Assembly: GCA_963710605.1 (NCBI GenBank)
Contig: CAVQBA010000004.1
Location: forward strand, 64,001 to 128,000
Length of the DNA stretch: 64,000 nt
Direction: 5' to 3'
DNA from: an uncultured cyanobacterium
GTDB lineage: Bacteria > Cyanobacteriota > Cyanobacteriia > Cyanobacteriales > Cyanobacteriaceae
The notes below the pieces were generated by a model, which did not search any database, had not been told where the DNA came from, and was given only the letters and a program-made list of their open reading frames with translations. Each line of letters starts with the position of its first letter. Positions within the stretch are counted from its first letter, which is position 1. The position numbers and the translations under genes were made by a program. Of the stretch, positions 1 through 64,000 are shown piece after piece.

Positions 1-47
1 TTGTAATACGAATAATGACCATATATTTTATCTAACCATTTTATACT

Positions 48-2681
48 TTATTCAAATATATCTAATTGATTCATTATTTCTTCGGTATTACTGTCACTAT
101 CGGGCTTTAACTTAGTAATATTTTTCCTTAAACCGATCGCTATTTTACTATGTTTTTCAATTTGCCCCATCACCTGTTTCGCCCTTGAAATAACTACCTT
201 TGGCAACCCTGCCAATCTTCCCGCCTCAATCCCATAAGATTTATCCGCACCACCTGGTTGCACCTCGTGTAAAAACACCAAATCATTATCTAACTCCTTC
301 ACCGTCACTTGATAATTAGCCACATTACCCAAAATAGAAGCCAACTCATTTAACTCGTGGTAATGAGTCGCAAAAATACTGCGAGACTGTATCTCAATGG
401 CTAAATATTCTGCTACCGCCCAAGCAATCGAAAGCCCATCAAAAGTAGCCGTACCTCTACCAATTTCATCTAGTAACACTAAAGATTTATCTGTAGCGTG
501 ATTGAGGATATTGGCTGTTTCGTTCATTTCCACCATAAAAGTAGATTGCCCTGTGGCGATGTCATCTACCGCACCAACACGAGTAAAAATTCGATCGCAG
601 ATTGCCAAAGTTGCGTTTTCGGCAGGAATAAAACTACCGATTTGAGCCATTAATTGTATCAATCCAACTTGTCTTAAATAACAACTTTTACCACTAGCAT
701 TTGGTCCTGTTAATACTACCAAATCGGGCATATTTTCGGCACCCAAGTTAGTAGAATTAGGCACAAACATTCCAAAACCTAATATTTTTTCGACGACAGG
801 ATGACGACCATTTTTGATTTGAATAACTCTTGCTTCGCTAATCTCAGGACGATTATAATCTTGATATACAGCTAACTCAGCTAAACCAGATAAAATATCC
901 ATTGCCGCCACTGCTTTCGCTATTTTTCTAATTTCTTGAGTTTTTTGGGCGACTAACGATCGTAATTCAGCAAAGATTAAATACTCTAATTTAGCAAGGT
1001 CATCTTTTGCATTTAATATACGACTTTCTTTTTCTTTTAACTCAGCAGTAATATATCTTTCTTCGTTAGTTAAAGTTTGTTTGCGTTTATAATTATCGGG
1101 TGCTAATTCAGATTTCGATCGAGGCATACTAATATAATAACCAAAGGTTTTGTTATACCCAACCTTCAGATTAGCCACCCCAACTCTTTCTCTTTCCGTC
1201 GTTTCTAAAGTCGCTAACCATTCCTTATCACTATCAATTACCCGACGCATCTCGTCTAATTGCTCGTCCACACCATCACGGATAATACCACCTTCTTTTA
1301 CCTGAATTGGCGGTAACTCCACTAACGAATCGATAACTTTTTTACCTAACTCTTCTAACTCAGGGGGTATATGTTGCAAGGCTTGAAAATAAGGTGCTTT
1401 TCCTTGCTTAGCCAACTCCGAAAGATAACTTAACCTTAGTAAAGAATCACCTAAATTAAGTAACTCCTTGGGATTAGCCGTACCCGCACCAACTCTACCC
1501 GATATTCTTTCTAAATCGTAAATACTTTTGAGGGTATCTCTAATTTCCTCTCGTAAAGGCAAATTTTCCATAAATTCAGCGATCGTATCTTGACGAGCAA
1601 TAATCGCTTTTTTACTGAGAAGTGGTTGCAATAACCATCTTCTTAACGACCTTCCCCCCATCGCCGTACAAGTTCGATCGACAGCCCACAATAATGAGCC
1701 ATAATAGCTACAATCTCTAACTGTTTGGGTAATTTCGAGGTTACGACGGGTTGTGTTGTCTAGGACTAAGTAATCAGCAATATTGTAACTGCGAATCGGT
1801 TGTAAAGGTACTTGATTAGCTTTTTGGGTATCTTGCACGTATTCTAATAATCCACCTGCGGCACGAATAGCTAAGGGTAAATTTTCGCAACCCGCACCTT
1901 CTAAAGATTTAAGCTGATATTCAGATAATAAGCGAGGTTTGGCATCATGTATGTCAAAGTTTTTTTGCGGACGAAGGGAGTAACAAAAGCAGTCGGGTAA
2001 AAAATCGGGAAGACGATCGTTTTTTTCTCCCGGACGTAATAAGCTATTAATATCGGGAGCATCAACGGGATACAAAATCTCAGCAGGTTGCAAACGTAGT
2101 AACTCAGTATTCAACGCTTCTAAGTCTTGATTTTGAGTAGTGAGAAATTCACCAGTAGAAATATCAGCATAAGCCAATCCCCAATGCTCTTTAGCAACTA
2201 CAATAGCCGCAAGGAAGTTGTTTTTACGAGAAGTAAGCATCTCATCATCGGTAATAGTGCCGGGAGTGAGGAGTTTAGTTATCGCTCTTTTGAGTATTCT
2301 TTTCTCCGCTTTAGCTATTGCCGAATCTTCTACTTGATCGCAAATGACCACTGCGTAACCTTTTTCAACTAATTGTCGAGCGTATTTATCAAGGGCATGA
2401 TGAGGCACACCTGTCATCGCTATTCTACCGACATTTACACCCGCATCTTTACTGGTAGTAACTAATTCTAACTCTTGAGCGATGGTAACGGCATCTTGGA
2501 AAAAGCACTCAAAAAAGTCACCAACTCTGTAGAGTAGTAGGGAGTTAGGATATTGCTCTTTTACTTCCACATAATGTTTGTACATGGGAGTTAAGTCTTC
2601 GGGTTTGATATTGCGATAGTCTTCGTGGGGTGCTTCTCTGGTGGCTTTATTTGATGCGGTTTCGCTCATTATCTCTCTCAT
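48..2681 (-). CDS. mutS: DNA mismatch repair protein MutS
   Basis: 877 aa; GDFFECF mismatch-binding motif, TGPNASGKS Walker A, STFMVEM, DEIGRGT, FATHYHEL. Confidence 0.98.
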   Translation of the reverse strand: MREIMSETASNKATREAPHEDYRNIKPEDLTPMYKHYVEVKEQYPNSLLLYRVGDFFECFFQDAVTIAQELELVTTSKDAGVNVGRIAMTGVPHHALDKYARQLVEKGYAVVICDQVEDSAIAKAEKRILKRAITKLLTPGTITDDEMLTSRKNNFLAAIVVAKEHWGLAYADISTGEFLTTQNQDLEALNTELLRLQPAEILYPVDAPDINSLLRPGEKNDRLPDFLPDCFCYSLRPQKNFDIHDAKPRLLSEYQLKSLEGAGCENLPLAIRAAGGLLEYVQDTQKANQVPLQPIRSYNIADYLVLDNTTRRNLEITQTVRDCSYYGSLLWAVDRTCTAMGGRSLRRWLLQPLLSKKAIIARQDTIAEFMENLPLREEIRDTLKSIYDLERISGRVGAGTANPKELLNLGDSLLRLSYLSELAKQGKAPYFQALQHIPPELEELGKKVIDSLVELPPIQVKEGGIIRDGVDEQLDEMRRVIDSDKEWLATLETTERERVGVANLKVGYNKTFGYYISMPRSKSELAPDNYKRKQTLTNEERYITAELKEKESRILNAKDDLAKLEYLIFAELRSLVAQKTQEIRKIAKAVAAMDILSGLAELAVYQDYNRPEISEARVIQIKNGRHPVVEKILGFGMFVPNSTNLGAENMPDLVVLTGPNASGKSCYLRQVGLIQLMAQIGSFIPAENATLAICDRIFTRVGAVDDIATGQSTFMVEMNETANILNHATDKSLVLLDEIGRGTATFDGLSIAWAVAEYLAIEIQSRSIFATHYHELNELASILGNVANYQVTVKELDNDLVFLHEVQPGGADKSYGIEAGRLAGLPKVVISRAKQVMGQIEKHSKIAIGLRKNITKLKPDSDSNTEEIMNQLDIFE

Positions 2682-2775
2682 TCCGATTGCTTCTACTATA
2701 CATATTATCAGTGAAGTTCTCGGAAATAATCAAGGGGAGGAAATTAAAGTATTGTAAATTCTTACTTTTATATTA

Positions 2776-2804
2776 GTAAGGGTTGAATATTATTCAACCC
2801 CTAC
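2776..2804. repeat. REP-like palindrome GTAAGGGTTGAATA-T-TATTCAACCCCTAC
   Basis: Near-perfect inverted repeat between mutS and the 3' end of the upstream gene; may act as a terminator or stabiliser hairpin. Confidence 0.6.
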
Positions 2805-2832
2805 AACTTTATTTGTAAATAATATCGATCGA

Positions 2833-3768
2833 TCACGATTGCAAATATTTATATATATTAAATTCTGATTTATAGTTAGACAAAATTAAATAATCAGAAG
2901 TTTCAAGTTGTCCAACAAAAACACATAATGTTTCATCCCAAAATGTAAAATTATATATTTTTATATTCCGACAATTATTGTCTAAAAACATTGCTACTTC
3001 GATATTGATTTCATCAAAATAAAAGGAAATATCTCCTTCAAGTATTTCAACACCTTCTAAGGAAAGCCAATGACTTCTACTTAATATTGTTTCCACAGTT
3101 TTTTGTCGATCGATTGATGAATAACATAAAATTTGATGTTGATATGATTGTCCATCTACATCTATTGTAATAGGAGAAAGTGTTTGCAGTATTTTTTCAA
3201 TTTTTACTTCAAAAGTAGAAATGCAATCTTGAGTTTTTTTAGGAATTACAACAGGCGATTCATCTACTGTAGGAAGGAATGGATGACAGGGGTACGTAGC
3301 AAAAATAGATAACCATTGATCATCATTCGTTTTACCAATAATTAATCCTGAACAATAAATACAATCGGGAAGATTTGAAACTCCAAAATAATCTAAAAAA
3401 TGTGTATTTTCTTCTGCTTCTGGTAAATCAAACTCAATTAAATATACTTGCAATTCCTTAAGGTTAAATTGTAACTGCTCTACTAAATATTGATATATTT
3501 TCTTTCTATTTTGTTGTTCTTCTGTGTCAAGATAATCGTATTTATCTTTATAGTAATCTAGGTAGTCAGCTAATAACATACCTCTATTTTCCATTGACTG
3601 CCAATTTTTTACAACTGATTCTAAATCTGTTTTTTCGAGAATATCTCTGCTTTCCATAAACTTAACAATGTCAAATTCACCTTGTTTGTCATAATCCCAA
3701 ATCATAGAATTACAATTACTATTTAATTGATACAATTCATCTAATATTTCTTTTGTCTTTTGCTTCAT
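2833..3768 (-). CDS. Nuclease A inhibitor (NuiA)-like protein, two tandem domains
   Basis: 311 aa; YQYLVEQLQFNLKELQVY...IIGKTNDDQWLSI and a second FLDNNCRNIKIY...VFVGQLETSDYLI resemble the NuiA pattern. Confidence 0.5.
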   Translation of the reverse strand: MKQKTKEILDELYQLNSNCNSMIWDYDKQGEFDIVKFMESRDILEKTDLESVVKNWQSMENRGMLLADYLDYYKDKYDYLDTEEQQNRKKIYQYLVEQLQFNLKELQVYLIEFDLPEAEENTHFLDYFGVSNLPDCIYCSGLIIGKTNDDQWLSIFATYPCHPFLPTVDESPVVIPKKTQDCISTFEVKIEKILQTLSPITIDVDGQSYQHQILCYSSIDRQKTVETILSRSHWLSLEGVEILEGDISFYFDEINIEVAMFLDNNCRNIKIYNFTFWDETLCVFVGQLETSDYLILSNYKSEFNIYKYLQS

Positions 3769-3876
3769 GATTTATCTTTAAATACACAAGTACTAAATCA
3801 ACTATAGTACAAAATTTCGTTGATTTCCATATAATTGAAAGTATTAAATAAAATAACGGCTTCAATAAAACAAACA

Positions 3877-4071
3877 ATGAATACTTACAAAGTCAACGCA
3901 TTTTAGGATGCTACAGCTAATATTTAGGTCAGCCAAAGCGTAATAATGCAATCGGTTTTGCAACCGAAGCGTTCGAATATTGATACTTTAACTACAAAAC
4001 TTCGTGTGATAATTCGGTGAGTTACTAACCTTAAATGACAAAGTGCGATCGTTTCTCAAGATACCCAAATC
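3877..4071 (+). pseudogene. Degenerate DUF1902/HicB-like gene, copy 1
   Basis: Nucleotide homology to 5801-6040 (ATGAATACTTACAAAGTCAACGCATT...ACCCAAATC) with stops and indels; 3' truncated. Confidence 0.85.
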
Positions 4072-4098
4072 GTATTTCTTACTAAATTAAAAATTTAA

Positions 4099-4314
4099 CT
4101 AAGCGGCTATTTCCACAAAACCGACTTTAGTTTGCGGTTGAGGAATTGTTTCACCTCTTTGGGCTAATACTTCTAGATAAAGTTCGATCGCTTCAATTAC
4201 ATTTTCTTTTACTTCTTCTAAAGTATCGCCTATACTGACACAACCTGGTAAATCAGGTACGATTGCACCCCAATTACTTTCTCCTTTTTCATATATAACG
4301 GCATATTGTTTCAT
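4099..4314 (-). CDS. hicB: HicB-family antitoxin
   Basis: 71 aa; WGAIVPDLPGCVSIGDTLEE..EAIELYLE; directly downstream of HicA. Confidence 0.92.
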   Translation of the reverse strand: MKQYAVIYEKGESNWGAIVPDLPGCVSIGDTLEEVKENVIEAIELYLEVLAQRGETIPQPQTKVGFVEIAA

Positions 4315-4506
4315 TTATTTATCTCCTAACTTAGCTTGTTTCCAAATTGAATTTAGTGTCCCTATTGGTATATCATTACTTGGTTTCCCCGGAACAACCA
4401 CAATACCCGATTTTATCTCATGGGCAAAGATGCGGTGACTTCCACGCATTCTAATTTGATACCATCCATCTTGTTTTAATTTTTTCAAGACATCTCTAAC
4501 TTTCAT
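4315..4506 (-). CDS. hicA: HicA-family mRNA interferase toxin
   Basis: 63 aa; LKQDGW..RMRGSHRIF..VVVPG..DIPIGTLNSIWKQA. Confidence 0.92.
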   Translation of the reverse strand: MKVRDVLKKLKQDGWYQIRMRGSHRIFAHEIKSGIVVVPGKPSNDIPIGTLNSIWKQAKLGDK

Positions 4507-4631
4507 TCATAAATTAAATTGTTACTTTCTTAATATTGTAATCAAAAATTATTATCATAACGATCGTAATCGAATAGAACATTAATGTTTATCTAGTAAA
4601 ATATTAAGTATAATTCTTGTCCAATGAAAAA

Positions 4632-4875
4632 ATGAATACTTACAAAGTCAACGCATTCAGGGATGATATAGCGAATGTATGGGTAGCAAAAGCGTGATGA
4701 TACGATCGGTTTAGCAACAGAAGCGTTCGAATATTGATACCTTAACCACAAAACTTTGTATTATGATTCGGTGAGTTACTAACCTTAAACGAAATTACCG
4801 ATCGTTTCTCAAGAAACCCAAATCAAATGGGAATTAATAACACATCATCAAGAATTAATTTCTATTGCTTCTTAA
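4632..4875 (+). pseudogene. Degenerate DUF1902/HicB-like gene, copy 2, followed by a HicA start stub
   Basis: Full-length homology to 5801-6040 including upstream sequence; frameshifted; followed by ATGACTAAATCT, matching the hicA start at 6041. Confidence 0.88.
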
Positions 4876-4980
4876 ATGACTAAATCTCTTACTTTAGAAT
4901 TAAAAAAGAAAAAATTAATATTTAGTAACTGTAATAAAATTACTAAAATTACTATACCACTAAGTACTATATAAAAAGTC

Positions 4981-5346
4981 ATGAAAAAGTTAATGACTAA
5001 ACATTTTTCAAAATGGCTGTTAAAACAAAAAATCTCTTATGATGAACTTAAAAAGAACTTAAGTGAGCTTAAACAAGGTAATTTTGAAGCTAATTTAGGA
5101 GGATATTTATACAAAAAAAGAATTCGATTTAAAAATCGGGGTAAAAGAGGTAGTGGCAGAATAATTATTTGTTATGAAAAAGAAAATCGAGCAATATATA
5201 TTTATGGTTTTGCTAAGAACGAAAAATCAAATCTTTCTAAAAAAGAATTAACTGCTTTTAAAGAATTAGCTAAAATTTTACTTAATCTTTCGGAAGCAGA
5301 ATTAGAAATAGCTATCAAAAATAAAGATTTTATTGAATTAAAATAA
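4981..5346 (+). CDS. RelE/ParE (HigB-like) toxin
   Basis: 121 aa; ANLGGYLYKKRI...GKRGSGRIII...YGFAKNEKSNL. Confidence 0.88.
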   Translation: MKKLMTKHFSKWLLKQKISYDELKKNLSELKQGNFEANLGGYLYKKRIRFKNRGKRGSGRIIICYEKENRAIYIYGFAKNEKSNLSKKELTAFKELAKILLNLSEAELEIAIKNKDFIELK

Positions 5347-5651
5347 TGAGAAAATCGATCGCAGAATCTATAACATCTACAGTTAGTGACTTACATAAAA
5401 GTGGACTAGTAGATGAAATTACTATGAAAAATATCCACAATCTTTGTCTTCCTGAAATTAAGGAGTATTCAGCCAAAGAAATTGTTGATATTAGAGAAAA
5501 ATATCGTTTAAGTCAAGCCGCTCTTGCAAGTATTTTTAATCTTAATGTCTCAACAGTACAAAAATGGGAACAAGGAAGTAAAAAACCGAGTAATGCTTCA
5601 CAAAAACTATTAGATATTATCGATCGTAAAGGTTTAGATGTTTTTATTTAA
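5346..5651 (+). CDS. XRE/HTH antitoxin (HigA-like)
   Basis: 101 aa; IREKYRLSQAALA..FNLNVSTVQKWEQGSKKPS; start overlaps toxin stop. Confidence 0.9.
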   Translation: MRKSIAESITSTVSDLHKSGLVDEITMKNIHNLCLPEIKEYSAKEIVDIREKYRLSQAALASIFNLNVSTVQKWEQGSKKPSNASQKLLDIIDRKGLDVFI

Positions 5652-5800
5652 ATGGGATTAATAGTAATTCTTTAAAAAAGTTATTGTCTATGTATATTTA
5701 TTCCGAAGCGACTAATTGTGATAATCACGATCGATCGAGCGAATAGAAAACTAATGTCGATCGACTAAAATATTAAGTATAATTCTTGTCCAATGAAAAA

Positions 5801-6040
5801 ATGAATACTTACAAAGTTAACGCATTTTGGGATGATATAGCGAATGTATGGGTAGCTACCAGTAATGATATAGCAGGTTTAGCAACAGAAGCAGAGAATA
5901 TTGATACCTTAACCACGAAACTTCGTATCATGATTCCTGAGTTACTTACTTTAAACGACATTATCGATCGAAATCAAGAGACCCAAATCAAATGGGAATT
6001 AATAACCCACCATCAAGAATTAATTTCCATTGCTTCTTAA
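5801..6040 (+). CDS. DUF1902 / HicB-like antitoxin, intact copy
   Basis: MNTYKVNAFWDDIANVWVATSNDIAGLATEAENIDTL..LRIMIPELL; ATG at 5801 preferred over the TTG at 5786. Confidence 0.85.
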   Translation: MNTYKVNAFWDDIANVWVATSNDIAGLATEAENIDTLTTKLRIMIPELLTLNDIIDRNQETQIKWELITHHQELISIAS

Positions 6041-6241
6041 ATGACTAAATCTTTTACGCCACGATTAAAAAAACTATTAAGCAAAAATGGTTTGTTTATT
6101 TTGAAAGACAAGGAAAAGGAGATCATGAAATTTGGTATAGTCCTTTAAATGATAAACGATTTGTTGTTGACAATAATATTAAATCTCGACACACGGCAAA
6201 TGCTATCTTTAAAACAAGCTGGTTTAGCTAAAGAATTTTGA
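6041..6241 (+). CDS. hicA: HicA-family toxin (two apparent frameshifts)
   Basis: Not in ORF track; joined frames read MTKSFTPRLKKLLSKNG..YFERQGKGDHEIWYSP..VVDNNIKSRHTANAI.LKQAGLAKEF*; breaks fall in T-runs. Confidence 0.8.
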
Positions 6242-6301
6242 TTGCAGTTAATTTGCGTGGTTAAAATTCTATTAAAGTATTAATATTTTACTTACATTTG
6301 A

Positions 6302-6532
6302 CTATATTTTTCCTTTCTCGGTGATACAGGAATGAGTAAACTTTTTGCTTGTAAATCTTCTTTTACTATTTATTTCCCAAACAACTTTTAATTCATCAAT
6401 AGCAGATGAGGGAGTATCGCTGAATGCAGAGATATTTGGCATTTCTACTAAATGAGCTAACCAATCTCCTTCCTCATCAACATAAAGATTAAGAGTGAAT
6501 CCATCAAAATCATAATTATTATTTACATTCAT
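6302..6532 (-). pseudogene. HicB-like antitoxin, frameshifted and truncated
   Basis: YVDEEGDWLAHLVEMPNISAFSDTPSSAIDEL; HicB-like continuation IVKEDLQAKSLLIPVSPRKE lies in another frame after an apparent AAAT duplication. Confidence 0.65.
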
Positions 6533-6630
6533 TTATCTAATTTCTTCTGATAATCAATAAATTGTTTTACCCGATTTACTTTTACTTTTTCATCTTTCTT
6601 CCGTTGAATGAGTAAAGAATTATTGTCCAT
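6531..6630 (-). pseudogene. C-terminal remnant of a HicA-like toxin
   Basis: Reads MDNNSLLIQRKKDEKVKVNRVKQFIDYQKKLDK*, with its stop overlapping the HicB start region; resembles HicA C-termini. Confidence 0.4.
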
Positions 6631-6800
6631 GACGATATATATTTATTCCGAAGCGATTAATTATTATAATAACGATCGTACCCATGAAAAAAGCCAGAAA
6701 AAAGATGAGTATCGGCTAGTAGTATTTATACAATCGTTCATTGAGTTTGAGAAAAAGTATAAAATAGAACTCTAGATTTCAACCATAATCGAGTTAAGTT

Positions 6801-7981
6801 GTGATGACACAGATAAAACAATTTACAACCATTATTTATCGTCTATCATTAGTTTTTTTAATTTTAGCAATCAATGGATGTACAGGTGGTAACAGTATAG
6901 AATCTCTTTTTGCTCCTAATTCAGAATTAGAATCTTCTGATTCGGGTGAAACTAAAAATGTTACAAGCGATCGAAACGATACCATGAAAAACAAAACCAG
7001 TTACCGACAGATTTTCCTAAAGATATACCAATTTATGAGTCTGCGGAATTAGTCTCGATCGATCGAGGTGATAGTACATGGTTATCAGACGATCCGATTA
7101 ATTTAGTTTCTAACTTTTATCAGCAACAATTAACCAAACAAGAATGGGAAATTACAACAGAGGAGGAAAACTTAATCGAAGCTCAAAAAGAATCTGATAA
7201 TAGGGTTTTAGATGTATCTTTTACTATCGAAAATGGTCAAACCAAATTTGTTGTTTCTCAAATAGAGAAATCATCCTCAGTTACTTCTAATTCACAAATT
7301 AAACCAAGTACGAAAAATAATAATACTAACAATCAATTACAGAATCAAGATTTACCAGCTAGTTTAGAGCAATTAGTCAAATTAGATATTCTTTCAATTC
7401 CTCAAGACAAAAAATTCAAACCTTACGACACTATTACTCGTCGTCAATATGCTCGATGGTTAGTAGAAACTAATAATCTTTTGTATGCTAATACAAAGAG
7501 TAAATTAATTCTTTTAGCTAAACCTAACAGTAAGCCAATTTTTACAGACGTGCCTAATAGCAATCGTGATTTTGAGGTAATTCAAGCTTTAGCCGAAGTT
7601 GGATTAATTCCTTCTAGCTTAACTCAAGATACAAATGCGATCGCATTCAACCCAGATAAATCCTTAACTAGAGAAGATTTAATTGCTTGGAAAGTACCTT
7701 TAGATTTTCGTCAAAAAATGCCAACTACTACATTAGATAGTATTCAACAAACATGGGGATTTCAAGATGCTAACAAAATAACATCATCAACATGGTCAGA
7801 ATTATATACAGATTGGCAAAACGGTGAAAACGCTAACATTAGAAAAGCCTTTGGTTATATAACTTTGTTTCAACCACAAAAACCTGTTACTTATGAAGAA
7901 GCGGCTGAAGTTTTAAGTAGCTTTGGTTATCAAACAGATGTTAGTTTATTAGCACAAGTCGAACCAGTAAACGCTAACTAA
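6801..7981 (+). CDS. S-layer homology (SLH) domain lipoprotein (frameshift near 7000)
   Basis: Lipobox-like LAINGC; LPTDFPKDIPIY; FKPYDTITRRQYARWL, FTDVP, FNPDKSLTRE, FQPQKPVT SLH motifs; merges ORFs 6801 and 7481. Confidence 0.85.
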
Positions 7982-8240
7982 TGTTTATGGAAGATTCAAA
8001 TCCTAGCAGAGAAATAATTATCAATTATTAATTCTCTTGACAAGTACATTAATTACTTTATCTGTCCTGCCTTAACTAAATTGAGTCAATCAAAAACTCA
8101 AGGATTAATTTATTGTTACTAATGTTTTTTAGTTGACTCGATCGTGATTTGGAGATGTTTGATAAGTAGATAGGGAAAAACAAAAGCTAGATAAATAGGT
8201 AGTATATTTCATTCAATCAAGATTGAAGAAAAATTAATTC

Positions 8241-11200
8241 TTAAACATTGGTATTAGCTAATCCAACAACCGCATCGTATTTAGGAGAACTTTGATTTAA
8301 CTCTTGGGTTAAACCCCAAGAACCAAATTTATTATCTTGTCTGACATCACTATATGCCACAAATTCTCCGCCACCAATTTCAAACCATTTTTGTAAATAT
8401 TCTTCATAGATTTCTCCCATACGAGGGTCACTATTGAATTTTTCAAACATTTTGATAACACTTGAATCTTGGTCTTTAGAAACTAAATGTTGACCACCTT
8501 CATAAGCAACCAAAGGAAACCATTTTGTTCTTTACTAATCTGGCTATATTCTTCAATACTATTAAAGGTTGCTTGTAATGCACCACCTTCTGGACTGTTA
8601 TCAAAGAAGCCACCTTGGGTTACTTCTTTGTATAATTTGTCAACTCCTCTATCAATATTTTCAGCCCATCTTCTTAGTCTTGTGTTGTTTTTATTGTTAC
8701 CAATATATCCACCAAAATAGGGAGCGATCGCAATTACATCAATACCATATTCTTCGTGAGATAAAGCTGTTCCACCAGCCCAATTATAATCAAGAATTTC
8801 TCTACCATATTCACTTCTTGCTGACCAAGAACCCATAACACCTAGCACACGTTCTTTGTCTTCAGCAAAAACATCGTCCCATATTTGGGTTACTTGAGTT
8901 GTTCTTCTGCTATACCAATCTTCCTTACTTATTCCTTCTAATTCAGCTTGATCTTCTACCCATCGTGCTTGTTGAAAACTTCCATTCCAAACTTCATTAG
9001 AATATTCTATATAAATGTCTAATTCTGAATCAAGATTCTCCTTAACATATTGAGCAAAATTCTGTACATATTCATCTGTTGCCAGATGAGGCATAGTAAA
9101 CCAAGGATTACTATCATTTTGATTGGCTAATTCAACCAGTACTTCAACAGGAACACCTCCTGATTTAAAATATGTGTAATCATCAATGGTAGTTCTATCT
9201 TCCCATTCACTTTGTTCAGAATTATTAGTTTCCATCCAATCCATAAAACGCAGAGTAGTAAAACTATCTATATTTCTAAGAAACTCAGAATTAAACATTT
9301 CTGGTTGCTGAAGATCAAATGCTTGCGTTTGATAAACATCTGCATATTCTTCAGGGACAATACGAATATTTCTTAGATAATTTCCTGTATTATTAGGATC
9401 GGTTTCGATTAAAGAAATTCTAACTAGATTTTCTGAAGATATGGTTTCAATTAAATCTTTTCCTAGTTCAGAAGAAGTTAATTCAGCACCTTCTGAATAA
9501 ATAAGTGTTCCTTCTCCTTCATATAAAACTACATATGCACCATGACTACGTCTATCAACTTTCATTACTGTAGTTACATATTTATAATCAACATTGTCTT
9601 CAGCAGTAGGCAAAGATTTTATCCAACCATTATCGTCTAAATCTAACAAGTCGTATTCTTTGGTATCAAAAGTACCGTTTGTTTGAGTAATCCATTTTCT
9701 TGATGTTTTAAAAATATCCAAGAAAGGATGTTGAGGTGAATAATAAGAAATACCATTAAGATTAACACCAATATCATAAGTAGGATTTTGAATTATAATC
9801 TCGACTGTGCCTGTATCTTTTCTCCCTTGATTATCAATGATTGTGTATTCGAAGCTATCTTGTCCGACGATATTACCATTAGGTACATACAATAATTGTC
9901 CATTTTCTTGAGTAACAACTCCGTTATATGGTTGTGTAAAGTTTTCTATTTGTATATCGGCAGTTGATGAATAAATATCATTATTTAAAACATCAAAAGT
10001 TTTAGAGATTCCTTTTTTTGTCACAATTTGATCATCAAAAACTACAGGGAAAGGATTATTCTTCGGGATTTCGGTGATGACAACATTATCGATTCCGACA
10101 TTAATTCGGTTGTTTCTACCCCATCAGTAAAAAATCTAATCCCAATATATTCGTAACCATTACCAAAATCTGACTAGCTGAGAAAAGGTTGAATAATCAA
10201 ATTGTTGACTAGCAATATTTCCAGTGTCTAGCAAAACCGAATATTCCATCGGTATGTCAGCCCTCCGAGGATTAGGAGCGTCAGTACCAGATACTCCCAT
10301 TCTAAAATCACCGTCAATACCATAAATTTGTAGTCTTAGAGTATTGTCATCATTACCTTGATTAATCGCATCAAAACTAATAAACTGTAAACCTTGATTT
10401 AAACTATTACTAGTAATTATTTGAGTTAAAGCACTTGCTCCTGTATTGTCGGCAGTGACGTTTTCTTGGCTTAAATTTTCAGACCATTTAGAATTACTAC
10501 TAACCAGCCATCCTTGATCAGCATTTCGCCAATCTGAATTTCCAACTTCGATCAAATCTGTTTGAGTAGAATTAAATTGACTATTCAAGACAATGTTTTG
10601 TAACTCTGGAGTTGGATCTGGAGTTGGGTCTGGAGTTGGGTCTGGAGTTGGATCTGGAGTTGTGTTTCTGAAGTTGGATCTGGAGTTGGGTCTGGAGTTG
10701 GGTCTGGAGTTGGATCTGGAGTTGGGTCTGGAGTTGGGTCTGAAGTTGGATTTGGAGTTGGGTCTGGAGTTGGATCTGGAGTTGGATCTGGAGTTGGATC
10801 TGGAGTTGGATCTGGAGTTGGATCTGGAGTTGGGTCTGGAGTTGGGTCTGGAGTTGGATTCGGAGTTGGGTCTGGAGTTGGGTCTGGAGTTGGATCTGGA
10901 GTTGGGTCTGGAGTTGGATCTGGAGCGACAATATCTGCGATTACAACGTTATCGATCGCCATGAATTCGCTTGCTTCTACCCCATTAGTAGAAAATCGAA
11001 TGCCAATATATTCATAACCACTACCAAAATCTACTTGATGAGAAAAGATTGAATAATCAAATTGTTGCTCGGCAATATTTCTAGTGTCTAATAAAACCGA
11101 ATATTCCATAGGTATGCTACTTTTTCGAGCGGTAGGATCATTCATATTAGACTGTCCTCCCATTCTAAAATCACCATTAATACCATACACTTGTAACCTT

Positions 11201-11484
11201 AACATATTATTGTCATCTCCCTGATTGATAGCTTCAAAACTAATCAATTGTAAACCTTGATTTAAACTATCATTAGTAATTACCTGAGTTAAACTACCTG
11301 CTCCTGATTTGCTAGCGGTAGCATTTTCTTGGGTTAGGTTTTGCGACCATTTAGAAGATTGACTTCCTACTAACCATCCCTGATCTGCATTATGCCAACT
11401 TGTATTTGAAACTTCAGTAAAGGTAGTTGTTCCATTAGAATTATTAAAATCGTGATTTAAAACAATGTTTTTAGATGTCAACAT
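8241..11484 (-). CDS. Large modular glycoside-hydrolase-like protein: two duplicated domains, (PTPD)n linker, Ig/cadherin-like domain, catalytic-like domain (three frameshifts)
   Basis: Merges ORFs 10585, 10160, 8483, 8241; duplicated NADQGWLV...LRLQ.YGI.GDFRMG domain; DVLNND..GQDSFEYTI Ig-like; IEYSNEVWN and AYEGGQH; paralog of 19251. Confidence 0.75.
10606..10925 (-). repeat. 12-bp tandem repeat TCTGGAGTTGG(A/G) encoding a Pro-Thr-Pro-Asp linker
   Basis: Directly visible array of roughly 26 units. Confidence 0.97.
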
Positions 11485-12200
11485 AAAAGAGTAAATAAAC
11501 TATATGGTAAGCAAATTTTTAAAAGATAGTTAACGCAAATTACTAGTTAATAAACCTAGGAATTTTATTTCGTTAAATTCATATCTATATATTGACCAAT
11601 TAATAAATAATAAAGATCAGCTAAAACATCCAAATTGTTTCTACATATAATATAAAAAAGTACTATTCACTTAATCATTATTACTTAAGTAAAGTGATCA
11701 TTATTTCTTTAATTACCCCTTAATAGCATTTATAATTTATGATTACTATCTATTCATAAAATTACTTATAGGATTAAAAAAAAATTTAAGAGTTATCTTT
11801 TTTTAATTGTCAATTTTAAAAAATATATTAGAAATTAATGATCAAGATTAAATGTTTAAATAATCAAGAAAACTCAACATCACATAAATTTATCTGTATT
11901 AGACATAAATGATTAATAATCTATTTATCGCCAAAACTTATTATTAGTCATAATTGGATAGCCAAAGCTTGTTTAACATTAATGCGATATGTTAAGTGAA
12001 CAGCATATTTAGGACAAAAAAATTAAGTATTAATTGCTCTATTTTTCAAAAAAACTAGAACTTCAGGATGAAAACAAACCTTAAAGTTTAATTCATAACG
12101 TTAAATGCATCTAAAAAAACGAATAAAACACCTAGTGGCTATCAAAATATAATATATAATGACTCATGTTCATTCATTAATCAGGTTACTCACTTAAAGT

Positions 12201-13559
12201 ATGTCTTCTCTTCAAAAAAAAGCTATCAAGCAATCTTTTTGGGTTGTTATTGGCTTCGGTGGCAGTCAGTTTTTACGCTTAATTAGTAATCTTATTCTTA
12301 CTCGATTGTTAATTCCCGAATTATTCGGTTTAATGGCTTTGGTTAATACTTTTATCATGGGATTGTATTTATTTTCGGATATAGGAATAAGACCAAGTAT
12401 TATTAGAAGTTCGAGAGAGATGACCCTATTTTTTTGAATACAGCTTGGACTGTTCAAGTAATTAGAGGAATAGGATTATGGATATGTTGTTTGATAATGA
12501 CTTATCCAATAGCAATGTTTTATGAAGAAACAAAGTTATTATGGCTAATTCCTATAATTGGTTTTACTACAGTTATTTCTGGATTTAACTCTACATTCTT
12601 TTAGCATTACTCAATCGTAATATTAACCTAAAAAAGTTAATTTCGATAGAATTAATCACTCAAATTATCGCTTTGACCATTACAATTATTTGGGCATTTT
12701 TTCAACAATCTATTTGGGCTTTAGTAGTTGGTACTTTTGTTTCTAAAATTATCCAACTGTATTGGAGTTATCTTATATGTGAGATGAAGCATCGTTTTAC
12801 GTGGGAAAAAGAAGCTCATTCAGGAATTAATTTCTTTTGGACGTTGGATATTTTTGTCAACAGCAATTACCTTTTTAGCAACTCAATCAGACAAACTAAT
12901 TTTGGGCAAGTTTTTTCCGTTTAGAAGCACTAGGAGTTTACACTGTTGCTTTCAACTTTGCTAGAAATACCTAAAAAGAATCGTTACTCAATTAGGCGAC
13001 TAATATACTTAATGCCTACTTGTGAGTCAAAAAATAGATTTACCCCGTCAGCAATTGAGGGAAAAAATACTAACTAAGCGAAAATGGTTGTTAAGCATGC
13101 TAGTATGATTGTTTGTCGCTTTTCTGTCTTGCTTTGGAGATTACATTATCTTGCTTTTGTATGACGACAATTATCAAGATGCGGCTTGGATGCTACCGCT
13201 CTTAGCCCTGGGGTTGTGGCCTATTGATTTTAAGCGATAGTATAGCAAAATCCCTTTTTGCCTTGGGTAAGCCTCAGTATCATACCTTTGGGGCTAGTTT
13301 TAAATTTGTTTATATGTCTATATTATTACCATTAGTTTTATCCAATCAAACAATACTGTGGGGAATAGTCGTTATTGCGTTTAACGATTTTCCCCTTTAT
13401 TTATCTGTTAGCTACGGGTTGATGAAAGAAAGTTTGTCCTGTCTTAAACAAGATATTATTTTTACAACTGGCTTAAGTGTACTTATAAGTATTTTTATTA
13501 TTCTGAGATTCTATATATTAGGCACATTACCTGTTTTATTCCAATACAGTGGATATTAA
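12201..13559 (+). CDS. Wzx-type oligosaccharide flippase (multiple frameshifts)
   Basis: SQFLRLISNLILTRLLIPELFGLMALV..FSDIGI; SIWALVVG; hydrophobic throughout; merges ORFs 12201, 12673, 13224. Confidence 0.85.
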
Positions 13560-13683
13560 TTAGTGCAAATCTAAATATAATTGACGCTACCTAATTATAA
13601 TTATTGTACTATCACAGACAAATTATCATATGCTATGATAACAAACTAATATTACAATCATAAAATTAAGCGTAGATATTCAC

Positions 13684-14289
13684 ATGAAACCCAATAAGAT
13701 ATTTGGTATAGGTTTTCAAAAAACTGGTACTTCAGTCCTTAGGGATTGCTTTAGATATTTTAGGATATAACGTTTGTGGATATAATCCTTTTAGACCATA
13801 TGCTAATTCAAAAGATTTAAGCTCAGAGATTCTTTTAGAAAAATGTTATCAATTGGCGGAAAATCACGACGCTTTTAAAGATACTCCTTGGCCGATTTTT
13901 TATCAAGAATTAGACCAAAAATATTCCCAATAGTAAGTTTATATTAGTTGTTCGTAACACATCTAGCTGGATTGATAGTACAGTTAGAGATTTCGGTGAA
14001 TATCCTAATGCTATTCATCAACTAATTTATGGTGTTAGTTATCCTAAAACAAACGAATCGGTGTGGATAGAGCGTTATGAACAACACAATCAAGAAGTAA
14101 TCGATTATTTTCAAAATCGTTCTGATGACTTTTTAGTTTTAAACCTTAGTCAAAGCGAATTATTCTGGGAAAAAATCTGCACGTTTTTAGACTTAGAAAA
14201 TCCTTAATCAACCATGGCCGAGGGCTAATACAAGAATGAACAAGAAATATCGACTTTTCCTAAATAAGGTTTTGAACAAATTAGGATAA
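13684..14289 (+). CDS. Sulfotransferase-family protein (frameshifted)
   Basis: Not in ORF track; joined frames read MKPNKIFGIGFQKTGTS..DAFKDTPWP..YQELDQK.PNSKFILVVR..W..S..HNQEVIDYF..WEKICTFL; end approximate. Confidence 0.75.
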
Positions 14290-14351
14290 ATTTCCCTGAA
14301 TAGCTACATTATTTTAATCAATTTGCTGAAATAATACTAAAAATAAAATAG

Positions 14352-15391
14352 ATGAGTAAACAAGTTAAAGTTAGGCTTCCTTCAGGAGTAAATTCGATCG
14401 ATTCTCTGAAAACGTTTACATATCCTTCTCGACTTGCCGCCGCATGGAATCCACATATTATGCACATACAAATACCTGCTTATGAGCTTGAACGTCCAGC
14501 AATAGAAATAAATATTTGCGAAGGTTTTGTTAACAATATTTTTAAGAAAAAAAATTATCCAATGTAAATTTTTTTGCAAAAAAATTTCGGGTAAAAAGTT
14601 CTAAACCGATAGATTTGGGTGATAAATACATTCTTGATGCCCGATATGAAACAGATAAAAATATTGCTCATATAGTTAAAAACGTTGCTCCAGGATTATT
14701 ACCCGCTCAAAAACTACCGCCACAAATCCCTGATATCACAGTTGTATTAAGTGCTGATTGTTCTAAAATGGCAAAAACAGCATATAAGCTTTTAGGTTTT
14801 TCTATTTTGTGTACCGATAAAGATGTAAAAGGAAAAATAATTGATGCACCCACAGGTAGATATGGACAATATGAAGTATGGTACAAAGAGCTTTTCGGTA
14901 AATTGAGTTTTGAAGGATATGAAAAAGATACACCTAAAAGAATTTTTATTTCTCGTAAAGGAAATAGAAGTTTGATTAATGAATCAGAAATAGAAGAGCT
15001 TTTAAACAAGTATGGTTTTAAAAAATTTTATTATGAAGATATTCCAATATCACAACAATGGTCAATTGGTAGAAATGCAGAAGTTATTGTTGGTTTGCAT
15101 GGTGCTGCACTAAGTAGTACTGTCTTAACCAAAATCAACTCAAGTTAATCGAGTTATTTCACCCTGGATATGTTATTGGTGCATTTAGACATATGGTTTA
15201 TGCTGTGGGGGGAAGTTGGTGCGGTGTAACTGGTCAAATCACTGAAGACGTAATTCAAAGTACTAGATTTTCAACACAAAGCTAGAACATTTGCTGGCTC
15301 ATCAACAATAATCGCTCCAAAATCTTTAATAATGGCTTTAGAACATTTAAAAGTAGAGCCGGTGACGTTAATTAATAAAAAAAAGACTTAA
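14352..15391 (+). CDS. Glycosyltransferase family 61 (DUF563)-like protein (frameshifted)
   Basis: PKRIFISRKGNRSLINESE..QQW...AEVIVGLHGAALS then LIELFHPGY in the next frame; end approximate. Confidence 0.75.
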
Positions 15392-15684
15392 CGCTTTTGA
15401 AAGTAGCTTATTTGACGGATTAAATTATTATCAAAAATTTTTTCAACAAACGAAGGTATAAAGGTATTAGAAAAATGGTAAGGTTTGGCAAAATAAAGAA
15501 TATCATTTTTATTTTAGTCAACGATGACGATTGACGAAATTTATCTGAATTTGTTTTTGGTAGGCTAGTTTCTGTTGAAATTGAAATAACTAATTTTCAA
15601 AATAAGATAATTAGAGAAAAAACTGTGGCGAACAATTACAATTAGAAGACGAATTAGACTATAGTTAATAGCAATAATTTTTTA

Positions 15685-16600
15685 ATGAACAAACCTGACT
15701 TTATCATCATCGGTGCGGCAAAAAGCGGTACAACAACTATTTATGAATATCTGTCTTTACATCCTGATATTTATTTAACCACTCCAAAAGAACCCGATTT
15801 TTTTTCTTTGAATCAACACTACAATCGAGGTATTGAACATTATCAATCATTATTTACTCAAGCACAAAGAAAATCAAATTTGTGGAGAAGCTTCAACTAC
15901 ATATTCTCGTTTACAACGCTATCCTGAAACTGTATCGAGAATTGCTCAATATTTGCCGTCAGTCAAATTTATTTACATAATGAGGCATCCTATCAATCGA
16001 GCTTACTCATTTTATTCCTATCGTTTTAAAGGAAGTAGGACTAATTGTGAATTTTTAGCATCTAGAAACGAACTGATGAAAGCTAAAACATTTGAAGAAG
16101 CAATACAACAAACATCTGAATTTATCGATAGTAGTCTTTATCTTGACCAAATAGAAAAGTATTTAGAATATTATCCTCGTGAATCTTTTCTTTTTTTATT
16201 CATAGAAGATTTAATTTCTAATCCTCAAGAAACAGTTACTAAAATTTTTGATTTTTTAGAAGTCGATGTGCCTGCCGATTTTTTTGCGGAAAAAGCGATC
16301 GTCTCTAATCAAAGAAATAATTTTCCTGATTGGTATGTTAAAAAACAATTAACATCGAAATTAAAACAAAACCCCCTGAGTAACAAGTTATTAAAGATAG
16401 TTCCTAAAAACTTGAAAAATATAATTTATCAAACATGGAAACAAAAAAATTATCAACAATGGCAAGAGAAAGAAAGTGAATATCTACCTCCACCAATGCT
16501 AGCCCAAACACGTAAAATGTTATTGGAAAGGTTTCACGAACCTAATCAAAAATTAAGCCAATTTTTGGGACAATCTTTCTCACTGGAACGAATAAAATAA
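15685..16600 (+). CDS. Sulfotransferase (frameshift near 15870)
   Basis: PDFIIIGAAKSGTT PAPS loop, KEPDFF, GEASTTY, IMRHPINRAYS. Confidence 0.9.
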
Positions 16601-16637
16601 AGTTTAGTACAGATTATTTAAGTAAAAACAAAAAACA

Positions 16638-17476
16638 ATGGTTTCAACACTAACATATCATCTTAATCCCGAATATTTGGATAAACTCGTTCAAGAATAT
16701 CACCAAAAATATATCTCAGCTAAGCCTTTTCCATATGTAATTATCGATAATTTTCTCCCAGAATACGTTTTAGAAGAAATTTTAACCGAATTTCCTTCTC
16801 CCGACGCAATTAAGTGGCAAACATTTGAAAGTTCAGCAGAAAAAAAACTAGCATCCACTTCTGAATTACAAATGGGAGAAGCAACTAGATTTTTGTTGTA
16901 CGAACTTAATTCAAGTATCTTTATCAATTTTTTAGAGCAGTTAACAGGAATAGACGGAATTGTTCCGGAACCCTCATTTTGTTGGTGGTGGTTTACATCA
17001 AATTGAAAAAGGTGGTTTTTTGAAAGTTCATGTTGACTTCAACAAACACAAAAAAATGCATCTCGATAGAAGACTAAATTTGCTAATTTACTTAAATAAA
17101 GATTGGCAAGAAGAATATGGTGGACATTTTGAATTATGGAATCAAGAGATGACTGGTTGCAAAAAAAGTATTACCTATTTTTAATCGCTGTGTAATTTTT
17201 AATACTTCAGATTTTTCTTATCATGGTCATCCTAATCCTTTAGATTGTCCTGAAGATAGAACGAGAAAATCTCTAGCTTTGTATTATTATTCTAATGGAC
17301 GACCTGCTGAAGAAATTTCGGAAAAACACACCACTGTTTTTAAAGAACGTCCAGGAGAAAAATTTATTTCCCGAAAAAATGGATTTAAATCTAAAAGCAA
17401 AATATTAGCGAAAAAATTGTTACCGCCGATTATTTTTGATTTGAAAAAATCTTGGTTTAAATCCAAGAGTGATTAA
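16638..17476 (+). CDS. 2OG-Fe(II) oxygenase (two frameshifts)
   Basis: PFPYVIIDNFL, GGGLHQI..LKVHVDFN, RRLNLLIYLN, SYHGHP, RKSLALYYY. Confidence 0.88.
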
Positions 17477-17577
17477 TCTTTGATCATAAATGTTGATTTA
17501 GCTTAGATAGTTAAATCAACAAGTAATTATTTTATGTGTTATAATCCGATTCCGTTCAACCTATTAAATTATAGCTT

Positions 17578-18984
17578 ATGAGTTTTCAAGCACAATTGGT
17601 AATGATTTTATGGATACCGATTGTTTTTTATTTATTTAAGCGTTTTCCTCCTTATCAAGCAATCATCAATTCTTTTATTATTGCTTGGTTGTTTTTGCCT
17701 CAAAGAGCAGGTTTTACTTTTTCAGGTCTTCCAGAATACGATCGAATTTCTGCCACTTGTTTGGGTGTTATCTTGTGTATTCTCACCTTCAAAGTCAAAC
17801 CACCATCACAATTTAAGTTAACTTGGATAGATATACCTATTATTACTTGTAGTATCTCTCCTTTTTTTTCCTCCATTACTAATGGATTAGGTCTTTACGA
17901 TGGTTTATCTACTGGTTTATCTCGGATAATTGTATATGCATTACCCTATTTTGTCGGTCGAATCTATCTTTCTAATTTAAAAATATTATCAAATTTTACT
18001 AAAAGTATCTTGATTAGTGGATTAGTATATGTTCCTCTTTGTCTAATTGAAATAAGGATGAGTCCACAAATGCACAAATGGGTTTATGGTTATGGTGGAA
18101 TTCTCGATTTTAGTCAAAGTATTCGCTATGGTGGATTTCGCCCTTCGGTTTTCCTCAATCATGGTTTGGGTGTAGGAATGTGGATGATGGCAGTTACCCT
18201 CATTGCTTTTTGGTTATGGCAATCAAAAGTAATTAAAAAAGTTTGGGGCGTTCCGATGAAGTTGATAATTATTGTATTAGTTATAACGTTTATCTTAATT
18301 AAATCAACAGGTGCTTATGGATACTTATTATTTGGATTAATAATTTTATTTAGTGCTAAATTTTGGCGTTTTTCTTTTCCTTTGTTAGGGTTATCTTTAT
18401 TGATCTGCTTGTATTTATTTATCGCATCAACAGGACAGTTAACGGTACCAAGAATAAATGCGATGAGTTCGACTTTATCTCAAGTTTTTCCTCAACAAAG
18501 AGTTCAATCATTATCATTTCGCTGGGAAAATGAGTATTACCTAGCTAGAAGAGCATTAAAACAACCTTTGTTTGGATGGGGGGGATGGGGACGAAATCGT
18601 ATTCACGTTGAAACTAACTCAGGAGAATTAGTTGACGTTAGCGTAACTGATAGTCTTTGGATTATCTCATATGGTATTAATGGCTTTTTAGGTTTAGTAA
18701 GTGTTTTTTGTGTGATGCTAGTTCCACCAATTTATTTTTTCTTTAAATATCCTGCTAAGTTGTGGTTCAAACCAGGAGTTGATTCTATGGCAGTACTGAA
18801 TGTAGTTTTAGTTTTATATGCTTTAGATTGCACTTTTAATAATCAATTCAATCCTGTTTTTATTCTCATTTCGGGTGCTATTTCAAGTTGCTTAGCCAAT
18901 AAAACTAAGCAAAATATACTTGAGCCTAAAAAATTAAGAGTAATCAAAGTAATCAACAAAGCATCGGTATCGAAAACAAACTGA
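17578..18984 (+). CDS. O-antigen ligase/polymerase (Wzy/WaaL)-like membrane protein
   Basis: 468 aa polytopic; EIRMSPQ, R.GGFRPSVFLNHGL, QSLSFR, PLFGWGGWGRNR, TDSLWII. Confidence 0.8.
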   Translation: MSFQAQLVMILWIPIVFYLFKRFPPYQAIINSFIIAWLFLPQRAGFTFSGLPEYDRISATCLGVILCILTFKVKPPSQFKLTWIDIPIITCSISPFFSSITNGLGLYDGLSTGLSRIIVYALPYFVGRIYLSNLKILSNFTKSILISGLVYVPLCLIEIRMSPQMHKWVYGYGGILDFSQSIRYGGFRPSVFLNHGLGVGMWMMAVTLIAFWLWQSKVIKKVWGVPMKLIIIVLVITFILIKSTGAYGYLLFGLIILFSAKFWRFSFPLLGLSLLICLYLFIASTGQLTVPRINAMSSTLSQVFPQQRVQSLSFRWENEYYLARRALKQPLFGWGGWGRNRIHVETNSGELVDVSVTDSLWIISYGINGFLGLVSVFCVMLVPPIYFFFKYPAKLWFKPGVDSMAVLNVVLVLYALDCTFNNQFNPVFILISGAISSCLANKTKQNILEPKKLRVIKVINKASVSKTN

Positions 18985-19250
18985 CTAACGTATTATTAAA
19001 AGTATCAAAGAGTTTTATTATTATCTTTTGTAATAAATTAAGTTTATAACTCTTTTTACTAAAAAGTTAATTTAATTAATATAAATCATAATTACAATAA
19101 ATGAAAATGAGATAACGTTGACGAACAAACAACCACTGGTTATATTTCTTGAATATATATTTAGACACATAATATAGCGTAACTAGGTATTTATATCTTA
19201 AATTAGATCAATCTGATTAACAGAATTATTCAAATAAATAAATTAATATT

Positions 19251-21023
19251 ATGTCAAAGGTAGATTCAAATTACATCGGCAAATATTCTTATCTTATATT
19301 AGTACTTTTGAGTACTTTGTTTTTAAATAGTTGCGAGAAAGAACAAGTACTATTATCAAATACTGAAAATAAAAATGAAGATATCGTTGAGCTTCAAAAG
19401 AAAGAAGATGTCGTTGATGTTCAAAATAAACTATCGATGGGTATCAATTTGAATGGAATTTCTTTTTGGTCAACGCAACTACCTTTTATGAACCATTTTA
19501 AATCTTCTCGTGAGTGGAGAACTCATTGTGCTAGAAAAGAAGTTGAATGCGAGAAAAAAAGAGATACTAAAGAATACGATTTATTAGATTTAGATGAAAA
19601 TGGTTGGGTTAAGTCACTTCCGAAACCAGAAGATACACCTAAATATACTCGTGTTAGTACTTCTATGTTTATCGGGATGAAAGATAATGAATTTACTCCA
19701 GGTAGATATCTCGTTTTATATGATGGTGAAGGAAAAATAGAATATAGTGGCAAAGCTAAAAAAATTGCTGAGGACTCTCAACCTCAAAGAGACGTTATTT
19801 TTCTCGATAATAGTACAGATAAAGGACTAGTATTAACTATTGCAGAAACTGATCCTAACCAAACTGGTAATTACATTCGTAATATTAAGGTAATAGAAGA
19901 AAGATATGAATCAGTTTCACAGCAAGGAGCAATTTTTAATCCATTGTTTATAGAAAGAATCAAGCCTTTTAGTACTCTTCGTTTTATGAATTGGATCGAG
20001 ACAAATAACTCTAAGCAAGAACAATGGCAAGATCGACCAAAAGTAGCTAATCGTAACTATTTCAAAACTGGCGTACCGATTGAAATTATGGTAGCTTTAG
20101 CAAACGAGTTAGATCAAGATCCTTGGTTAAATATACCTCACTTGGCTACGGATGAATATATAACTAATTTTGCTCAATTAGTTAAAGAAAACTTAGATAA
20201 CGATCGCCAAATATATATCGAGTTTTCAAATGAAGTCTGGAATTTCGGTTTTCAACAAAGTAAATATGCCGCCGCACAAGGTAAAGCTAGATGGAATAAG
20301 GAAGAAAACTCTTATTTACAGTGGTACGGTATGAAAACGGCTCAAATGTGCGATATTTGGAAAACAGTTTTTGCAGAAGAAAAAGACAGAGTTAAATGTG
20401 TAATTTCGACTCATACAAACGTAGAAGGGCGAGAAGAAGCTGTTTTAGATTGTCCTTTATGGGTTGCAGAAGGTAATAAACCTTGTTTTGAACACGGAAT
20501 ATCTATATATGCTATTAGTGGTTATTTTGGTGGTGAGTTAGGAAAAAAAGAAACCGTTCCTATCATAGAATCTTGGTTAAATCAACCTGATGGAGGATTT
20601 GAAAGTGCTTTTACGCAACTCAAAACAGGTGGTCTATTAGCTAACAAAAAACCAAGTAGTTTACAAGAAAAATATGATCTTTTTGTCTATCATAATCAAG
20701 TAGCCAAAGAAAAAAATTTAGAATTAGCTGTTTATGAAGGTGGGCAACATATTGTCGGTAGAGCAAGAGTCAAAAATAACAAACAATTAACGAGTTTTTT
20801 CCAAGAATTAAATCGTCATCCTCAAATGTATGATCTTTACGATGAATTACTCAATACATGGGCAGATTCAGGCGGAGGATTATTCATGCATTTTTCTGAT
20901 GTTAAACCAGTTAATAAACACGGTAGCTGGGGATCTTTAGAATACTTGAATGATACTGATGCACCTAAATATAATGCTTTGATTGATTTTATTAATAAAC
21001 ATAATACACAATCTAAAAAATAA
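19251..21023 (+). CDS. Glycoside-hydrolase-like lipoprotein, paralog of the 8241-11484 catalytic-like domain
   Basis: 590 aa; lipobox-like LFLNSC; GINLNGI, LDLDENGWVKSLP, LRFMNW, IEFSNEVWN, VYEGGQH, GSWG. Confidence 0.78.
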   Translation: MSKVDSNYIGKYSYLILVLLSTLFLNSCEKEQVLLSNTENKNEDIVELQKKEDVVDVQNKLSMGINLNGISFWSTQLPFMNHFKSSREWRTHCARKEVECEKKRDTKEYDLLDLDENGWVKSLPKPEDTPKYTRVSTSMFIGMKDNEFTPGRYLVLYDGEGKIEYSGKAKKIAEDSQPQRDVIFLDNSTDKGLVLTIAETDPNQTGNYIRNIKVIEERYESVSQQGAIFNPLFIERIKPFSTLRFMNWIETNNSKQEQWQDRPKVANRNYFKTGVPIEIMVALANELDQDPWLNIPHLATDEYITNFAQLVKENLDNDRQIYIEFSNEVWNFGFQQSKYAAAQGKARWNKEENSYLQWYGMKTAQMCDIWKTVFAEEKDRVKCVISTHTNVEGREEAVLDCPLWVAEGNKPCFEHGISIYAISGYFGGELGKKETVPIIESWLNQPDGGFESAFTQLKTGGLLANKKPSSLQEKYDLFVYHNQVAKEKNLELAVYEGGQHIVGRARVKNNKQLTSFFQELNRHPQMYDLYDELLNTWADSGGGLFMHFSDVKPVNKHGSWGSLEYLNDTDAPKYNALIDFINKHNTQSKK

Positions 21024-21050
21024 TATTGATTCAAAAAATATCAATTAATT

Positions 21051-22085
21051 TCAAGCAAATAAGTTTTTAAGATAATTAACTATTGATACTTGTTTTAAAC
21101 TAGATCGATAAGAAGAAAGACGTTCAATTTGATAAACAGAAAATTTAGAAGTGATATTTAATATTTCTGATAAATCTTTAAATTGTGGTCGAATATTTTC
21201 TTCTATTTTATAACCCATTTCTTGCATATATTTACCTGTAATTAATTGACAAATCCATACTTCTGTAGCTGTTAGGTTACGTTTTTTTTGTCCTTGAAAA
21301 GACGTGTTTTTGTTTTTTACTTCAATGGCTTTAGACATTTTAGTATCTAGAAAACTAGCTAATTGTTGGGCTTGTTCATCAGGGTTAGCCACTAATTTTT
21401 CAAACTGAATGATATGGACAGGGGCTTTTTTTGTTTTGATAAACTTTGTAACTTTTTGATATGCCATTTTCCAATATAAAGCATAAGCTAATGGATGATA
21501 TTGTCTATTAGTTCCATCTACTCCTTTCTCTTCAGGTAAATTTTTAAAAGAAGACATTACCTTACGTGGATTTCGCACTAAAAAAACAAACTTAATTTCG
21601 GGAAATAAATCATGTAATGCATCCATATGCATAAAGTCTTGAGGAGTCTTATAACCCCAATTGTGACGATCGTGATGTAAAGCAATTCTAGTCAACCATT
21701 CTTCTAAAACTTGATCCCATAACACATCTTGTCCTTCAAACGTTTGAAAAGCACATTCTTCCATTTTATCAACATCATCCCAAGTACAGTCATGCTGAAA
21801 ACTATAATTATTATGTTTTATTCTTGCTCTCAAAGACCAACCTAATTTGTTGAGCAATTGTTTGATTTGTGCTGAGGTTAAATACTGATCATCTTTTATT
21901 TTCATCGATTTTACTTGCTGATAAGCATACAAATCGTCGAAGACATACCAATCGTCTAATTGAGATAAAACATTAGATAAAAAAGATGAACCACTTCTGG
22001 GTAAACCGACTATTACTACGGGTGGTTTTGATTTTTTGACAAGCGGTGTGATTGAAAATAAAGGACTAACACTTTCGTTACTCAT
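21051..22085 (-). CDS. Sulfotransferase
   Basis: 344 aa; IVGLPRSGSS, WGYKTP, FVFLVRNPRKVMSS, FEKLVANP. Confidence 0.88.
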   Translation of the reverse strand: MSNESVSPLFSITPLVKKSKPPVVIVGLPRSGSSFLSNVLSQLDDWYVFDDLYAYQQVKSMKIKDDQYLTSAQIKQLLNKLGWSLRARIKHNNYSFQHDCTWDDVDKMEECAFQTFEGQDVLWDQVLEEWLTRIALHHDRHNWGYKTPQDFMHMDALHDLFPEIKFVFLVRNPRKVMSSFKNLPEEKGVDGTNRQYHPLAYALYWKMAYQKVTKFIKTKKAPVHIIQFEKLVANPDEQAQQLASFLDTKMSKAIEVKNKNTSFQGQKKRNLTATEVWICQLITGKYMQEMGYKIEENIRPQFKDLSEILNITSKFSVYQIERLSSYRSSLKQVSIVNYLKNLFA

Positions 22086-22403
22086 TTGTAATTATTAATG
22101 AATTTTATCTCGATGAACTCTGATTATATAATATATTTAAAAATGTGGCTATAAAATAAAAATTATCATCTTTAATCAAATAATTATTCAGGACAAGTTT
22201 TAAATTAAAATTATTTAAGAAAAAATTTTTTACTTGCTGAATCGATTCTGGTTTTAGCAACTAATCAAAAGATGTCTAGAGGAATAGATAATCAATCAAA
22301 ACAATGGTTAATTATTTTCATAATTGTAATAATGAGCATTCTTTAATTTGTTTTAAGTAAAACTCAATCAGTTTAATTATTAACTGATCAATTTCTAATT
22401 AAT

Positions 22404-24023
22404 ATGAATAAAATTATCGAATATACCGCTTCAATGGTAACTAATGATGGGGTTAAACTTGCTAGCGATATTTATCGCCTAGATACTAATCAGAAATTAC
22501 CTGTATTGTTGATGCGTCAGCCTTATGGTAAAACGATCGCTTCTACGGTAGTATATGCCCATCCTCGTTGGTATGCACAGAATGGCTATATTGTCGTTAT
22601 ACAAGACGTTAAAGGGAGAGGAGATTCTGAAGGAGAATTTGAACTTTTTAGCAATGAAATCAAAGATACAGAAGAGACGATTAATTGGGTAAGTCGGTTA
22701 GAGGGCAGTAATGGCAAGGTGGGAATGTATGGGTTTTCTTATCAAGGAATGACTCAACTTTACGGGGCGATTAGTCAGCACGAAGCCTTAAAAACTATTT
22801 GCCCGTCGATGGTGGCTTTTGATTTATACTCAGATTGGGCATACGAAAATGGTGTTTTTTGTTATCAAATAAATTTAGCTTGGGCAATACAATTAGCATT
22901 AGAAACTGCGCGTTTAAAACGTGATTTATCTGCTTATAAGTTACTTTATTTAGCTAGTCGTAATTTACCTGTTCATGACATTCCTTTGAATTTAGAAAAA
23001 GCCTTAAAAAAATATTGTCCTAGTAATTTTTATTATCAATGGTTAAATCATCCTGAAAAAGATCGTTATTGGCAAGATTTATCTCCTCAAACTTACTTTA
23101 AAAATATCGATTTACCGATGCTTCATATTGGTGGTTGGTTTGATCCTTATTTACGAGGAACTTTTAATTTATATCAACATATGAAATGTAAAAGTAAGTT
23201 TCAGCAATGTTTAGTTGTTGGTGCTTGGGGGCATATTCCTTGGGGTAACAGTCTAGGTAATCATTATTATACAACTGCTAATAATAACAATATTAATGAA
23301 TTACAAATAGCTTGGTTTGATAAATATCTAAAAGGAAAAGAAAACCCTAATTTTCCGAAGCAAAATATTAATTTATTTCAAATGGGTAGTAATCAATGGT
23401 TAAATTTTGATACACTCAATCGAAATAATACAACTACTTTTTATTTGAACAGTACGGGATTAGCTAATCTTCGTGATGATGATGGAAAATTAATTACTGA
23501 TAATCAGCTTAATAATAATCATAATGAGGATATAATCGTTCATGATTGGTGGCAATCGATTCCCAGTCTCGGCGGTCATGCTATGATACCTGCTGGTAGT
23601 TTCGATCGTAGTAAAATAGATAATTACAGTGATGTAATAACTTATACTTCTGCTTTTTTAACAGATGAATTAGATATTATCGGACAGATTAAATTAGAAC
23701 TTTTTTTAGAAGCCGATGCTGAAGAATTTGATTTGTCTGTGGTAGTTTCTCAGGTATTTACTGATGGCAAAGTCTATAATTTTACGCAAACACAAGCCAA
23801 AATAAAACAAGTAGATTTAGAAAAAGCGATCGTGATAAAATTACAACCTACTTGTATCAAATTAGCTAAAAATACAGCTCTTCGTTTAAGCTTGAGTACA
23901 GGTGCTTTTCCTGCTTATAAAGATTTAAGTATTGAAGAAAAGTTTAATGCTCAACCAATGACAATCAAAGTTTTATCAGGTAAACAAAAACCTTCACGAC
24001 TATTATTAGTTAACTTTAGTTAA
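22404..24023 (+). CDS. CocE/NonD family hydrolase
   Basis: 539 aa; RQPYG, QDVKGRGDSEG, GFSYQG nucleophile elbow, GGWFDP, GAWGH. Confidence 0.93.
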   Translation: MNKIIEYTASMVTNDGVKLASDIYRLDTNQKLPVLLMRQPYGKTIASTVVYAHPRWYAQNGYIVVIQDVKGRGDSEGEFELFSNEIKDTEETINWVSRLEGSNGKVGMYGFSYQGMTQLYGAISQHEALKTICPSMVAFDLYSDWAYENGVFCYQINLAWAIQLALETARLKRDLSAYKLLYLASRNLPVHDIPLNLEKALKKYCPSNFYYQWLNHPEKDRYWQDLSPQTYFKNIDLPMLHIGGWFDPYLRGTFNLYQHMKCKSKFQQCLVVGAWGHIPWGNSLGNHYYTTANNNNINELQIAWFDKYLKGKENPNFPKQNINLFQMGSNQWLNFDTLNRNNTTTFYLNSTGLANLRDDDGKLITDNQLNNNHNEDIIVHDWWQSIPSLGGHAMIPAGSFDRSKIDNYSDVITYTSAFLTDELDIIGQIKLELFLEADAEEFDLSVVVSQVFTDGKVYNFTQTQAKIKQVDLEKAIVIKLQPTCIKLAKNTALRLSLSTGAFPAYKDLSIEEKFNAQPMTIKVLSGKQKPSRLLLVNFS

Positions 24024-24033
24024 CGTCTATGAT

Positions 24034-24092
24034 TAGCATTGAACTTAAGTTCAAGGCTTAAATGAAATCGTTCAATAAATTGAACTAAAATT
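24034..24092. repeat. Dispersed palindromic repeat, related copy at 51794-51850
   Basis: TTGAACTTAAGTTCAAGGCT..TCGTTCAATAAATTGAACTAAAAT matches TTGAATTAAAATTCAAGGCT..TCGTTTAATAAATTAAACTAAAAT. Confidence 0.65.
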
Positions 24093-24215
24093 ATGTTTTA
24101 ACTATGCTGTTTTTTGCTATCAAATAATATTGACCAAATTAAAGAATATTTAATTCTCAATTGTTAATTGATATTGAACTAAACTGAAGTATTATCAACT
24201 CTCTCTTGGCACTGT

Positions 24216-24899
24216 TTACTGTTTCCATGCAGGGTGAGCAAACATCGCATCAATCACTCTTACACCTCTTAGTTGATTTGATAAGGGTAAATGCCCAACA
24301 GGTGCGTCTAAACTCCAAATAAACTCATGAGGATATTTAGTCCATTTGTTACCTGCTTTCCATTTTAATTTTGTCCATAGTTGAGTGTAATCTTTGCCTA
24401 ATGCTAACCACATTTTACGTTGAATCCGATAACCAAATTTACCTTCGGAATAGACTTGCCAAAGTTGATCGATCGTGTTTAAATCAGTGATAGAAAATTT
24501 TTCGACTTCGGTAAAATAAACCCATTTTCTCTCGATCGCATTTTTTCCTGCTAATTGACACAATTTTACTCTAGTTAAAGCATCGGCTTCCTGAAATTTT
24601 TGCTGTAGCAATAACTGTTGTAAATCTTGATAATCAAGCTCATTATCTGAATTAAAATTGACTAATCCGTGAGGATATTTTTCTTGAATAAAATCACAAT
24701 TGATTGTCGCTTCGCTTTTACTTAAAGTTAGAAAAGCTTTTCCCATTATTGGTGTAGCATCACCTTCACAGGAGTTTAAAAATTCTCTTAAAAATTGATA
24801 ACCGTCATCCCCTTGATTAACTATTTTTTCGATTAAAGGAAGTTTATTTTTATCATTTGTTGCCGTAAATTTTTCTTTAAGAATTTCTAAATTAGTCAT
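24216..24899 (-). CDS. gun4: GUN4 (Ycf53) porphyrin-binding Mg-chelatase activator
   Basis: 227 aa; RKWVYFTEV, DLNTIDQLW..YSEGKFG, APVGHLPLSNQLRG. Confidence 0.93.
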   Translation of the reverse strand: MTNLEILKEKFTATNDKNKLPLIEKIVNQGDDGYQFLREFLNSCEGDATPIMGKAFLTLSKSEATINCDFIQEKYPHGLVNFNSDNELDYQDLQQLLLQQKFQEADALTRVKLCQLAGKNAIERKWVYFTEVEKFSITDLNTIDQLWQVYSEGKFGYRIQRKMWLALGKDYTQLWTKLKWKAGNKWTKYPHEFIWSLDAPVGHLPLSNQLRGVRVIDAMFAHPAWKQ

Positions 24900-25105
24900 C
24901 TTTGTCTATGTTTTTAATATTATTAAATTAGATTCTTTATCTAATATTTATTAACGGAAAAAATAATTTATAGTTATTTGGGAATGTCTTATTAAGAGTA
25001 ACAGATCCAACTTATGATTGATGAAGCTAGGACAAAAAACTTAAACTTTTGTATTTAATCTCATTATATCTAAATCGTACACGAACGAATCTAACTGATT
25101 TTAAG

Positions 25106-25882
25106 CTAAGGTAATTGATTAGTAAAAGTAATTAGGTAAGCATAAGCACAAACAATAGCAAATACTGCACCGATAAAAGTATTGATAATATTAACAATTT
25201 CGTTAGTTAACCAAGTCAATTTTTCTTGTAAGGTAGCACCAATTACGCTTTCTATATTCGTTGCGACAAATGCCGCTAAGACACAAATAAAGACGGCTAA
25301 GATGTCAATTAAACCGATCGACCAAGCTAAGACCGAAATTACCACACTAGCTATGATACCAGCTAAAGTACCCTCTAAGCTAACTGCTCCTTCTGTGCCT
25401 CTTGGTACAGGTTGAAAATTAGTAATCAAAAAAGTACTTTTACCATAAACTTTACCAATTTCACTAGCACAAGTATCTGAAAGTTTAGTCGCAAAACTAG
25501 CCACATAACCAATCACAAATAAGGATTTATACTCAGTAGGAGCAAAAACCGCTCCTAAGGCACAGATAGTGGCAATTAAAGCACTACCCCAAACATTTTC
25601 AGGACCTCTTTTTCCTTCTCGTTTTTCAGCTATTCCCGCCGCTTCTTTTTGAGCCATACCGACACGAGTAATCCCTGAGCCAACTAAAAAGTAAAACATA
25701 ACTACTACGTAACCTTGCCATTGTAGGCATCCCCAGACAATTACTCCTAATACCCACGCATTGAGATAGCCCATTACGGTAAGTAGTTTTTTAGGTAATA
25801 TTAAGGCAATGACTAATAAAAAGGTATTGAGACAAATGGCAAATAACCAATGGTTATCAAATATCAATGAAAGGTTATTCAT
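25106..25882 (-). CDS. DUF92 (TIGR00297) membrane protein
   Basis: 258 aa; RGPENVWGS, KLSDTCASEIGK, GTEGAVSLEGT. Confidence 0.92.
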   Translation of the reverse strand: MNNLSLIFDNHWLFAICLNTFLLVIALILPKKLLTVMGYLNAWVLGVIVWGCLQWQGYVVVMFYFLVGSGITRVGMAQKEAAGIAEKREGKRGPENVWGSALIATICALGAVFAPTEYKSLFVIGYVASFATKLSDTCASEIGKVYGKSTFLITNFQPVPRGTEGAVSLEGTLAGIIASVVISVLAWSIGLIDILAVFICVLAAFVATNIESVIGATLQEKLTWLTNEIVNIINTFIGAVFAIVCAYAYLITFTNQLP

Positions 25883-26011
25883 ACAAAAAAATTGAGAATA
25901 TAATTACCATAATAAAGTGCTTCAGACGTATTTATGCTACGTCTGTACACCAGATTTTAATTATAAGTAATTTATTTAATTAAATAAAATTTTTGTCCGT
26001 CTAACTTTTTT

Positions 26012-26558
26012 TTAAACAGCAATCGATTTAGATAAATATCCCATTTTTTCTAAACCAGCAAATACTTTATTGACACTCTCGTCTAACTCTTCTAAATCAG
26101 TACGACATTCAATCTCTGGGTTTGTAGGTGGCTCATAAGGATCGCTTATACCTGTAAACATTTTGATTTCACCCGATTCGAGCTTTTTTGTATAAGCCTT
26201 TTACGTCTCTATCTTCACAAACAGATAAAGGTGCATTAACAAAAACTTCCACAAAATCACCAATTTTTTCTTTTAACTCTTCTCTAATAGCACGATAAGG
26301 AGAAATAGCGGAGACAAGTACGATTACTCCGTTACGAGTTAACAATTGAGAAACAAAACCAATACGACGAACATTAGTATCTCTATCTTCTTTGCTAAAA
26401 CCCAAACCTTTGGTTAAATTAGTCCGTACGATGTCTCCATCAAGTACTTCTAGTTTGTAACCTTCTTCTCTTAATTTAGCTTCTACTTTTTCGGTGATTG
26501 TACTTTTACCTGCACCGCTTAATCCGGTAAACCATAGTGTTACGCCTTTTTGTTCCAT
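26012..26558 (-). CDS. cysC: Adenylyl-sulfate kinase (frameshift near 26180)
   Basis: [29 protein letters not shown]-terminus [26 protein letters not shown] continues in another frame to 26012. Confidence 0.95.
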
Positions 26559-26768
26559 GATTTTCTCTAATTATTTTTACTAAAATTTAATCTGTCCTCA
26601 AGTATTGTACTAGTAACAATTGACAATTGACAATTGATACAGTTGATAGGGATTAGAAATTAGGTGTATTTGTGTTAAAGATTAGGGGAATGAAACTCTC
26701 AAAGTACTAATTCTCAACGACGCAGGCTACCACCGTAATTCTCAATTCTTATCTTATCTGTTCATTGT

Positions 26769-27695
26769 TTAAGATTTGATTGATGATAGATTACCAGCTA
26801 ATATTTTCAAATAGTCGTGTAATCGATCGATTGTAGCTTCTTTATCATCTTGGCAATGTTCACATATTTGATTAAGATTATCTAAAGACTGAAATAATGT
26901 CTGTGCTTGATCATTAATTTCTTCACTTTTATCTTCTAATATTGGGGTGATAGATTCTAAGGAGTCAAATAATTCTTGATATTGTTCTTGTAACTCACTA
27001 GAGCTACTATCAAATAAAAGTGCGATCGCTTCTGTTATGTTTGTGATGATATCTTGACTTCGATCGCCTAAATTTTGGATTTCGGGTTTAATTTCAGCAA
27101 ATTGACTTAAAAAATCTTCACTTTGTTCGCTGATAAAACTTTTGACTTCCTCATCATAAAATTCATCAAGATTATCTTTTTCTTCAGTTAAAACTTCTTG
27201 ATAATTTTGCAATCCTCTGAGCATGACGTTATTAATAAAGTCACCTGTATTTTCTAAATTTTGTTCTAATTGCGGTTCGATTTCGTTAACTTTTTCGTTA
27301 AAAGAAGTGACAATTGTTTCTAACTCTTCTAACTCATCATTAATATCTTGTTTGCTATCTTGCATTTTACCCACAGCATCAACCATATCTTGTTTGATTT
27401 CGATCGTTGATTGTTCGTTTTGCTCGATAAAACCATCAATTTTAGTTTCTAGATTTTCTAATTGCTCTAATCGTGATTGAGTATGATTGGTAAATTGTGT
27501 TTCTAAACGATCGATTTGTCTTAATAATGATTGTGCCGAATCCATTAAACTCGTCCATTGCGCGTCCATTACCGAATCACTTTGAGTTAGTAATTCTTCC
27601 AAATCTTCAATGTTATCATTAGTGGCTTTTTTTTCGGCTTCAAAACTTAACAAATTTTCGTAAGCTGAGGCGACTATATCAATAAAAATAGGCAT
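26769..27695 (-). CDS. Acidic helical/coiled-coil protein D' (putative paralog of 31606)
   Basis: 308 aa, E/Q/D/L-rich; MDAQWTSLMDSAQSLLRQI aligns with FDNNWDELSTRADGLLERI. Confidence 0.8.
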   Translation of the reverse strand: MPIFIDIVASAYENLLSFEAEKKATNDNIEDLEELLTQSDSVMDAQWTSLMDSAQSLLRQIDRLETQFTNHTQSRLEQLENLETKIDGFIEQNEQSTIEIKQDMVDAVGKMQDSKQDINDELEELETIVTSFNEKVNEIEPQLEQNLENTGDFINNVMLRGLQNYQEVLTEEKDNLDEFYDEEVKSFISEQSEDFLSQFAEIKPEIQNLGDRSQDIITNITEAIALLFDSSSSELQEQYQELFDSLESITPILEDKSEEINDQAQTLFQSLDNLNQICEHCQDDKEATIDRLHDYLKILAGNLSSIKS

Positions 27696-27816
27696 TTTTT
27701 AAATTTTTTAAGATAATTTTGGTGAAAGGGCAAAGGTAAATTAAAAGTTAAGAGGCAAAAGGCAAGAGGCAAGAGATAGTTGATAATTTTTCTTTTTTCA
27801 TTCTCAATTCTTAAAC

Positions 27817-28749
27817 CTACTCTTCATTGATTTGTTTTAAGGTTTCAACCATGTCATCACAAGTTGTTTGTAAATTTTCAGTGTGAGTGATTATATTTTC
27901 TGTACCTTCTGCTAACAACTCTTGTAACTCTTCAATACGATGTTGTTGCTCATCAATCGGTGTAAAAGAATCACTAACTAGGTTATTAAATTGGTTATTA
28001 GCATCTGTCAAAGATGACTGGTGTTGTTCTAAATTAGAACCATGATGATCACTAAATTGCTCAACTTGTGCAATAATTTGTTCAGAATTAAGCTTAATAT
28101 TTTCTGTTAATCTAGTTTCAAGTTCAGATAACTCTTGCTCGAAAACGGCTTCTATTTCATCGTTAATGTTTTCTTGGCTTGATTCTAATTCCTCTTCTAC
28201 TAAACTAATTTGCTCTTGTACCAAATCTTGGAAAGAATTAATTTTTTGTCCTAAAATATTGATTTCTTGTTCGGTAGAATCCCAAGCGATATCGATCGTG
28301 TTATTATGAGTTTCTAAATTTGACCATAACTGATTAAAAGTACCCACTCCTTGAGCCAAAATTTGCAAATGATTATCACCCATCGTCTCTAACTGTTGTT
28401 CAAATTGCTCAAAATAATCATTAATCGCCTCCATCGGCTCGGTTAACTCCTCTCTCTGCTCAAGCATACTTCGGTTTAGCTGTCGTATTTTTGCCCCCAC
28501 TCTTACCATCTGTGTTTGTAGAGAAGATTGCTCTGTAGCAACAAGGTTAGGAAAACTTTGTAGTTTAGATTGTACTTCTTGTAATACTTCGATCGTATCA
28601 GCTTGTTTAGTATTATTTTCGGTAATAATTTCAGCTAGGTTTTCACGAACATCATTAAGTTTTTCTCTCATCTGACTTGACTCTTCGGCTAGACGAGATT
28701 TCACCTCAGAAATATATTTTAAGTTAAAGATTAAATCTTCGTAATTCAT
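27817..28749 (-). CDS. Acidic helical/coiled-coil protein C' (putative paralog of 32651)
   Basis: 310 aa; KQADTIEVLQEVQSKL aligns with KQAQVTETLGEVQGAL; same length. Confidence 0.8.
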   Translation of the reverse strand: MNYEDLIFNLKYISEVKSRLAEESSQMREKLNDVRENLAEIITENNTKQADTIEVLQEVQSKLQSFPNLVATEQSSLQTQMVRVGAKIRQLNRSMLEQREELTEPMEAINDYFEQFEQQLETMGDNHLQILAQGVGTFNQLWSNLETHNNTIDIAWDSTEQEINILGQKINSFQDLVQEQISLVEEELESSQENINDEIEAVFEQELSELETRLTENIKLNSEQIIAQVEQFSDHHGSNLEQHQSSLTDANNQFNNLVSDSFTPIDEQQHRIEELQELLAEGTENIITHTENLQTTCDDMVETLKQINEE

Positions 28750-28770
28750 GTTTTTAGTCCTCTAATTTGG

Positions 28771-30486
28771 TTAAATAGCATCAAAACTTTGTAATGTTAA
28801 AGCTGATTTTTCTAGTGCTTCATTGGTGTAATTAAGAGCTTTTTTGGTTAATTGAAGTTGTTCATCTGTATGCTCAGAAGAGTCTTCTGTTGATTTGCTA
28901 TAGTTATTAATACTTTGAATTAAAGCAGTCAGGTTATCGTTTATCGGTTCAAATTCGTCAAGATTATCAAGCATTTTTGCTAAAACAGTTTCGATATTTT
29001 CTAAACCAGAGGTATGAATTTCATTAACGAAATTTTCGACTGTTTCCAAACTATTTTCTTGTAAATTTTGTAACGCATCAGTCAAATTATCACGAACACG
29101 TTTTAAGTTTTCGCTTGCCTTTACTTCTTGCTTCTGAGTAATATCTGTTTGCCATTTATCTAAAAATTGACCTAACTGATTATCACCATCGTCTAATGAT
29201 TTAATTAAAGAAGTGACATTATTTTCGTTAGTTAGAATTGATGATTCTAGTTGCTCATTCATCGCCACTAACGATTGACGAAAGGGAGTAAATGAGTCTT
29301 CCATATTTTCAGCAACAGTAGCTAAATCTTGCGGCACAGAAACATCACTATCATCATTACTTGAATTATCACTTAATACTCTGCCTTCTAAAATACTAGT
29401 AATCAAATTCTCAACTTTAGCTAATCTGTCGGTTAGGTTTTGTTTGTCACTCGCTAATTGTTCACTGGTATTATTTTGAGTATCCAGACTTTCTTGATTG
29501 ACGGTATCTAAATCAGTCATTAAGCTGGCTAAAAATTCACCAAAATTATCAAATTCTTCCGTATTTTGGTTTTGACTCGAATCTAATTGCTCTTCATTTT
29601 CAGCTAATTCAGCTTCAAGCGTTTCGAGAAAATCATTTAATTGTTGATTAGATTGTTCAACTTCAGTAATTTCTTCTTCTGCTTGTTCGTTGGTATCATC
29701 AAATAAACCATTCATTTCTTCTAAACCAGTTTCCAAGCCACCTAGTTGTGATTCAATATCATCAACTTGCTCGGAGGTTTCTTCTGCACCACCGCTACTA
29801 CCACTACCACCGCCACTACCACCGCCTAGCCCACCGCCACTACCGCTACCACCGCCAGTTTCTGATGCGTCAGATTTAACAGAGGGTTTACCAGAGTCGC
29901 TAGTGCTTACACCACCGTTTTGACTACTTGTACCTGTTTCACCGCTATTTTTACCACCATCAGCAGATTTATTCTCAGGAGAATCATTCGATTTTTTATC
30001 GGCTGTTTGTCGATCGCTTCTACCAGAAACAGAGTTATCATCTTTATTATTACCTGCCGAATTTTTGTCTGAAGATGATTTATTGTTAGAATCTCTATCA
30101 GCTTTGGTACGATCGTTATCATTACTATCTGTTTGACTAGTTTTGTCTCCTGTAGCTGATTGTTTGTTGCCTAAATCATTTAATTTATTTTGGGCTTGTT
30201 GTATTTCTTTTTGATTAGGTAATTTGCCTTCGGCGACATCGGTTGCTACTTGCCCTAAATATTTACCAATATCTAAAGCTTGTGCTTGCTCATCACCGCC
30301 TAAGTCTTTAGCTAAAGCGAGTATATCTTGACTGTTTTGTTGTAATTCGGCACTAATATTTTTAACTTCGGTTGAATTAGCTTGATTACCATCTCCTTTC
30401 AAACCGAATCCGACTAGGCTTCCTAATACTCCTAAACCACCTAAACTAGAAGCGACTAATTTCTTTGCTCTTTCTGTAATTTCCAT
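28771..30486 (-). CDS. Acidic helical protein B' with N-terminal hydrophobic segment and Ser/Gly/Asp-rich linker (putative paralog of 33639)
   Basis: 571 aa; LVASSLGGLGVLGSLVGFGL; GGGSGSGGGLGGGSGGGSGSSGG; C-terminal ~335 aa resembles 33639. Confidence 0.8.
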   Translation of the reverse strand: MEITERAKKLVASSLGGLGVLGSLVGFGLKGDGNQANSTEVKNISAELQQNSQDILALAKDLGGDEQAQALDIGKYLGQVATDVAEGKLPNQKEIQQAQNKLNDLGNKQSATGDKTSQTDSNDNDRTKADRDSNNKSSSDKNSAGNNKDDNSVSGRSDRQTADKKSNDSPENKSADGGKNSGETGTSSQNGGVSTSDSGKPSVKSDASETGGGSGSGGGLGGGSGGGSGSSGGAEETSEQVDDIESQLGGLETGLEEMNGLFDDTNEQAEEEITEVEQSNQQLNDFLETLEAELAENEEQLDSSQNQNTEEFDNFGEFLASLMTDLDTVNQESLDTQNNTSEQLASDKQNLTDRLAKVENLITSILEGRVLSDNSSNDDSDVSVPQDLATVAENMEDSFTPFRQSLVAMNEQLESSILTNENNVTSLIKSLDDGDNQLGQFLDKWQTDITQKQEVKASENLKRVRDNLTDALQNLQENSLETVENFVNEIHTSGLENIETVLAKMLDNLDEFEPINDNLTALIQSINNYSKSTEDSSEHTDEQLQLTKKALNYTNEALEKSALTLQSFDAI

Positions 30487-30645
30487 GTTTAATAATACTT
30501 CGGCTTTACTTTAACTGACGCGGAAACTGAGCGGAGTCGAAGTTTAGCACGAGTTGCTCAATATAAATAAATAATTAATAAATAGACTTTACTATCTGGT
30601 TTTTAGGTTTAACTGTTTGTTAAAATGCACAAAAATTAAACAATT

Positions 30646-31521
30646 TTAAAAAGAAACATTTAATCTATTTTTATATGATTCTAAATTTTCTAATAAGTGT
30701 TCTAAACTATCTATATTTTCGTTGACATTTTCGCTTAAATCATTACTTTTTTTCTCAATTGTTTCTTTGAGCTGTTCAACTTGCTCTTCAATTCTTTGGC
30801 TATCACTAACTAATAGCTCTTTTAATTCACTTTGTAAACGTTGTTGAACAAATTCTTCTATTTGCTCTTCTTGTTCGTTTAAATCGTCTTGAAAGTTCTC
30901 TATTTGTTCATTAGCGATCGTGATTAAACTAGGTAAATAATCTTTAAACTCTTCAAGTTTGGCGAGTAAATTATCTTTAAAATCAGTTAGTTTTTCAGCT
31001 AGATTTTCTTTTTGTTGATTAAAACTCTCACGCCAATTGTCATTAGTAGTTCTTAAATTATCTAATTGATCTAAAAGTTCTTCATTGTATTCAATTAAGT
31101 CTGTTTCTAGATTTTCGATTCTATTTGACCATTGATTGATATTATCTTTTAAACTTTGAGTTGAAAGTTCAATTTGTCGATCGATCGAATTAATTGTAGC
31201 TTGAAAATCTTGAGTTTGTTCTTGAGTATTAGCCATTAATTGTTCGGCTGTTTCTTCAACTAAATTAGCTTGATTTTCTAATTGATTTAGTTTTTCAGAG
31301 GCTAATTCAATTTGTTCGTCTAATTGCGTTTCGATATTTAACATTACCTGTGCTAAATTACTAGTTAAATTAGTAGTTTGTTCAGTGACGTTGTTAATTG
31401 TTTGTTGTAAGTTTTCGATCGTGCGGTTAATATTACTAAAAGAGCCTGAAGAAACTTGAACTTTAGAGTTCATTAACTCCATTCTTTCAGTAGCAATCTC
31501 GATTAATTCGTTAATTTTCAT
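30646..31521 (-). CDS. Acidic helical/coiled-coil protein A' (putative paralog of 34673)
   Basis: 291 aa; INELIEIATER aligns with INALIEQADER. Confidence 0.8.
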   Translation of the reverse strand: MKINELIEIATERMELMNSKVQVSSGSFSNINRTIENLQQTINNVTEQTTNLTSNLAQVMLNIETQLDEQIELASEKLNQLENQANLVEETAEQLMANTQEQTQDFQATINSIDRQIELSTQSLKDNINQWSNRIENLETDLIEYNEELLDQLDNLRTTNDNWRESFNQQKENLAEKLTDFKDNLLAKLEEFKDYLPSLITIANEQIENFQDDLNEQEEQIEEFVQQRLQSELKELLVSDSQRIEEQVEQLKETIEKKSNDLSENVNENIDSLEHLLENLESYKNRLNVSF

Positions 31522-31605
31522 AAGCAGAAATGGAAAATGAATGTAGAATGAATAACAATTAATAATTAATAATATGTAACTATTAACTATTAACTATTAA
31601 CTATA

Positions 31606-32511
31606 TTAGAAACGCTCAAGTAACTCTTTAACCTCCTCAAAAACGCCTAACGCAGTATTCAAACCGATATTCGTCGTATCCATCGCTGTCATTACAGTAT
31701 CTTTAGTGGTATCGACTGTGCCACCTAAATCAGAAACTAATTCACTCAAAGTAGTTAAAGCTGATTCTATATCTTCGGCAGTGGACATTAATTCTTCAAA
31801 TTGATCTTCTACACTACCTGTAAAGTCTTCTAATGCTGAGTTAGCCGATTCTTGAGTGGAGTTAGCTTGCTCTTGTGCTTGAGTACTTACATTCTCAGTG
31901 AATTCTTCAATTTGAGAGCTTAACTGAGATACCATTTCATTTACACGAGACACGGCTTCATCAGCTATTTGTTGTTCTGCTTCAACGGTTTGAGCTTCTA
32001 TTTCCTCTTGATTATTATTCATCGCTTCGGTGAAGTCGTTTTCTAAATCAGATTGTGATTCACTAATCGTTTCAGCTAAATCCGATTGTACTTCTTCGAC
32101 TTTCGTTTGCAGACTTTCGACGGTTTCACGTACAGTATTAAATACCTCTTGTAATTCTGATGATTTACTGTCGCTATCTTCACCTAAGGCGGTTAATTCA
32201 CCAACGGTTTCTTCTACTGTTTGACTGGTTTGCGATTGTATTGATTGAGTATTTGATTGTAAGTTATCTAAACCTTGACGTAAATTTTCACTTTCGCTAT
32301 CTAACTCATCTCTAGCACCAGAAATACGTTCTAATAAACCATCTGCCCTAGTTGATAACTCATCCCAGTTGTTGTCGAATTGCTCACTAACGGCCGCTAA
32401 TTCTTCTCTTGCTTGATTAAGATTTTCTTCAGCTTCATCAGCACGATTAAGCAATTCTTGAAGTTGGGTTACTGTTTCGGCAATACTTTGTTCTAAATCT
32501 ACACTAGCCAT
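31606..32511 (-). CDS. Acidic helical/coiled-coil protein D
   Basis: 301 aa; heptad-like, no Pro; AAGAGG RBS-like sequence upstream. Confidence 0.85.
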   Translation of the reverse strand: MASVDLEQSIAETVTQLQELLNRADEAEENLNQAREELAAVSEQFDNNWDELSTRADGLLERISGARDELDSESENLRQGLDNLQSNTQSIQSQTSQTVEETVGELTALGEDSDSKSSELQEVFNTVRETVESLQTKVEEVQSDLAETISESQSDLENDFTEAMNNNQEEIEAQTVEAEQQIADEAVSRVNEMVSQLSSQIEEFTENVSTQAQEQANSTQESANSALEDFTGSVEDQFEELMSTAEDIESALTTLSELVSDLGGTVDTTKDTVMTAMDTTNIGLNTALGVFEEVKELLERF

Positions 32512-32650
32512 GATTTTTTCCTCTTAAATAATAAATAATTGTCTTGAAAAATTGAATGTTACGTTTTAGCTTTTAGTTGTGGGGTGTTAGGTTTTAGTTG
32601 TTAATAAATTTAATTCTTAACTTTTAACTCTTAACTCTTAACTGTTAAGG

Positions 32651-33583
32651 CTATCCGAAATCAACACCAAACTTATCGGCGGCACTTCTAACTGAATCAA
32701 CACCGTTTTCGATCGGCTCTTTAAAACCATCTAATTGATCAATCAAATCACCAATTACTTCTCTGACACCTGCTGATTCTTCCTCCGCATCGGTTACTTT
32801 TTCCACCATGTCATCGATCGATGATGTTACTTGCCCAATAGCGGAGGCGATTAATTCTTGTAACTCAGTTTCGATTTCGGTTTGAGCTTTATCCATCAAA
32901 CCATCAACACCTCCTGATAATGCTTCAGAAGTTGACCCTAAAACATTACTAAAGCTTTCACCAACAGAGGCAAATTCTTCTGCCATGGTTTGAATATTGG
33001 TGGTGACAGTTTCTTGATTTTGTTCTACTTGCTCAGTAAAACTTTGGGCTTCTTCTTCCATTCTGCTACTGACATCTTCTAATTTGTCTCGCATTGTCTC
33101 CATCACTGCTAAAGCACTTTCCATGGCTGAAGCTAATTCATCTTGATTACCTTGAATTGCTTCTTGAGCGGTATTCAATATTGCCATCGCTTCTTCTTCC
33201 GCCATTTTGGTTGTGGAATTATCTTCCTCGATTTGAGTTTGATATTGACTAATTTTTTCGCTAGTAGCCGCTACTTGCTCCATTATTTGCTCTTTAGATT
33301 CATTTAAGAAACTTTCTAATTCATTAGCTGTTTCTTCAAAGCTAGTCACGTTTTCTTGGGTTTGAGTTTGGTTTTCGGCTATTTCTTCTTGCATTTCGCC
33401 TAATGCACCTTGAACTTCTCCTAGGGTTTCGGTTACTTGTGCTTGTTTTTCTTGAACATTACTAACTAATTCATCTGCTTCTGCTTGTACTTCTTCGGCT
33501 AATGTCATTAGGTTTTCTAAACGTTCGGGAAATTCGATGATTAGTTGAGATAATAGATTGAGGCTATCGCTTAATTCACTCAT
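32651..33583 (-). CDS. Acidic helical/coiled-coil protein C
   Basis: 310 aa; E/Q/A/M-rich heptads. Confidence 0.85.
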   Translation of the reverse strand: MSELSDSLNLLSQLIIEFPERLENLMTLAEEVQAEADELVSNVQEKQAQVTETLGEVQGALGEMQEEIAENQTQTQENVTSFEETANELESFLNESKEQIMEQVAATSEKISQYQTQIEEDNSTTKMAEEEAMAILNTAQEAIQGNQDELASAMESALAVMETMRDKLEDVSSRMEEEAQSFTEQVEQNQETVTTNIQTMAEEFASVGESFSNVLGSTSEALSGGVDGLMDKAQTEIETELQELIASAIGQVTSSIDDMVEKVTDAEEESAGVREVIGDLIDQLDGFKEPIENGVDSVRSAADKFGVDFG

Positions 33584-33638
33584 GATTATTAATTGGGTTA
33601 AAGATTGTGGTTATTGAATTGAGATTATGTAAATTAAT

Positions 33639-34631
33639 TTAGAAATCAAAGGCATCAAGTACAGCATTGATTGCACCAATTGCGACTTTAGCGGCGGCGA
33701 TGTAAGGTAGGATAGGACTAATACCACCTGTAACTGATGTACCTACACTTGTCATGGTGATTTGTTCGACCATTTCGCTGGCTAAGGATGCTACAGTGTT
33801 TTCGATCGCATCTTCAAAGGTTTCTTTTAATTCCTCTTTGGTAGTTTCTCCAGCGTATTCAGCGGTGTTGGTTAGTATTTCAGTAAATCTTTCTTTCAAT
33901 TCGTCGGCTAAATCTAAGTTTTCGTCGTTGAATGAAGTTAAAAATTCATCAAAATTACCAGTTAATTCTTCTAACTGCCCTGTAATTTCGGTAAGTTGCT
34001 CTCCTATTAGGTTGCCGCTAAAATCACTGAGTAATGTATCAAGGCTATCTTTGACTGTTTCACCAACATTGGTGGCGGTTTGTTCAAATAATTCTTCGGT
34101 TTCTTCTTGGGCAGAAGTTAAGTTGTCTTCCAAACCAGAGGTGTTTTCAGTGAAGGTGTTGAAAAATTCTTCGGCAGTATCACCATTTTGACTTAAGGAA
34201 TCTTCTAAGGAGGTTATTGTTTCCATCAATTCGCCAAAAGTTTGAGCTAATGCTTCGACGACACCATCTAATTCACTTTGCTGATTATCAACTTCGGTTT
34301 CGACTTCACCTTTAGTTTGCTCTACTGATTGATTTATCTCTTGTAATCTTTCTTGTAAATCATTAAGTGCTTCTTGAAAAGCTGTCATTTCACTAATCAT
34401 TGCTTCAGAATCTTGAGCAAATTCTTCTTGAGAACTTTCAAATTCTGTACTAGCATTGTCTAAAGTGTTGTTGACTTCTTCTTGACAGTTATCTAAAGAT
34501 TCGTTGGTTTCTCCTAACTGTTGAGTGAAATCTTCCATTTGATTATTGGCGATATCTAAGGCTTTGAGTAACTCTTCTAGTTTCTCTACCGACTCGTCAA
34601 TATTTTGCTCCATTGCTTGGGCTTCAGCCAT
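33639..34631 (-). CDS. Acidic helical/coiled-coil protein B with hydrophobic C-terminus
   Basis: 330 aa; ends VGTSVTGGISPILPYIAAAKVAIGAINAVLDAFDF; AAGGAG RBS upstream. Confidence 0.85.
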   Translation of the reverse strand: MAEAQAMEQNIDESVEKLEELLKALDIANNQMEDFTQQLGETNESLDNCQEEVNNTLDNASTEFESSQEEFAQDSEAMISEMTAFQEALNDLQERLQEINQSVEQTKGEVETEVDNQQSELDGVVEALAQTFGELMETITSLEDSLSQNGDTAEEFFNTFTENTSGLEDNLTSAQEETEELFEQTATNVGETVKDSLDTLLSDFSGNLIGEQLTEITGQLEELTGNFDEFLTSFNDENLDLADELKERFTEILTNTAEYAGETTKEELKETFEDAIENTVASLASEMVEQITMTSVGTSVTGGISPILPYIAAAKVAIGAINAVLDAFDF

Positions 34632-34672
34632 GATTTTTGCTCCTTAAATAAATAAAATTACTAATTAATTTG

Positions 34673-35569
34673 TTATCCTAAGACTGTTTCGATCGCATCT
34701 AAGACAGGTTTAATTTGTTCAATCAAATCAGTCACTTCATCAACTTGATCGACAATGTCACCGATACTACCGTCTAATAAGTCTCCTACTTCTTCTCCTG
34801 CATCTTTCAAAAAGCCCATGCCATCGCTTAAAGCACCTGAAGATTCACTTAATTCACCTGTCAATTCCTCGATGAATTTAGCTGTTAAAGCACTCATTAC
34901 ATCACCTGCTTGAGACTCTAGATTACTGACTAAATTTTCTGCCCCTTCTTGACTAGCTGATGCAACGTCTTCAAATTCTGTTTGTAAGGTTTCTAATTTG
35001 TCATTTAACTCTTGAGCTAAAGTGCTAAACTGTTCCATCATGTTTTCAGTTTGGCTTTGGAAACTTTCGGTTGTACTACCAACTTGTTCTTTTAACTGCT
35101 CGATATTACTGTTAGCAGTTTCTTGATATGTTGCCATTTGCTCTTGCATCTGGTCGATATTTTGCCCATAATCATCAAAAGCTGATTGACTATCTTCTGT
35201 TTGGGTTTCAATTTCTTCGACAATTGCTTCTTTGCGTTCAATAAATTCTTGTAAACGTCCTTGAAAATCTTCCATCGATTGGTTTAGTTGTTCGCCTACT
35301 TCACTAATCTGTGATTCAAATTCACCCATCACCCCACGAGTATTTTCTAACTCTGTTTCGAGGTTACTTTCTGCTTCTTCTAACTCGGTTAGCATTGCTT
35401 CCCATTTAGCTTGAGATTCTTCTCCTGCTGTTTTGAGGTTTTCGGCAATTTCGGTTGCTTTCTCGACGATTTGCTCTACTTGCTCGAAGGCTTTTTCTCC
35501 TTCTAATATTAAACTTTGAGCCCTTTCGTCTGCTTGTTCAATCAAGGCATTAATTTCATTGGTAGCCAT
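34673..35569 (-). CDS. Acidic helical/coiled-coil protein A (first gene of the putative operon)
   Basis: 298 aa; heptad-like; AAGGA RBS-like sequence upstream. Confidence 0.85.
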   Translation of the reverse strand: MATNEINALIEQADERAQSLILEGEKAFEQVEQIVEKATEIAENLKTAGEESQAKWEAMLTELEEAESNLETELENTRGVMGEFESQISEVGEQLNQSMEDFQGRLQEFIERKEAIVEEIETQTEDSQSAFDDYGQNIDQMQEQMATYQETANSNIEQLKEQVGSTTESFQSQTENMMEQFSTLAQELNDKLETLQTEFEDVASASQEGAENLVSNLESQAGDVMSALTAKFIEELTGELSESSGALSDGMGFLKDAGEEVGDLLDGSIGDIVDQVDEVTDLIEQIKPVLDAIETVLG

Positions 35570-36154
35570 AATCGGTTATTCCTTTTTTAGCATTCTGTTA
35601 GTATATAGGTCTAATATTTCGGGGTATGCAATTTTTTTAATTAAAAATTTTTTCTAAGCTAATTTAAATAGATATTTTTACTTTTGTAGCAAAAACGATC
35701 GATTGAATACCCTTGATTTAGTTAGTTGTTTCGATTCCTAAATAGTTAATACTATAATCTACGAATTTGGTGATAAAAGTATTAGTTGTCGATTGTTTTA
35801 CTGATTGTGGATATATTTTAATTCGATCGTTTGAAAATGATCCTAAATCGAAAAACATTGTAATAATTCATAATAAATAACACCCTGTCACCGAGCCACT
35901 ATCAATGATTAATTATTAATTGTCAATTATCAGTTATTAATTATTAACTATCTTTGATATTTTGGTTAATGACTGTTATCGTAACGATACAATTGAAGCT
36001 ACTGTACCTGAGATTAACAGATAAGATATCTATATCTAAGACAAAAATTATTTTCTTTACTATCTTAAATTCGCTATTTTGAATGAAGGTAATCAATTAA
36101 TAAGCAATTTTTAATTGTTTTTGCATATTGCCAAAAAGTATAACCAATAAATAA

Positions 36155-37615
36155 ATGGATATGGTAATACAAAATATCATTGACAAATTTTCAACTTATA
36201 TTCAAGTTAAACAACAAGGTAACAACTATTTTGTTCCTATTTATTTAACTGATGTTAAGTTAAAAAAAACTATATCTTCTCACTTACAATCATTTACTAA
36301 TGATAAAGAAGAAGACTGTATTCGTCATTTTTTACGATCGTTAAAAAAATCTAACTATCAAGATGTAACTACTAAACAATTGATTGTTTGTTATTTACAA
36401 AAAGCTTGTTGGTATGCCTCGCAAAAAGTAAGCCGAGAGTTGAGTCAGACTAGTAATCTAAATTTGCATTATTCTCATGAAGATTGTTTTATGATTGCTT
36501 GTGAGTTGGCATTACAACCGAGAAAATTACTTGATAATTTTAATTTTGAGACTAAAGTATCGGTACAAACTTATGTACAAACTGTATTAAGCAGAATGAT
36601 TAAAAATCAAATTGTGACACAGTTAAAAGCTAAATCTTTAAAATTTTCTGATCAAGGTTTACTAAAAAATACTAGTAAAAGTCAATTAGATGAATCACTT
36701 TCTACTTATGGTATAAATCAAACTAAAATGACTGAGTATGGTATATTTTTTCAGTCTTTTAAAGACTTATATTATACTTTATTAGATTTGAGTTTAGACT
36801 CAAGTAATAATAGTGATAAAAATTTAATTAGTACTTTAAATCAAGCACAAACTAAAGCTCTTAACGATCGTATTCAACAACAATTTAAACGTTTAGGTTT
36901 ACCTCAAAAAAATCTATCAACTGAGGAAATTCAACAAAATCTTAGTTTTTGTGTACAAGTAATTCGTAACTATCAAAATCGTACCTTTGTGGATTTAGAT
37001 AATGTTCATCAAGATTTAACTACAACTGCTAATTCTCTTGATTTATTATCCCAAAGTGAAGAATATAAACAGTTTGAACAATTACGTAATATAGTAGTCA
37101 AAGAATTTGAACCTTTAGATTTAGCTCATAAAGTTATTTTACTTTGGTTAGGATTAGAGATAAATCAAGCTGATTTTAGAGAACTTTTGCAATGTGAACA
37201 ACAATTTCAAGTTTCTCGTCAATTAACGAAATATCTTAAAAATATTCTCAAAGCAATCGTTCAAAAAGTCTTAACAAATTCTAGTCAATTAACTAACAAA
37301 GAGTTAAATAAACTTTGTCAAGAAAATACTAAAGTTATTAAAGATTATTTACAATTATATAGTCAAGATTATTTTATTAATTTGTTGATGAATATTGTTA
37401 ATAGTAATGATGATTTAATCAAAAAATTAATCTTAGAAATTAGTAATAATTATTTTATTATCATAGTTGATTTACTAAAAAATAAAATTGATGAAAAACT
37501 AGAAATAAAAATACAACAATTTGCTTGTGCTACACAAAGACTTAACTATTTTGTATTTCAAACTCTAAGTAACAACAAAGCATTATTGATTAGCCAACAA
37601 AAAATAGAGGAGTAA
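36155..37615 (+). CDS. Sigma-70-like transcription factor of the DUF1822-associated cyanobacterial type
   Basis: 486 aa; YLQKACWYAS, DCFMIA, SDQGLLK, C-terminal HTH-like LGLEINQADFRELL..QQFQVSRQL; 4 bp upstream of DUF1822 gene. Confidence 0.65.
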   Translation: MDMVIQNIIDKFSTYIQVKQQGNNYFVPIYLTDVKLKKTISSHLQSFTNDKEEDCIRHFLRSLKKSNYQDVTTKQLIVCYLQKACWYASQKVSRELSQTSNLNLHYSHEDCFMIACELALQPRKLLDNFNFETKVSVQTYVQTVLSRMIKNQIVTQLKAKSLKFSDQGLLKNTSKSQLDESLSTYGINQTKMTEYGIFFQSFKDLYYTLLDLSLDSSNNSDKNLISTLNQAQTKALNDRIQQQFKRLGLPQKNLSTEEIQQNLSFCVQVIRNYQNRTFVDLDNVHQDLTTTANSLDLLSQSEEYKQFEQLRNIVVKEFEPLDLAHKVILLWLGLEINQADFRELLQCEQQFQVSRQLTKYLKNILKAIVQKVLTNSSQLTNKELNKLCQENTKVIKDYLQLYSQDYFINLLMNIVNSNDDLIKKLILEISNNYFIIIVDLLKNKIDEKLEIKIQQFACATQRLNYFVFQTLSNNKALLISQQKIEE

Positions 37616-37619
37616 AAAA

Positions 37620-38870
37620 ATGAGTATTACGAGCAAAGATTTAGCTATTATATATCCAGAGCAACTATTAATCCCCTTTAGCCAAGACGATAAACAACAG
37701 GCATGGCAAAAGGCAACACAAAATAATCAAGACAACAAAGCAGTTATCTGGAATAGTTTTCTTAATCATCTTTGTTTGCAATATATACCTTATTTAAAAT
37801 CCGATATTACTGATAATGTAACGATACAAACTTGGCAATCAGAAGCAAAATTAAACCAAATTTGGCAATTAGTAAATGGTAATGCGATCGATATTGTATC
37901 AGAAAACTCAACCACAACTAGATTAGTTTTAATCCCCACTAATGAAGAGACAGACGAATTAAGAGTGCCTAGAGAATGGTTAGATTTACCAAATTGGGTT
38001 GGTAATTATTATATAGCGGTGCAAATCAACGAACAAGAAAATTACCTGACAATTCAAGGATATACCACCTACGAAGAGTTAACTGAATATGGAAATTACG
38101 ATGCGATTGATGAAACTTATAGTCTTCCTCTCACTAATTTAACTGAAGATTTGACATCAATGTATATCAGTTTAGAATTATACCCTTATCATCGCCCTCA
38201 ACTAAAAAACGAATATATTCTAGATAGTGATAAGCTACCAGAAATTGTTAGCCAATTGAAATCAACCACAATGACATTACCTCGTTTAGAAATTCCTTTT
38301 ACTGATTGGGGGGCAATCATTGACAATCCAGAAACTAGATATTTTTTCAGTGAAGATAAATATAACCAAAATAATAAAGAAGAGTCAATCGTTAATAATG
38401 ATAAAGTAATTAAAGACAATCAAGGTGTAAAATTATTACAATGGCTAGAAGACGCAGTAACATCAGGTTGGCAAACTTTAGATAGTTTAATTAATCAAGA
38501 GCAACTAAACTTAGCCTATAACTATCGTCGTAGTAATAGTGATAATAGCGTTGAAGCAGTAAAACTAGTTGAGATACCAACAAATACAGGTATGCAAACT
38601 CTAGCTTTAGTTATTCATTTAGAAAAAACTCCAGAAGGCAAATTTACCCTCAAAATACAACTCAATTCTACTGCCGAAAAATCGACTCTTCCCAGTCAAC
38701 TCAAACTACAAATGGTATCTTATTCACAAAAAATTATTCAAGAAGTAGAAGCTAGAGATAATGATAATTCAATTCAATTAAAACAATTTACCACCCGTAG
38801 CGGTCAAAAATTTTTGATTAACATTGTTCAAGAAAAATTTACTTGGGTAGAACAATTTTCTGTAAGTTAA
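37620..38870 (+). CDS. DUF1822 family protein
   Basis: 416 aa; WQLVNGNAI, RLVLIP, ELRVPREWLDLPNWVGNYYIAVQ, LLQWLE..GWQTLD, EARDNDNSIQLKQF. Confidence 0.88.
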   Translation: MSITSKDLAIIYPEQLLIPFSQDDKQQAWQKATQNNQDNKAVIWNSFLNHLCLQYIPYLKSDITDNVTIQTWQSEAKLNQIWQLVNGNAIDIVSENSTTTRLVLIPTNEETDELRVPREWLDLPNWVGNYYIAVQINEQENYLTIQGYTTYEELTEYGNYDAIDETYSLPLTNLTEDLTSMYISLELYPYHRPQLKNEYILDSDKLPEIVSQLKSTTMTLPRLEIPFTDWGAIIDNPETRYFFSEDKYNQNNKEESIVNNDKVIKDNQGVKLLQWLEDAVTSGWQTLDSLINQEQLNLAYNYRRSNSDNSVEAVKLVEIPTNTGMQTLALVIHLEKTPEGKFTLKIQLNSTAEKSTLPSQLKLQMVSYSQKIIQEVEARDNDNSIQLKQFTTRSGQKFLINIVQEKFTWVEQFSVS

Positions 38871-39268
38871 AATTCAATTTTTATTAGTACCAAAAACGGT
38901 ATTAATAACTAGTTTTGTTATGTATTTATCAAATTCTAAAATACAATATTTAGCGATAACTATAGTTATTTCGATTAAGATTTAGACAGTATTAATAACA
39001 CTTAAAATTATAAGCCCTCACCCCGCTTTGAAATAAATTACAAGGCTAACAGCAAGACGTTTAATAAATCAAACTCAAATTCAATATAAAAAATATCTCT
39101 CAAGTTATTTCAAGTAACTATAAATACTCTAAATATTACTATATTAACTACTAAATTAATTAATATGATTTAATATTATCAAGTAAATTTGCCACTGTAG
39201 TTATCAAGAAATCAAATAACAACTACTTAATTATCAATTGTCAATTATCAATTATCAATTACAAAACT

Positions 39269-41098
39269 ATGTCTGGCTTAGTTGAAATTAATTTAGGAAA
39301 AGGTAATTTAGAAGAAGGCTTTGATTTAGTCACGGTAAAAATAGATAAAAAGACTCAATGTACAAGTAGTCTTCCTCCTTCACCAGAGTTACAACAAATA
39401 TATTATCGTTGGTTATCCTTTTACCAATCACTATATCAGTCTCGTCGTTTTGCTATCAGACAAAGACAACCAGTAGCGGTAGTAAATAATTTTGAGGATG
39501 ATGATGATGATGACTTTGAAATTGATGAAGATGATATTACTCATGTTTGTGAAGAAGATTTTACTGACATCTGTCTTCAATTAGAAAATAGCCTTAATCA
39601 ATGGTTAGGAAATAACAGTTTTGTCAATACTGAAAATAAACTTAGACAACAATTACCACCAGAAAAAGAACTTATTTTTGTTTTAGAATCAGAAGATTAT
39701 TTAATCAAAAAAATACCTTGGCATTTGTGGCAATTTTTCGATGATTATCCCTTAACAGAAATTAGTTTAAGTAATCTTTATTTTAAGCCTAGGGCGACTA
39801 TTTTTAATAAAAGTAAGAAAGTTAGAGTTTTAGCTATTTTAGGTGATTCTACAGGAATTGATGTCCAAAGCGATCGTCAAATTTTAACTAATTTAGAAAA
39901 TACAGAAACGTTATTTTTAGTAGAACCAACTATTGATGAATTATACACTCATTTGTTAGCTGAAAACGGTTGGGATATTTTGTTTTTTTCTGGGCATAGT
40001 GAAACTAATATAGCTGAAAACTATACAGGTTATATGTATTTAAATCAACAAGAAAAACTAACTATGGAGGAGTTAAAAAATGGTATCAAAAAAGCAACTG
40101 ACAATGGTTTACAATTAGCTATTTTGAATTCTTGTGATGGTTTGGGTTTGGGTAAACAATTAGCTGATTTATCTATTCCTCAAACTATTTTAATGCGAGA
40201 ATCGATCGCTGATCAAGTAGCACAACAATTTTTACAATCTTTTTTGGACATTTTTTCCCATGGACAAAGTTTATATTTATCAGTTAAAGAAGCTAGAGAA
40301 AAACTAAAAACGATCGAAAATCAATTCCCAGCGGCGAGTTGGCTTCCTGTTATTTGGCAAAATCCTGCTGTTATACCCCCTGTGTGGCAAGATTTATGTT
40401 TTACCCCAACAACTCTCAAACGTAAAATAAATCAAATTTTATCTGCTAGTGTCGCAGTCTTTAGTTTAATCATCGGTGTCTTTAGCTTAACTAATCAAGC
40501 TGAAGCCAGAGAATTTGAGCAAAATAATTCTTTAATCGATTTAGGTAATTATTTACAACAACAAACTTTAAATTTACAGCAGTTTAATAATTATTTAAAA
40601 GCAGATTTTAACGAGGAATATCTGGATAATCAATTAATTGAATCAATTGATAGTATTAGCAGTCAATTACAAGATAATAGTTTACCTTCAATATCAGATT
40701 TGAATTTTTTAAATGATAGTTTTAATCAACAACTACAAGTAGATAATACTCTTAGTTTGACTGAAAATGTCAACGATGGGCAAGTTAATAATAAGGTAAC
40801 TAATCCGCAATCAACTCAGAATTTAGAAAACCTTAATCAGATTAATTCATCATCAGAAACTCAGCAATTGTTAAATTCAGTTGAGCAGATAAGTGATAGT
40901 TTAGAAGAATTTTCGGCGGATATAGATAACTTAAATATAACGATCGAGCAAATCAATGAGAATAACAATCTCTGGTTAGAAGATATTAACAAAATCGATC
41001 GAGATTTACAAGCATATAAAGAAGATTTGGCAGTTAAAATGAATGATAACGAAAAAATGCTCACTGAATATTCTGAGCTATTAAAAAGAATACTATAA
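39269..41098 (+). CDS. Membrane-anchored CHAT (caspase-like) protease with C-terminal helical domain
   Basis: 609 aa; LPPSPEL, IPWHLW, FFSGHS (His), ILNSCDGLG (Cys), SWLPVIWQNP; hydrophobic segment ILSASVAVFSLIIGVFSL. Confidence 0.88.
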   Translation: MSGLVEINLGKGNLEEGFDLVTVKIDKKTQCTSSLPPSPELQQIYYRWLSFYQSLYQSRRFAIRQRQPVAVVNNFEDDDDDDFEIDEDDITHVCEEDFTDICLQLENSLNQWLGNNSFVNTENKLRQQLPPEKELIFVLESEDYLIKKIPWHLWQFFDDYPLTEISLSNLYFKPRATIFNKSKKVRVLAILGDSTGIDVQSDRQILTNLENTETLFLVEPTIDELYTHLLAENGWDILFFSGHSETNIAENYTGYMYLNQQEKLTMEELKNGIKKATDNGLQLAILNSCDGLGLGKQLADLSIPQTILMRESIADQVAQQFLQSFLDIFSHGQSLYLSVKEAREKLKTIENQFPAASWLPVIWQNPAVIPPVWQDLCFTPTTLKRKINQILSASVAVFSLIIGVFSLTNQAEAREFEQNNSLIDLGNYLQQQTLNLQQFNNYLKADFNEEYLDNQLIESIDSISSQLQDNSLPSISDLNFLNDSFNQQLQVDNTLSLTENVNDGQVNNKVTNPQSTQNLENLNQINSSSETQQLLNSVEQISDSLEEFSADIDNLNITIEQINENNNLWLEDINKIDRDLQAYKEDLAVKMNDNEKMLTEYSELLKRIL

Positions 41099-41478
41099 AC
41101 TAATAAATTTAGTTTAGTAAATTTTTGTCAAAGAAAATTACCTGTGATATTTTATACTCTGTGAAGACTACAAGTCATTTAAAGCTTTATTACCCGATTA
41201 AAAAAAATAGCGATTAGTCACACTAATCAACTATCTCATTATAATTAAATTGAAGTAAGATCATAAATTATCATATGTATATTCAGAGAAAAAAATTGTT
41301 AATCGCTTTATCTGTCAATGTATTAATTCTAAAAAGTTATTTAGATTGTGAGTTAAAATCGTTATATAGCTTTATGTACAAAGACTCTACCTATTTAACT
41401 TATCTGCTCAACAAGTAGAAATACTAAAAATAATAGCATCGTTAAAACCAGAGAAACACTTAAACAATCGAATAACTG

Positions 41479-42429
41479 TCAATTATCAACTGTCAATTTA
41501 TCCTCTTCTTCTTTTTCCCAATCAATTGCCCCATTTTCATTGCTAAATTCAATCGATGAAACATTTTCATCTTCATCACTTAACCATTCACTCCAATCAT
41601 CACCTATTTCTTCATCATCAGTAACTTCTTCAACCACAATCTCTTCGCTAACTGCCTCTTCTTCTGCGGATAAATCTCCCATAAATTCATCCCAGCTTTC
41701 TTCTGTTTGTTGTTGTTGCTCATCAGAAATAACTACACTTTCTTCATCAATCGTATCTAAAATTATTTCATTCTCATTTTCATCAATCGTATCCAATATT
41801 ATTTCATTCTCATCTTCATCATTAATAGTATCTAATATTATCATCTCATTCTCATCTTCATCAAGAGCATCCAAGATTATTTCGTTTTCTTCTTCTACTA
41901 TTATCTCATCTAATAACATTTCGTTATCACTATCAATTGGCGAATTTATTTGCTCTTTATTTTCATCTAACCAATTTTCATCATCATTATCTTCTGCTAA
42001 ATCAAAATCGATAATCTCACTGTCTTGAGTTTCACTTTTTTCTATTAGATTAGACTTATTAAATTCAAAAGAAACAGATTTAGTTAAAGGAATATCTTTT
42101 AAATTATTTCCGGCTAATATTTCTAAAATTTTGACTAAAACTTCTCTATTTTTCTGCCATACTTGATAAACATTTCCTAATTGTTGAGTATGAAATTTAG
42201 TTAAATCATTTTTGCTACTAAGAATTTCTGAGTTACTAGCAGTGGTGGTTAATCCTTTTAATAAGTTTATTTGTGTTTCAATAAATTCAACCGATTCTTG
42301 TGTATCTTTATCTGTATCTGTTTTGATACTAGTTAATTTAAACTTTAAACTATTACTAAATGCCACTAAAAGAGCCGCTGAAAAATCTTTTTTAGCTAAT
42401 AATTGTTTAATTTCTTCTTGACTATTCAT
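41479..42429 (-). CDS. Hypothetical protein with very acidic repetitive C-terminus
   Basis: 316 aa; N-terminus resembles 42495 protein; ENEIILDTIDE-type repeats. Confidence 0.8.
   Translation of the reverse strand: MNSQEEIKQLLAKKDFSAALLVAFSNSLKFKLTSIKTDTDKDTQESVEFIETQINLLKGLTTTASNSEILSSKNDLTKFHTQQLGNVYQVWQKNREVLVKILEILAGNNLKDIPLTKSVSFEFNKSNLIEKSETQDSEIIDFDLAEDNDDENWLDENKEQINSPIDSDNEMLLDEIIVEEENEIILDALDEDENEMIILDTINDEDENEIILDTIDENENEIILDTIDEESVVISDEQQQQTEESWDEFMGDLSAEEEAVSEEIVVEEVTDDEEIGDDWSEWLSDEDENVSSIEFSNENGAIDWEKEEEDKLTVDN
41741..41930 (-). repeat. Imperfect 33-39 bp tandem repeat encoding (D/E)ENE(M)IILD(T/A)(I/L)DE
   Basis: About five degenerate units visible in DNA and protein. Confidence 0.8.
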
Positions 42430-42494
42430 TAGTATATTTACCTGTCTATTTTAGCTTTACTTTTTAGTTAAAAAATTAATTTAATCACAATTTT

Positions 42495-42809
42495 TTATTT
42501 TTGAGATAACTGATCTAAATTGTCTTGTAAAATAGCAAACATTTTTTGTAAGCTTTGAACATTTTGTAAAATTTTGTTATGAGCATTTTCTACCTCAGAA
42601 AAATGGAAATTTTCTAAAGTGCTATCTCCTAATTCATGCTCAATTTCATTTTCTAACAAATCAATAGAAGTACGACAAGAGGAAGAATTATTAACTGAGT
42701 TTGTAGCGGTAATGATTTCTAATTTCATTGCTTCTACCATCGCCATCGCCATCGCTTCGTCTAATTTTCCTTCTTTGATTTTAACTTTGACTTGTTCTAT
42801 ATTACTCAT
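42495..42809 (-). CDS. Hypothetical protein
   Basis: 104 aa; RTSIDLLENEIEHELG..FHFSEV; co-oriented with maf. Confidence 0.75.
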   Translation of the reverse strand: MSNIEQVKVKIKEGKLDEAMAMAMVEAMKLEIITATNSVNNSSSCRTSIDLLENEIEHELGDSTLENFHFSEVENAHNKILQNVQSLQKMFAILQDNLDQLSQK

Positions 42810-42876
42810 TTAGACAATTTAATTTTGATTTTATTTTTATTTCTCATTAGCTTAACGTATAAATGCACTTTTTGAA

Positions 42877-43458
42877 TTACCAAAAATCACTGATTTGATA
42901 ATTTAATTGATTTAGCATTTCTCTGAATAAAGGTAAACTCAAACCGATGACATTACTATGACAACCAACTATTTTTTCGATTAACACTCCTCCTTTTCCT
43001 TCTAAGGCAAAACTTCCTGCACATTTAAGAGGTTCTTGTGTAGCGACATATGCTTCAATTACTTGATCATTTACATCAGCAAAATAAACTTCTGTAATAC
43101 CACACTGGATAGTTTGAGTTTGATCTTGAGTATCAATTAAAGCATGACCTGTGTATAGTTTACCTATTTTACCTCTCATTTGACGCCATCGATCAATCGC
43201 AACAGTCGGGTTATCAGGTTTACCATGTATTTCTCCTTCTATCACCAAGACAGAATCACAACCTAAAACTAAAGCATCCGTGAAATTAACGGCAACTGTT
43301 TCGGCTTTTTTAATGGCTAAGGTATTGACTAATTCTTCAGGATCAGTTAATTTTATTTGTGACTCATCAAAATCACTACTTTGCACGATCGGTTCGATAC
43401 CCGCCATACGTAATAATTTTAATCGAGCAGGAGAGGCAGATGCAAGAACAACAAACAT
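42877..43458 (-). CDS. maf: Maf-family nucleoside triphosphate pyrophosphatase
   Basis: [33 protein letters not shown]. Confidence 0.95.
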
Positions 43459-43696
43459 ATTTAATAATAGTAGAAATTTAATCTATAATTGATGATAAAT
43501 AATTTAATCATTAATTATCAGCGGATATAAACTTTGGTAGTTAATTACACTCAGTTTTTTAATCGTAATTTATAGTAGTATAATCATCACAATGTTTAAA
43601 CCTCAACTATATAGTATGCAAGTTGATAGTTAATTACTTGATACTCTATCGAAGAGGTTAATAAAAGTTTTTTTAATTAATTATATTTTGATAAAA

Positions 43697-44248
43697 TTAA
43701 GAAACAATAAATGATTTAGCTACTGCGGTAAATAACTCTTCCACTTTTTGCCAACGAGATTCGGTACTAGAAATATTAAAAGTATAAAGTTTACCATTTT
43801 TCGTGGCAACATTCGCTAGATTATGACGATATTGACTATCAGATAACTTGACTCTATATTCTAATAAGTAATAGTCTTGCATTTCTTGTTGACCTTTTTC
43901 GGCGGAGATTAATTCTGCTTCTCTACCATTGTTATTATTTTGATTAACAATTTGCATAAAACGATAACCAATATCTGTAGGTGAGCCTAAATCAGTTAAT
44001 TTATTTTCATCACCAATATCACTAATAATAACACTAAGGTTTTCTCCTTCTTCAATGATATCTCGATAGACAACATCAACACCTCGACTACTATTTTTGA
44101 CATCAATACCTACCCAACCGTTAGGATAAAAGAATTGATAACCATCAATAACATCGCTATAACGATTTAAGCCTGTAAGTGAAGATGAACAAGCTGATAT
44201 AGTAAAAGTGATTACAATTAAGCAAATTGTAATGATTGATTTTAACAT
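43697..44248 (-). CDS. psbP: Photosystem II extrinsic lipoprotein CyanoP
   Basis: 183 aa; lipobox ISAC, DGYQFFYPNGW, ENLSVIIS, YYLLEY, GKLYTFN. Confidence 0.92.
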   Translation of the reverse strand: MLKSIITICLIVITFTISACSSSLTGLNRYSDVIDGYQFFYPNGWVGIDVKNSSRGVDVVYRDIIEEGENLSVIISDIGDENKLTDLGSPTDIGYRFMQIVNQNNNNGREAELISAEKGQQEMQDYYLLEYRVKLSDSQYRHNLANVATKNGKLYTFNISSTESRWQKVEELFTAVAKSFIVS

Positions 44249-44343
44249 ATTGAACTAAAAATTTGATGTACGTGAATTATTATCTCATTATCTCGGACGG
44301 TCAAACAATTGACAATTGACAATAAAGATTAGTTGATTTGTTG

Positions 44344-45357
44344 TTATTTAGTTATTTGATGATAATCTAAGTAATCATGATAGTTTTTATATAATTCAAA
44401 TCCATGAGGTTTTGTTTTGAAAGTAGATGGAATTGAATATTCACTATTAGTATATTTTTTTCTTAATGATAATAAGTAATAATATCTTTTACCCCATTTT
44501 TTCAAGTATTGCAAAAATAAGCGAAACTGTGGATACAAAGATTTATATTTATAGTCTAAAGCCGTATATTGTAAGATACGTGCAATCGTAACTAGTTTAT
44601 GAGGAGATGACTTTTTTATTCTAATAATTTTGTATCCTATTTCAATTAATAAGTTTTTCTCCGTTTTAGTTAATAATAAAAATGGTTTTAATTGATCAAT
44701 CGAGTCTTTTTCATTATCGTGAACAAAATTTTTTATTTTACTAAATAAATGCCAATGATCAAGATTCTCTTTTTTTAATGCCGAAAAAAAGTAAAGTAAC
44801 TCGTCAATTTGCGAAAGATTAAACAGATGACGATAATACTGTTTTAATAAAATCACACTTTGTTCTTCTTCTACTTGTAAACGGTAAAAAAGATAAGATT
44901 TTTTTAATTTTGCTTGAAAGATTAATTTATGATGTTCTTGTTTGATTAGATGTAATGAATCTAAACAAAAACCTAGTAAAACTGGATCAGTACATTTATT
45001 TTCTAATTCTGTTAATTTGATTAAACTATCCAAATTATCTAACACAGTTTGAAAAAAGTATTTACCAATTAAAAAATAATGTTTTTTTTCTAACCTAGCT
45101 TGGGTAAAATATTCTTCTATACGTGCGTAAATCAAAAAATCAGCGGCTAAAAAGCGATCATTAAATAAAGCTTTTAATGTTAGTGATAATTGCTCTACTG
45201 AATCTAAAACTTGATTATGATAAGTTACTGATTGAGGAGGAATTTTGAGACGAGTATTAATTAGTAAATATTCTGTCAACGTTTTTCTACCAATCAATGG
45301 ACGATTCCACCATGGTTTTTCGGTTATATTCGATTTCTCAATTTCAGTAGTTACCAT
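44344..45357 (-). CDS. Hypothetical protein
   Basis: 337 aa ORF; PWWNRPL near the N-terminus; no family recognised. Confidence 0.6.
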   Translation of the reverse strand: MVTTEIEKSNITEKPWWNRPLIGRKTLTEYLLINTRLKIPPQSVTYHNQVLDSVEQLSLTLKALFNDRFLAADFLIYARIEEYFTQARLEKKHYFLIGKYFFQTVLDNLDSLIKLTELENKCTDPVLLGFCLDSLHLIKQEHHKLIFQAKLKKSYLFYRLQVEEEQSVILLKQYYRHLFNLSQIDELLYFFSALKKENLDHWHLFSKIKNFVHDNEKDSIDQLKPFLLLTKTEKNLLIEIGYKIIRIKKSSPHKLVTIARILQYTALDYKYKSLYPQFRLFLQYLKKWGKRYYYLLSLRKKYTNSEYSIPSTFKTKPHGFELYKNYHDYLDYHQITK

Positions 45358-46151
45358 GATTTATTTTCCTTGACCATCACAGATGTATATTTACTAGTTG
45401 ATTATTTAACTAAATCGTTTATTGAAAATAATCACTCATCTTTTATCAATAAAGTTTTGACAAGTTTTTAGTTATCTATTACTTATCTCTATTTTTTATC
45501 AAGCTTTAGTTAGGACTATATTTTTTGTTCATTTATACATAATAATTTATTTTTTTGCGTAATTAATCAGTAATATTGGCTATTTTAAACTAATTTTTTA
45601 TTATTCATTTTACGTATTCTTCGCTGTTATTCTTAAGTATATTCAACCATAACTAAATATTAAATAAATATCTGTAAAAGTAAGTATTTAAATTCAAAGA
45701 TTAATAAATATTTTTATAAATTAGCTCTATTAATCTATATTTAATAAATAATAGTTAATACTTTTTACTAGTAAAATAGAGAGGTTTATTTTTATATAGA
45801 TTAGTTAAATATATTGATTTTAAATAGTATAATTATTTTTATTTTAAAGTATTAATAATATTTAAATTATAGTTATAATTAGATTAAACAAATTTTTTTT
45901 GTCGAAAATAGTTAAATAGAATTTTGAATATTTTCTCATCTGTGAAAGGAATTTAGCTATGTAATACTTTAGATTAATTTTGTTTTCTTAAAATAAAACC
46001 TATTGGAAATAAATAAGCTAACTTCAAGTTATTATAATATTAGATTAATCAACCTAACTAGATTTTAATATTTTAGTTAGCCAGAAAATTTGGTCAAGTA
46101 GCTAATTAATAATTGATCAAAATTATAGTCACATAAATATTAACTGTAATC

Positions 46152-46185
46152 AAAAAAAAAGACCAAACTAAATTTAGCTTGACCT
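46152..46185 (-). terminator. Intrinsic terminator of icd
   Basis: Minus strand AGGTCAAGCTA-AATT-TAGTTTGGTCT hairpin followed by a T-run, 80 bp after the stop. Confidence 0.75.
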
Positions 46186-46265
46186 AAGAAATAAATAACG
46201 ATCGATATCAATAAAAGTAAAATACTTAATAATTGATAATTAAGTAAAAAAAGCTACGTACTTAA

Positions 46266-47692
46266 TTAGTTCTCAAAATTGTCAATAATAGCTTGAGCAA
46301 ATTCAGAACATTTTAAAGGTGGTTCGACAGGAGGAGTCATCAAACGAGCTAAATCATAGGTAACCTGACGAGAAACGATCGCCTCAGAAAGCCCTTTACG
46401 AATCAAATCAGCCGCTTCTTGCCAGCCCATGTACTCCAACATCATTACCCCAGAAAGAATCACAGAACCGGGGTTAATACGGTCTAATCCAGCGTGTTTA
46501 GGAGCAGTACCATGAGTCGCCTCAAAAATAGCCGAGTTGTCACCAATATTAGCACCAGGCCCATACCAAGTCCACCAACAATAGCGGCGGCGGCATCAGA
46601 TAAATAATCACCGTTCAAATTCATGGTTGCGAGAATAGAATATTCATCAGGACGTGTTTGAATTTGTTGGAAGATACTATCAGCAATACGATCGTTGACC
46701 ATGATTTTATCTTGCCATTTACCCTCACCATGACTATCCCAAATAGTATCTAAAACAGTTTTAACTTCCTTACAGATAGCGGTTTTCTTCTCAGGAGTTA
46801 AAGAGTCATAACCTGGTTCGATTTTACGGGCATTATCTTCAACAGAAATATCGGCATTAGCTTCTTTATTAGCTAAAATCCATGATTCTCTTTCGGTTAC
46901 GCATTCATCACGAAATTCTTCTACTGCTACTTCATAACCCCAATCACGGAAAGCACCTTCGGTATATTTCATAATATTACCTTTATGTACTAAAGTGACT
47001 TGCTGTTTTTCTTTAGGTAATTTTAAAGCATTTTGAATCGCCCGACGCACTAAACGTTTACTACCTTTGATACTGATTGGTTTAATGCCTATTCCCGCAT
47101 CAAGAGGAATTTGTTTGTTTTTATGCTCAGGTGTAGAAGGTATTAAGTCTTCATTGAGAATTTTAATTAATTTTTGCCCAATTTCTGAACCTTCTCGCCA
47201 TTCGATACCCAAATAAATATCTTCTGTATTTTCCCGATAAACGATTACATCAAGTTTTTCAGGACTTTTATGAGGAGATGGTGTACCTTTATAATAACGA
47301 CAAGGACGAACACAAGCGTATAATTCAAAAATTTGGCGTAAGGCAACATTAAGGGAGCGAATTCCACCACCGACAGGAGTGGTTAAAGGACTTTTGATAG
47401 CGATACCATATTCTCTAATAGCGGTTAAAGTATCTTCGGGTAAATATTGATATGTACCGTATTTTTCGCAAGCCTCATCACCTGCATAAACTTTAAACCA
47501 ATTGATTTTACGTTTGTCATTATAGGCTTTGGCTACTGCGGCGTTGATTACTTTTTCTGTTGCTGGCCAAATATCAACTCCCGTTCCATCACCACGAATA
47601 AATGGTACGATCGGATCGTCGGGTACGATCGGTAATCCATTTTCAAATTTTACTTTACTTCCTGTAGTTGGTGGAGTAATTTTGTCGAACAT
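46266..47692 (-). CDS. icd: NADP-dependent isocitrate dehydrogenase (frameshift near 46560)
   Basis: [47 protein letters not shown]-terminus VTYDLARLM in ORF 46266. Confidence 0.97.
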
Positions 47693-47887
47693 ATATACTA
47701 GCTCACTGATTGAATATCTTAATTATTGCGATTATCATATCATTCAATTTGCCGATAGATAATTAATGAAATGGCTTTAAAATGAGGTTATCTTGATAAT
47801 AACAACGGCGATCGATAGTAAGTAGTAAACAGATAATAACGAAAAAAGTATCGCAATTTGTGCTTGATAAATATTTTAATTATTCAT

Positions 47888-48106
47888 TTATTCTAAATTT
47901 AGCATTTGTTTTACTCGAACCAGAGGAATAGAATCATGATTTTTTTCTTCTTTTTTAGCATTTCTCAATTCCTGTAAATCTTCTAAATCCTCTAGTAGTT
48001 CTTGGATTTTGATAAATTCTTCATAAGGTAAAACAGCAAATTCTTTGTTACCATTTTTACTTAAAAACTCAGGATGTAGTTTAATCATTTTTGGATACCT
48101 TTTCAA
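47888..48106 (-). CDS. Putative type II antitoxin
   Basis: 72 aa; KNGNKEFAVLPYEEF..ELLEDLEDL; overlaps toxin stop. Confidence 0.75.
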   Translation of the reverse strand: MKRYPKMIKLHPEFLSKNGNKEFAVLPYEEFIKIQELLEDLEDLQELRNAKKEEKNHDSIPLVRVKQMLNLE

Positions 48107-48351
48107 TAATAAGCGTTGCTTCTATGTTTTATTCTGTAAATTATAATTATTTGTTTTTCTATTTCAAATAAGACTCGATAATCTCCAATTCTTAACCGAT
48201 ATTCGGGTGTAAAATTAGTTAATCTTTTAATATCTCCTTGTAAATTATCTTGCATTAATTCAATTTTCTTAATTATTTGCTTTTGAAAATTGGATGATAA
48301 TTTACTTAAATCTTTAACTGCTTTTGGCTTAAACTCAACTTCATATTTCAC
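48103..48351 (-). CDS. RelE/StbE-family toxin
   Basis: 82 aa; YEVEFKPKAVKDL, DIKRL, YRLRIGDYRVLFEI, RIKHR. Confidence 0.92.
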   Translation of the reverse strand: MKYEVEFKPKAVKDLSKLSSNFQKQIIKKIELMQDNLQGDIKRLTNFTPEYRLRIGDYRVLFEIEKQIIIIYRIKHRSNAYY

Positions 48352-48571
48352 ATTATTTATTTTCTTCGTAACTTCAATCTTATAATTATGTTAGCTCTTC
48401 ATAGCAACAATTTGATTTGAGTAACAGTTTAGATAAGAACAATAGTATTTATTCTGGATTAAAAAAAATAATTGTTATCGCACAAAAATTAAAAAGCAGA
48501 TTAAGATCGAAAAAAAGTGCAAAATCATCGAAATTATGACAATGGGATTAGAAGCGATCGCCTAAAAATAA

Positions 48572-50143
48572 TCAACTGTTGTTCATAATCTGTTTAAGTA
48601 GATTTTGAGTATAAGGATGATTACTTAATTCGGAAACTCGATCGTCTTCGATCGCTTGTTTTAAAAACTTAACGAAATTACTATATATAATCTTAGTATC
48701 AGAGTGTTGTGTTCCTAAGAGTGTTTCATCTAACTCTAAGGCTTGAAGATATAAAGGTTCTGCTAACTCGTATTTTCCTTGTGAACCATATAGTCTAGCT
48801 AAATTATCGAGCGAACTTGCTACATAAGGGTGTTGTTCTCCTAAGAGGGTTTTTCTTAACTCTAAAGCTTTGAGGTACAAAGATTCTGCTTGTTCATATT
48901 TTCCTTTTAATGAATAAAGTAAAGCCAAATTATTGAGCGAACTAGCCACATGGGGGTGTTGTTCACCTAACAATGTTTTTCTTAACTTTAAGGCTTGGAA
49001 GTACAGTAGTTCTGCTAACTCGTATCTTCCTTGTGATTTGTAAAGTAAAGCTAAGTTATTAAAGGAAGTTGCCACATCGGGATGTTGTTCTCCTAAGAGT
49101 GTTTTTCTTAACTCTAAGGCTCGAAGAAATAATGGTTCTGCTTCTTTGTATTTTCCTCGTGAATAATATAATCCAGCTAAATTATCAAGCAAACTAGCCA
49201 CATGGGGATGTTGTTCTTCTAAAAGTGTTTGATATAACTCTATAGCTTGGACGTATAAAGATTCTGCTTGCTCATATTCTCCTTGTAAATCATATAGTAA
49301 AGCTAAATTATTAAGGGAAGTTGCCAAGTCTAAATCTAAATTTAATTGCTTTTGCAAAGCGATCGCTTTTTGAGAATATTCAATACTTAAATTTAATTCT
49401 TCATTATAGTTTTCACAACCTTCTGTTTCAATTCTATTAAGATAAATTTGCCCTAAACTACTATACAAACTAGCTAATTTTTTTTCATCTTTTGTTTGAG
49501 GATTTGTTTCTAAATGTTTAACTAAAGCCTCCAAATCTTGCAAAGGAATTAAAGAAGACTCTTGATTATCAAAATTCAATAATTTTTCTTCTTCAAAAAG
49601 AGAGAATTGCTCTTGAAATCGATCTAAACAAATATAAGATTTGATATTCGACACAAAACGAAAAACACCTTTACGCCAACTCCAAAAATCAGGAGCATTT
49701 TTCTGTAAATTAACTTCAATACTATTATTAATCCACAATACAATCGAATAAGGAAATTCTCGAAATGCTTCCCTCGTCCATTGTAAGTAACCAATAAAAC
49801 GATCGAGTTCAGATTTTTCCTGATTTAAACCGAACTTCAACAACTTTTCTATTCCTGTAACAGTAATTACCGCTTTTTTATTAGCGTTTAACTTTGGATT
49901 GTCGGCAACTAATTTTTCTAAATGATTGCGTAAACTTAAATTATCTGAGTTAATTTCGACTTGATAGGTAAGGAAATTTCCTTTTAACTCTTGTTCGTAC
50001 AAAGTAATAATCTCTTTTCTTACACTATCTCAATCGCAGACACAAATTAAGATATTTAAGTTTTCCTGATTCGTTTCTAAAGAAACCATCAAATCGTCAT
50101 AAGTATCTTTATTTTCTGGACTAATAGTTAACTCTTGTTCCAT
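48572..50143 (-). CDS. TPR-repeat protein with N-terminal degenerate NTPase-like domain (frameshift near 50030)
   Basis: LQWTRE, APDFWSWR; 42-aa repeats HPxVAxSLxNLAxLY..G.Y..AE.LY..AL; probable start MEQELTISPEN at 50143. Confidence 0.88.
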
Positions 50144-50225
50144 GATTTTTACTTTTTTTAAGTACTTTTTAATCAAATAAATTTAAGAAGATAAAACTAC
50201 TAAAAATAATTGAGACGGATAAATG

Positions 50226-51527
50226 TTAAGGTTCAATTATTCCTTTGTGTATTAACATCTTGGAAACAATAGGATGTAAATCGTACCATAATTCACTATT
50301 GCGGTATTCCAAAGCATAAAGAGCGTGTAGCAAGGCTAAAAAGTCATCGGATTTAGGATCGGGTGGTTGATAGTTTTTGTAAACACTCTTGAGAATTAGA
50401 TAGTCTTTTTCACCGATACGAGCTTCAAAATCCAAGCTTAATTTATTAATTGCTTCTTGAAATATTGTTCGATCGATTTTAATTCGATCGTTATCTGGTT
50501 GCTGACGAATTAACCGCAAACAAATACGACAACATTCGTTAGTGATTCTAATCAATTCTCGTAATACGCCACCACTGTAAATAACAATCTCGGTTAAAAT
50601 TTCTGATTCAATTATATTAAGATCGATTCTTTTTTCAATAATATCCTTTAATAACTGAATATTTTCTTGGTTGGGAATAATATTTTCTTGCCTAGCTTCT
50701 CTTTTTGGTAATAATTTATAAACAGGCATTTTGACAATTTGGTTATTAGTTTCTGTTTCTAAAACCGTAACTAAACTAATTTCTCTAAGTGCGGCGATAG
50801 GTATAGTCATTAACAGACGAAAATTCGGAGAAAAAAGAGCTTTTATATGTCCTAAAAAAATATCATTTACTTGAGTTAAATCTAATTTGTCTAAATCGTC
50901 AATAATAACGATAATTTCTTGTTGACTTGTTTGCTCGATTATAATGGCAATTTCATTGATACGTTGAACTAAACTTGAAATATTTTTTTCATATTCTATT
51001 TTTATTTCATTTCTAATGGTGGAATTGTTTTTTAAAACTCCTTTTATCCAAGCTAATAGATTAGTAAAATTAAAACCTGTTTCTACTTCAGCTTTAAACT
51101 CATCAATTTCTGTTTTTGTCTTAGTTGCAAACCAGCGATAAAAATTTTCTTTAATTTTCGGTTTAATCTCGATTTTTTTATTTTCTGCTTCTTCCATCAA
51201 ACTGACAGCGATCGTAAACAGAATATTAACATGATTCACATCGGACATTTCGATCGTATCGGAAATAGAGAAAAAAACGACCAAAAAACGATCGTCTAAA
51301 TTCCTTTTTACCTCAGCTAATAAAGTTGATTTACCACAACCTCTATGCCCAGAAAAGATTATTTTATTATCAGTAGCTAAACCATCTTCAATAAGTTGTT
51401 CTAATTCTGAAATAACATCAGGATTACAAGGCACAGCAAACTTTTGAAAATCTTCTTCTGTTTTTAAAGGATCAACTCTCAAATTACGATAAGCTGATTG
51501 GTATATAGATAAAAGACTTTCAGACAT
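50226..51527 (-). CDS. P-loop ATPase (AAA/STAND-like)
   Basis: 433 aa; Walker A GHRGCGKST, Walker B VIIDDLDK, SGGVLRELIR, WYDLHP. Confidence 0.85.
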   Translation of the reverse strand: MSESLLSIYQSAYRNLRVDPLKTEEDFQKFAVPCNPDVISELEQLIEDGLATDNKIIFSGHRGCGKSTLLAEVKRNLDDRFLVVFFSISDTIEMSDVNHVNILFTIAVSLMEEAENKKIEIKPKIKENFYRWFATKTKTEIDEFKAEVETGFNFTNLLAWIKGVLKNNSTIRNEIKIEYEKNISSLVQRINEIAIIIEQTSQQEIIVIIDDLDKLDLTQVNDIFLGHIKALFSPNFRLLMTIPIAALREISLVTVLETETNNQIVKMPVYKLLPKREARQENIIPNQENIQLLKDIIEKRIDLNIIESEILTEIVIYSGGVLRELIRITNECCRICLRLIRQQPDNDRIKIDRTIFQEAINKLSLDFEARIGEKDYLILKSVYKNYQPPDPKSDDFLALLHALYALEYRNSELWYDLHPIVSKMLIHKGIIEP

Positions 51528-51609
51528 ATTAACTTGTTGAACTTCTTTGTTATTGTACTTTACTTTTTATTGTCTTCCTTTGTTGTCTTTAATTTACTAA
51601 TATTCTTAA

Positions 51610-51956
51610 ACCCCTCTCATTATCAAGAAAAAAGGCTGGGAGTGTGGTTGTATTATCATACCAATTCAAATAAAATTGGCAATCCTTTGTGTCAAAAAGT
51701 CCCCCAAAGTTGGAGGATTTAGAGGGCTTAAGGATTGATCTATCTTTTTGTTTTTTGAATTTAGTATAATTTCTTCATCTACGTTTTCAACCCACCTTGA
51801 ATTAAAATTCAAGGCTAATATAATTCGTTTAATAAATTAAACTAAAATCTATTCTACGATTTTTTGATAGTTCATTTTAATGAACGTTTTTTTTGAGCCT
51901 TGTCAATTCATACCCAAGGCTTCTCATTACTCAAAAAGATGGGCTTGGGAGTGAGG
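51610..51956. repeat. Cluster of short dispersed repeats
   Basis: TCTCATTA..AA.A..GGC..GGGAGTG.GG at both ends; AAAGTCCCCC..GGATTTAG.GGG at 51696; palindromic element at 51794-51920. Confidence 0.6.
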
Positions 51957-52553
51957 CTAACTTTGAACCAAATTTTCTTGCTTAAGTTTGTCTTTTAATT
52001 CTTCTTCCAACTTAGCTTCATTTTGACGACGTATTTTTGCATAAGATTGAATACTAGCTAACATCACAATCACCAAACCAACAACCGCCCAAGTCGTAAT
52101 ATCTAAAGGAAGATTGTTTTTGAAAATAGCTAACAAGACAATGACTAACAACAAAAGAGTAGGTGCTTCATTCAGTAATCTAAATTTTTGTCCACTCCAT
52201 TGGTTTTCACCCTTAGCCAATTTTTTCATGATTTTACCACACCAAAAATGGTAAGCCAATAACAAAGCCACAAATAAAAATTTGACGTGTAACCAACTAG
52301 ACTTTAATACCTCTGGCTCAGTAGAAATCAAACCGATCGCCATTGCTACTGTCAATATCATACCGGGGGTTGTAATGATATTATAGAGTCTTTTTTCCAT
52401 CAACTCATATTGTTGTGTCAAAATACTTTGAGCGGGTTCATCTTTCTCAAATGCTTCAGCGTGATATACAAATAAACGAACGAGATAAAACAACCCTGCA
52501 AACCAAACGACAATACCGATTAAATGAAACGCTTTGAACCAATAATAAGCCAT
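51957..52553 (-). CDS. hemJ: Protoporphyrinogen IX oxidase HemJ
   Basis: WFKAFHLIGIVVWFAGLFYLVRLFVYH, MEKRLYNII, WLHVK, NEAPT. Confidence 0.96.
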   Translation of the reverse strand: MAYYWFKAFHLIGIVVWFAGLFYLVRLFVYHAEAFEKDEPAQSILTQQYELMEKRLYNIITTPGMILTVAMAIGLISTEPEVLKSSWLHVKFLFVALLLAYHFWCGKIMKKLAKGENQWSGQKFRLLNEAPTLLLLVIVLLAIFKNNLPLDITTWAVVGLVIVMLASIQSYAKIRRQNEAKLEEELKDKLKQENLVQS

Positions 52554-52848
52554 AATTTATAGTTAAGATAATCTAAATATTTTTGCAATTTGGGAGTAAT
52601 AGTCAAATTTTTGATGATTAACAAACACGATCGCGCTTTGTATTTATTTGTCAATCTACCTATTTTCAACAATTGGAGAGTGAAAATAATGACCATTAAC
52701 TCACACCTATTTACTCTAGATCGATTCAGAGATAACCGACAATAGGCTATTTACATATCTTCTTGAAAATATATTTAAAGCATCATTGTTAAAATTATTT
52801 TTGGTTACGCTAATATAAATTTTTGAAGTAAAATCTATAAAGTTAGTT

Positions 52849-53055
52849 ATGAATAAAAAATTAGTTGATTCATTAATTACAATCGTGCGATCGCTTTCAA
52901 AAGAAGAACGTCAAATATTTGAAAAAAGATTATTCTTTAATGATGAAGTAGTTAGCACACAAGATATGATGAACTTAGCTCAAAAAAGTGGTTCTTTTGA
53001 TTTTTTAGAAGATGAACCAGACATTTATACCTTAGAAGATGGAGAAGCGATTTAA
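52849..53055 (+). CDS. Putative antitoxin
   Basis: 68 aa; acidic tail GSFDFLEDEPDIYTLEDGEAI; stop overlaps next ATG. Confidence 0.6.
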   Translation: MNKKLVDSLITIVRSLSKEERQIFEKRLFFNDEVVSTQDMMNLAQKSGSFDFLEDEPDIYTLEDGEAI

Positions 53056-53078
53056 TGTCTCTTAAAAAAGGTGATATT
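53055..53078 (+). pseudogene. 5' stub of a PemK/MazF-like toxin
   Basis: MSLKKGDI, coupled to the upstream stop (TAATG), then abruptly non-homologous. Confidence 0.45.
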
Positions 53079-53099
53079 CCAAGAGTGAAAAATGATTCT

Positions 53100-53134
53100 C
53101 CTTACTCCTTACTCCTTACTCCTTACTCCTTACT
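53100..53134. repeat. Heptamer tandem repeat (CCTTACT)5
   Basis: Five exact units overlapping the stop of the 53123 gene. Confidence 0.92.
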
Positions 53135-54154
53135 CTTTATTAAGTTTCGCATATTCCAACGAGAGCGTAATTCTTCGATGTGCATATTTTTTTCCTCTTT
53201 TTTCAGATGTCTTGGGCTACTTTCAAATGATAAAGAAGAGGGTAGATTATCTTCTCCATATTCAGCTTTGATAAAATCATAAATTTCCTCGTAGCTAGGA
53301 GAAAAAGTTTCTTCGGTATCAGATTCTGCTATTTCGACAAAACTACGACTTCTGAATGTTTTAGAAAATAACCCTGTACCATCATCAAAAAATCTTTCTG
53401 TAGTTGCTCCATATGCTTCGTAAGGATAGTAAGATAACTCTTCAGGTGATTTTTGTGATACCCACGAAACATAACACCAATATTCGCTATAAGTGCCAAA
53501 TTCATTAGCCGATCGCATCATCAATTTCAACCAATTTTCCTCAGATTGATAGTATTTTTGAACTTGACTAGCAAAAGATTTGAGATGTTCTTGTTTAAAC
53601 CACATATGATGAGGGATAAAAGTTCCTTCACGATGTAATAAACCTTCAACTCCTAACACGGTATTAATCCATTTTTCCCATTTACCAACAATACTTGGAT
53701 TACCCCAACCGTTATGTTGAATCAAGGCAAATTTGTGTTTAATTTGGTTATCTTCTTCTTGAATTAATGGCCAAGTAGCCACAGGTAACAAATCGCTATC
53801 CCAGACAAGATACCATTCGCTTAGATCATCGATCGCTTCAAAAGCACCTAATTTTAATAATTGTTGATAAAACCAACCTGGAGTATATAAAGATTCACCT
53901 AAATCTAACTCCGCACAAATTTGGTCTTTTGTCAACCCACAATTGGCTTCAAAAAAAACTTCTTCAGGATGAACGGATAAAGGTGCAGTATCCCATTGCT
54001 GTGATAATTTTTCTAAAGCCTCAGCTTGTTCTTTTGGGGCTACTACATGAATCGATCGAGGTTGATAATTTTTAGTTAAGCCTTCTAATACAGCTCTGGT
54101 ATTCCAACGAATACGATACAAAGGAATGACGATATCGAAAATTTCAGATGACAT
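53123..54154 (-). CDS. Hypothetical protein, GT-A/nucleotide-diphospho-sugar transferase-like
   Basis: 343 aa; FDIVIP start, GWFYQQLLKL, YLVWDSD (DxD), FIPHHM, YSEY. Confidence 0.6.
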   Translation of the reverse strand: MSSEIFDIVIPLYRIRWNTRAVLEGLTKNYQPRSIHVVAPKEQAEALEKLSQQWDTAPLSVHPEEVFFEANCGLTKDQICAELDLGESLYTPGWFYQQLLKLGAFEAIDDLSEWYLVWDSDLLPVATWPLIQEEDNQIKHKFALIQHNGWGNPSIVGKWEKWINTVLGVEGLLHREGTFIPHHMWFKQEHLKSFASQVQKYYQSEENWLKLMMRSANEFGTYSEYWCYVSWVSQKSPEELSYYPYEAYGATTERFFDDGTGLFSKTFRSRSFVEIAESDTEETFSPSYEEIYDFIKAEYGEDNLPSSLSFESSPRHLKKEEKNMHIEELRSRWNMRNLIKSKE

Positions 54155-54160
54155 AGGTTT

Positions 54161-54530
54161 GATAGTTGATAGTTGATAGTTGATATAGCGTTTCCCATAC
54201 TTGTGAAGTACAGTTAGCGATCGACAAGTCCCCAGACATAAAAGCGAAGCATCTGCTTATCTTCCCCCGAACGCGCGGGGGATAGAGGGGGATAGGGATT
54301 TAGGGGGATCTATATGTACCTCGTAATGGTGATAGTTGATAGTTGATAGTTGATATAGCAGTAAAGGAAGGAATTAATTAAGACATTTATCTATTAAAGT
54401 CTCCCCTTTTAAGGGGAGATTTAGAGGGGTTGTACACAGATAAAAAACGTCCTAACTATCTCGCTCACTACTAAAAGTTGAAACTTTCAAAAAATAAAAG
54501 TCCCCCTTACAAAGGGGGATTTAGGGGGAT
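54161..54530. repeat. Composite repeat region
   Basis: 29-bp direct repeat (GATAGTT)3GATATAGC at 54161 and 54331; three AAGTC(T)CCCC..GGGG.GATTTAG.GGG hairpin repeats at ~54226, 54396, 54497. Confidence 0.85.
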
Positions 54531-54551
54531 TAATCTATATTTAATTATTAA

Positions 54552-56309
54552 TTATCCAACAGTAGATAATTCCTCAGTTTCTTGAGGTGAAGCAATGCTA
54601 TTACCGACGGTTGAAGGATCTTCTAAGCCAACATCACTACAAAGAGGATCGATTCCTAAACCATTACGAAGATATCCTTCGCAGAATTCTTGGTATTCAT
54701 CAATATAAGCAAATAATTGCTCTTGAGTCATGGTATTAAGATAACCACATTGACCAATTTCTCCTTGAGGTAAAGGTGCGGCTAAGTTTTGACCACGTTT
54801 TTCAACGATTTTAACTTGAGCTGACCATACTGTTTCTTTGTTTAATAAAATGTCGTGCCATAAACTTAAACCAAAAGTACTGATTAAGTTCATAATTCGA
54901 TCGCAATCTTCTTTACTAATCCAATCCAAACGATAACTTAAATAGGCACCAAAGCCCATACCGATAGCCACAGCATGACCATGTAATAAACCTGCTTCAA
55001 TTTCAAAACCAGGAGACCAAGTATGTCCGTAAGCATGAGGACGACATTGGTGAGTTTCGTAAAGGTTGTCATATTCAGAAGCGACATAACTACGTAAAGC
55101 AAAAGCCAAAATTCTTTGGGAAAGTTGATTGATTTCGTCTTCTGGTTCACAGTTGATTGTACCAAAGGCTGTATTAACAATCTCAAGTCCACCTTTTTCC
55201 AGACAGTCAAATAATTCTTTGTCTTTGACTACCGCCATTTTAATCATTTCAGCAATTCCATGGCGCAACCAACCTGTACGTAAGGTTTTGAAGAAATGAC
55301 GATCGGTAATTGAGACAACAGGAGGGTGATAAGCACCAAATAAGTTTTTGTAACCAAAACCATCGCAACAAGTACGAGGAGAGGGACCCGCATCAATACC
55401 TGCAACGATCGAAGTCGATAGCATTGCATAAGGAGTATTACGGTGATATAAAGCACAAGCAAGTCCGCCTGTATCTGTTAAAACACCACCACCGACGATT
55501 AAAACAGGTTCGTTACGAGAAACACCTAAGCGTTTAAAGTCACCTAACATTCTTTCAACGGTAGAGATACCTTTATCTACTTCCATTGCTCGATAAACTA
55601 ATTTATCTAGTTTAATATTATGATATTCAAAATAATGTTCGATTTGTTCACCAAAATAGCCTTCTACGTTTTGGTCAACCAAACAAACACAACGCCCGAT
55701 GGGAAGGTACATATCCTTCAATATAGGCTGTTCTGGGTCAAGACAGTTATCAATGAGTTTTACTGAAGTAAAGGTACTAGAACTCATTACTGCTTGAATA
55801 TTGGTATAATCTTCGTTACTTTCGACAAATCCACGACTCTCACGGTAACTTGAAGTTGGATAAATAGCGTGAGGATGTTCAATTACTAATTTGTCAGCTA
55901 ATTCTTGATAATATTCTCCTTTCTCACCCTTGATTAAATTATCTAAAAGTTTTGTTTTAGCGATTGACGATCGGTGAACTCGATTAGCAAATGTGTACCA
56001 TTCATCTCCTACTTCCTTGTCAAAGGCACAAATAAGCTCACATAAAGTGGCGAAAAAACTACTAATGGTGAAATTTAAACAACTCCTTAAACTGCGACAA
56101 GCAGATATACCCTCGATCGCATTCTCTACTGCGAATTCCTTGCCAAGCTCCTCGGAAAATGCAGGGCTATTAATCAGTGCAATCAGTAAGTTTTTCAAAT
56201 TGTCACTACTACTAATTGCGTTGACAGCTTTCTTTAAATCCTGAAATTTTAAAGTTTCACTATCATGCGCCTGGATAAAAGCTCTAATCGCTGATGTGGT
56301 CTTTGTCAT
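54552..56309 (-). CDS. Sedoheptulose 7-phosphate cyclase, DDGS/MysA-like, with long N-terminal extension
   Basis: 585 aa; GGGVLTDTGG, AGIDAG, KNLFGAYHPP, AEMIKMA, YVASEYDNLYETHQCRPHAYGHTWSPGFE, LLHGHAV. Confidence 0.85.
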   Translation of the reverse strand: MTKTTSAIRAFIQAHDSETLKFQDLKKAVNAISSSDNLKNLLIALINSPAFSEELGKEFAVENAIEGISACRSLRSCLNFTISSFFATLCELICAFDKEVGDEWYTFANRVHRSSIAKTKLLDNLIKGEKGEYYQELADKLVIEHPHAIYPTSSYRESRGFVESNEDYTNIQAVMSSSTFTSVKLIDNCLDPEQPILKDMYLPIGRCVCLVDQNVEGYFGEQIEHYFEYHNIKLDKLVYRAMEVDKGISTVERMLGDFKRLGVSRNEPVLIVGGGVLTDTGGLACALYHRNTPYAMLSTSIVAGIDAGPSPRTCCDGFGYKNLFGAYHPPVVSITDRHFFKTLRTGWLRHGIAEMIKMAVVKDKELFDCLEKGGLEIVNTAFGTINCEPEDEINQLSQRILAFALRSYVASEYDNLYETHQCRPHAYGHTWSPGFEIEAGLLHGHAVAIGMGFGAYLSYRLDWISKEDCDRIMNLISTFGLSLWHDILLNKETVWSAQVKIVEKRGQNLAAPLPQGEIGQCGYLNTMTQEQLFAYIDEYQEFCEGYLRNGLGIDPLCSDVGLEDPSTVGNSIASPQETEELSTVG

Positions 56310-56916
56310 TAGTATTCTTAATCCGAGTAATTTTTATTCTATGTTGCAATTATTATATCAATTTATGTTGAGAATTGTAACATTTATCACAGTTTTCTGA
56401 ATAAATATGTAGAAAATAGATATAAAGTGCTATATTTGCTAATTTTTCTCTCTAAATTTAATAATTATACATATAGTACATAGTATAACAAAAGAATAGT
56501 TAATAATTAATTCTCCATTGATATCCTTTACAACATATGCTAATAAATGATTTGGTATATATAGTATTGATGGAGTTGAAGCAGGTAGTAATATTGGTAT
56601 TATCTCTAATCCATTAGGAGATAATCTAGTTAATAATGTATCGTTTATCACTCAAATCTATTCCACTCAAATCCATCCCCGAAAAATCAGAAAAACTTAA
56701 ATTTCTTTATCCATCAGAATAGATTCTGATTAAATTTTCTTTAGTGAAATTAACCATGGCTAAAACTCTCTAATTATTAACCAACTCAATAAAGAAATAG
56801 AAACCACTTTTTTTGTCACAGCTATTGAGGCAGGAAATAACAGCTTTATTTCTAGCTGGTCAGTAGAACAAAATAACCAGCTTCGTAGCTAGTTTTATTA
56901 TTTGTTATTATTTAAA

Positions 56917-56988
56917 CTCCCCGAGTAGGATTCGAACCTACGACCGATCGGTTAACAGCCGATTGCTCTACCACTGAGCTATCGAGGA
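56917..56988 (-). tRNA. trnN: tRNA-Asn (GTT)
   Basis: TCCTCGATAGCTCAGTGGTAGAGCAATCGGCT-GTT-AACCGATCGGTCGTAGGTTCGAATCCTACTCGGGGAG; 72 nt cloverleaf, CCA not encoded. Confidence 0.98.
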
Positions 56989-57118
56989 AAGTTGTTTAAC
57001 ACTATTACTTATTATAGCGATGCTTTTTTAAAAATGCAAGGGTAAAATTAAAAATTATTTAATTTAATTAATCTTAATAAGTTGCGAGGGATATTCTCCC
57101 CCTCAAAACTATTAATAA

Positions 57119-58723
57119 TTACAAACTAAAACCAATACCTAAACGAGCCGCTAAACTAGGAGTTATGGGAATAATGGTAATCAAAGCCAAAAGTAGTAAA
57201 AGTAATCCTAAGCCGGCACGAGTGTCGTTTGGCTCGGTTAATTCGTTTAAACTAGGACGCTCTAAGTCTCTTTGTAAGAATAAAATTACGATCGCCCAGT
57301 AAAAGACTAAAGAATTAATCGGGTTAAATAAACTAACTAAAGCAAGTATAACTAAAGTACCAATAGTAGTTCGCCGACAAGTCTTTCTCCCAAAAATAGC
57401 TTGAACTATTCTACCTCCATCTAATTGCCCCGCAGGTAACAAGTTAATGGCTGTAATTACCAAACCTAACCAACCCAAAATTGCTAAAGGGTGAATTGAG
57501 GTTAATTGTGCTTCTAAATTAGATTGTAAAAATAACTTAGCTAAAATACCCACCAAAATTGAACCTTGAAAAAAATTAGTTGGTATTTCTAAACCCGTCG
57601 CTGTTGTTGAAAGATTTAAACCTAAAAACAACATAAATAGGGAGAAAACAAAGCCTGTAGCTGGTCCTGCAAAGGCGATATCGAACAATACACTACGGTT
57701 AGGAATCAATGATTCAAAACGAGTTATCGCCCCAAAACTACCAATCTGAATCGAAGGTAAGAAAAAAGGTAAACTTATTTTAACATTGTTTTTTGCCCCC
57801 ACTACTCGGTGAGCAATTTCATGGGCGATTAAAATAATCCATAAACCCGTGACTAATGGTAATACTTCAGGATAACGATTCCATTGTCCGACTAAATCAA
57901 AGCCTAACAATAAAGCGATCGCTTCACAAGTAGTAAAAATAGTTGATAAGAATAAAACTAAAGCTAAGTTTTTTTGAGCTAAAGTTAAAGGCTGAGGATC
58001 ATTTTTACTAGGTAAAACAATCACAACAGGTTTTTCTTCTGGAGTTTCGACTAAAAATAAACGATATTTTTCCGCCATTTTAGCGGTTAATCTTTCGGTT
58101 AAGTGTTGATGAGTATATTCAGCATCTCCCCGTAAATTACCTTTAAAAATAACTCCTTCTTGATAAGGAATAGTTTCGGTTGCAAAAAAAGTATCAATCC
58201 CAAAAATAGTTTTAATTTGGCTAACATCCTCATCAGGAATCTTGACAAAATCTTCAGGTAATTGCCCTACGGTAACTGAAAAAATCTTTTTATTTTGATT
58301 ATCTTCGGGTGTTACGTTTTGATTTTCACTCGTCGTCGTTTTTTCTAATTGATTATCGGTTGAAGTTTCCTTATTTAGGTTGACTGGTTTTTCTGATTCT
58401 TCGATCGCTTTTTTAGCTAAATCAGTAATTGTTTGCGAGTTACCAATTTTGTCTTGAGCTTTTTGCCTAATTAGGTTGCCGATATAGATATAAAAAGTGG
58501 CTGAAATGACAAGTAAAGCGACGACACCGATTAGATTAATATAAATCCCCGTCACCAGAAGGGCAAAAAAGACAAACCAAGGTGTCATTAAGGTTAGAGA
58601 CTGTAACCAAGCTAAGATACCTATCTCACCGTAGGGTTTAGCTCGGTTGTAACCGAAAACTACTATCAAAACTGCGATCGTACACACAGCTAAGATAGGG
58701 ATATTGTTGGATAGATTTACCAT
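57119..58723 (-). CDS. Site-2 (M50) membrane metalloprotease, EGY-like
   Basis: 534 aa; HEIAH, FDIAFAGP, NLLPAGQLDGGRI. Confidence 0.93.
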   Translation of the reverse strand: MVNLSNNIPILAVCTIAVLIVVFGYNRAKPYGEIGILAWLQSLTLMTPWFVFFALLVTGIYINLIGVVALLVISATFYIYIGNLIRQKAQDKIGNSQTITDLAKKAIEESEKPVNLNKETSTDNQLEKTTTSENQNVTPEDNQNKKIFSVTVGQLPEDFVKIPDEDVSQIKTIFGIDTFFATETIPYQEGVIFKGNLRGDAEYTHQHLTERLTAKMAEKYRLFLVETPEEKPVVIVLPSKNDPQPLTLAQKNLALVLFLSTIFTTCEAIALLLGFDLVGQWNRYPEVLPLVTGLWIILIAHEIAHRVVGAKNNVKISLPFFLPSIQIGSFGAITRFESLIPNRSVLFDIAFAGPATGFVFSLFMLFLGLNLSTTATGLEIPTNFFQGSILVGILAKLFLQSNLEAQLTSIHPLAILGWLGLVITAINLLPAGQLDGGRIVQAIFGRKTCRRTTIGTLVILALVSLFNPINSLVFYWAIVILFLQRDLERPSLNELTEPNDTRAGLGLLLLLLALITIIPITPSLAARLGIGFSL

Positions 58724-58770
58724 CTTAGTTATAAAAAATTTTAGTAATAAAAGTGCTGTTGATGATTTGT

Positions 58771-59676
58771 TTATTCAGCTAAAGCCCGACGTAAATCACC
58801 GTCATTTTTTTCTAACAGGATTTGAGCTTCGTCTTTATTTTTCTGACTCCAGTGCATCAATAATGCTAATTTTACCTTAGATCCACTAGCGGATAACAGA
58901 GCTGATGCTTTTTCCCGATCTAAATCGGTTAAATCGCTCACAATTCTTAATGCTCTATCTTCTAATTTACTATTTGTCACAGACACATCTATCATCCGAT
59001 TGCCATATACTTTACCTAATTTTACCATTACCCCTGTGGAGATAATATTTAACGCCATCTTGGTTACTGTACCAGCTTTTAGACGTGTTGATCCTGCTAG
59101 TATTTCTGCTCCTGTCAGTAAACGGATATCAATATCAGCTTCGATGGGTACTTGCTCGGCTGGTACACAACTCATAGCGACGGTGGTAGCACCATTTTCT
59201 TTTGCTTGTCTTAATGCCCCATGTACGTAAGGAGTTGTCCCTCCTGCTGTAATACCTATAACTACATCGAATTGATTAATCTGATTTTCTCTGATTATTT
59301 TTGCTCCGTCTTCGGGTAAGTCTTCTAGTGCCTCGGAGCTTTTTACTAAAGCTTTTGCTCCTCCTGCTAATATGCCTTGTACCATCTCAGGAGGACTACA
59401 GAAGGTGGGGGGACATTCAGCCGCATCTAGTACTCCTAAACGTCCGCTAGTACCCGCTCCGATATAAAACAATCGACCACCTTGCTTAATTCCGTTAGCG
59501 GTTGCTTCGATCGTTTTTGCTATTTCTTCTCTAGCAGAGGCGATCGCTTCGATCGTTTTGTAGTCTTCTTGATTAAATAAATCAACGATTTCAAGAGAAG
59601 AAAGTTGATCTAAATTGGCACTGTTACTATTAATTTGTTCGGTTAAAAGATGTCCTCGGTTTGTAGAAGAAGGCAT
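58771..59676 (-). CDS. murQ: N-acetylmuramic acid 6-phosphate etherase
   Basis: GAGTSGRLGVLDAAECPPTF, GSTRLKAGT, GKVYGNRMIDV. Confidence 0.97.
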   Translation of the reverse strand: MPSSTNRGHLLTEQINSNSANLDQLSSLEIVDLFNQEDYKTIEAIASAREEIAKTIEATANGIKQGGRLFYIGAGTSGRLGVLDAAECPPTFCSPPEMVQGILAGGAKALVKSSEALEDLPEDGAKIIRENQINQFDVVIGITAGGTTPYVHGALRQAKENGATTVAMSCVPAEQVPIEADIDIRLLTGAEILAGSTRLKAGTVTKMALNIISTGVMVKLGKVYGNRMIDVSVTNSKLEDRALRIVSDLTDLDREKASALLSASGSKVKLALLMHWSQKNKDEAQILLEKNDGDLRRALAE

Positions 59677-59941
59677 AATAATTTGGTTAATACAAAATGA
59701 AAGTTATTTTCTTTTACCATATAAGTTAATGTTTTATCGATCGAGTGTTAAAAATAAATAAACAACGAATGAAAGAAATAATACTATCATTGGTAGAATT
59801 TATAGTTTTTTTAAATACTTATTTCCGTCCTATATTTTAGAAATAATTTAATCAATATCTCGTAATTAGTTTTAACCTATTTGCATCAAAAAAGTATCGG
59901 GGAATAATATATTATTAACTCATCCATTAAAATAAATACTT

Positions 59942-61996
59942 ATGAAAGCGAGTGAAAATAAGGTAGAAGAATTCTTATCATTAAATAAGACGCAGTTTGT
60001 AATTCCTATATATCAAAGAAATTATGATTGGTCAAAAACTGAATGTAAAAAACTTTTGGACGATATATTAGAAGTTAGTACTAGTGAACAAACAAGCCCT
60101 CACTTTATTGGAAGTATTGTTTACGTTCATGATAGTGCTTATACTACCCAAAGGATCAAAGAATTTGTTGTTATTGATGGGCAACAAAGATTAACAACTT
60201 TAACCTTAATTTATTTAGTTCTATACAGACTAGCAAAAGAACTAAATGACGAAAATCTTGTTGATGAAATCGCCGAAACATATTTAATTAATAAATTTGC
60301 TACCGAAACAGATAACCTCAAATTACATCTGACAGAGAATAATGATAAAGCTTTAAAATACCTTTTTAGAAGTGACACAAAAGAAGAGTTTTCAGACTTT
60401 TCTAAGTTGATTGATAATTTTAATTATTTTAAAGGGCGAATTACAGAAGAAAATTATCAACTTGTTCAAAAAGGATTGTCTCAATTGATGTTTGTTGAAA
60501 TATCATTAGATAAAGACAAAGATAATCCACAAAGGATTTTTGAAAGTCTTAATTCAACGGGGTTAGAACTTTCACAAGCCGATTTAATACGTAACTATAT
60601 CCTAATGGGTTTAAACCGTAAAGATATAGGTATAATTTATCGAGATTATTGGGAAATTATTGAAAAACTAGCTCAAGATGAAACTAAAAATGTCACTAAA
60701 TTATCTGATTTTATCAGAGACTATTTAACCCTAGAAAATAAAAGTATCCCAACGAAGAAGAAAGTTTATGAAACATTTAAAGCTAAATATCCTCAACCTT
60801 CGATGGAGGAACTTGAATCTAATTTATCTAAAATTAAAAATTTAGCAAAGTATTATAACAAACTGATTAATTTCACAAAGGAAAATGACGAAGATATTCG
60901 TTTTCAACTGCAAAATATTAATCGTCTTGAAATCAACGTAGCTTATCCTTTTTTGATGCAAGTTTATGATGATTACGCTAATTCAATTATTGATAAATCA
61001 ACATTTATCGAAATTTTAGAATTAATTCAGTCATTCACTTGGCGTAGATTTATCGTCGGATTAGGAACAAATTCACTTAACAAAGTTTTTATGAATTTGT
61101 ACGATAAAGTTGATTCTTCAAACTATTTGTTTTCTATTCAAAAATCTTTATTAGAAAAATCTGTAACTCAAAGATTTCCCAAAGATGCAGAAGTGGTGGA
61201 TGCTTTAAAAGTAAAAGATGTTTATAACATTCAATCCAAAAATAAAGTTTACTTACTTGAAAGACTAGAAAATTACGACAACAACGAACTAGTTTCAATT
61301 ATTGATAACCCTAAAATTACTGTCGAACATATTTTTCCTCAAAATCCAAATAGACAATGGAAAATAGATTTAGAAGAAAGTGAATATATTTATATCAAAG
61401 ATAACTACTTACATACGATTGCAAATCTGACGCTATCAGGAAATAATGGAAAACTAGGAAACAAATCTTTTTTAGAAAAAAGAGATCTTAAATCTGTAGG
61501 ATATAAAGACAGTCGATTATGGTTAAATAAATATTTATCTCAAGTTGAAAAATGGGATTGAGAAGAAATTGAAAAACGTTTTGAACATATAGCTAAAAGA
61601 TTTTTGCAAATATGGAGTTATCCTGATATTTCTATTGAAGAGGAAGTTGAAAATCAAGAAGTGAATATTTTTGAAGCACAAGATCCTACAAACAAAAAAC
61701 TAGAATACGCTATTTTTCTCGATCGTAAAATTGAAGTTAATCAGGTATCTCAACTTTATCTAGAAGTACTCAAACAACTTTTTGAATTGCGACCTGAAAC
61801 ATTTTTTACAACAGACTTAGCAGAAAGAGTAAGATTAACCAAAAATCCGAAAGAAGTTAATTTAAGAAAGGCACATCCGATTAATGATACTTATTTTGTT
61901 GAAGTAAATTTGGATAGTGTAGGTAAATTTGACAGAATTAAACAAGCTTTGGAAATTTTTGATTTTGAAGATGAGCTTATTATTAAATATGCTTAA
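59942..61996 (+). CDS. GmrSD-type (DUF262 + DUF1524/HNH) nuclease with in-frame TGA at 61559-61561
   Basis: IPIYQRNYDW, IDGQQRLTT, FESLNSTG, TVEHIFPQ, NLTL..N..LGN; ORF 61604 is in the same frame. Confidence 0.88.
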
Positions 61997-62048
61997 AAAT
62001 ATTTAATCTTATCTCAACAAGTACGTAATTCACTTGCGACTAATAATT

Positions 62049-62083
62049 AAAAAAAAATGGACAACTGTCAAACAATTGCCCAT
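62049..62083 (-). terminator. Intrinsic terminator of crhR
   Basis: Minus strand ATGGGCAATTGT-TTG-ACAGTTGTCCAT followed by a T-run. Confidence 0.8.
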
Positions 62084-62117
62084 CTATAAAAAAATTAAAA
62101 TTTAACGGTTTGAGAAA

Positions 62118-63607
62118 TTAACCTCTTAATTTGATCGATCGATCGAAGTTACCGCCAGAACCACCTTTTTTGTAAGGTTTACGACTACTACCGTTACGTG
62201 AAGAGTATTTGCGTCCGCCTCCACCAGAGTATTTTCTGCCTCTGCCTCTGCCGCCGCCTAGATCTGGCTTATTAGAAGCAGGAGGTGGTACTTCCCAATC
62301 TTCTTGTAACCATGCAGGACAGTTTTGATCATAAAGAATTTGTAACGCCGCCGCCGCTATAGTGGCAGGATCGTATTCTTCTTGCAAATTTTTGACCATT
62401 GGTAAGAAGGATGCTAGTCTTTCTCCTACTAAAGAGCCTTTAATTTGGGTGGTGAGTTTTTCCATCCGTTTGGCTTCTACTACCGAACGGTTAGGAATGG
62501 TTTCTACAGGAATAGTTTGACGTACACGACGCTCAATTTGGCGTAATAAACGACGATCGCTAGGTTCTACTAAGGCGATCGCTTTACCGTCTTTTCCTGC
62601 TCTTCCTGTACGTCCGATACGGTGAATATAAGTTTCACTATTATCTGGTAAATCAAAGTTAAAGACGTGAGTCAAGTCAGAAACATCAAGTCCACGAGCG
62701 GCGATGTCTGTTGCTACTACTACTTTAACTTGTCCATCTCGCCAACGTTGAATTAAACGTTCTCGTTGAGATTGACTCAAGTCACCATGATACTCATCAA
62801 CACTATAACCAGATTCTTGTAATTTACTGGTTAATTCAGAAGCTGTACGTTTTGTACGTACGAAGACGATCGCACTTTGGGGATTTCTACTTCTAAAATA
62901 GGTTGAATAGATTTAATTTTTGACCAACCACGAGGCACCATATAAACAGTTTGTTCAATACTAGAAGGTGTATCTTGTGGTTTTTCTCCAGTCACGTTAA
63001 CAGGAGAATTCATGAATTCGTTAACTAATTGCTTAATCTCACGAGGCATAGTCGCAGAGAAACAAGTAGTTTGACGAACATCACCAGTTTGAGAAAGAAT
63101 TTCTTTAACATCATCAATAAAACCCATGCTAAGCATTTCATCGGCTTCATCTAAGACGGCGTAACGTAAATCTCTTAAGGATAAATGACCACGATTAAGT
63201 AAATCAATTATTCTTCCTGGTGTACCAACAACCATATGAACGCCTTTTTGTAAGAAGCGAATTTGACGCTCCATAGATTGCCCACCATATACGGTTTGGA
63301 CAAAGATTCGTTGACGCCCGATTAAATCTTTAAGTGCTTGTGCAACTTGTTGTGCTAATTCACGAGTAGGAGTTAAAATCAACGCCTGTACTCTTTTATC
63401 AGATTGATCAATACCATCTAAAATGGGTAAAGAATAAGCGGCAGTTTTACCTGTACCAGTTTGAGATTGCCCCACCACATCTCTTCCGGCTATCAACTCA
63501 GGGATAGCTAATGTTTGTATTTTTGTGGGAGTATCAAAACCAATTGTTTCTAATTGGTTAACTAAATTTTCTGAAAGTCCTAAACTTGCGAAGGAAGTAT
63601 TCGTCAT
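62118..63607 (-). CDS. crhR: DEAD-box RNA helicase CrhR (frameshift near 62880)
   Basis: SQTGTGKT, PTRELA, TPGR, DEAD, SAT, ARGLD, HRIGRTGR; probable start MTNTSFASLGL at 63607; downstream of rimO. Confidence 0.92.
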
Positions 63608-63926
63608 CTGTAATGATTTTATGTGATTTGTGGATTGAAATTGTCTCGGCAGATGAATGGAGAAACAATTCATGTGAAGCAAAACTGAGACGGTAAGGTA
63701 AAAAGCAGATGATTCGCAACTGAATTAACGGTACAAAATATGATAGCGTAACTACACTATGTAATTAGTCCTTACCTTTGAGTTGTCACTCCTTATGAAG
63801 CTATTCCTTGAAAACAAAAAATAGTAAAAAGTTAACTTTATTTAAGCGATTTAGTTACCTACATCCTCAACATAATAATATTGATTGTTAGATGGAGGAT
63901 TGGCTCAAAAAGATTTTATTCTTTTA

Positions 63927-64000
63927 CTAATTTGTTTCAATTTCACCGTAGAGATCATAGACATCGGCTGAGGTTATTCTGACTGATGTTATTGAACCTA
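63927..64000 (-). CDS. rimO: Ribosomal protein S12 methylthiotransferase RimO, 3' end only
   Basis: Reads GSITSVRITSADVYDLYGEIETN*, matching the RimO TRAM-domain end; rimO-crhR order is known in Synechocystis. Confidence 0.75.
   Translation of the reverse strand, partial: GSITSVRITSADVYDLYGEIETN

Follow-up and report, generated by a model that had tools for sequence, protein, structure and literature searches.

Two linked modules lie back to back in the window, that is, the whole 64,000-nucleotide stretch of DNA from an uncultured cyanobacterium that was analyzed: a duplicated operon whose helical products would build a rod, and a sigma-like/DUF1822/CHAT triad that may act as its dedicated regulator, with an output in conflict or at the envelope. 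This reading was given a probability of about 50 %. The conservation of the genes, their paralogy, the predicted helices, the modeled bundle and the recurring linkage were computed, while membrane attachment, all regulatory steps and the biological role are what we infer. The genome carrying the window is 85 % complete. The largest open reading frame of the window encodes MutS (877 aa).

Locus layout

As originally predicted, all 11 open reading frames are unbroken, eight on the minus and three on the plus strand, and the divergent spacer has a size of 585 bp. The features are as follows:

26769-27695, minus strand: H8, 308 aa, diverged H4 copy
27817-28749, minus strand: H7, 310 aa, diverged H3 copy
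28771-30486, minus strand: H6, 571 aa, at the H2 position within the second set
30646-31521, minus strand: H5, 291 aa, diverged H1 copy that opens the second set
31606-32511, minus strand: H4, 301 aa, paralogue with a conserved Thr-rich tail
32651-33583, minus strand: H3, 310 aa, paralogue
33639-34631, minus strand: H2, 330 aa, paralogue with a conserved hydrophobic C-terminal tail
34673-35569, minus strand: H1, 298 aa, opens the conserved H1-H4 cassette
35570-36154, no strand: divergent spacer, 585 bp, AT-rich, between H1 and the sigma-like gene
36155-37615, plus strand: sigma-70/ECF-like protein, 486 aa, very divergent, TIGR02937 sub-threshold
37620-38870, plus strand: DUF1822 protein (PF08852), 416 aa, 4 bp past the sigma-like gene
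39269-41098, plus strand: CHAT protein (PF12770), 609 aa

H1-H4 are a conserved cassette of paralogues that has been duplicated

H1-H4 constitute a conserved cyanobacterial four-gene cassette of paralogues. They are real genes, because orthologues with 54-73 % identity keep their order in relatives; the order H1-H2-H3-H4 was identical in every locus examined. Orthologues of H1 and H3 showed 54-68 and 51-66 % identity, respectively, and H1 was present in 28 genomes and 13 genera of an order-level sample (401 genomes, 142 genera) and in 8 of 401 genomes of a phylum-level sample. When H1 was compared with H2, H3, and H4 using hhalign, probabilities of 98.2, 98.6, and 98.5 % were obtained (E 5e-14, 1.4e-15, and 1.5e-15, respectively), with alignments spanning 244-273 columns. 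The tails of H1 (IGDIVDKV..IKPVLD) and H4 (Thr-rich, VDTTKDT..TAMDTTN.GL) are conserved, as is that of H2 in 15 orthologues (VGTSVTG.ISPILP.I.AAKVA..AINAVLDAF), where the Kyte-Doolittle window exceeds 1.5 at residues 303-325.

The helical operon is a tandem duplication, in which H1-H4 are followed by the diverged H5-H8 in the order H1', H2', H3', H4'. With the H1 HMM, H5 gave 71.5 bits, compared to no more than 39 bits with H2-H4. H7 gave 45.9 bits with the H3 HMM (next best 36.6), and H8 gave 64.3 bits with the H4 HMM, compared to no more than 23 bits with the others; orthologues of H5 have 23-40 % identity. The window copy of H6 was ambiguous against the cassette HMMs, and its orthologue in genome G015 matched the H2 HMM best (39.4 versus 18 bits). 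H6 carries an N-terminal hydrophobic segment at residues 10-29, followed by a Ser/Gly/Asn/Asp-rich low-complexity stretch and a helical C-terminal part. The original prediction of eight subunits thus holds for the number of genes, but these are two diverged four-gene sets and not eight unlike subunits. Its description of the proteins as acidic, Pro-poor and helical agrees with the values for H1-H8 (pI 4.05-4.19, D+E 19-24.5 %, Pro 0-1.3 %), and catalytic motifs are indeed absent, since H1-H8 match no enzyme family.

H1-H4 probably build a four-stranded rod

The AF2 model of H1 (81 sequences, pLDDT 78.9) consists of a single predicted helix from residue 2 to 264 and a C-terminal helix at 271-297. 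A hydrophobic period of 3.55-3.64 residues is common to H1-H8, at ~20-80 times the median power, and is 3.57 residues in H1. Residues 1-245 of each of the four chains H1-H4 were modeled together using custom alignments, with H4 as the scored partner. The score was 0.67 in all three runs; the best among 3 controls was 0.33, and that one control reached this value is a caution, as structure predictors pair coiled coils easily. Of 157 solved complexes, 116 reached the mark for this score, as did 2 of 215 mismatched pairs; this calibration set is unlike the present job with its four chains and custom alignments. Contact agreement between the runs was at least 94 % and partner pLDDT at least 80, and the predicted contacts were parallel with a 3-4 spacing across residues ~3-236, as in an in-register bundle. 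The model therefore backs the predicted multi-subunit helical assembly and suggests that H1-H4 probably build a four-stranded rod.

The triad belongs to a predicted class of signalling systems

According to the accessible excerpts of Kaur, Iyer, Burroughs and Aravind (eLife 2021;10:e70394, PMC8195603), EACC2-caspase proteins neighbour ECF-like sigma and DUF1822 genes, and stimulus-induced activation of the peptidase was proposed to lead to a transcriptional response. The plus-strand triad belongs to these EACC2-caspase/ECF-like sigma/DUF1822 signalling systems. The combination of genes in the window had been taken as undescribed; on the basis of these excerpts the triad was already described, whereas no description of the four-gene H cassette or the helical operon was found in the literature.

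The assignment of the first gene as sigma-70-like was partly supported: TIGR02937 is matched by 9 of the 16 rows in the family alignment (best E 7e-13), but the match of the window protein itself is sub-threshold (31.6 bits, cut-off 42.9). The family profile matched no solved structure. DUF1822 was confirmed (PF08852, E 4.8e-58, 197 bits versus a cut-off of 25). Its gene is single copy in the source genome and is located directly 3' of a sigma-like gene in 20/20 other loci; for its profile, no solved structure was matched at E up to 5. The CHAT protein consists of an EACC2-like N-terminus, a CHAT caspase-like protease (PF12770, 45.5 bits versus a cut-off of 24), one TM segment and a Q/N-rich helical C-terminus. 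The His/Cys motifs are intact as predicted, GHS (His243) and NSC (Cys289) being invariant in an alignment of 6 homologues, and the one predicted hydrophobic segment was found at ~386-411. Residues 1-376 are conserved, and the C-terminal 224 aa gave no family match.

The linkage of cassette and triad is real but optional

Among 32 cassette genomes, a sigma-like gene was identified near the cassette in 7, DUF1822 in 8 and EACC2-CHAT in 4, and in 2 further genomes a Peptidase_C14 caspase replaces EACC2-CHAT at the same position. The sigma/DUF1822 module lies at most ~10 kb from the cassette in 7-8 of the 32 genomes, covering 4 families, 5 genera and three arrangements, counts that do not represent independent events. 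By chance, ~0.65 DUF1822 neighbours would be expected per 32 genomes, given ~3.2 DUF1822 matches per genome. The divergent arrangement was observed in the window, G326, G679, and G588. All genes have the same orientation in G552 and G503 (FHA720-H1-H2-H3-H4-sigma-DUF1822-CHAT-kinase), where the CHAT protein is fused to FHA-WD40, elsewhere a stand-alone cassette neighbour. Six cassette-linked sigma proteins form a clade with one other protein (SH-aLRT 99, quick tree), and the window protein falls inside it; the linkage may therefore have a single origin. No sigma/DUF1822 gene was found within the fetched flanks in 24/32 cassette genomes, and no cassette at 20/20 other sigma/DUF1822 loci, which indicates that the triad is dispensable for the cassette. 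The linkage had been predicted together with its refuting test, modules that are unlinked elsewhere: in the neighbourhood analysis of homologs they were linked in some genomes but unlinked in most, so that the linkage is recurrent and optional.

In the closest cassette-bearing relatives, it is mostly GluR0 and kinase that are encoded divergently from H1, and in G015 this place is taken by a TrkA-N protein and a group-2 sigma factor of the ordinary kind. Contig L021 carries the closest sigma orthologue (59 %), DUF1822 and a remnant of CHAT, with GluR0, kinase and FHA-WD40 coming next. The 585-bp spacer contained no promoter signal above chance, and the upstream regions of sigma-linked H1 genes had no common promoter motif (2 dyads versus 1.2 ± 1.1 in shuffles).

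Ser/Thr kinases adjoin the cassette in 22 of the 32 genomes, the membrane FHA protein FHA720 in 18, a GluR0-type channel in 12 and FHA-WD40 in 11. These partners, like the polymorphic toxins, are invisible from the window alone. The source genome has GluR0 on C6 and a kinase and FHA-WD40 pair on C4, ~390 kb away. Toxins were identified inside cassettes in 5/32 genomes (Ntox24/PT-HINT, Ntox44, unclassified), and one locus also has a SUKH gene for immunity. In G032 and G319 the toxin genes separate H2 from H3; in G326, G679, and G588 they follow copies of H1 and H4. All three full-length matches to the toxin N-terminal domain in 401 genomes are inside cassettes, and in the protein database this domain is joined to varied C-terminal toxin domains. 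No toxin with the cassette-specific N-terminal helix was found in the source genome, and a conflict role is therefore borrowed from relatives.

Proposed mechanism and alternatives

In the favored reading, each cassette gene encodes an acidic ~300-aa protein predicted to be essentially one ~260-residue helix, and the four paralogues, side by side, parallel and in register, would form a hetero-tetrameric coiled-coil rod of ~35-40 nm by arithmetic, probably tethered to the membrane via the H2 hydrophobic tail and the H6 N-terminal segment. In the source lineage, the rod operon would have the triad as its dedicated regulator: sensing of a signal via the variable, membrane-anchored CHAT C-terminus would activate the caspase-like domain, which may cleave DUF1822 as an anti-sigma factor, and the sigma-like protein freed from this partner would drive transcription across the divergent spacer. 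Elsewhere the cassette may be wired, instead or additionally, to a ligand-gated channel, Ser/Thr kinases and FHA proteins, and in some genomes it carries polymorphic toxin/immunity genes, the toxins having a common cassette-specific N-terminal helix. These partners point to the rod as an output scaffold, most likely of a regulated system that acts in inter-cellular conflict or at the envelope.

A membrane-associated coiled-coil scaffold, cytoskeleton-like or for envelope stress, under kinase/FHA Ser/Thr phosphorylation is a possible but doubtful alternative, in which the triad adjacency would be a meaningless rearrangement. Kinases, FHA720, GluR0 and FHA-WD40 are each commoner beside the cassette than the triad, the location of GluR0, kinase and FHA-WD40 elsewhere in the source genome suggests a rearrangement around the operon, and the conserved Thr-rich tails of H4 and H2 could be FHA ligands. 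However, sigma/DUF1822 recurs beside the cassette in 4 families, in differing arrangements and at ~30 % sigma identity, the linked sigma proteins are one clade, and the CHAT-FHA-WD40 fusion and contig L021 connect the triad with the same partners. The fixed places of the toxin genes, a toxin N-terminal helix found solely inside cassettes and the SUKH gene that follows in one locus would fit H proteins that are exported substrates or carriers, on whose H1-H4 bundle toxins dock by this helix before the complex is exported. Such export is unlikely: no signal peptide was found, the loci share no conserved gene for a secretion ATPase or channel, no FtsK/SpoIIIE ATPase was detected in the 85 %-complete source genome, 27 of the 32 cassette genomes have no such toxin in their flanks, and the toxin-helix HMM does not match the H proteins.

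It is improbable that the H proteins are amphipathic and stress-protective (apolipoprotein-, LEA- or phasin-like), coating membranes or droplets without forming a defined complex. The best sub-threshold Pfam/PDB matches are indeed apolipoproteins A-I/A-IV/ApoLp-III, and the sll1863 stress family reached 31.1 bits (cut-off 35), but such matches are generic for long helices, and the 3.55-3.58 period is typical of a coiled coil containing stutters, compared to 3.67 for apolipoprotein repeats. Moreover, the fixed lengths and order of the four paralogues and the individual conserved tail of each speak for a defined hetero-complex. The alpha-pore-forming complex of the original prediction, a multi-component toxin of the ClyA/Hbl/Nhe/Mak type, failed the family tests and is highly improbable. 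It would account for ~300-aa all-helical proteins in a multi-gene set, but the weak matches to Bacillus_HBL (16.6 bits) and MakE (15-15.6 bits) are far under the cut-offs (29.1 and 360 bits), an internal hydrophobic head or tongue is lacking (maximal Kyte-Doolittle 19-mer ≤0.94 outside the H2/H6 termini), and the proteins are predicted as a straight single helix without a folded bundle or a signal peptide.

Comparison with known systems

In the type III-E CRISPR Craspase, the sigma factor RpoE is held by Csx30, which is cleaved by Csx29 (TPR-CHAT). The triad would follow the same logic, with a sigma factor released from a partner by a caspase-like protease, by analogy only; the window, in contrast, contains no CRISPR effector-sized open reading frame (largest 877 aa, MutS). 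In type VIIb secretion, LXG toxins are accompanied by helical partner proteins. Similarly, cassette toxin genes are flanked by helical partner genes, and long helical bundles would be the handled unit. However, the matches of H proteins to WXG100 are sub-threshold (17-21 bits, cut-off 27.3), the H proteins are three times longer, and FtsK/SpoIIIE was not found in the source genome. Type VI secretion can be under threonine-phosphorylation control by the kinase PpkA and Fha1, and here too a Ser/Thr kinase and an FHA protein lie beside a multi-protein apparatus linked to toxins, but type VI components are absent and the cassette apparatus consists of coiled-coil proteins. SNARE-type bundles are parallel four-helix bundles; the cassette likewise has four distinct paralogous helices, one of which ends in a hydrophobic C-terminal tail, and their predicted packing is parallel and in register. 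This is an analogy only; the H helices are ~four times longer, and the sole matches were designed SNARE mimics at E 6e-4 or weaker.

The toxins in cassettes of relatives resemble polymorphic toxin systems, as far as the excerpts of Zhang et al. (Biol Direct 2012;7:18) extend, in their constant N-terminus with varied C-terminal domains (Ntox24, Ntox44, Ntox28, deaminase, others) and in the presence of PT-HINT and SUKH immunity. They differ in that these excerpts list no trafficking mode via four long coiled-coil proteins, and the window holds no toxin gene of the cassette type. With the cyanobacterial EACC2-caspase systems, as excerpted from Kaur et al. (2021), the triad shares a constant N-terminal region, a caspase-like domain, a variable C-terminus, and DUF1822 and a sigma-like gene directly upstream. 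The C-terminus in the window is a TM segment with a helical region instead of CHASE2 or WD40, and whereas the excerpts name no target genes, the triad is tied to the H cassette in the window and in 6-7 other genomes.

Gene organization of the locus

The window lies on contig C4 of a 3.93 Mb genome in 7 contigs (84.9 % complete) from a low-GC cyanobacterium (GC ∼0.26–0.38), and genes for GUN4 and PsbP are located close by. The layout that the original prediction gave for 26769..41098 agreed exactly with the ORF map of the window:

26769–35569, minus strand: eight ORFs encoding the helical proteins H8 to H1, named against coordinate order
after 35569: spacer of 585 bp between H1 and the sigma-like gene
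36155–37615, plus strand: sigma-like protein, 486 aa
37620–38870, plus strand: DUF1822 protein, 416 aa, starting 4 bp past the sigma-like gene
39269–41098, plus strand: CHAT (caspase-like protease) protein, 609 aa

The eight helical proteins are indeed acidic and poor in proline, with pI values of 4.05–4.19, an Asp+Glu content of 19–24.5 % and a Pro content of 0–1.3 %. The three plus-strand genes are referred to as the triad.

Convergent with the CHAT gene lies a minus-strand gene (41479–42429) whose 316-aa product has an Asp+Glu content of 29 % and contains repeated DENEIILDTIDE-like units; this product gave no match to any family or to any H HMM. An adenylylsulfate kinase ORF of 129 aa (26169–26558, minus strand) covers model positions 1–129 of 152 and may be truncated. 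A DEAD-box helicase is spread over two adjoining minus-strand ORFs (62118–62780 and 62831–63682), with the DEAD domain in one and the Helicase_C and DeaD dimer domains in the other, which could reflect a frameshift or a pseudogene; the stretches ∼3769–7480 and ∼11485–14614, without ORFs of at least 150 aa, suggest gene decay as well. Conflict-type genes were found at 48572–51527 (minus strand; a TPR protein adjoining a KAP/NACHT-like P-loop NTPase) and 59942–61561 (plus strand; a GmrSD-type restriction endonuclease).

H1–H4 are a conserved cassette that is duplicated in the window

None of H1–H8 matched a Pfam or NCBIfam family over the cut-off, only generic long-helix matches (apolipoproteins, SMC, ZorA tails) being returned, and a profile search of the H family against the PDB yielded generic helical proteins only. 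While a word-indexed homologue search with H1 gave 1 protein, 253 cluster representatives (E ≤1e-10) were obtained by exhaustive profile searching, most of them 292–300 aa long and aligned end to end. The few names among these homologues are all hypothetical protein and mostly cyanobacterial, and one homologue carries the precomputed annotation PF28217.

H1 orthologues with 54–68 % identity were present in 7 of 40 relatives, and one relative from another family had 27 % identity. A sample across the phylum contained H1 in 8 of 401 genomes (7 of 156 genera), and a sample of the order in 28 of 401 (13 of 142 genera). Related loci were searched with a 7-row H1 alignment as query. Within the same family the order from H1 to H8 is retained, with identities of 51–73 % for H1–H4 and 23–41 % for H5–H8, and in more distant genomes only H1-H2-H3-H4 is retained. 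H1–H4 are paralogues (hhalign probability 98.2–98.6 %, colinear across 244–273 columns), and each of the four families has a conserved C-terminal tail of its own. The cassette, defined as four paralogues of ∼300 aa in the order H1-H2-H3-H4 with their own tails, is present in the window. In HMM scoring against each of the four families, H5 was nearest to H1, H7 to H3 and H8 to H4, and the H6 orthologue of relative G015 was nearest to H2. Therefore, the eight subunits make up a canonical set of four and a diverged set of four that share one gene order.

A predicted four-stranded rod

With 81 sequences, H1 was modeled by AF2 as one unbroken helix (residues 2–264) followed by a short C-terminal helix (pLDDT 78.9), and with 7 sequences only the model was poor (pLDDT 51.7). 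All of H1–H8 have a single dominant hydrophobic period of 3.55–3.64 residues across 250 residues, as in a coiled coil with regular stutters. Residues 1–245 of each of H1–H4 were then modeled as four chains with custom alignments, and a score of 0.67 was obtained in 3 of 3 runs, compared with 0.33 for the best of three controls; in the calibration job, which had a different set-up, 116 of 157 solved complexes and 2 of 215 mismatched pairs attained this mark. At least 94 % of contacts were common to the runs, with a partner pLDDT of at least 80, and the chains were parallel and in register, with contacts 3–4 residues apart over nearly the whole length. Since long helices readily pair in such models, the result supports but does not show that H1–H4 bind one another; it likewise supports the originally proposed multi-subunit helical structure. 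By arithmetic, a 260-residue helix would give a rod of ∼35–40 nm. The C-terminus of H2 is a conserved hydrophobic tail, and in H6 an N-terminal hydrophobic segment precedes a low-complexity stretch, which suggests that the H2 tail and the H6 start may provide membrane attachment.

Sigma-like, DUF1822 and CHAT proteins

The DUF1822 assignment was unambiguous, as predicted (PF08852, 197 bits), and the DUF1822 profile gave no meaningful match and no solved chain in the PDB. The CHAT domain matched PF12770 with 45.5 bits (cut-off 24). Its His/Cys motifs, described as intact, are so: an alignment of 6 homologues shows no variation at His243 and Cys289, and the single hydrophobic segment is located behind the protease domain. 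Search and alignment showed that residues 1 to ∼100 are conserved with the homologues, many matches beginning at residues 1–8. Homologues match residues 1 to ∼380 only; beyond this point, the window protein has a TM segment and a helical region, and homologues elsewhere carry WD40, FHA-WD40 or CHASE2. The sigma-70-like assignment is weak: the protein matched TIGR02937 with 31.6 bits, under the cut-off of 42.9, and a Pfam sigma domain was absent. In the family alignment, 9 of 16 rows matched TIGR02937 and one row is a HetZ-related protein; a profile search of this family against the PDB gave 0 matches.

The triad is common in cyanobacteria: of 41 relatives, 37 have DUF1822. In each of 20 further loci from relatives, DUF1822 comes immediately after the sigma-like gene, with the CHAT gene directly next in 4 and within ∼2 kb in 1 more.

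Neighbors of the cassette

The flanks of 32 cassette-bearing genomes were annotated by one pipeline, up to ∼10 kb and often ended by contig ends; five duplicate loci (L008, L009, L010, L012, L014) were left out of the count. Ser/Thr kinases were found near the cassette in 22 genomes. The commonest single partner after these is a membrane FHA protein of ∼720 aa with two hydrophobic segments (18/32), and FHA-WD40 proteins (11/32) and a GluR0-type ligand-gated channel (12/32) were also encountered. The sigma-like gene was present in 7, DUF1822 in 8 and EACC2-CHAT in 4, and a HetZ-related protein occurred in 5 genomes of one genus. Two partners are described as follows:

L012 13979–16141 and orthologues: ∼720-aa FHA protein; helical N-terminal part, FHA at ∼123–194, hydrophobic segments at ∼566–621, C-terminal coiled coil
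L044–L047 and L049, e.g. L045 12096–13271: HetZ-related protein 2, 391 aa (NF037965, E 5e-171)

A dynamin-like nature of the former was not supported, FHA being the only recognizable domain. The latter, lying behind H4 directly or past an insertion, had been a candidate sigma-like gene and was left out of the sigma HMM used for the counts; in the same five loci an AAA ATPase and a DUF1257 protein are located upstream. The neighbor divergent from H1 in G015 (L006 9324–10499, minus strand) encodes a complete group-2-type sigma-70 factor (regions 1.2, 2, 3 and 4) that adjoins a TrkA-N protein and does not belong to the divergent sigma-like family. COP23 genes are found beside H cassettes at L020 12230–12898 and L053 11932–14887, the latter with two trypsin-like peptidase genes, one containing TPR.

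Besides the window (family f1), sigma/DUF1822 linkage was found in G326, G673, G679 and G588 (f18, two genera), in G552 and G503 (f2) and in G032 (f14), where DUF1822 and a CHAT-WD40 gene lie 9 kb from the cassette at the contig end. The triad is divergent from the cassette in the window and in f18, where a Peptidase_C14 caspase is the third gene. In f2 all genes are on a single strand in the order FHA720-H1-H2-H3-H4-sigma-DUF1822-CHAT-kinase (FHA720 being the ∼720-aa FHA protein), and FHA-WD40 forms a fusion with the CHAT protein. Contig L021 carries the nearest sigma orthologue (59 %) together with DUF1822 (57 %) and what remains of a CHAT gene, and directly after these come GluR0, a kinase and FHA-WD40. 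The f2 fusion and the L021 gene order further connect the modules. L021 is a metagenome contig on which the triad copy (1523–5088) is decaying, with the sigma-like gene in two ORFs and CHAT as a 182-aa remnant. In the window's genome, GluR0 and the kinase and FHA-WD40 pair are located away from the cassette.

Toxins inside cassettes

In 5 of 32 genomes (G032, G319, G326, G679 and G588) the cassettes contain toxins with a common N-terminal helix of ∼30 residues. In G032, a PT-HINT and Ntox24 protein followed by a small gene lies between H2 and H3. The G319 toxin, in the same place, has the first 100 residues in common with it (60 % identity) and a different C-terminus, and is followed by a SUKH immunity gene. 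In G326, G679 and G588, toxin-like proteins, Ntox44 among them, are encoded behind copies of H1 and H4. An HMM of the helix, searched against all loci and the window's genome, matched only these toxins, with no match in the window's genome and none to H proteins.

The 105-residue toxin N-terminus is present in ∼25 cyanobacterial proteins of the protein collection with varied precomputed toxin families. Two of these proteins are named as polymorphic toxins by their source, and the second half of the N-terminus by itself occurs on many other toxins. Full-length matches in 401 genomes of the order numbered 3, all inside cassettes. In L056, H3 and H4 are separated by an inserted PemK/MazF-type toxin gene (8759–9142) of opposite orientation.

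Interpretation and alternatives

We propose, with a probability of roughly one half, that the operon encodes one or two hetero-tetrameric coiled-coil rods with the adjacent triad as a dedicated transcriptional switch in this lineage, that kinase/FHA/channel signaling replaces or joins the triad elsewhere, and that the toxin cargo of some lineages points to a role in cell–cell conflict or in the envelope. In such a switch, the CHAT protein would sense a signal, the sigma-like protein would be held by DUF1822 and set free by proteolysis, and the 585-bp spacer would be the target of the freed protein. A scan for consensus promoters gave 65 sites (65.9 expected), the regions upstream of H1 gave no alignment across genera, and shared -35/-10-type dyads in the sigma-linked loci numbered 2, compared with 1.2 ± 1.1 in shuffles.

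The triad could also be adjacent by chance, with the cassette under phosphorylation control. The neighborhood check, set beforehand as the test of the linkage, found the sigma-like gene and DUF1822 at the cassettes counted above, but 24 of 32 cassettes had no triad in the flanks examined and 0 of 20 other sigma/DUF1822 loci had a cassette beside them, so that the proposed linkage holds for a minority of cassettes. From ∼3.2 DUF1822 matches per genome, ∼0.65 DUF1822 neighbors would be expected by chance in 32 genomes. In a quick tree, the six sigma proteins linked to cassettes group with a single unlinked one in one clade (SH-aLRT 99), with pairwise identities of only ∼30 %. One clade, such low identity and the differing arrangements indicate that the linkage is old and was kept through rearrangements; because of the shared clade, the linked genomes are not independent events.

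For the H proteins themselves, export substrates, stress-coating proteins and a pore-forming toxin are alternatives to a rod under the control of the triad. As type VII secretion substrates (WXG100/LXG) they were rejected (PF06013 ≤21.1 bits, cut-off 27.3), and no match to the FtsK/SpoIIIE (EssC/EccC) ATPase PF01580 was obtained in the window's genome at its 84.9 % completeness. The alpha-pore-forming complex of the original prediction (ClyA/Hbl/Nhe/Mak) fails the family tests, with 16.6 bits for PF05791 (cut-off 29.1) and 15–15.6 for NF049873 (cut-off 360), and an internal hydrophobic segment (head/tongue) was not found in the H proteins.

A bolder and rather improbable extension of the proposed rod and switch is that the H1–H4 rod would be the core of a new cyanobacteria-centered apparatus for the deployment of polymorphic toxins, representing a new mode of their trafficking or presentation. 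Toxins would dock by their cassette-specific N-terminal helix on a membrane-anchored four-helix rod of 35–40 nm, and assembly would be gated either by a sigma factor that the caspase sets free or by kinase/FHA signaling coupled to the ligand-gated channel; the window would then be a toxin-free, duplicated form with a transcriptional switch. If true, this would provide the first concrete target operon for sigma/DUF1822/CHAT systems, and the toxin link would add a further trafficking mode for bacterial antagonism in a phylum little studied for it. The cassette itself is a set of conserved proteins outside known families with a testable predicted architecture, a hetero-tetrameric rod, and is unexpectedly tied to polymorphic toxins and eukaryote-like signaling parts (Ser/Thr kinases, FHA, WD40, a glutamate-receptor-type channel). 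As the triad is repeatedly tied to one defined operon, the proposed protease-to-sigma pathway is open to a single-experiment test.

Comparison with known systems

As a known anti-phage defense system the triad was rejected, having no matches in PADLOC, and the other matches were coiled-coil noise (ZorA tails, LmuB, JetC, ≤37 bits). For the type III-E CRISPR Craspase (gRAMP/Cas7-11 effector, Csx30-like substrate), no ORF longer than 877 aa is present in the window. Csx30 structures are present in the PDB, whereas the DUF1822 profile differs in matching no solved chain. The variable C-terminal toxin and immunity gene of polymorphic toxin systems are a feature of G032, G319, G326, G679 and G588, and no polymorphic toxin with the cassette-specific N-terminus was found in the window or its genome. 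In family libraries, solved structures and the accessible text of the literature found, no description was encountered of the cassette and its predicted rod, of its linkage to the triad, or of the kinase/FHA/GluR0 partners and embedded toxins that accompany it; supplementary tables of 2020–2021 surveys may mention them.

The triad itself is known on paper: the combination that the original prediction held to be new had already been described as EACC2-caspase, ECF sigma and DUF1822 (Kaur, Iyer, Burroughs, Aravind, eLife 2021; PMC8195603). According to the accessible text, these proteins combine a constant EACC2 domain at the N-terminus and a caspase domain with a C-terminus that varies greatly, neighboring ECF sigma factor and DUF1822 genes belong to the systems, and the authors propose that a stimulus activates the peptidase, leading to a transcriptional output (Kaur et al., 2021). 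In the literature found, as far as its text was accessible, neither an output nor an experimental test of the sigma/DUF1822/CHAT triad is reported. The window triad has the same caspase-like domain with catalytic His and Cys, the same highly variable C-terminus and the same DUF1822 neighbor; the conserved CHAT N-terminus (∼1–100) is in the place of EACC2, an identity that is putative, and the sigma neighbor, a sub-threshold TIGR02937 match, is likewise putative as an ECF-type factor. Since CHAT homology is confined to residues 1 to ∼380, the C-termini vary and DUF1822 comes immediately after the sigma-like gene, the window triad fits the EACC2-caspase description of Kaur et al. (2021).

Follow-up and report, generated by a model that had tools for sequence, protein, structure and literature searches.

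What is the function of eight consecutive cyanobacterial genes which look like the same four genes written twice? The genes lie at 26769-35569, all on the minus strand, of a 64,000-nucleotide stretch of DNA (the window) from an uncultured cyanobacterium (GCA_963710605.1 CAVQBA010000004.1:64001-128000), and their order is A-B-C-D / A'-B'-C'-D'.

The eight genes

Coordinates, strand and lengths of the eight genes are as given in the original prediction; everything in this section except the spacer is on the minus strand. A (34673-35569) codes for an all-helical, hyper-acidic protein of 298 aa with a net charge of -59. Its N-terminal motif IN.LIEQ..ER and its C-terminal motif IKPVLD..(L)G are both conserved, and the A orthologues in the window's family show 54-67% identity. 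B (33639-34631; 330 aa, net charge -69) is helical, and its first ~200 residues are paralogous to D. The only hydrophobic stretch of the first set is at the C-terminus of B (33642-33755, ~residues 293-330, motif GTSVT...SPILP...AAK); in 23 B sequences G297, T301 and A314 are invariant and P306 and P309 nearly so, and the segment is a putative membrane or partner-binding anchor. C (32651-33583; 310 aa, net charge -58, helical) carries the motifs EKQ.Q near residue 46 and AA..(F/V)G(V/I).F(G) at the C-terminus and is the most conserved of A, B, C and D; C-type representative clusters account for 81 among 89 listed matches of 270-365 aa. D (31606-32511; 301 aa, net charge -59) is helical with an invariant W49.

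In the second set A' (30646-31521; 291 aa) is a diverged, N/I/L-rich paralogue of A with a net charge of -38, C' (27817-28749; 310 aa) is a diverged paralogue of C, colinear with it over the full length without gaps, and D' (26769-27695; 308 aa) is a diverged paralogue of D which is absent from two related genomes (G004 and G009). B' (28771-30486; 571 aa) has three parts: an N-terminal hydrophobic glycine-zipper segment (30397-30462, residues 9-30, KKLVASSLGGLGVLGSLVGFGL), kept in 6/6 B' orthologues; a low-complexity, disordered linker rich in S, G, N and D (29785-30396, ~residues 31-234), which includes a Gly/Ser repeat coded by a short tandem DNA repeat; and a B-like helical domain (28774-29784, residues 235-571), which aligns with B 5-209. 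An AT-rich spacer of 585 bp (35570-36154) separates A from a divergent sigma-like gene and is presumed to be the promoter region for both sides; an Rfam search of the spacer gave no match.

The proteins are mostly of ~300 aa, with net charges from -38 to -69 and the periodicity of helical bundles: hydrophobic residues recur every 3.54-3.6 residues in a heptad/hendecad pattern (lags 7, 11, 18 and 25), with almost no Gly/Pro breaks along ~250 residues. No hydrophobic window is found in A, C, D, A', C' or D', nor any TM segment in A, C or D. None of the proteins passes a cut-off in Pfam or NCBIfam; weak matches are spread over many unrelated helical families, and the fold cannot be told from the sequences by themselves. 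Public annotation pipelines call relatives 'chromosome segregation ATPase'.

One module in two copies

The original prediction was that a four-gene unit is repeated in one order, X pairing with X' for each gene, and both profile scores and a 92-row tree confirm it. Profiles were made from 4-6 orthologues per gene and compared profile to profile with hhalign, reversed targets serving as control. The scores were 71.5/78.1 for A-A', 78.6/71.4 for B-B' (B residues 5-209 against B' 235-469), 73.9/76.4 for C-C' over the full length and 67.6/65.0 for D-D', and all controls for these profiles (22-53) lie below this range (65-79). The predicted partner is the top match for B, A', B', C' and D'. For D the top match is B, by 3.5 units; B-D (69.5/71.1) is the sole competing pair. 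Single sequences compared by BLASTP with composition correction gave 40 bits for A-A' (colinear), 32 for C-C' and 26 for D-D' and no real match for B-B', while A-C (44 bits) and B-D (45 bits) equal or exceed the X-X' pairs.

In the maximum likelihood tree all four expected clades are recovered, with SH-aLRT values of 92 (A+A'), 86 (B+B'), 97 (C+C') and 92 (D+D'). The 8/8 labels are monophyletic, and the 7 changes needed, which is the minimum, were reached by 0/200 shuffles. Independent single-copy units of distant cyanobacteria match X most strongly for each of the four genes, with X' next. The motif matches on which the repeat was originally proposed fall at equivalent positions in all eight motif pairs, and the N-termini shared by B and D are colinear (B 6-206 against D 5-199). 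The similarity claimed for the DNA upstream of B and D comes down to a ribosome-binding stretch of 31 nt (27/31 identical, z 6.2 against shuffles) and nothing more. Broad profiles align A with C (123.5) and A with D (125.9), colinear over the full length, with reversed controls of 68-79.

Judged from these alignments, A, B, C and D are shown to be old paralogues of one ~300-residue, hyper-acidic protein predicted to be all-helical, and the eight genes are two paralogous copies of an ancient module ABCD; a duplication of all four genes together as one block is supported. It had been cautioned that coiled-coil low complexity could inflate the similarities, and composition alone does yield sizeable scores, but the X-X' scores stand above every control. 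That the X-X' likeness is nothing else than such an artefact, the eight genes being unordered members of a low-complexity family, is hardly credible: the pairwise BLAST scores are weak and partly ambiguous, and reversed controls of up to 53 and, for broad profiles, 79 show that composition matters, but the alignments are colinear across 200-300 residues with invariant residues included, and the controls, the tree with its four clades and the distant units all left the artefact unsupported when it was tested.

Distribution of the unit and its second set

C was found in 29/401 genomes of the order, and the order A-B-C-D is kept in 24/32 loci from several cyanobacterial families. Four distinct paralogues in constant order would fit non-redundant subunits of one assembly. 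The original prediction went further and spoke of an obligate hetero-tetramer with a major and a diverged minor set. The distribution speaks against the word obligate: most cyanobacteria with the unit have a single set, and among the sampled genomes the second one occurs only in the window's family, where 8/8 ABCD-bearing genomes have it. The dN/dS ratios are 0.12-0.20 for the second set against 0.08-0.09 for the first, values which indicate that both sets are functional. The second set is faster-evolving yet under purifying selection; it is old or fast-evolving. An anchoring or specialised role for it may be hinted at by B', which alone has an N-terminal glycine zipper and a long disordered linker.

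It should be noted that the unit is present in the desiccation-tolerant Chroococcidiopsis, and that cassettes have been inserted in it elsewhere, a PemK toxin-antitoxin pair in one genome (G426) and an aldehyde dehydrogenase in another (G010).

Neighbouring genes

The earlier reading of the sequence missed the toxin cassettes, the FHA membrane protein, the kinases and the ECF-sigma/DUF1822/CHAT neighbours. The last of these form a divergent trio on the plus strand of the window (36155-41098): an ECF-like sigma-70 family protein (36155-37615), which scores 31.6 bits with the sigma70-ECF superfamily model and so lies below the cut-off of 42.9, a DUF1822 protein (37620-38870, 197 bits) and a CHAT/caspase-like protein with one TM segment (39269-41098, CHAT 45.5 bits). 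With DUF1822, CHAT and the ECF-like sigma (below cut-off) in one neighbourhood, the trio matches the one described as an EACC2-caspase conflict system by Kaur et al., 2021 (PMC8195603), for which the section on these systems proposes that the transcriptional output is delivered by the sigma factor; that section does not mention ABCD proteins. An ECF-like sigma adjoins ABCD in 5/27 loci of three families, and the whole trio adjoins ABCD units in two families besides the window's. The link between trio and ABCD is one of adjacency only, in 5/27 loci.

A more regular partner is E, an FHA protein of ~720 aa for which two membrane helices are predicted. Full-length E occurs in 28/29 C-positive genomes against 11/372 C-negative ones, and in 16/27 loci it lies within the stretch examined around ABCD; a Ser/Thr kinase is near ABCD in 19/27 loci. 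In the window's genome, which is 85% complete, full-length E was not found. Outside the FHA domain the language-model features of E are nearest to IniA, dynamin and mitofusin clusters (0.85-0.90), and hhalign aligns it with cyanobacterial dynamin-like proteins at 91.7% probability over 33 columns only, in the segment after the G3 motif. E is like the bacterial dynamin-like proteins (BDLP, IniA, LeoA) in its size, its hydrophobic hairpin near the C-terminal third and its flanking coiled coils. It is unlike them in that the FHA domain is N-terminal to the short dynamin-like match and that the E alignment shows no P-loop; Pfam Dynamin_N gave no match to E at E-values up to 5.

The third kind of neighbour is found in 5/27 loci (G032, G319, G326, G588 and G679), where eight ORFs share the N-terminus MSLMARVDQAR..LQ; one further toxin ORF of this type is in a metagenome locus. 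In the five loci the layout is that of polymorphic toxins, a constant N-terminus, a variable toxin and an adjacent immunity gene. The C-termini differ (PT-HINT with Ntox24; Ntox44 in three; a weak Ntox5 with a glycine zipper), and a SUKH or an LRR gene follows downstream. Four of the toxin ORFs have a pre-toxin module, which elsewhere sits in large ORFs, with eCIS_core in 3/8. Together with the N-terminal helix the module was found only in 3 ABCD-positive genomes out of 401, few and related, and every time inside the ABCD locus; without the helix it gave 11 matches in 10 other genomes, in larger ORFs (nine of 570-1,926 aa), some with eCIS_core. The toxin helix best matches D residues 19-46 (27.3 against 18.1 for the reversed control), a weak match with probabilities of 54% and 21.5%. 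Most units are therefore without visible toxin cargo. There is no toxin ORF in the window locus, and the helix as query gave no match in the window's 85% complete genome. Taken together, E, the kinases and the toxin ORFs point to a conflict system.

Relation to known systems

The five loci with toxin ORFs resemble the polymorphic toxin systems of Zhang et al., 2012 (PMC3482391) in the constant N-terminus, the pre-toxin module (with HINT in one), the Ntox24/Ntox44 toxins and the SUKH/LRR genes. They differ in the N-terminal module, a ~30-residue helix which is not among the trafficking domains named in the relevant part of that paper (signal peptide, TPS, PAAR/VgrG, WXG/LXG/LDXD, PVC metallopeptidase, TcdB/TcaC, PrsW and MuF); nor are cyanobacteria among the lineages given there for Ntox24 or Ntox44. 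The window's own ABCD locus is unlike such systems, having no toxin.

Substrates of type VIIb secretion are WXG100 proteins, and LXG toxins that go with small helical partners, the Lap proteins. ABCD may work in a similar way, since it combines acidic helical bundles with an adjacent toxin of similar helical N-terminus, with an FHA membrane protein and kinases near; it is dissimilar in that the proteins are of ~300 aa, not ~100 aa, and the host is a diderm cyanobacterium. Membership was rejected: WXG100 (PF06013) scores at best 15-17 bits in the ABCD proteins against a cut-off of 27.3, 0/5 ABCD genomes searched throughout have a WXG100 match over the cut-off (the sole sub-threshold match being B itself, 21.1 bits), and an FtsK/EssC-type ATPase (PF01580) is present in 1/5, on a contig other than that of the ABCD locus, and was not found in the window's genome.

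The mycobacterial mce operons, in which six Mce paralogues build one hetero-hexameric needle and which are repeated as mce1-4, offer another parallel: subunits homologous to one another stand in a fixed order, and the whole block is repeated as a diverged copy. Weak MCE matches fall on the helical part (TIGR00996, E 1e-7 to 3e-5; 23-31 bits against a cut-off of 140.5). Unlike mce, ABCD has no MCE beta-barrel domain, N-terminal TM segment or YrbE permease genes. Zorya ZorA was also rejected; the matches (17-37 bits) are all on the tail of the models or chains, and A, C and D lack the TM segments of a MotA/ExbB-type domain.

Possible functions of ABCD

The reading we favour, and to which we give slightly less than an even chance, is that ABCD would act for a polymorphic-toxin system as its helical, hetero-oligomeric carrier or scaffold, working with E under kinase/FHA control. 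It supposes a hetero-oligomeric bundle of helices made up of A, B, C and D, which would be held at a membrane by the conserved C-terminal hydrophobic segment of B; in the second set this role would pass to the N-terminal glycine-zipper helix of B'. The assembly would cooperate with E, controlled through phospho-threonine, and serve as carrier or trafficking scaffold of the conflict system. In other genomes short toxins would plug into the module by their common N-terminal helix resembling the start of D, and in the window, where the copy has no toxin cargo, the adjoining ECF-sigma/DUF1822/caspase sensor may drive ABCD. Against a carrier speak the many units without visible cargo, the weakness of the match between toxin helix and D, and the window's genome, in which neither a helix-bearing toxin nor full-length E was found. 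Export from a diderm cell needs a route through the outer membrane, and no component of such a route was identified; acidic proteins like these, without signal peptide, could equally well be cytoplasmic scaffolds.

A rather unlikely alternative is a membrane-protective or remodelling scaffold of stress-induced amphipathic helices like those of PspA/IM30, apolipoprotein/LEA or phasins, which would coat or repair membranes with the dynamin-like E and a kinase or ECF sigma switch, the toxin cassettes being opportunistic insertions. The nearness of E to IniA, dynamin and mitofusin, the adjoining ECF-type sigma, the occurrence in Chroococcidiopsis and the entry of other mobile cassettes suit this idea, as do sub-threshold matches to Apolipoprotein, ApoLp-III, YtxH, the sll1863 stress family and PspA_IM30. 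All these family matches are, however, under curated cut-offs, and membership was rejected for Apolipoprotein (24-50 against 90 bits in Pfam), ApoLp-III (<=34.1 against 36.3) and PspA-IM30 (14.8 against 33.9). A dedicated toxin helix seen only in ABCD loci is hard to square with random insertion, four distinct paralogues strictly kept in one order are unusual for coat proteins, and net charges of -38 to -69 speak against direct binding to anionic membranes.

Quite improbable is a cytoskeletal or structural hetero-polymer, in which coiled-coil ABCD would co-polymerise into a filament or lattice and A'B'C'D' into a second filament type. The unbroken periodicity, the generic matches to SMC, Rad50, keratin and tape-measure coiled coils and the public 'chromosome segregation ATPase' label agree with it, but the sporadic distribution is not as expected of a core cytoskeleton, and the links to toxin/immunity cassettes, kinases, FHA proteins and a caspase-type sensor are traits of conflict systems.

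The tripartite toxins of the ClyA/Hbl/Nhe/Mak kind have paralogous subunits encoded side by side, and that ABCD is itself such a multi-component alpha-helical pore-forming weapon is less probable still: helical paralogues of 300-330 aa with weak mutual similarity in one operon, one conserved hydrophobic segment in B and weak matches to Bacillus_HBL (C) and MakE (B and A') recall them, but these matches are far under cut-off (16.6 against 29.1 and ~15 against 360 bits), A, C and D are without a mid-chain hydrophobic head (nor is there a hydrophobic window in A', C' or D'), so extreme a negative charge is not typical, immunity or export genes do not accompany the unit consistently, and some loci hold separate bona fide toxin cassettes. 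Membership was rejected.

We return to the toxin carrier. The ABCD module may belong to an undescribed toxin-handling system. A bolder version, possible and at present doubtful, is that ABCD and E form a previously undescribed cyanobacterial trafficking apparatus, a membrane-tethered, hetero-oligomeric bundle of the four paralogues whose cargo would mimic the first helix of D and which would be fired by Ser/Thr-kinase/FHA signalling or by the caspase-ECF-sigma sensor; A'B'C'D' would then be a second, specialised bundle of the window's family with its own N-terminal membrane anchor. If this were true, cyanobacteria would handle or export polymorphic toxins by a new route.

The eight proteins

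The eight ORFs lie on the minus strand of the window (26769-35569), separated by intergenic spacers of 21-159 bp, and code for a first set of proteins, A, B, C and D (298, 330, 310 and 301 aa), and a diverged second set, A', B', C' and D' (291, 571, 310 and 308 aa). In all eight E, Q, L, S and T are abundant, the net charge is -38 to -69, and a signal peptide was found in none of them. When averaged over the families, hydrophobicity repeats every 3.54-3.6 residues and its autocorrelation peaks at lags 7, 11, 18 and 25, and conserved Gly or Pro columns are nearly missing from the family alignments upstream of residue ~230, a pattern that marks long helical bundles or coiled coils. The eight proteins match no Pfam or NCBIfam model at its cut-off; their weak matches to unrelated helical families run into the dozens.

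Only two of the eight proteins have a hydrophobic window, B at its C-terminus and B' at residues 9-27. The former is a strongly conserved motif, GTSVT...SPILP...AAK...IN.VLD, found in 26 of 28 genuine B sequences and replaced by acidic residues in two related genomes (G032 and G319); a 29th row labelled B by the HMM, a 222-aa ORF of the related genome G018, is no real B and was excluded from this count. B' is without the motif; at its start is a conserved glycine-zipper helix, and ~200 residues of low complexity, rich in S, G, N and D, come next. It should be noted that in G018 unrelated sequence stands in place of the first ~100 residues of B (locus L022, 13071-14075), that A is on a separate 1.5-kb contig (L007), and that the gene for E, an FHA protein described below, is directly upstream of B.

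Rfam gave no match within 26000-36400 of the window, and scans for promoters and terminators found sites no more often than in shuffled sequence. In its intergenic spacers the cluster has heptanucleotide tandem repeats in 3-7 copies (AAGAGGC, TAACTAT, TTAACTC, TATTAAT and ACAATTG; window 27750-27775, 31577-31604, 32610-32648, 35900-35951 and 26616-26637), which recall cyanobacterial short tandem repeats.

Pairing of the two sets

The original prediction postulated one four-gene unit repeated in the same order, A-B-C-D / A'-B'-C'-D'. Comparison of single sequences by BLASTP is ambiguous: A-A', C-C' and D-D' score 40, 32 and 26 bits and B-B' gives no real match, while the cross-pairs A-C and B-D score 44 and 45 bits. 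Orthologues of all eight genes were therefore taken from seven genomes of the window's family and the family profiles compared with each other. The predicted pairs then score 71.5/78.1 (A-A'), 78.6/71.4 (B-B'), 73.9/76.4 (C-C') and 67.6/65.0 (D-D'), in alignments colinear across 200-300 columns, against at most 53 for reversed-target controls with the same profiles. Every pair of motifs quoted in the prediction was aligned at equivalent positions. The sole competing pair is B-D (69.5/71.1), which confirms the likeness of the N-termini of B and D that had also been pointed out. The alignment of C with C' (15 sequences) is almost without gaps and has invariant K46, Q47 and L61.

A tree with four clades, each joining a gene to its second-set partner, had been proposed as a check, and these clades were recovered in a maximum likelihood tree of 92 proteins (SH-aLRT 92 for A+A', 86 for B+B', 97 for C+C' and 92 for D+D'). 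Each of the eight labels is monophyletic in this tree, and none of 200 label shuffles was equally good. For each of the four genes, distant single-copy units match the first-set member best and its second-set partner second. Broad profiles gave 123.5 for A-C and 125.9 for A-D versus 68-79 for reversed controls, which indicates that the A, B, C and D families are mutually homologous along their full length. Four paralogous families, each paired with a second-set partner, imply a gene history of 1 to 4 to 8.

Distribution and gene order

Of 401 sampled genomes of the window's order, 29 have C-type genes; they span at least seven family codes (f1, f2, f14, f18, f24, f29 and f55) and include the named genus Chroococcidiopsis. 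Two further genomes of the window's class have C-type genes as well. When 1.84 billion representative proteins were searched with a profile, 251 matches reached E <= 1e-10. Among the 150 matches listed, 89 are 270-365 aa long, 81 of them C-type and 8 C'-type; the remaining listed matches, mostly giant coiled-coil proteins, we take as probable composition matches. A tblastn search with C gave no match on plasmids, the window's C found no related locus in viral contigs or in the genome-contig collection, and a homologous-protein search with B returned nothing.

The order A-B-C-D is kept in 24 of 32 loci, or 25 if G189, left out since its B is just below threshold, is included. It is not kept at contig ends and in one lineage (G326, G588, G679 and metagenome relatives), where one strand carries E-B-C-D and the opposite one A-A-toxin-immunity-D-toxin. 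G588, G679 and the metagenome relatives also have an ORF of 86-102 aa between B and C that is absent from the window and has a hydrophobic helix at its N-terminus (L101 10353-10661, L106 10223-10483, L136 3670-3930, L137 6780-7040). Foreign insertions that do not disrupt the unit are an aldehyde dehydrogenase gene between A' and B' (G010, L018 9860-11248) and, between C and D, a PemK/MazF toxin gene preceded by a small ORF (G426, L100 8887-9509). Chroococcidiopsis-type genomes have a gene for a "HetZ-related protein 2" (NCBIfam, 569 bits) directly 3' of D (L092 11820-12995; also L103 and L107) and, in the same loci, an AAA ATPase gene and a DUF1257 gene upstream of A.

The second set

Strong C' matches (E <= 1e-101) were found in all eight ABCD-bearing genomes of the window's family and in none of ~300 other sampled genomes, where the C' profile retrieves only ordinary C. 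One C'-type database protein, named "hypothetical protein", comes from Aphanothece hegewaldii. The order A'-B'-C'-D' is retained, D' being absent from two genomes. Identity to the window proteins is 23-41% for the second set versus 51-73% for the first. A comparison of two closely related genomes gives dN/dS values of 0.08-0.09 (A, C and D) and 0.12-0.20 (A'-D'); the value for B is distorted by a replaced N-terminus in one of them. Both sets are thus under purifying selection and functional, the second being less constrained.

In single-gene and concatenated trees the second-set genes branch outside all ordinary copies. A recent duplication inside the window's family is rejected by the AU test (p 0.0085 against grouping with the family's own ABCD), with the caveat that branches are long, composition is skewed and the group was picked post hoc from the tree.

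Neighbouring genes

The usual genomic companion of ABCD is E, a protein of ~720 aa in which an N-terminal helix and an FHA domain are followed by a conserved middle part, by two hydrophobic helices predicted to span the membrane, and by a C-terminal coiled coil. Its gene is within 16 of the 27 ABCD stretches examined. Full-length E occurs in 39 of the 401 genomes, including 28 of the 29 C-positive ones, and in 11 genomes without C at the threshold used; this co-occurrence is an association and not a statistic, the related genomes not being independent. The single C-positive exception is the window's own genome (85% complete), in which only an FHA domain and no full-length E was found. The window's genus is represented by one other genome, G001, which has full-length E (contig 162, 1294-3438) with one in-frame TGA; no ABCD was found in this genome, which is 67% complete, and the window's genome, also incomplete, has ABCD without E. 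The non-FHA part of E matches cyanobacterial dynamin-like proteins over 33 profile columns (91.7% probability), and its nearest language-model clusters are dynamin, IniA and mitofusin. We regard the apparent resemblance to dynamins as a lead only.

Ser/Thr kinases, often with WD40 repeats, are found in 19 of the 27 stretches; other frequent neighbours are FHA-WD40 proteins, a GluR0-type ligand-gated channel and trypsin-TPR proteins. Divergent from A in the window are genes for an ECF-like sigma factor (below cut-off), a DUF1822 protein and a CHAT protein, and a sigma-like gene of this type adjoins ABCD in 5 of the 27 stretches, from three families. Such a trio is described as an EACC2-caspase system, with the sigma factor proposed to deliver the transcriptional output (PMC8195603). 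An ABCD-like domain in the C-terminal region of the CHAT protein was rejected, as a search with this region gave no matches.

The window also holds other genes of conflict type: a KAP/NPHP3-like P-loop NTPase adjoining a TPR protein (48572-51527, minus strand), a GmrSD-type restriction enzyme (59942-61561, plus strand) and a RelE-like toxin with an MqsA-like antitoxin (4981-5651, plus strand). Directly downstream of D' an APS (adenylylsulfate) kinase gene (26169-26558, minus strand) stops after 129 aa, and its conserved C-terminal part goes on in another frame within the ~250 nt below, by a frameshift or an assembly error. A DEAD-box helicase (62118-63682, minus strand) is in two adjacent ORFs, one with the DEAD domain and one with Helicase_C and the DeaD dimerisation domain, possibly through a frameshift.

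Toxin genes inside the unit

Eight short ORFs in five genomes, all inside the ABCD unit, and one more in a metagenome contig share the N-terminus MSLMARVDQAR..LQ..A.E.L.EA. In their C-terminal part one has PT-HINT and Ntox24, three have Ntox44, one has a weak Ntox5 match and a glycine zipper, and three have no Pfam match. The next genes code for a SUKH protein, an LRR protein or small unknown proteins. In four of the toxin ORFs a second conserved module follows the helix. The same module is found in 10 other genomes (11 matches), mostly in large ORFs (nine of 570-1,926 aa), and among eight of these scanned three have eCIS_core and one Ntox1; the module is thus a general pre-toxin module. The N-terminal helix is private to the cassettes: its combination with the module is found in only three ABCD-positive genomes of the 401, always inside the ABCD locus. 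The best match of the helix is to residues 19-46 of D, and it is weak (score 27.3 versus 18.1 reversed; two runs gave 54% and 21.5% probability). That the helix is a copy of the N-terminus of A was rejected, since hhalign to A, B or C never exceeded the reversed control.

A model for ABCD

The model which we put forward, tentatively and at somewhat less than an even chance, hypothesizes that ABCD is a membrane-tethered helical bundle. A-D would assemble into a hetero-oligomer and B (or B') would be its membrane tether; E and the kinases would control the bundle through phospho-threonine recognition, and toxins would join it by imitating the first helix of D. In the window the adjacent ECF-type sigma factor may turn on the operon. 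The export route of a polymorphic toxin system can be read from its N-terminal module (PMC3482391), and on that logic ABCD, perhaps with E, would be the route or carrier of the helix-bearing toxins. ABCD would then be an undescribed carrier module of a polymorphic-toxin or conflict system. A bolder reading, in which ABCD and E would make up a new trafficking apparatus, we consider less likely.

The main rival explanation takes ABCD as a membrane-protective or membrane-remodelling scaffold. The toxin insertions, present in some genomes, would then be incidental; we find this rather unlikely. Searches with the A, B, C and D profiles against PDB sequences gave nothing but generic helical proteins (apolipoproteins, designed bundles, spike HR1, the ZorA tail), with one ESAT-6 and one LXG chain at E-values of 4e-4 to 4e-3, and were rejected as evidence of fold. 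Type VII secretion was rejected, as WXG100 was above cut-off in none of five genomes and an FtsK-type ATPase in only one of the five. All matches in PADLOC and PHROGs were to coiled coils of a generic kind (ZorA tail, JetC, LmuB, tape-measure proteins), and membership of a PADLOC defence family and, by PHROGs, a phage origin were rejected.

Cyanobacterial polymorphic toxins are many, and to our knowledge little is known, beyond contractile injection systems, on how they are moved. The literature searched, including the available parts of two comparative-genomics papers, has no description of the ABCD proteins, and their relatives go by public names such as "hypothetical protein" or, spuriously, "chromosome segregation ATPase". 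The analysis defines a five-gene core of four ordered helical paralogues and an FHA membrane protein, of which the four helical proteins are without a family name despite spanning several cyanobacterial families, and which in some genomes has toxin-immunity cassettes that appear to bear a dedicated targeting helix. Vague "hypothetical coiled-coil proteins" thereby become a testable system, and the duplication from 1 to 4 to 8 genes is a natural experiment in the diversification of hetero-oligomeric helical assemblies, as we propose these to be.
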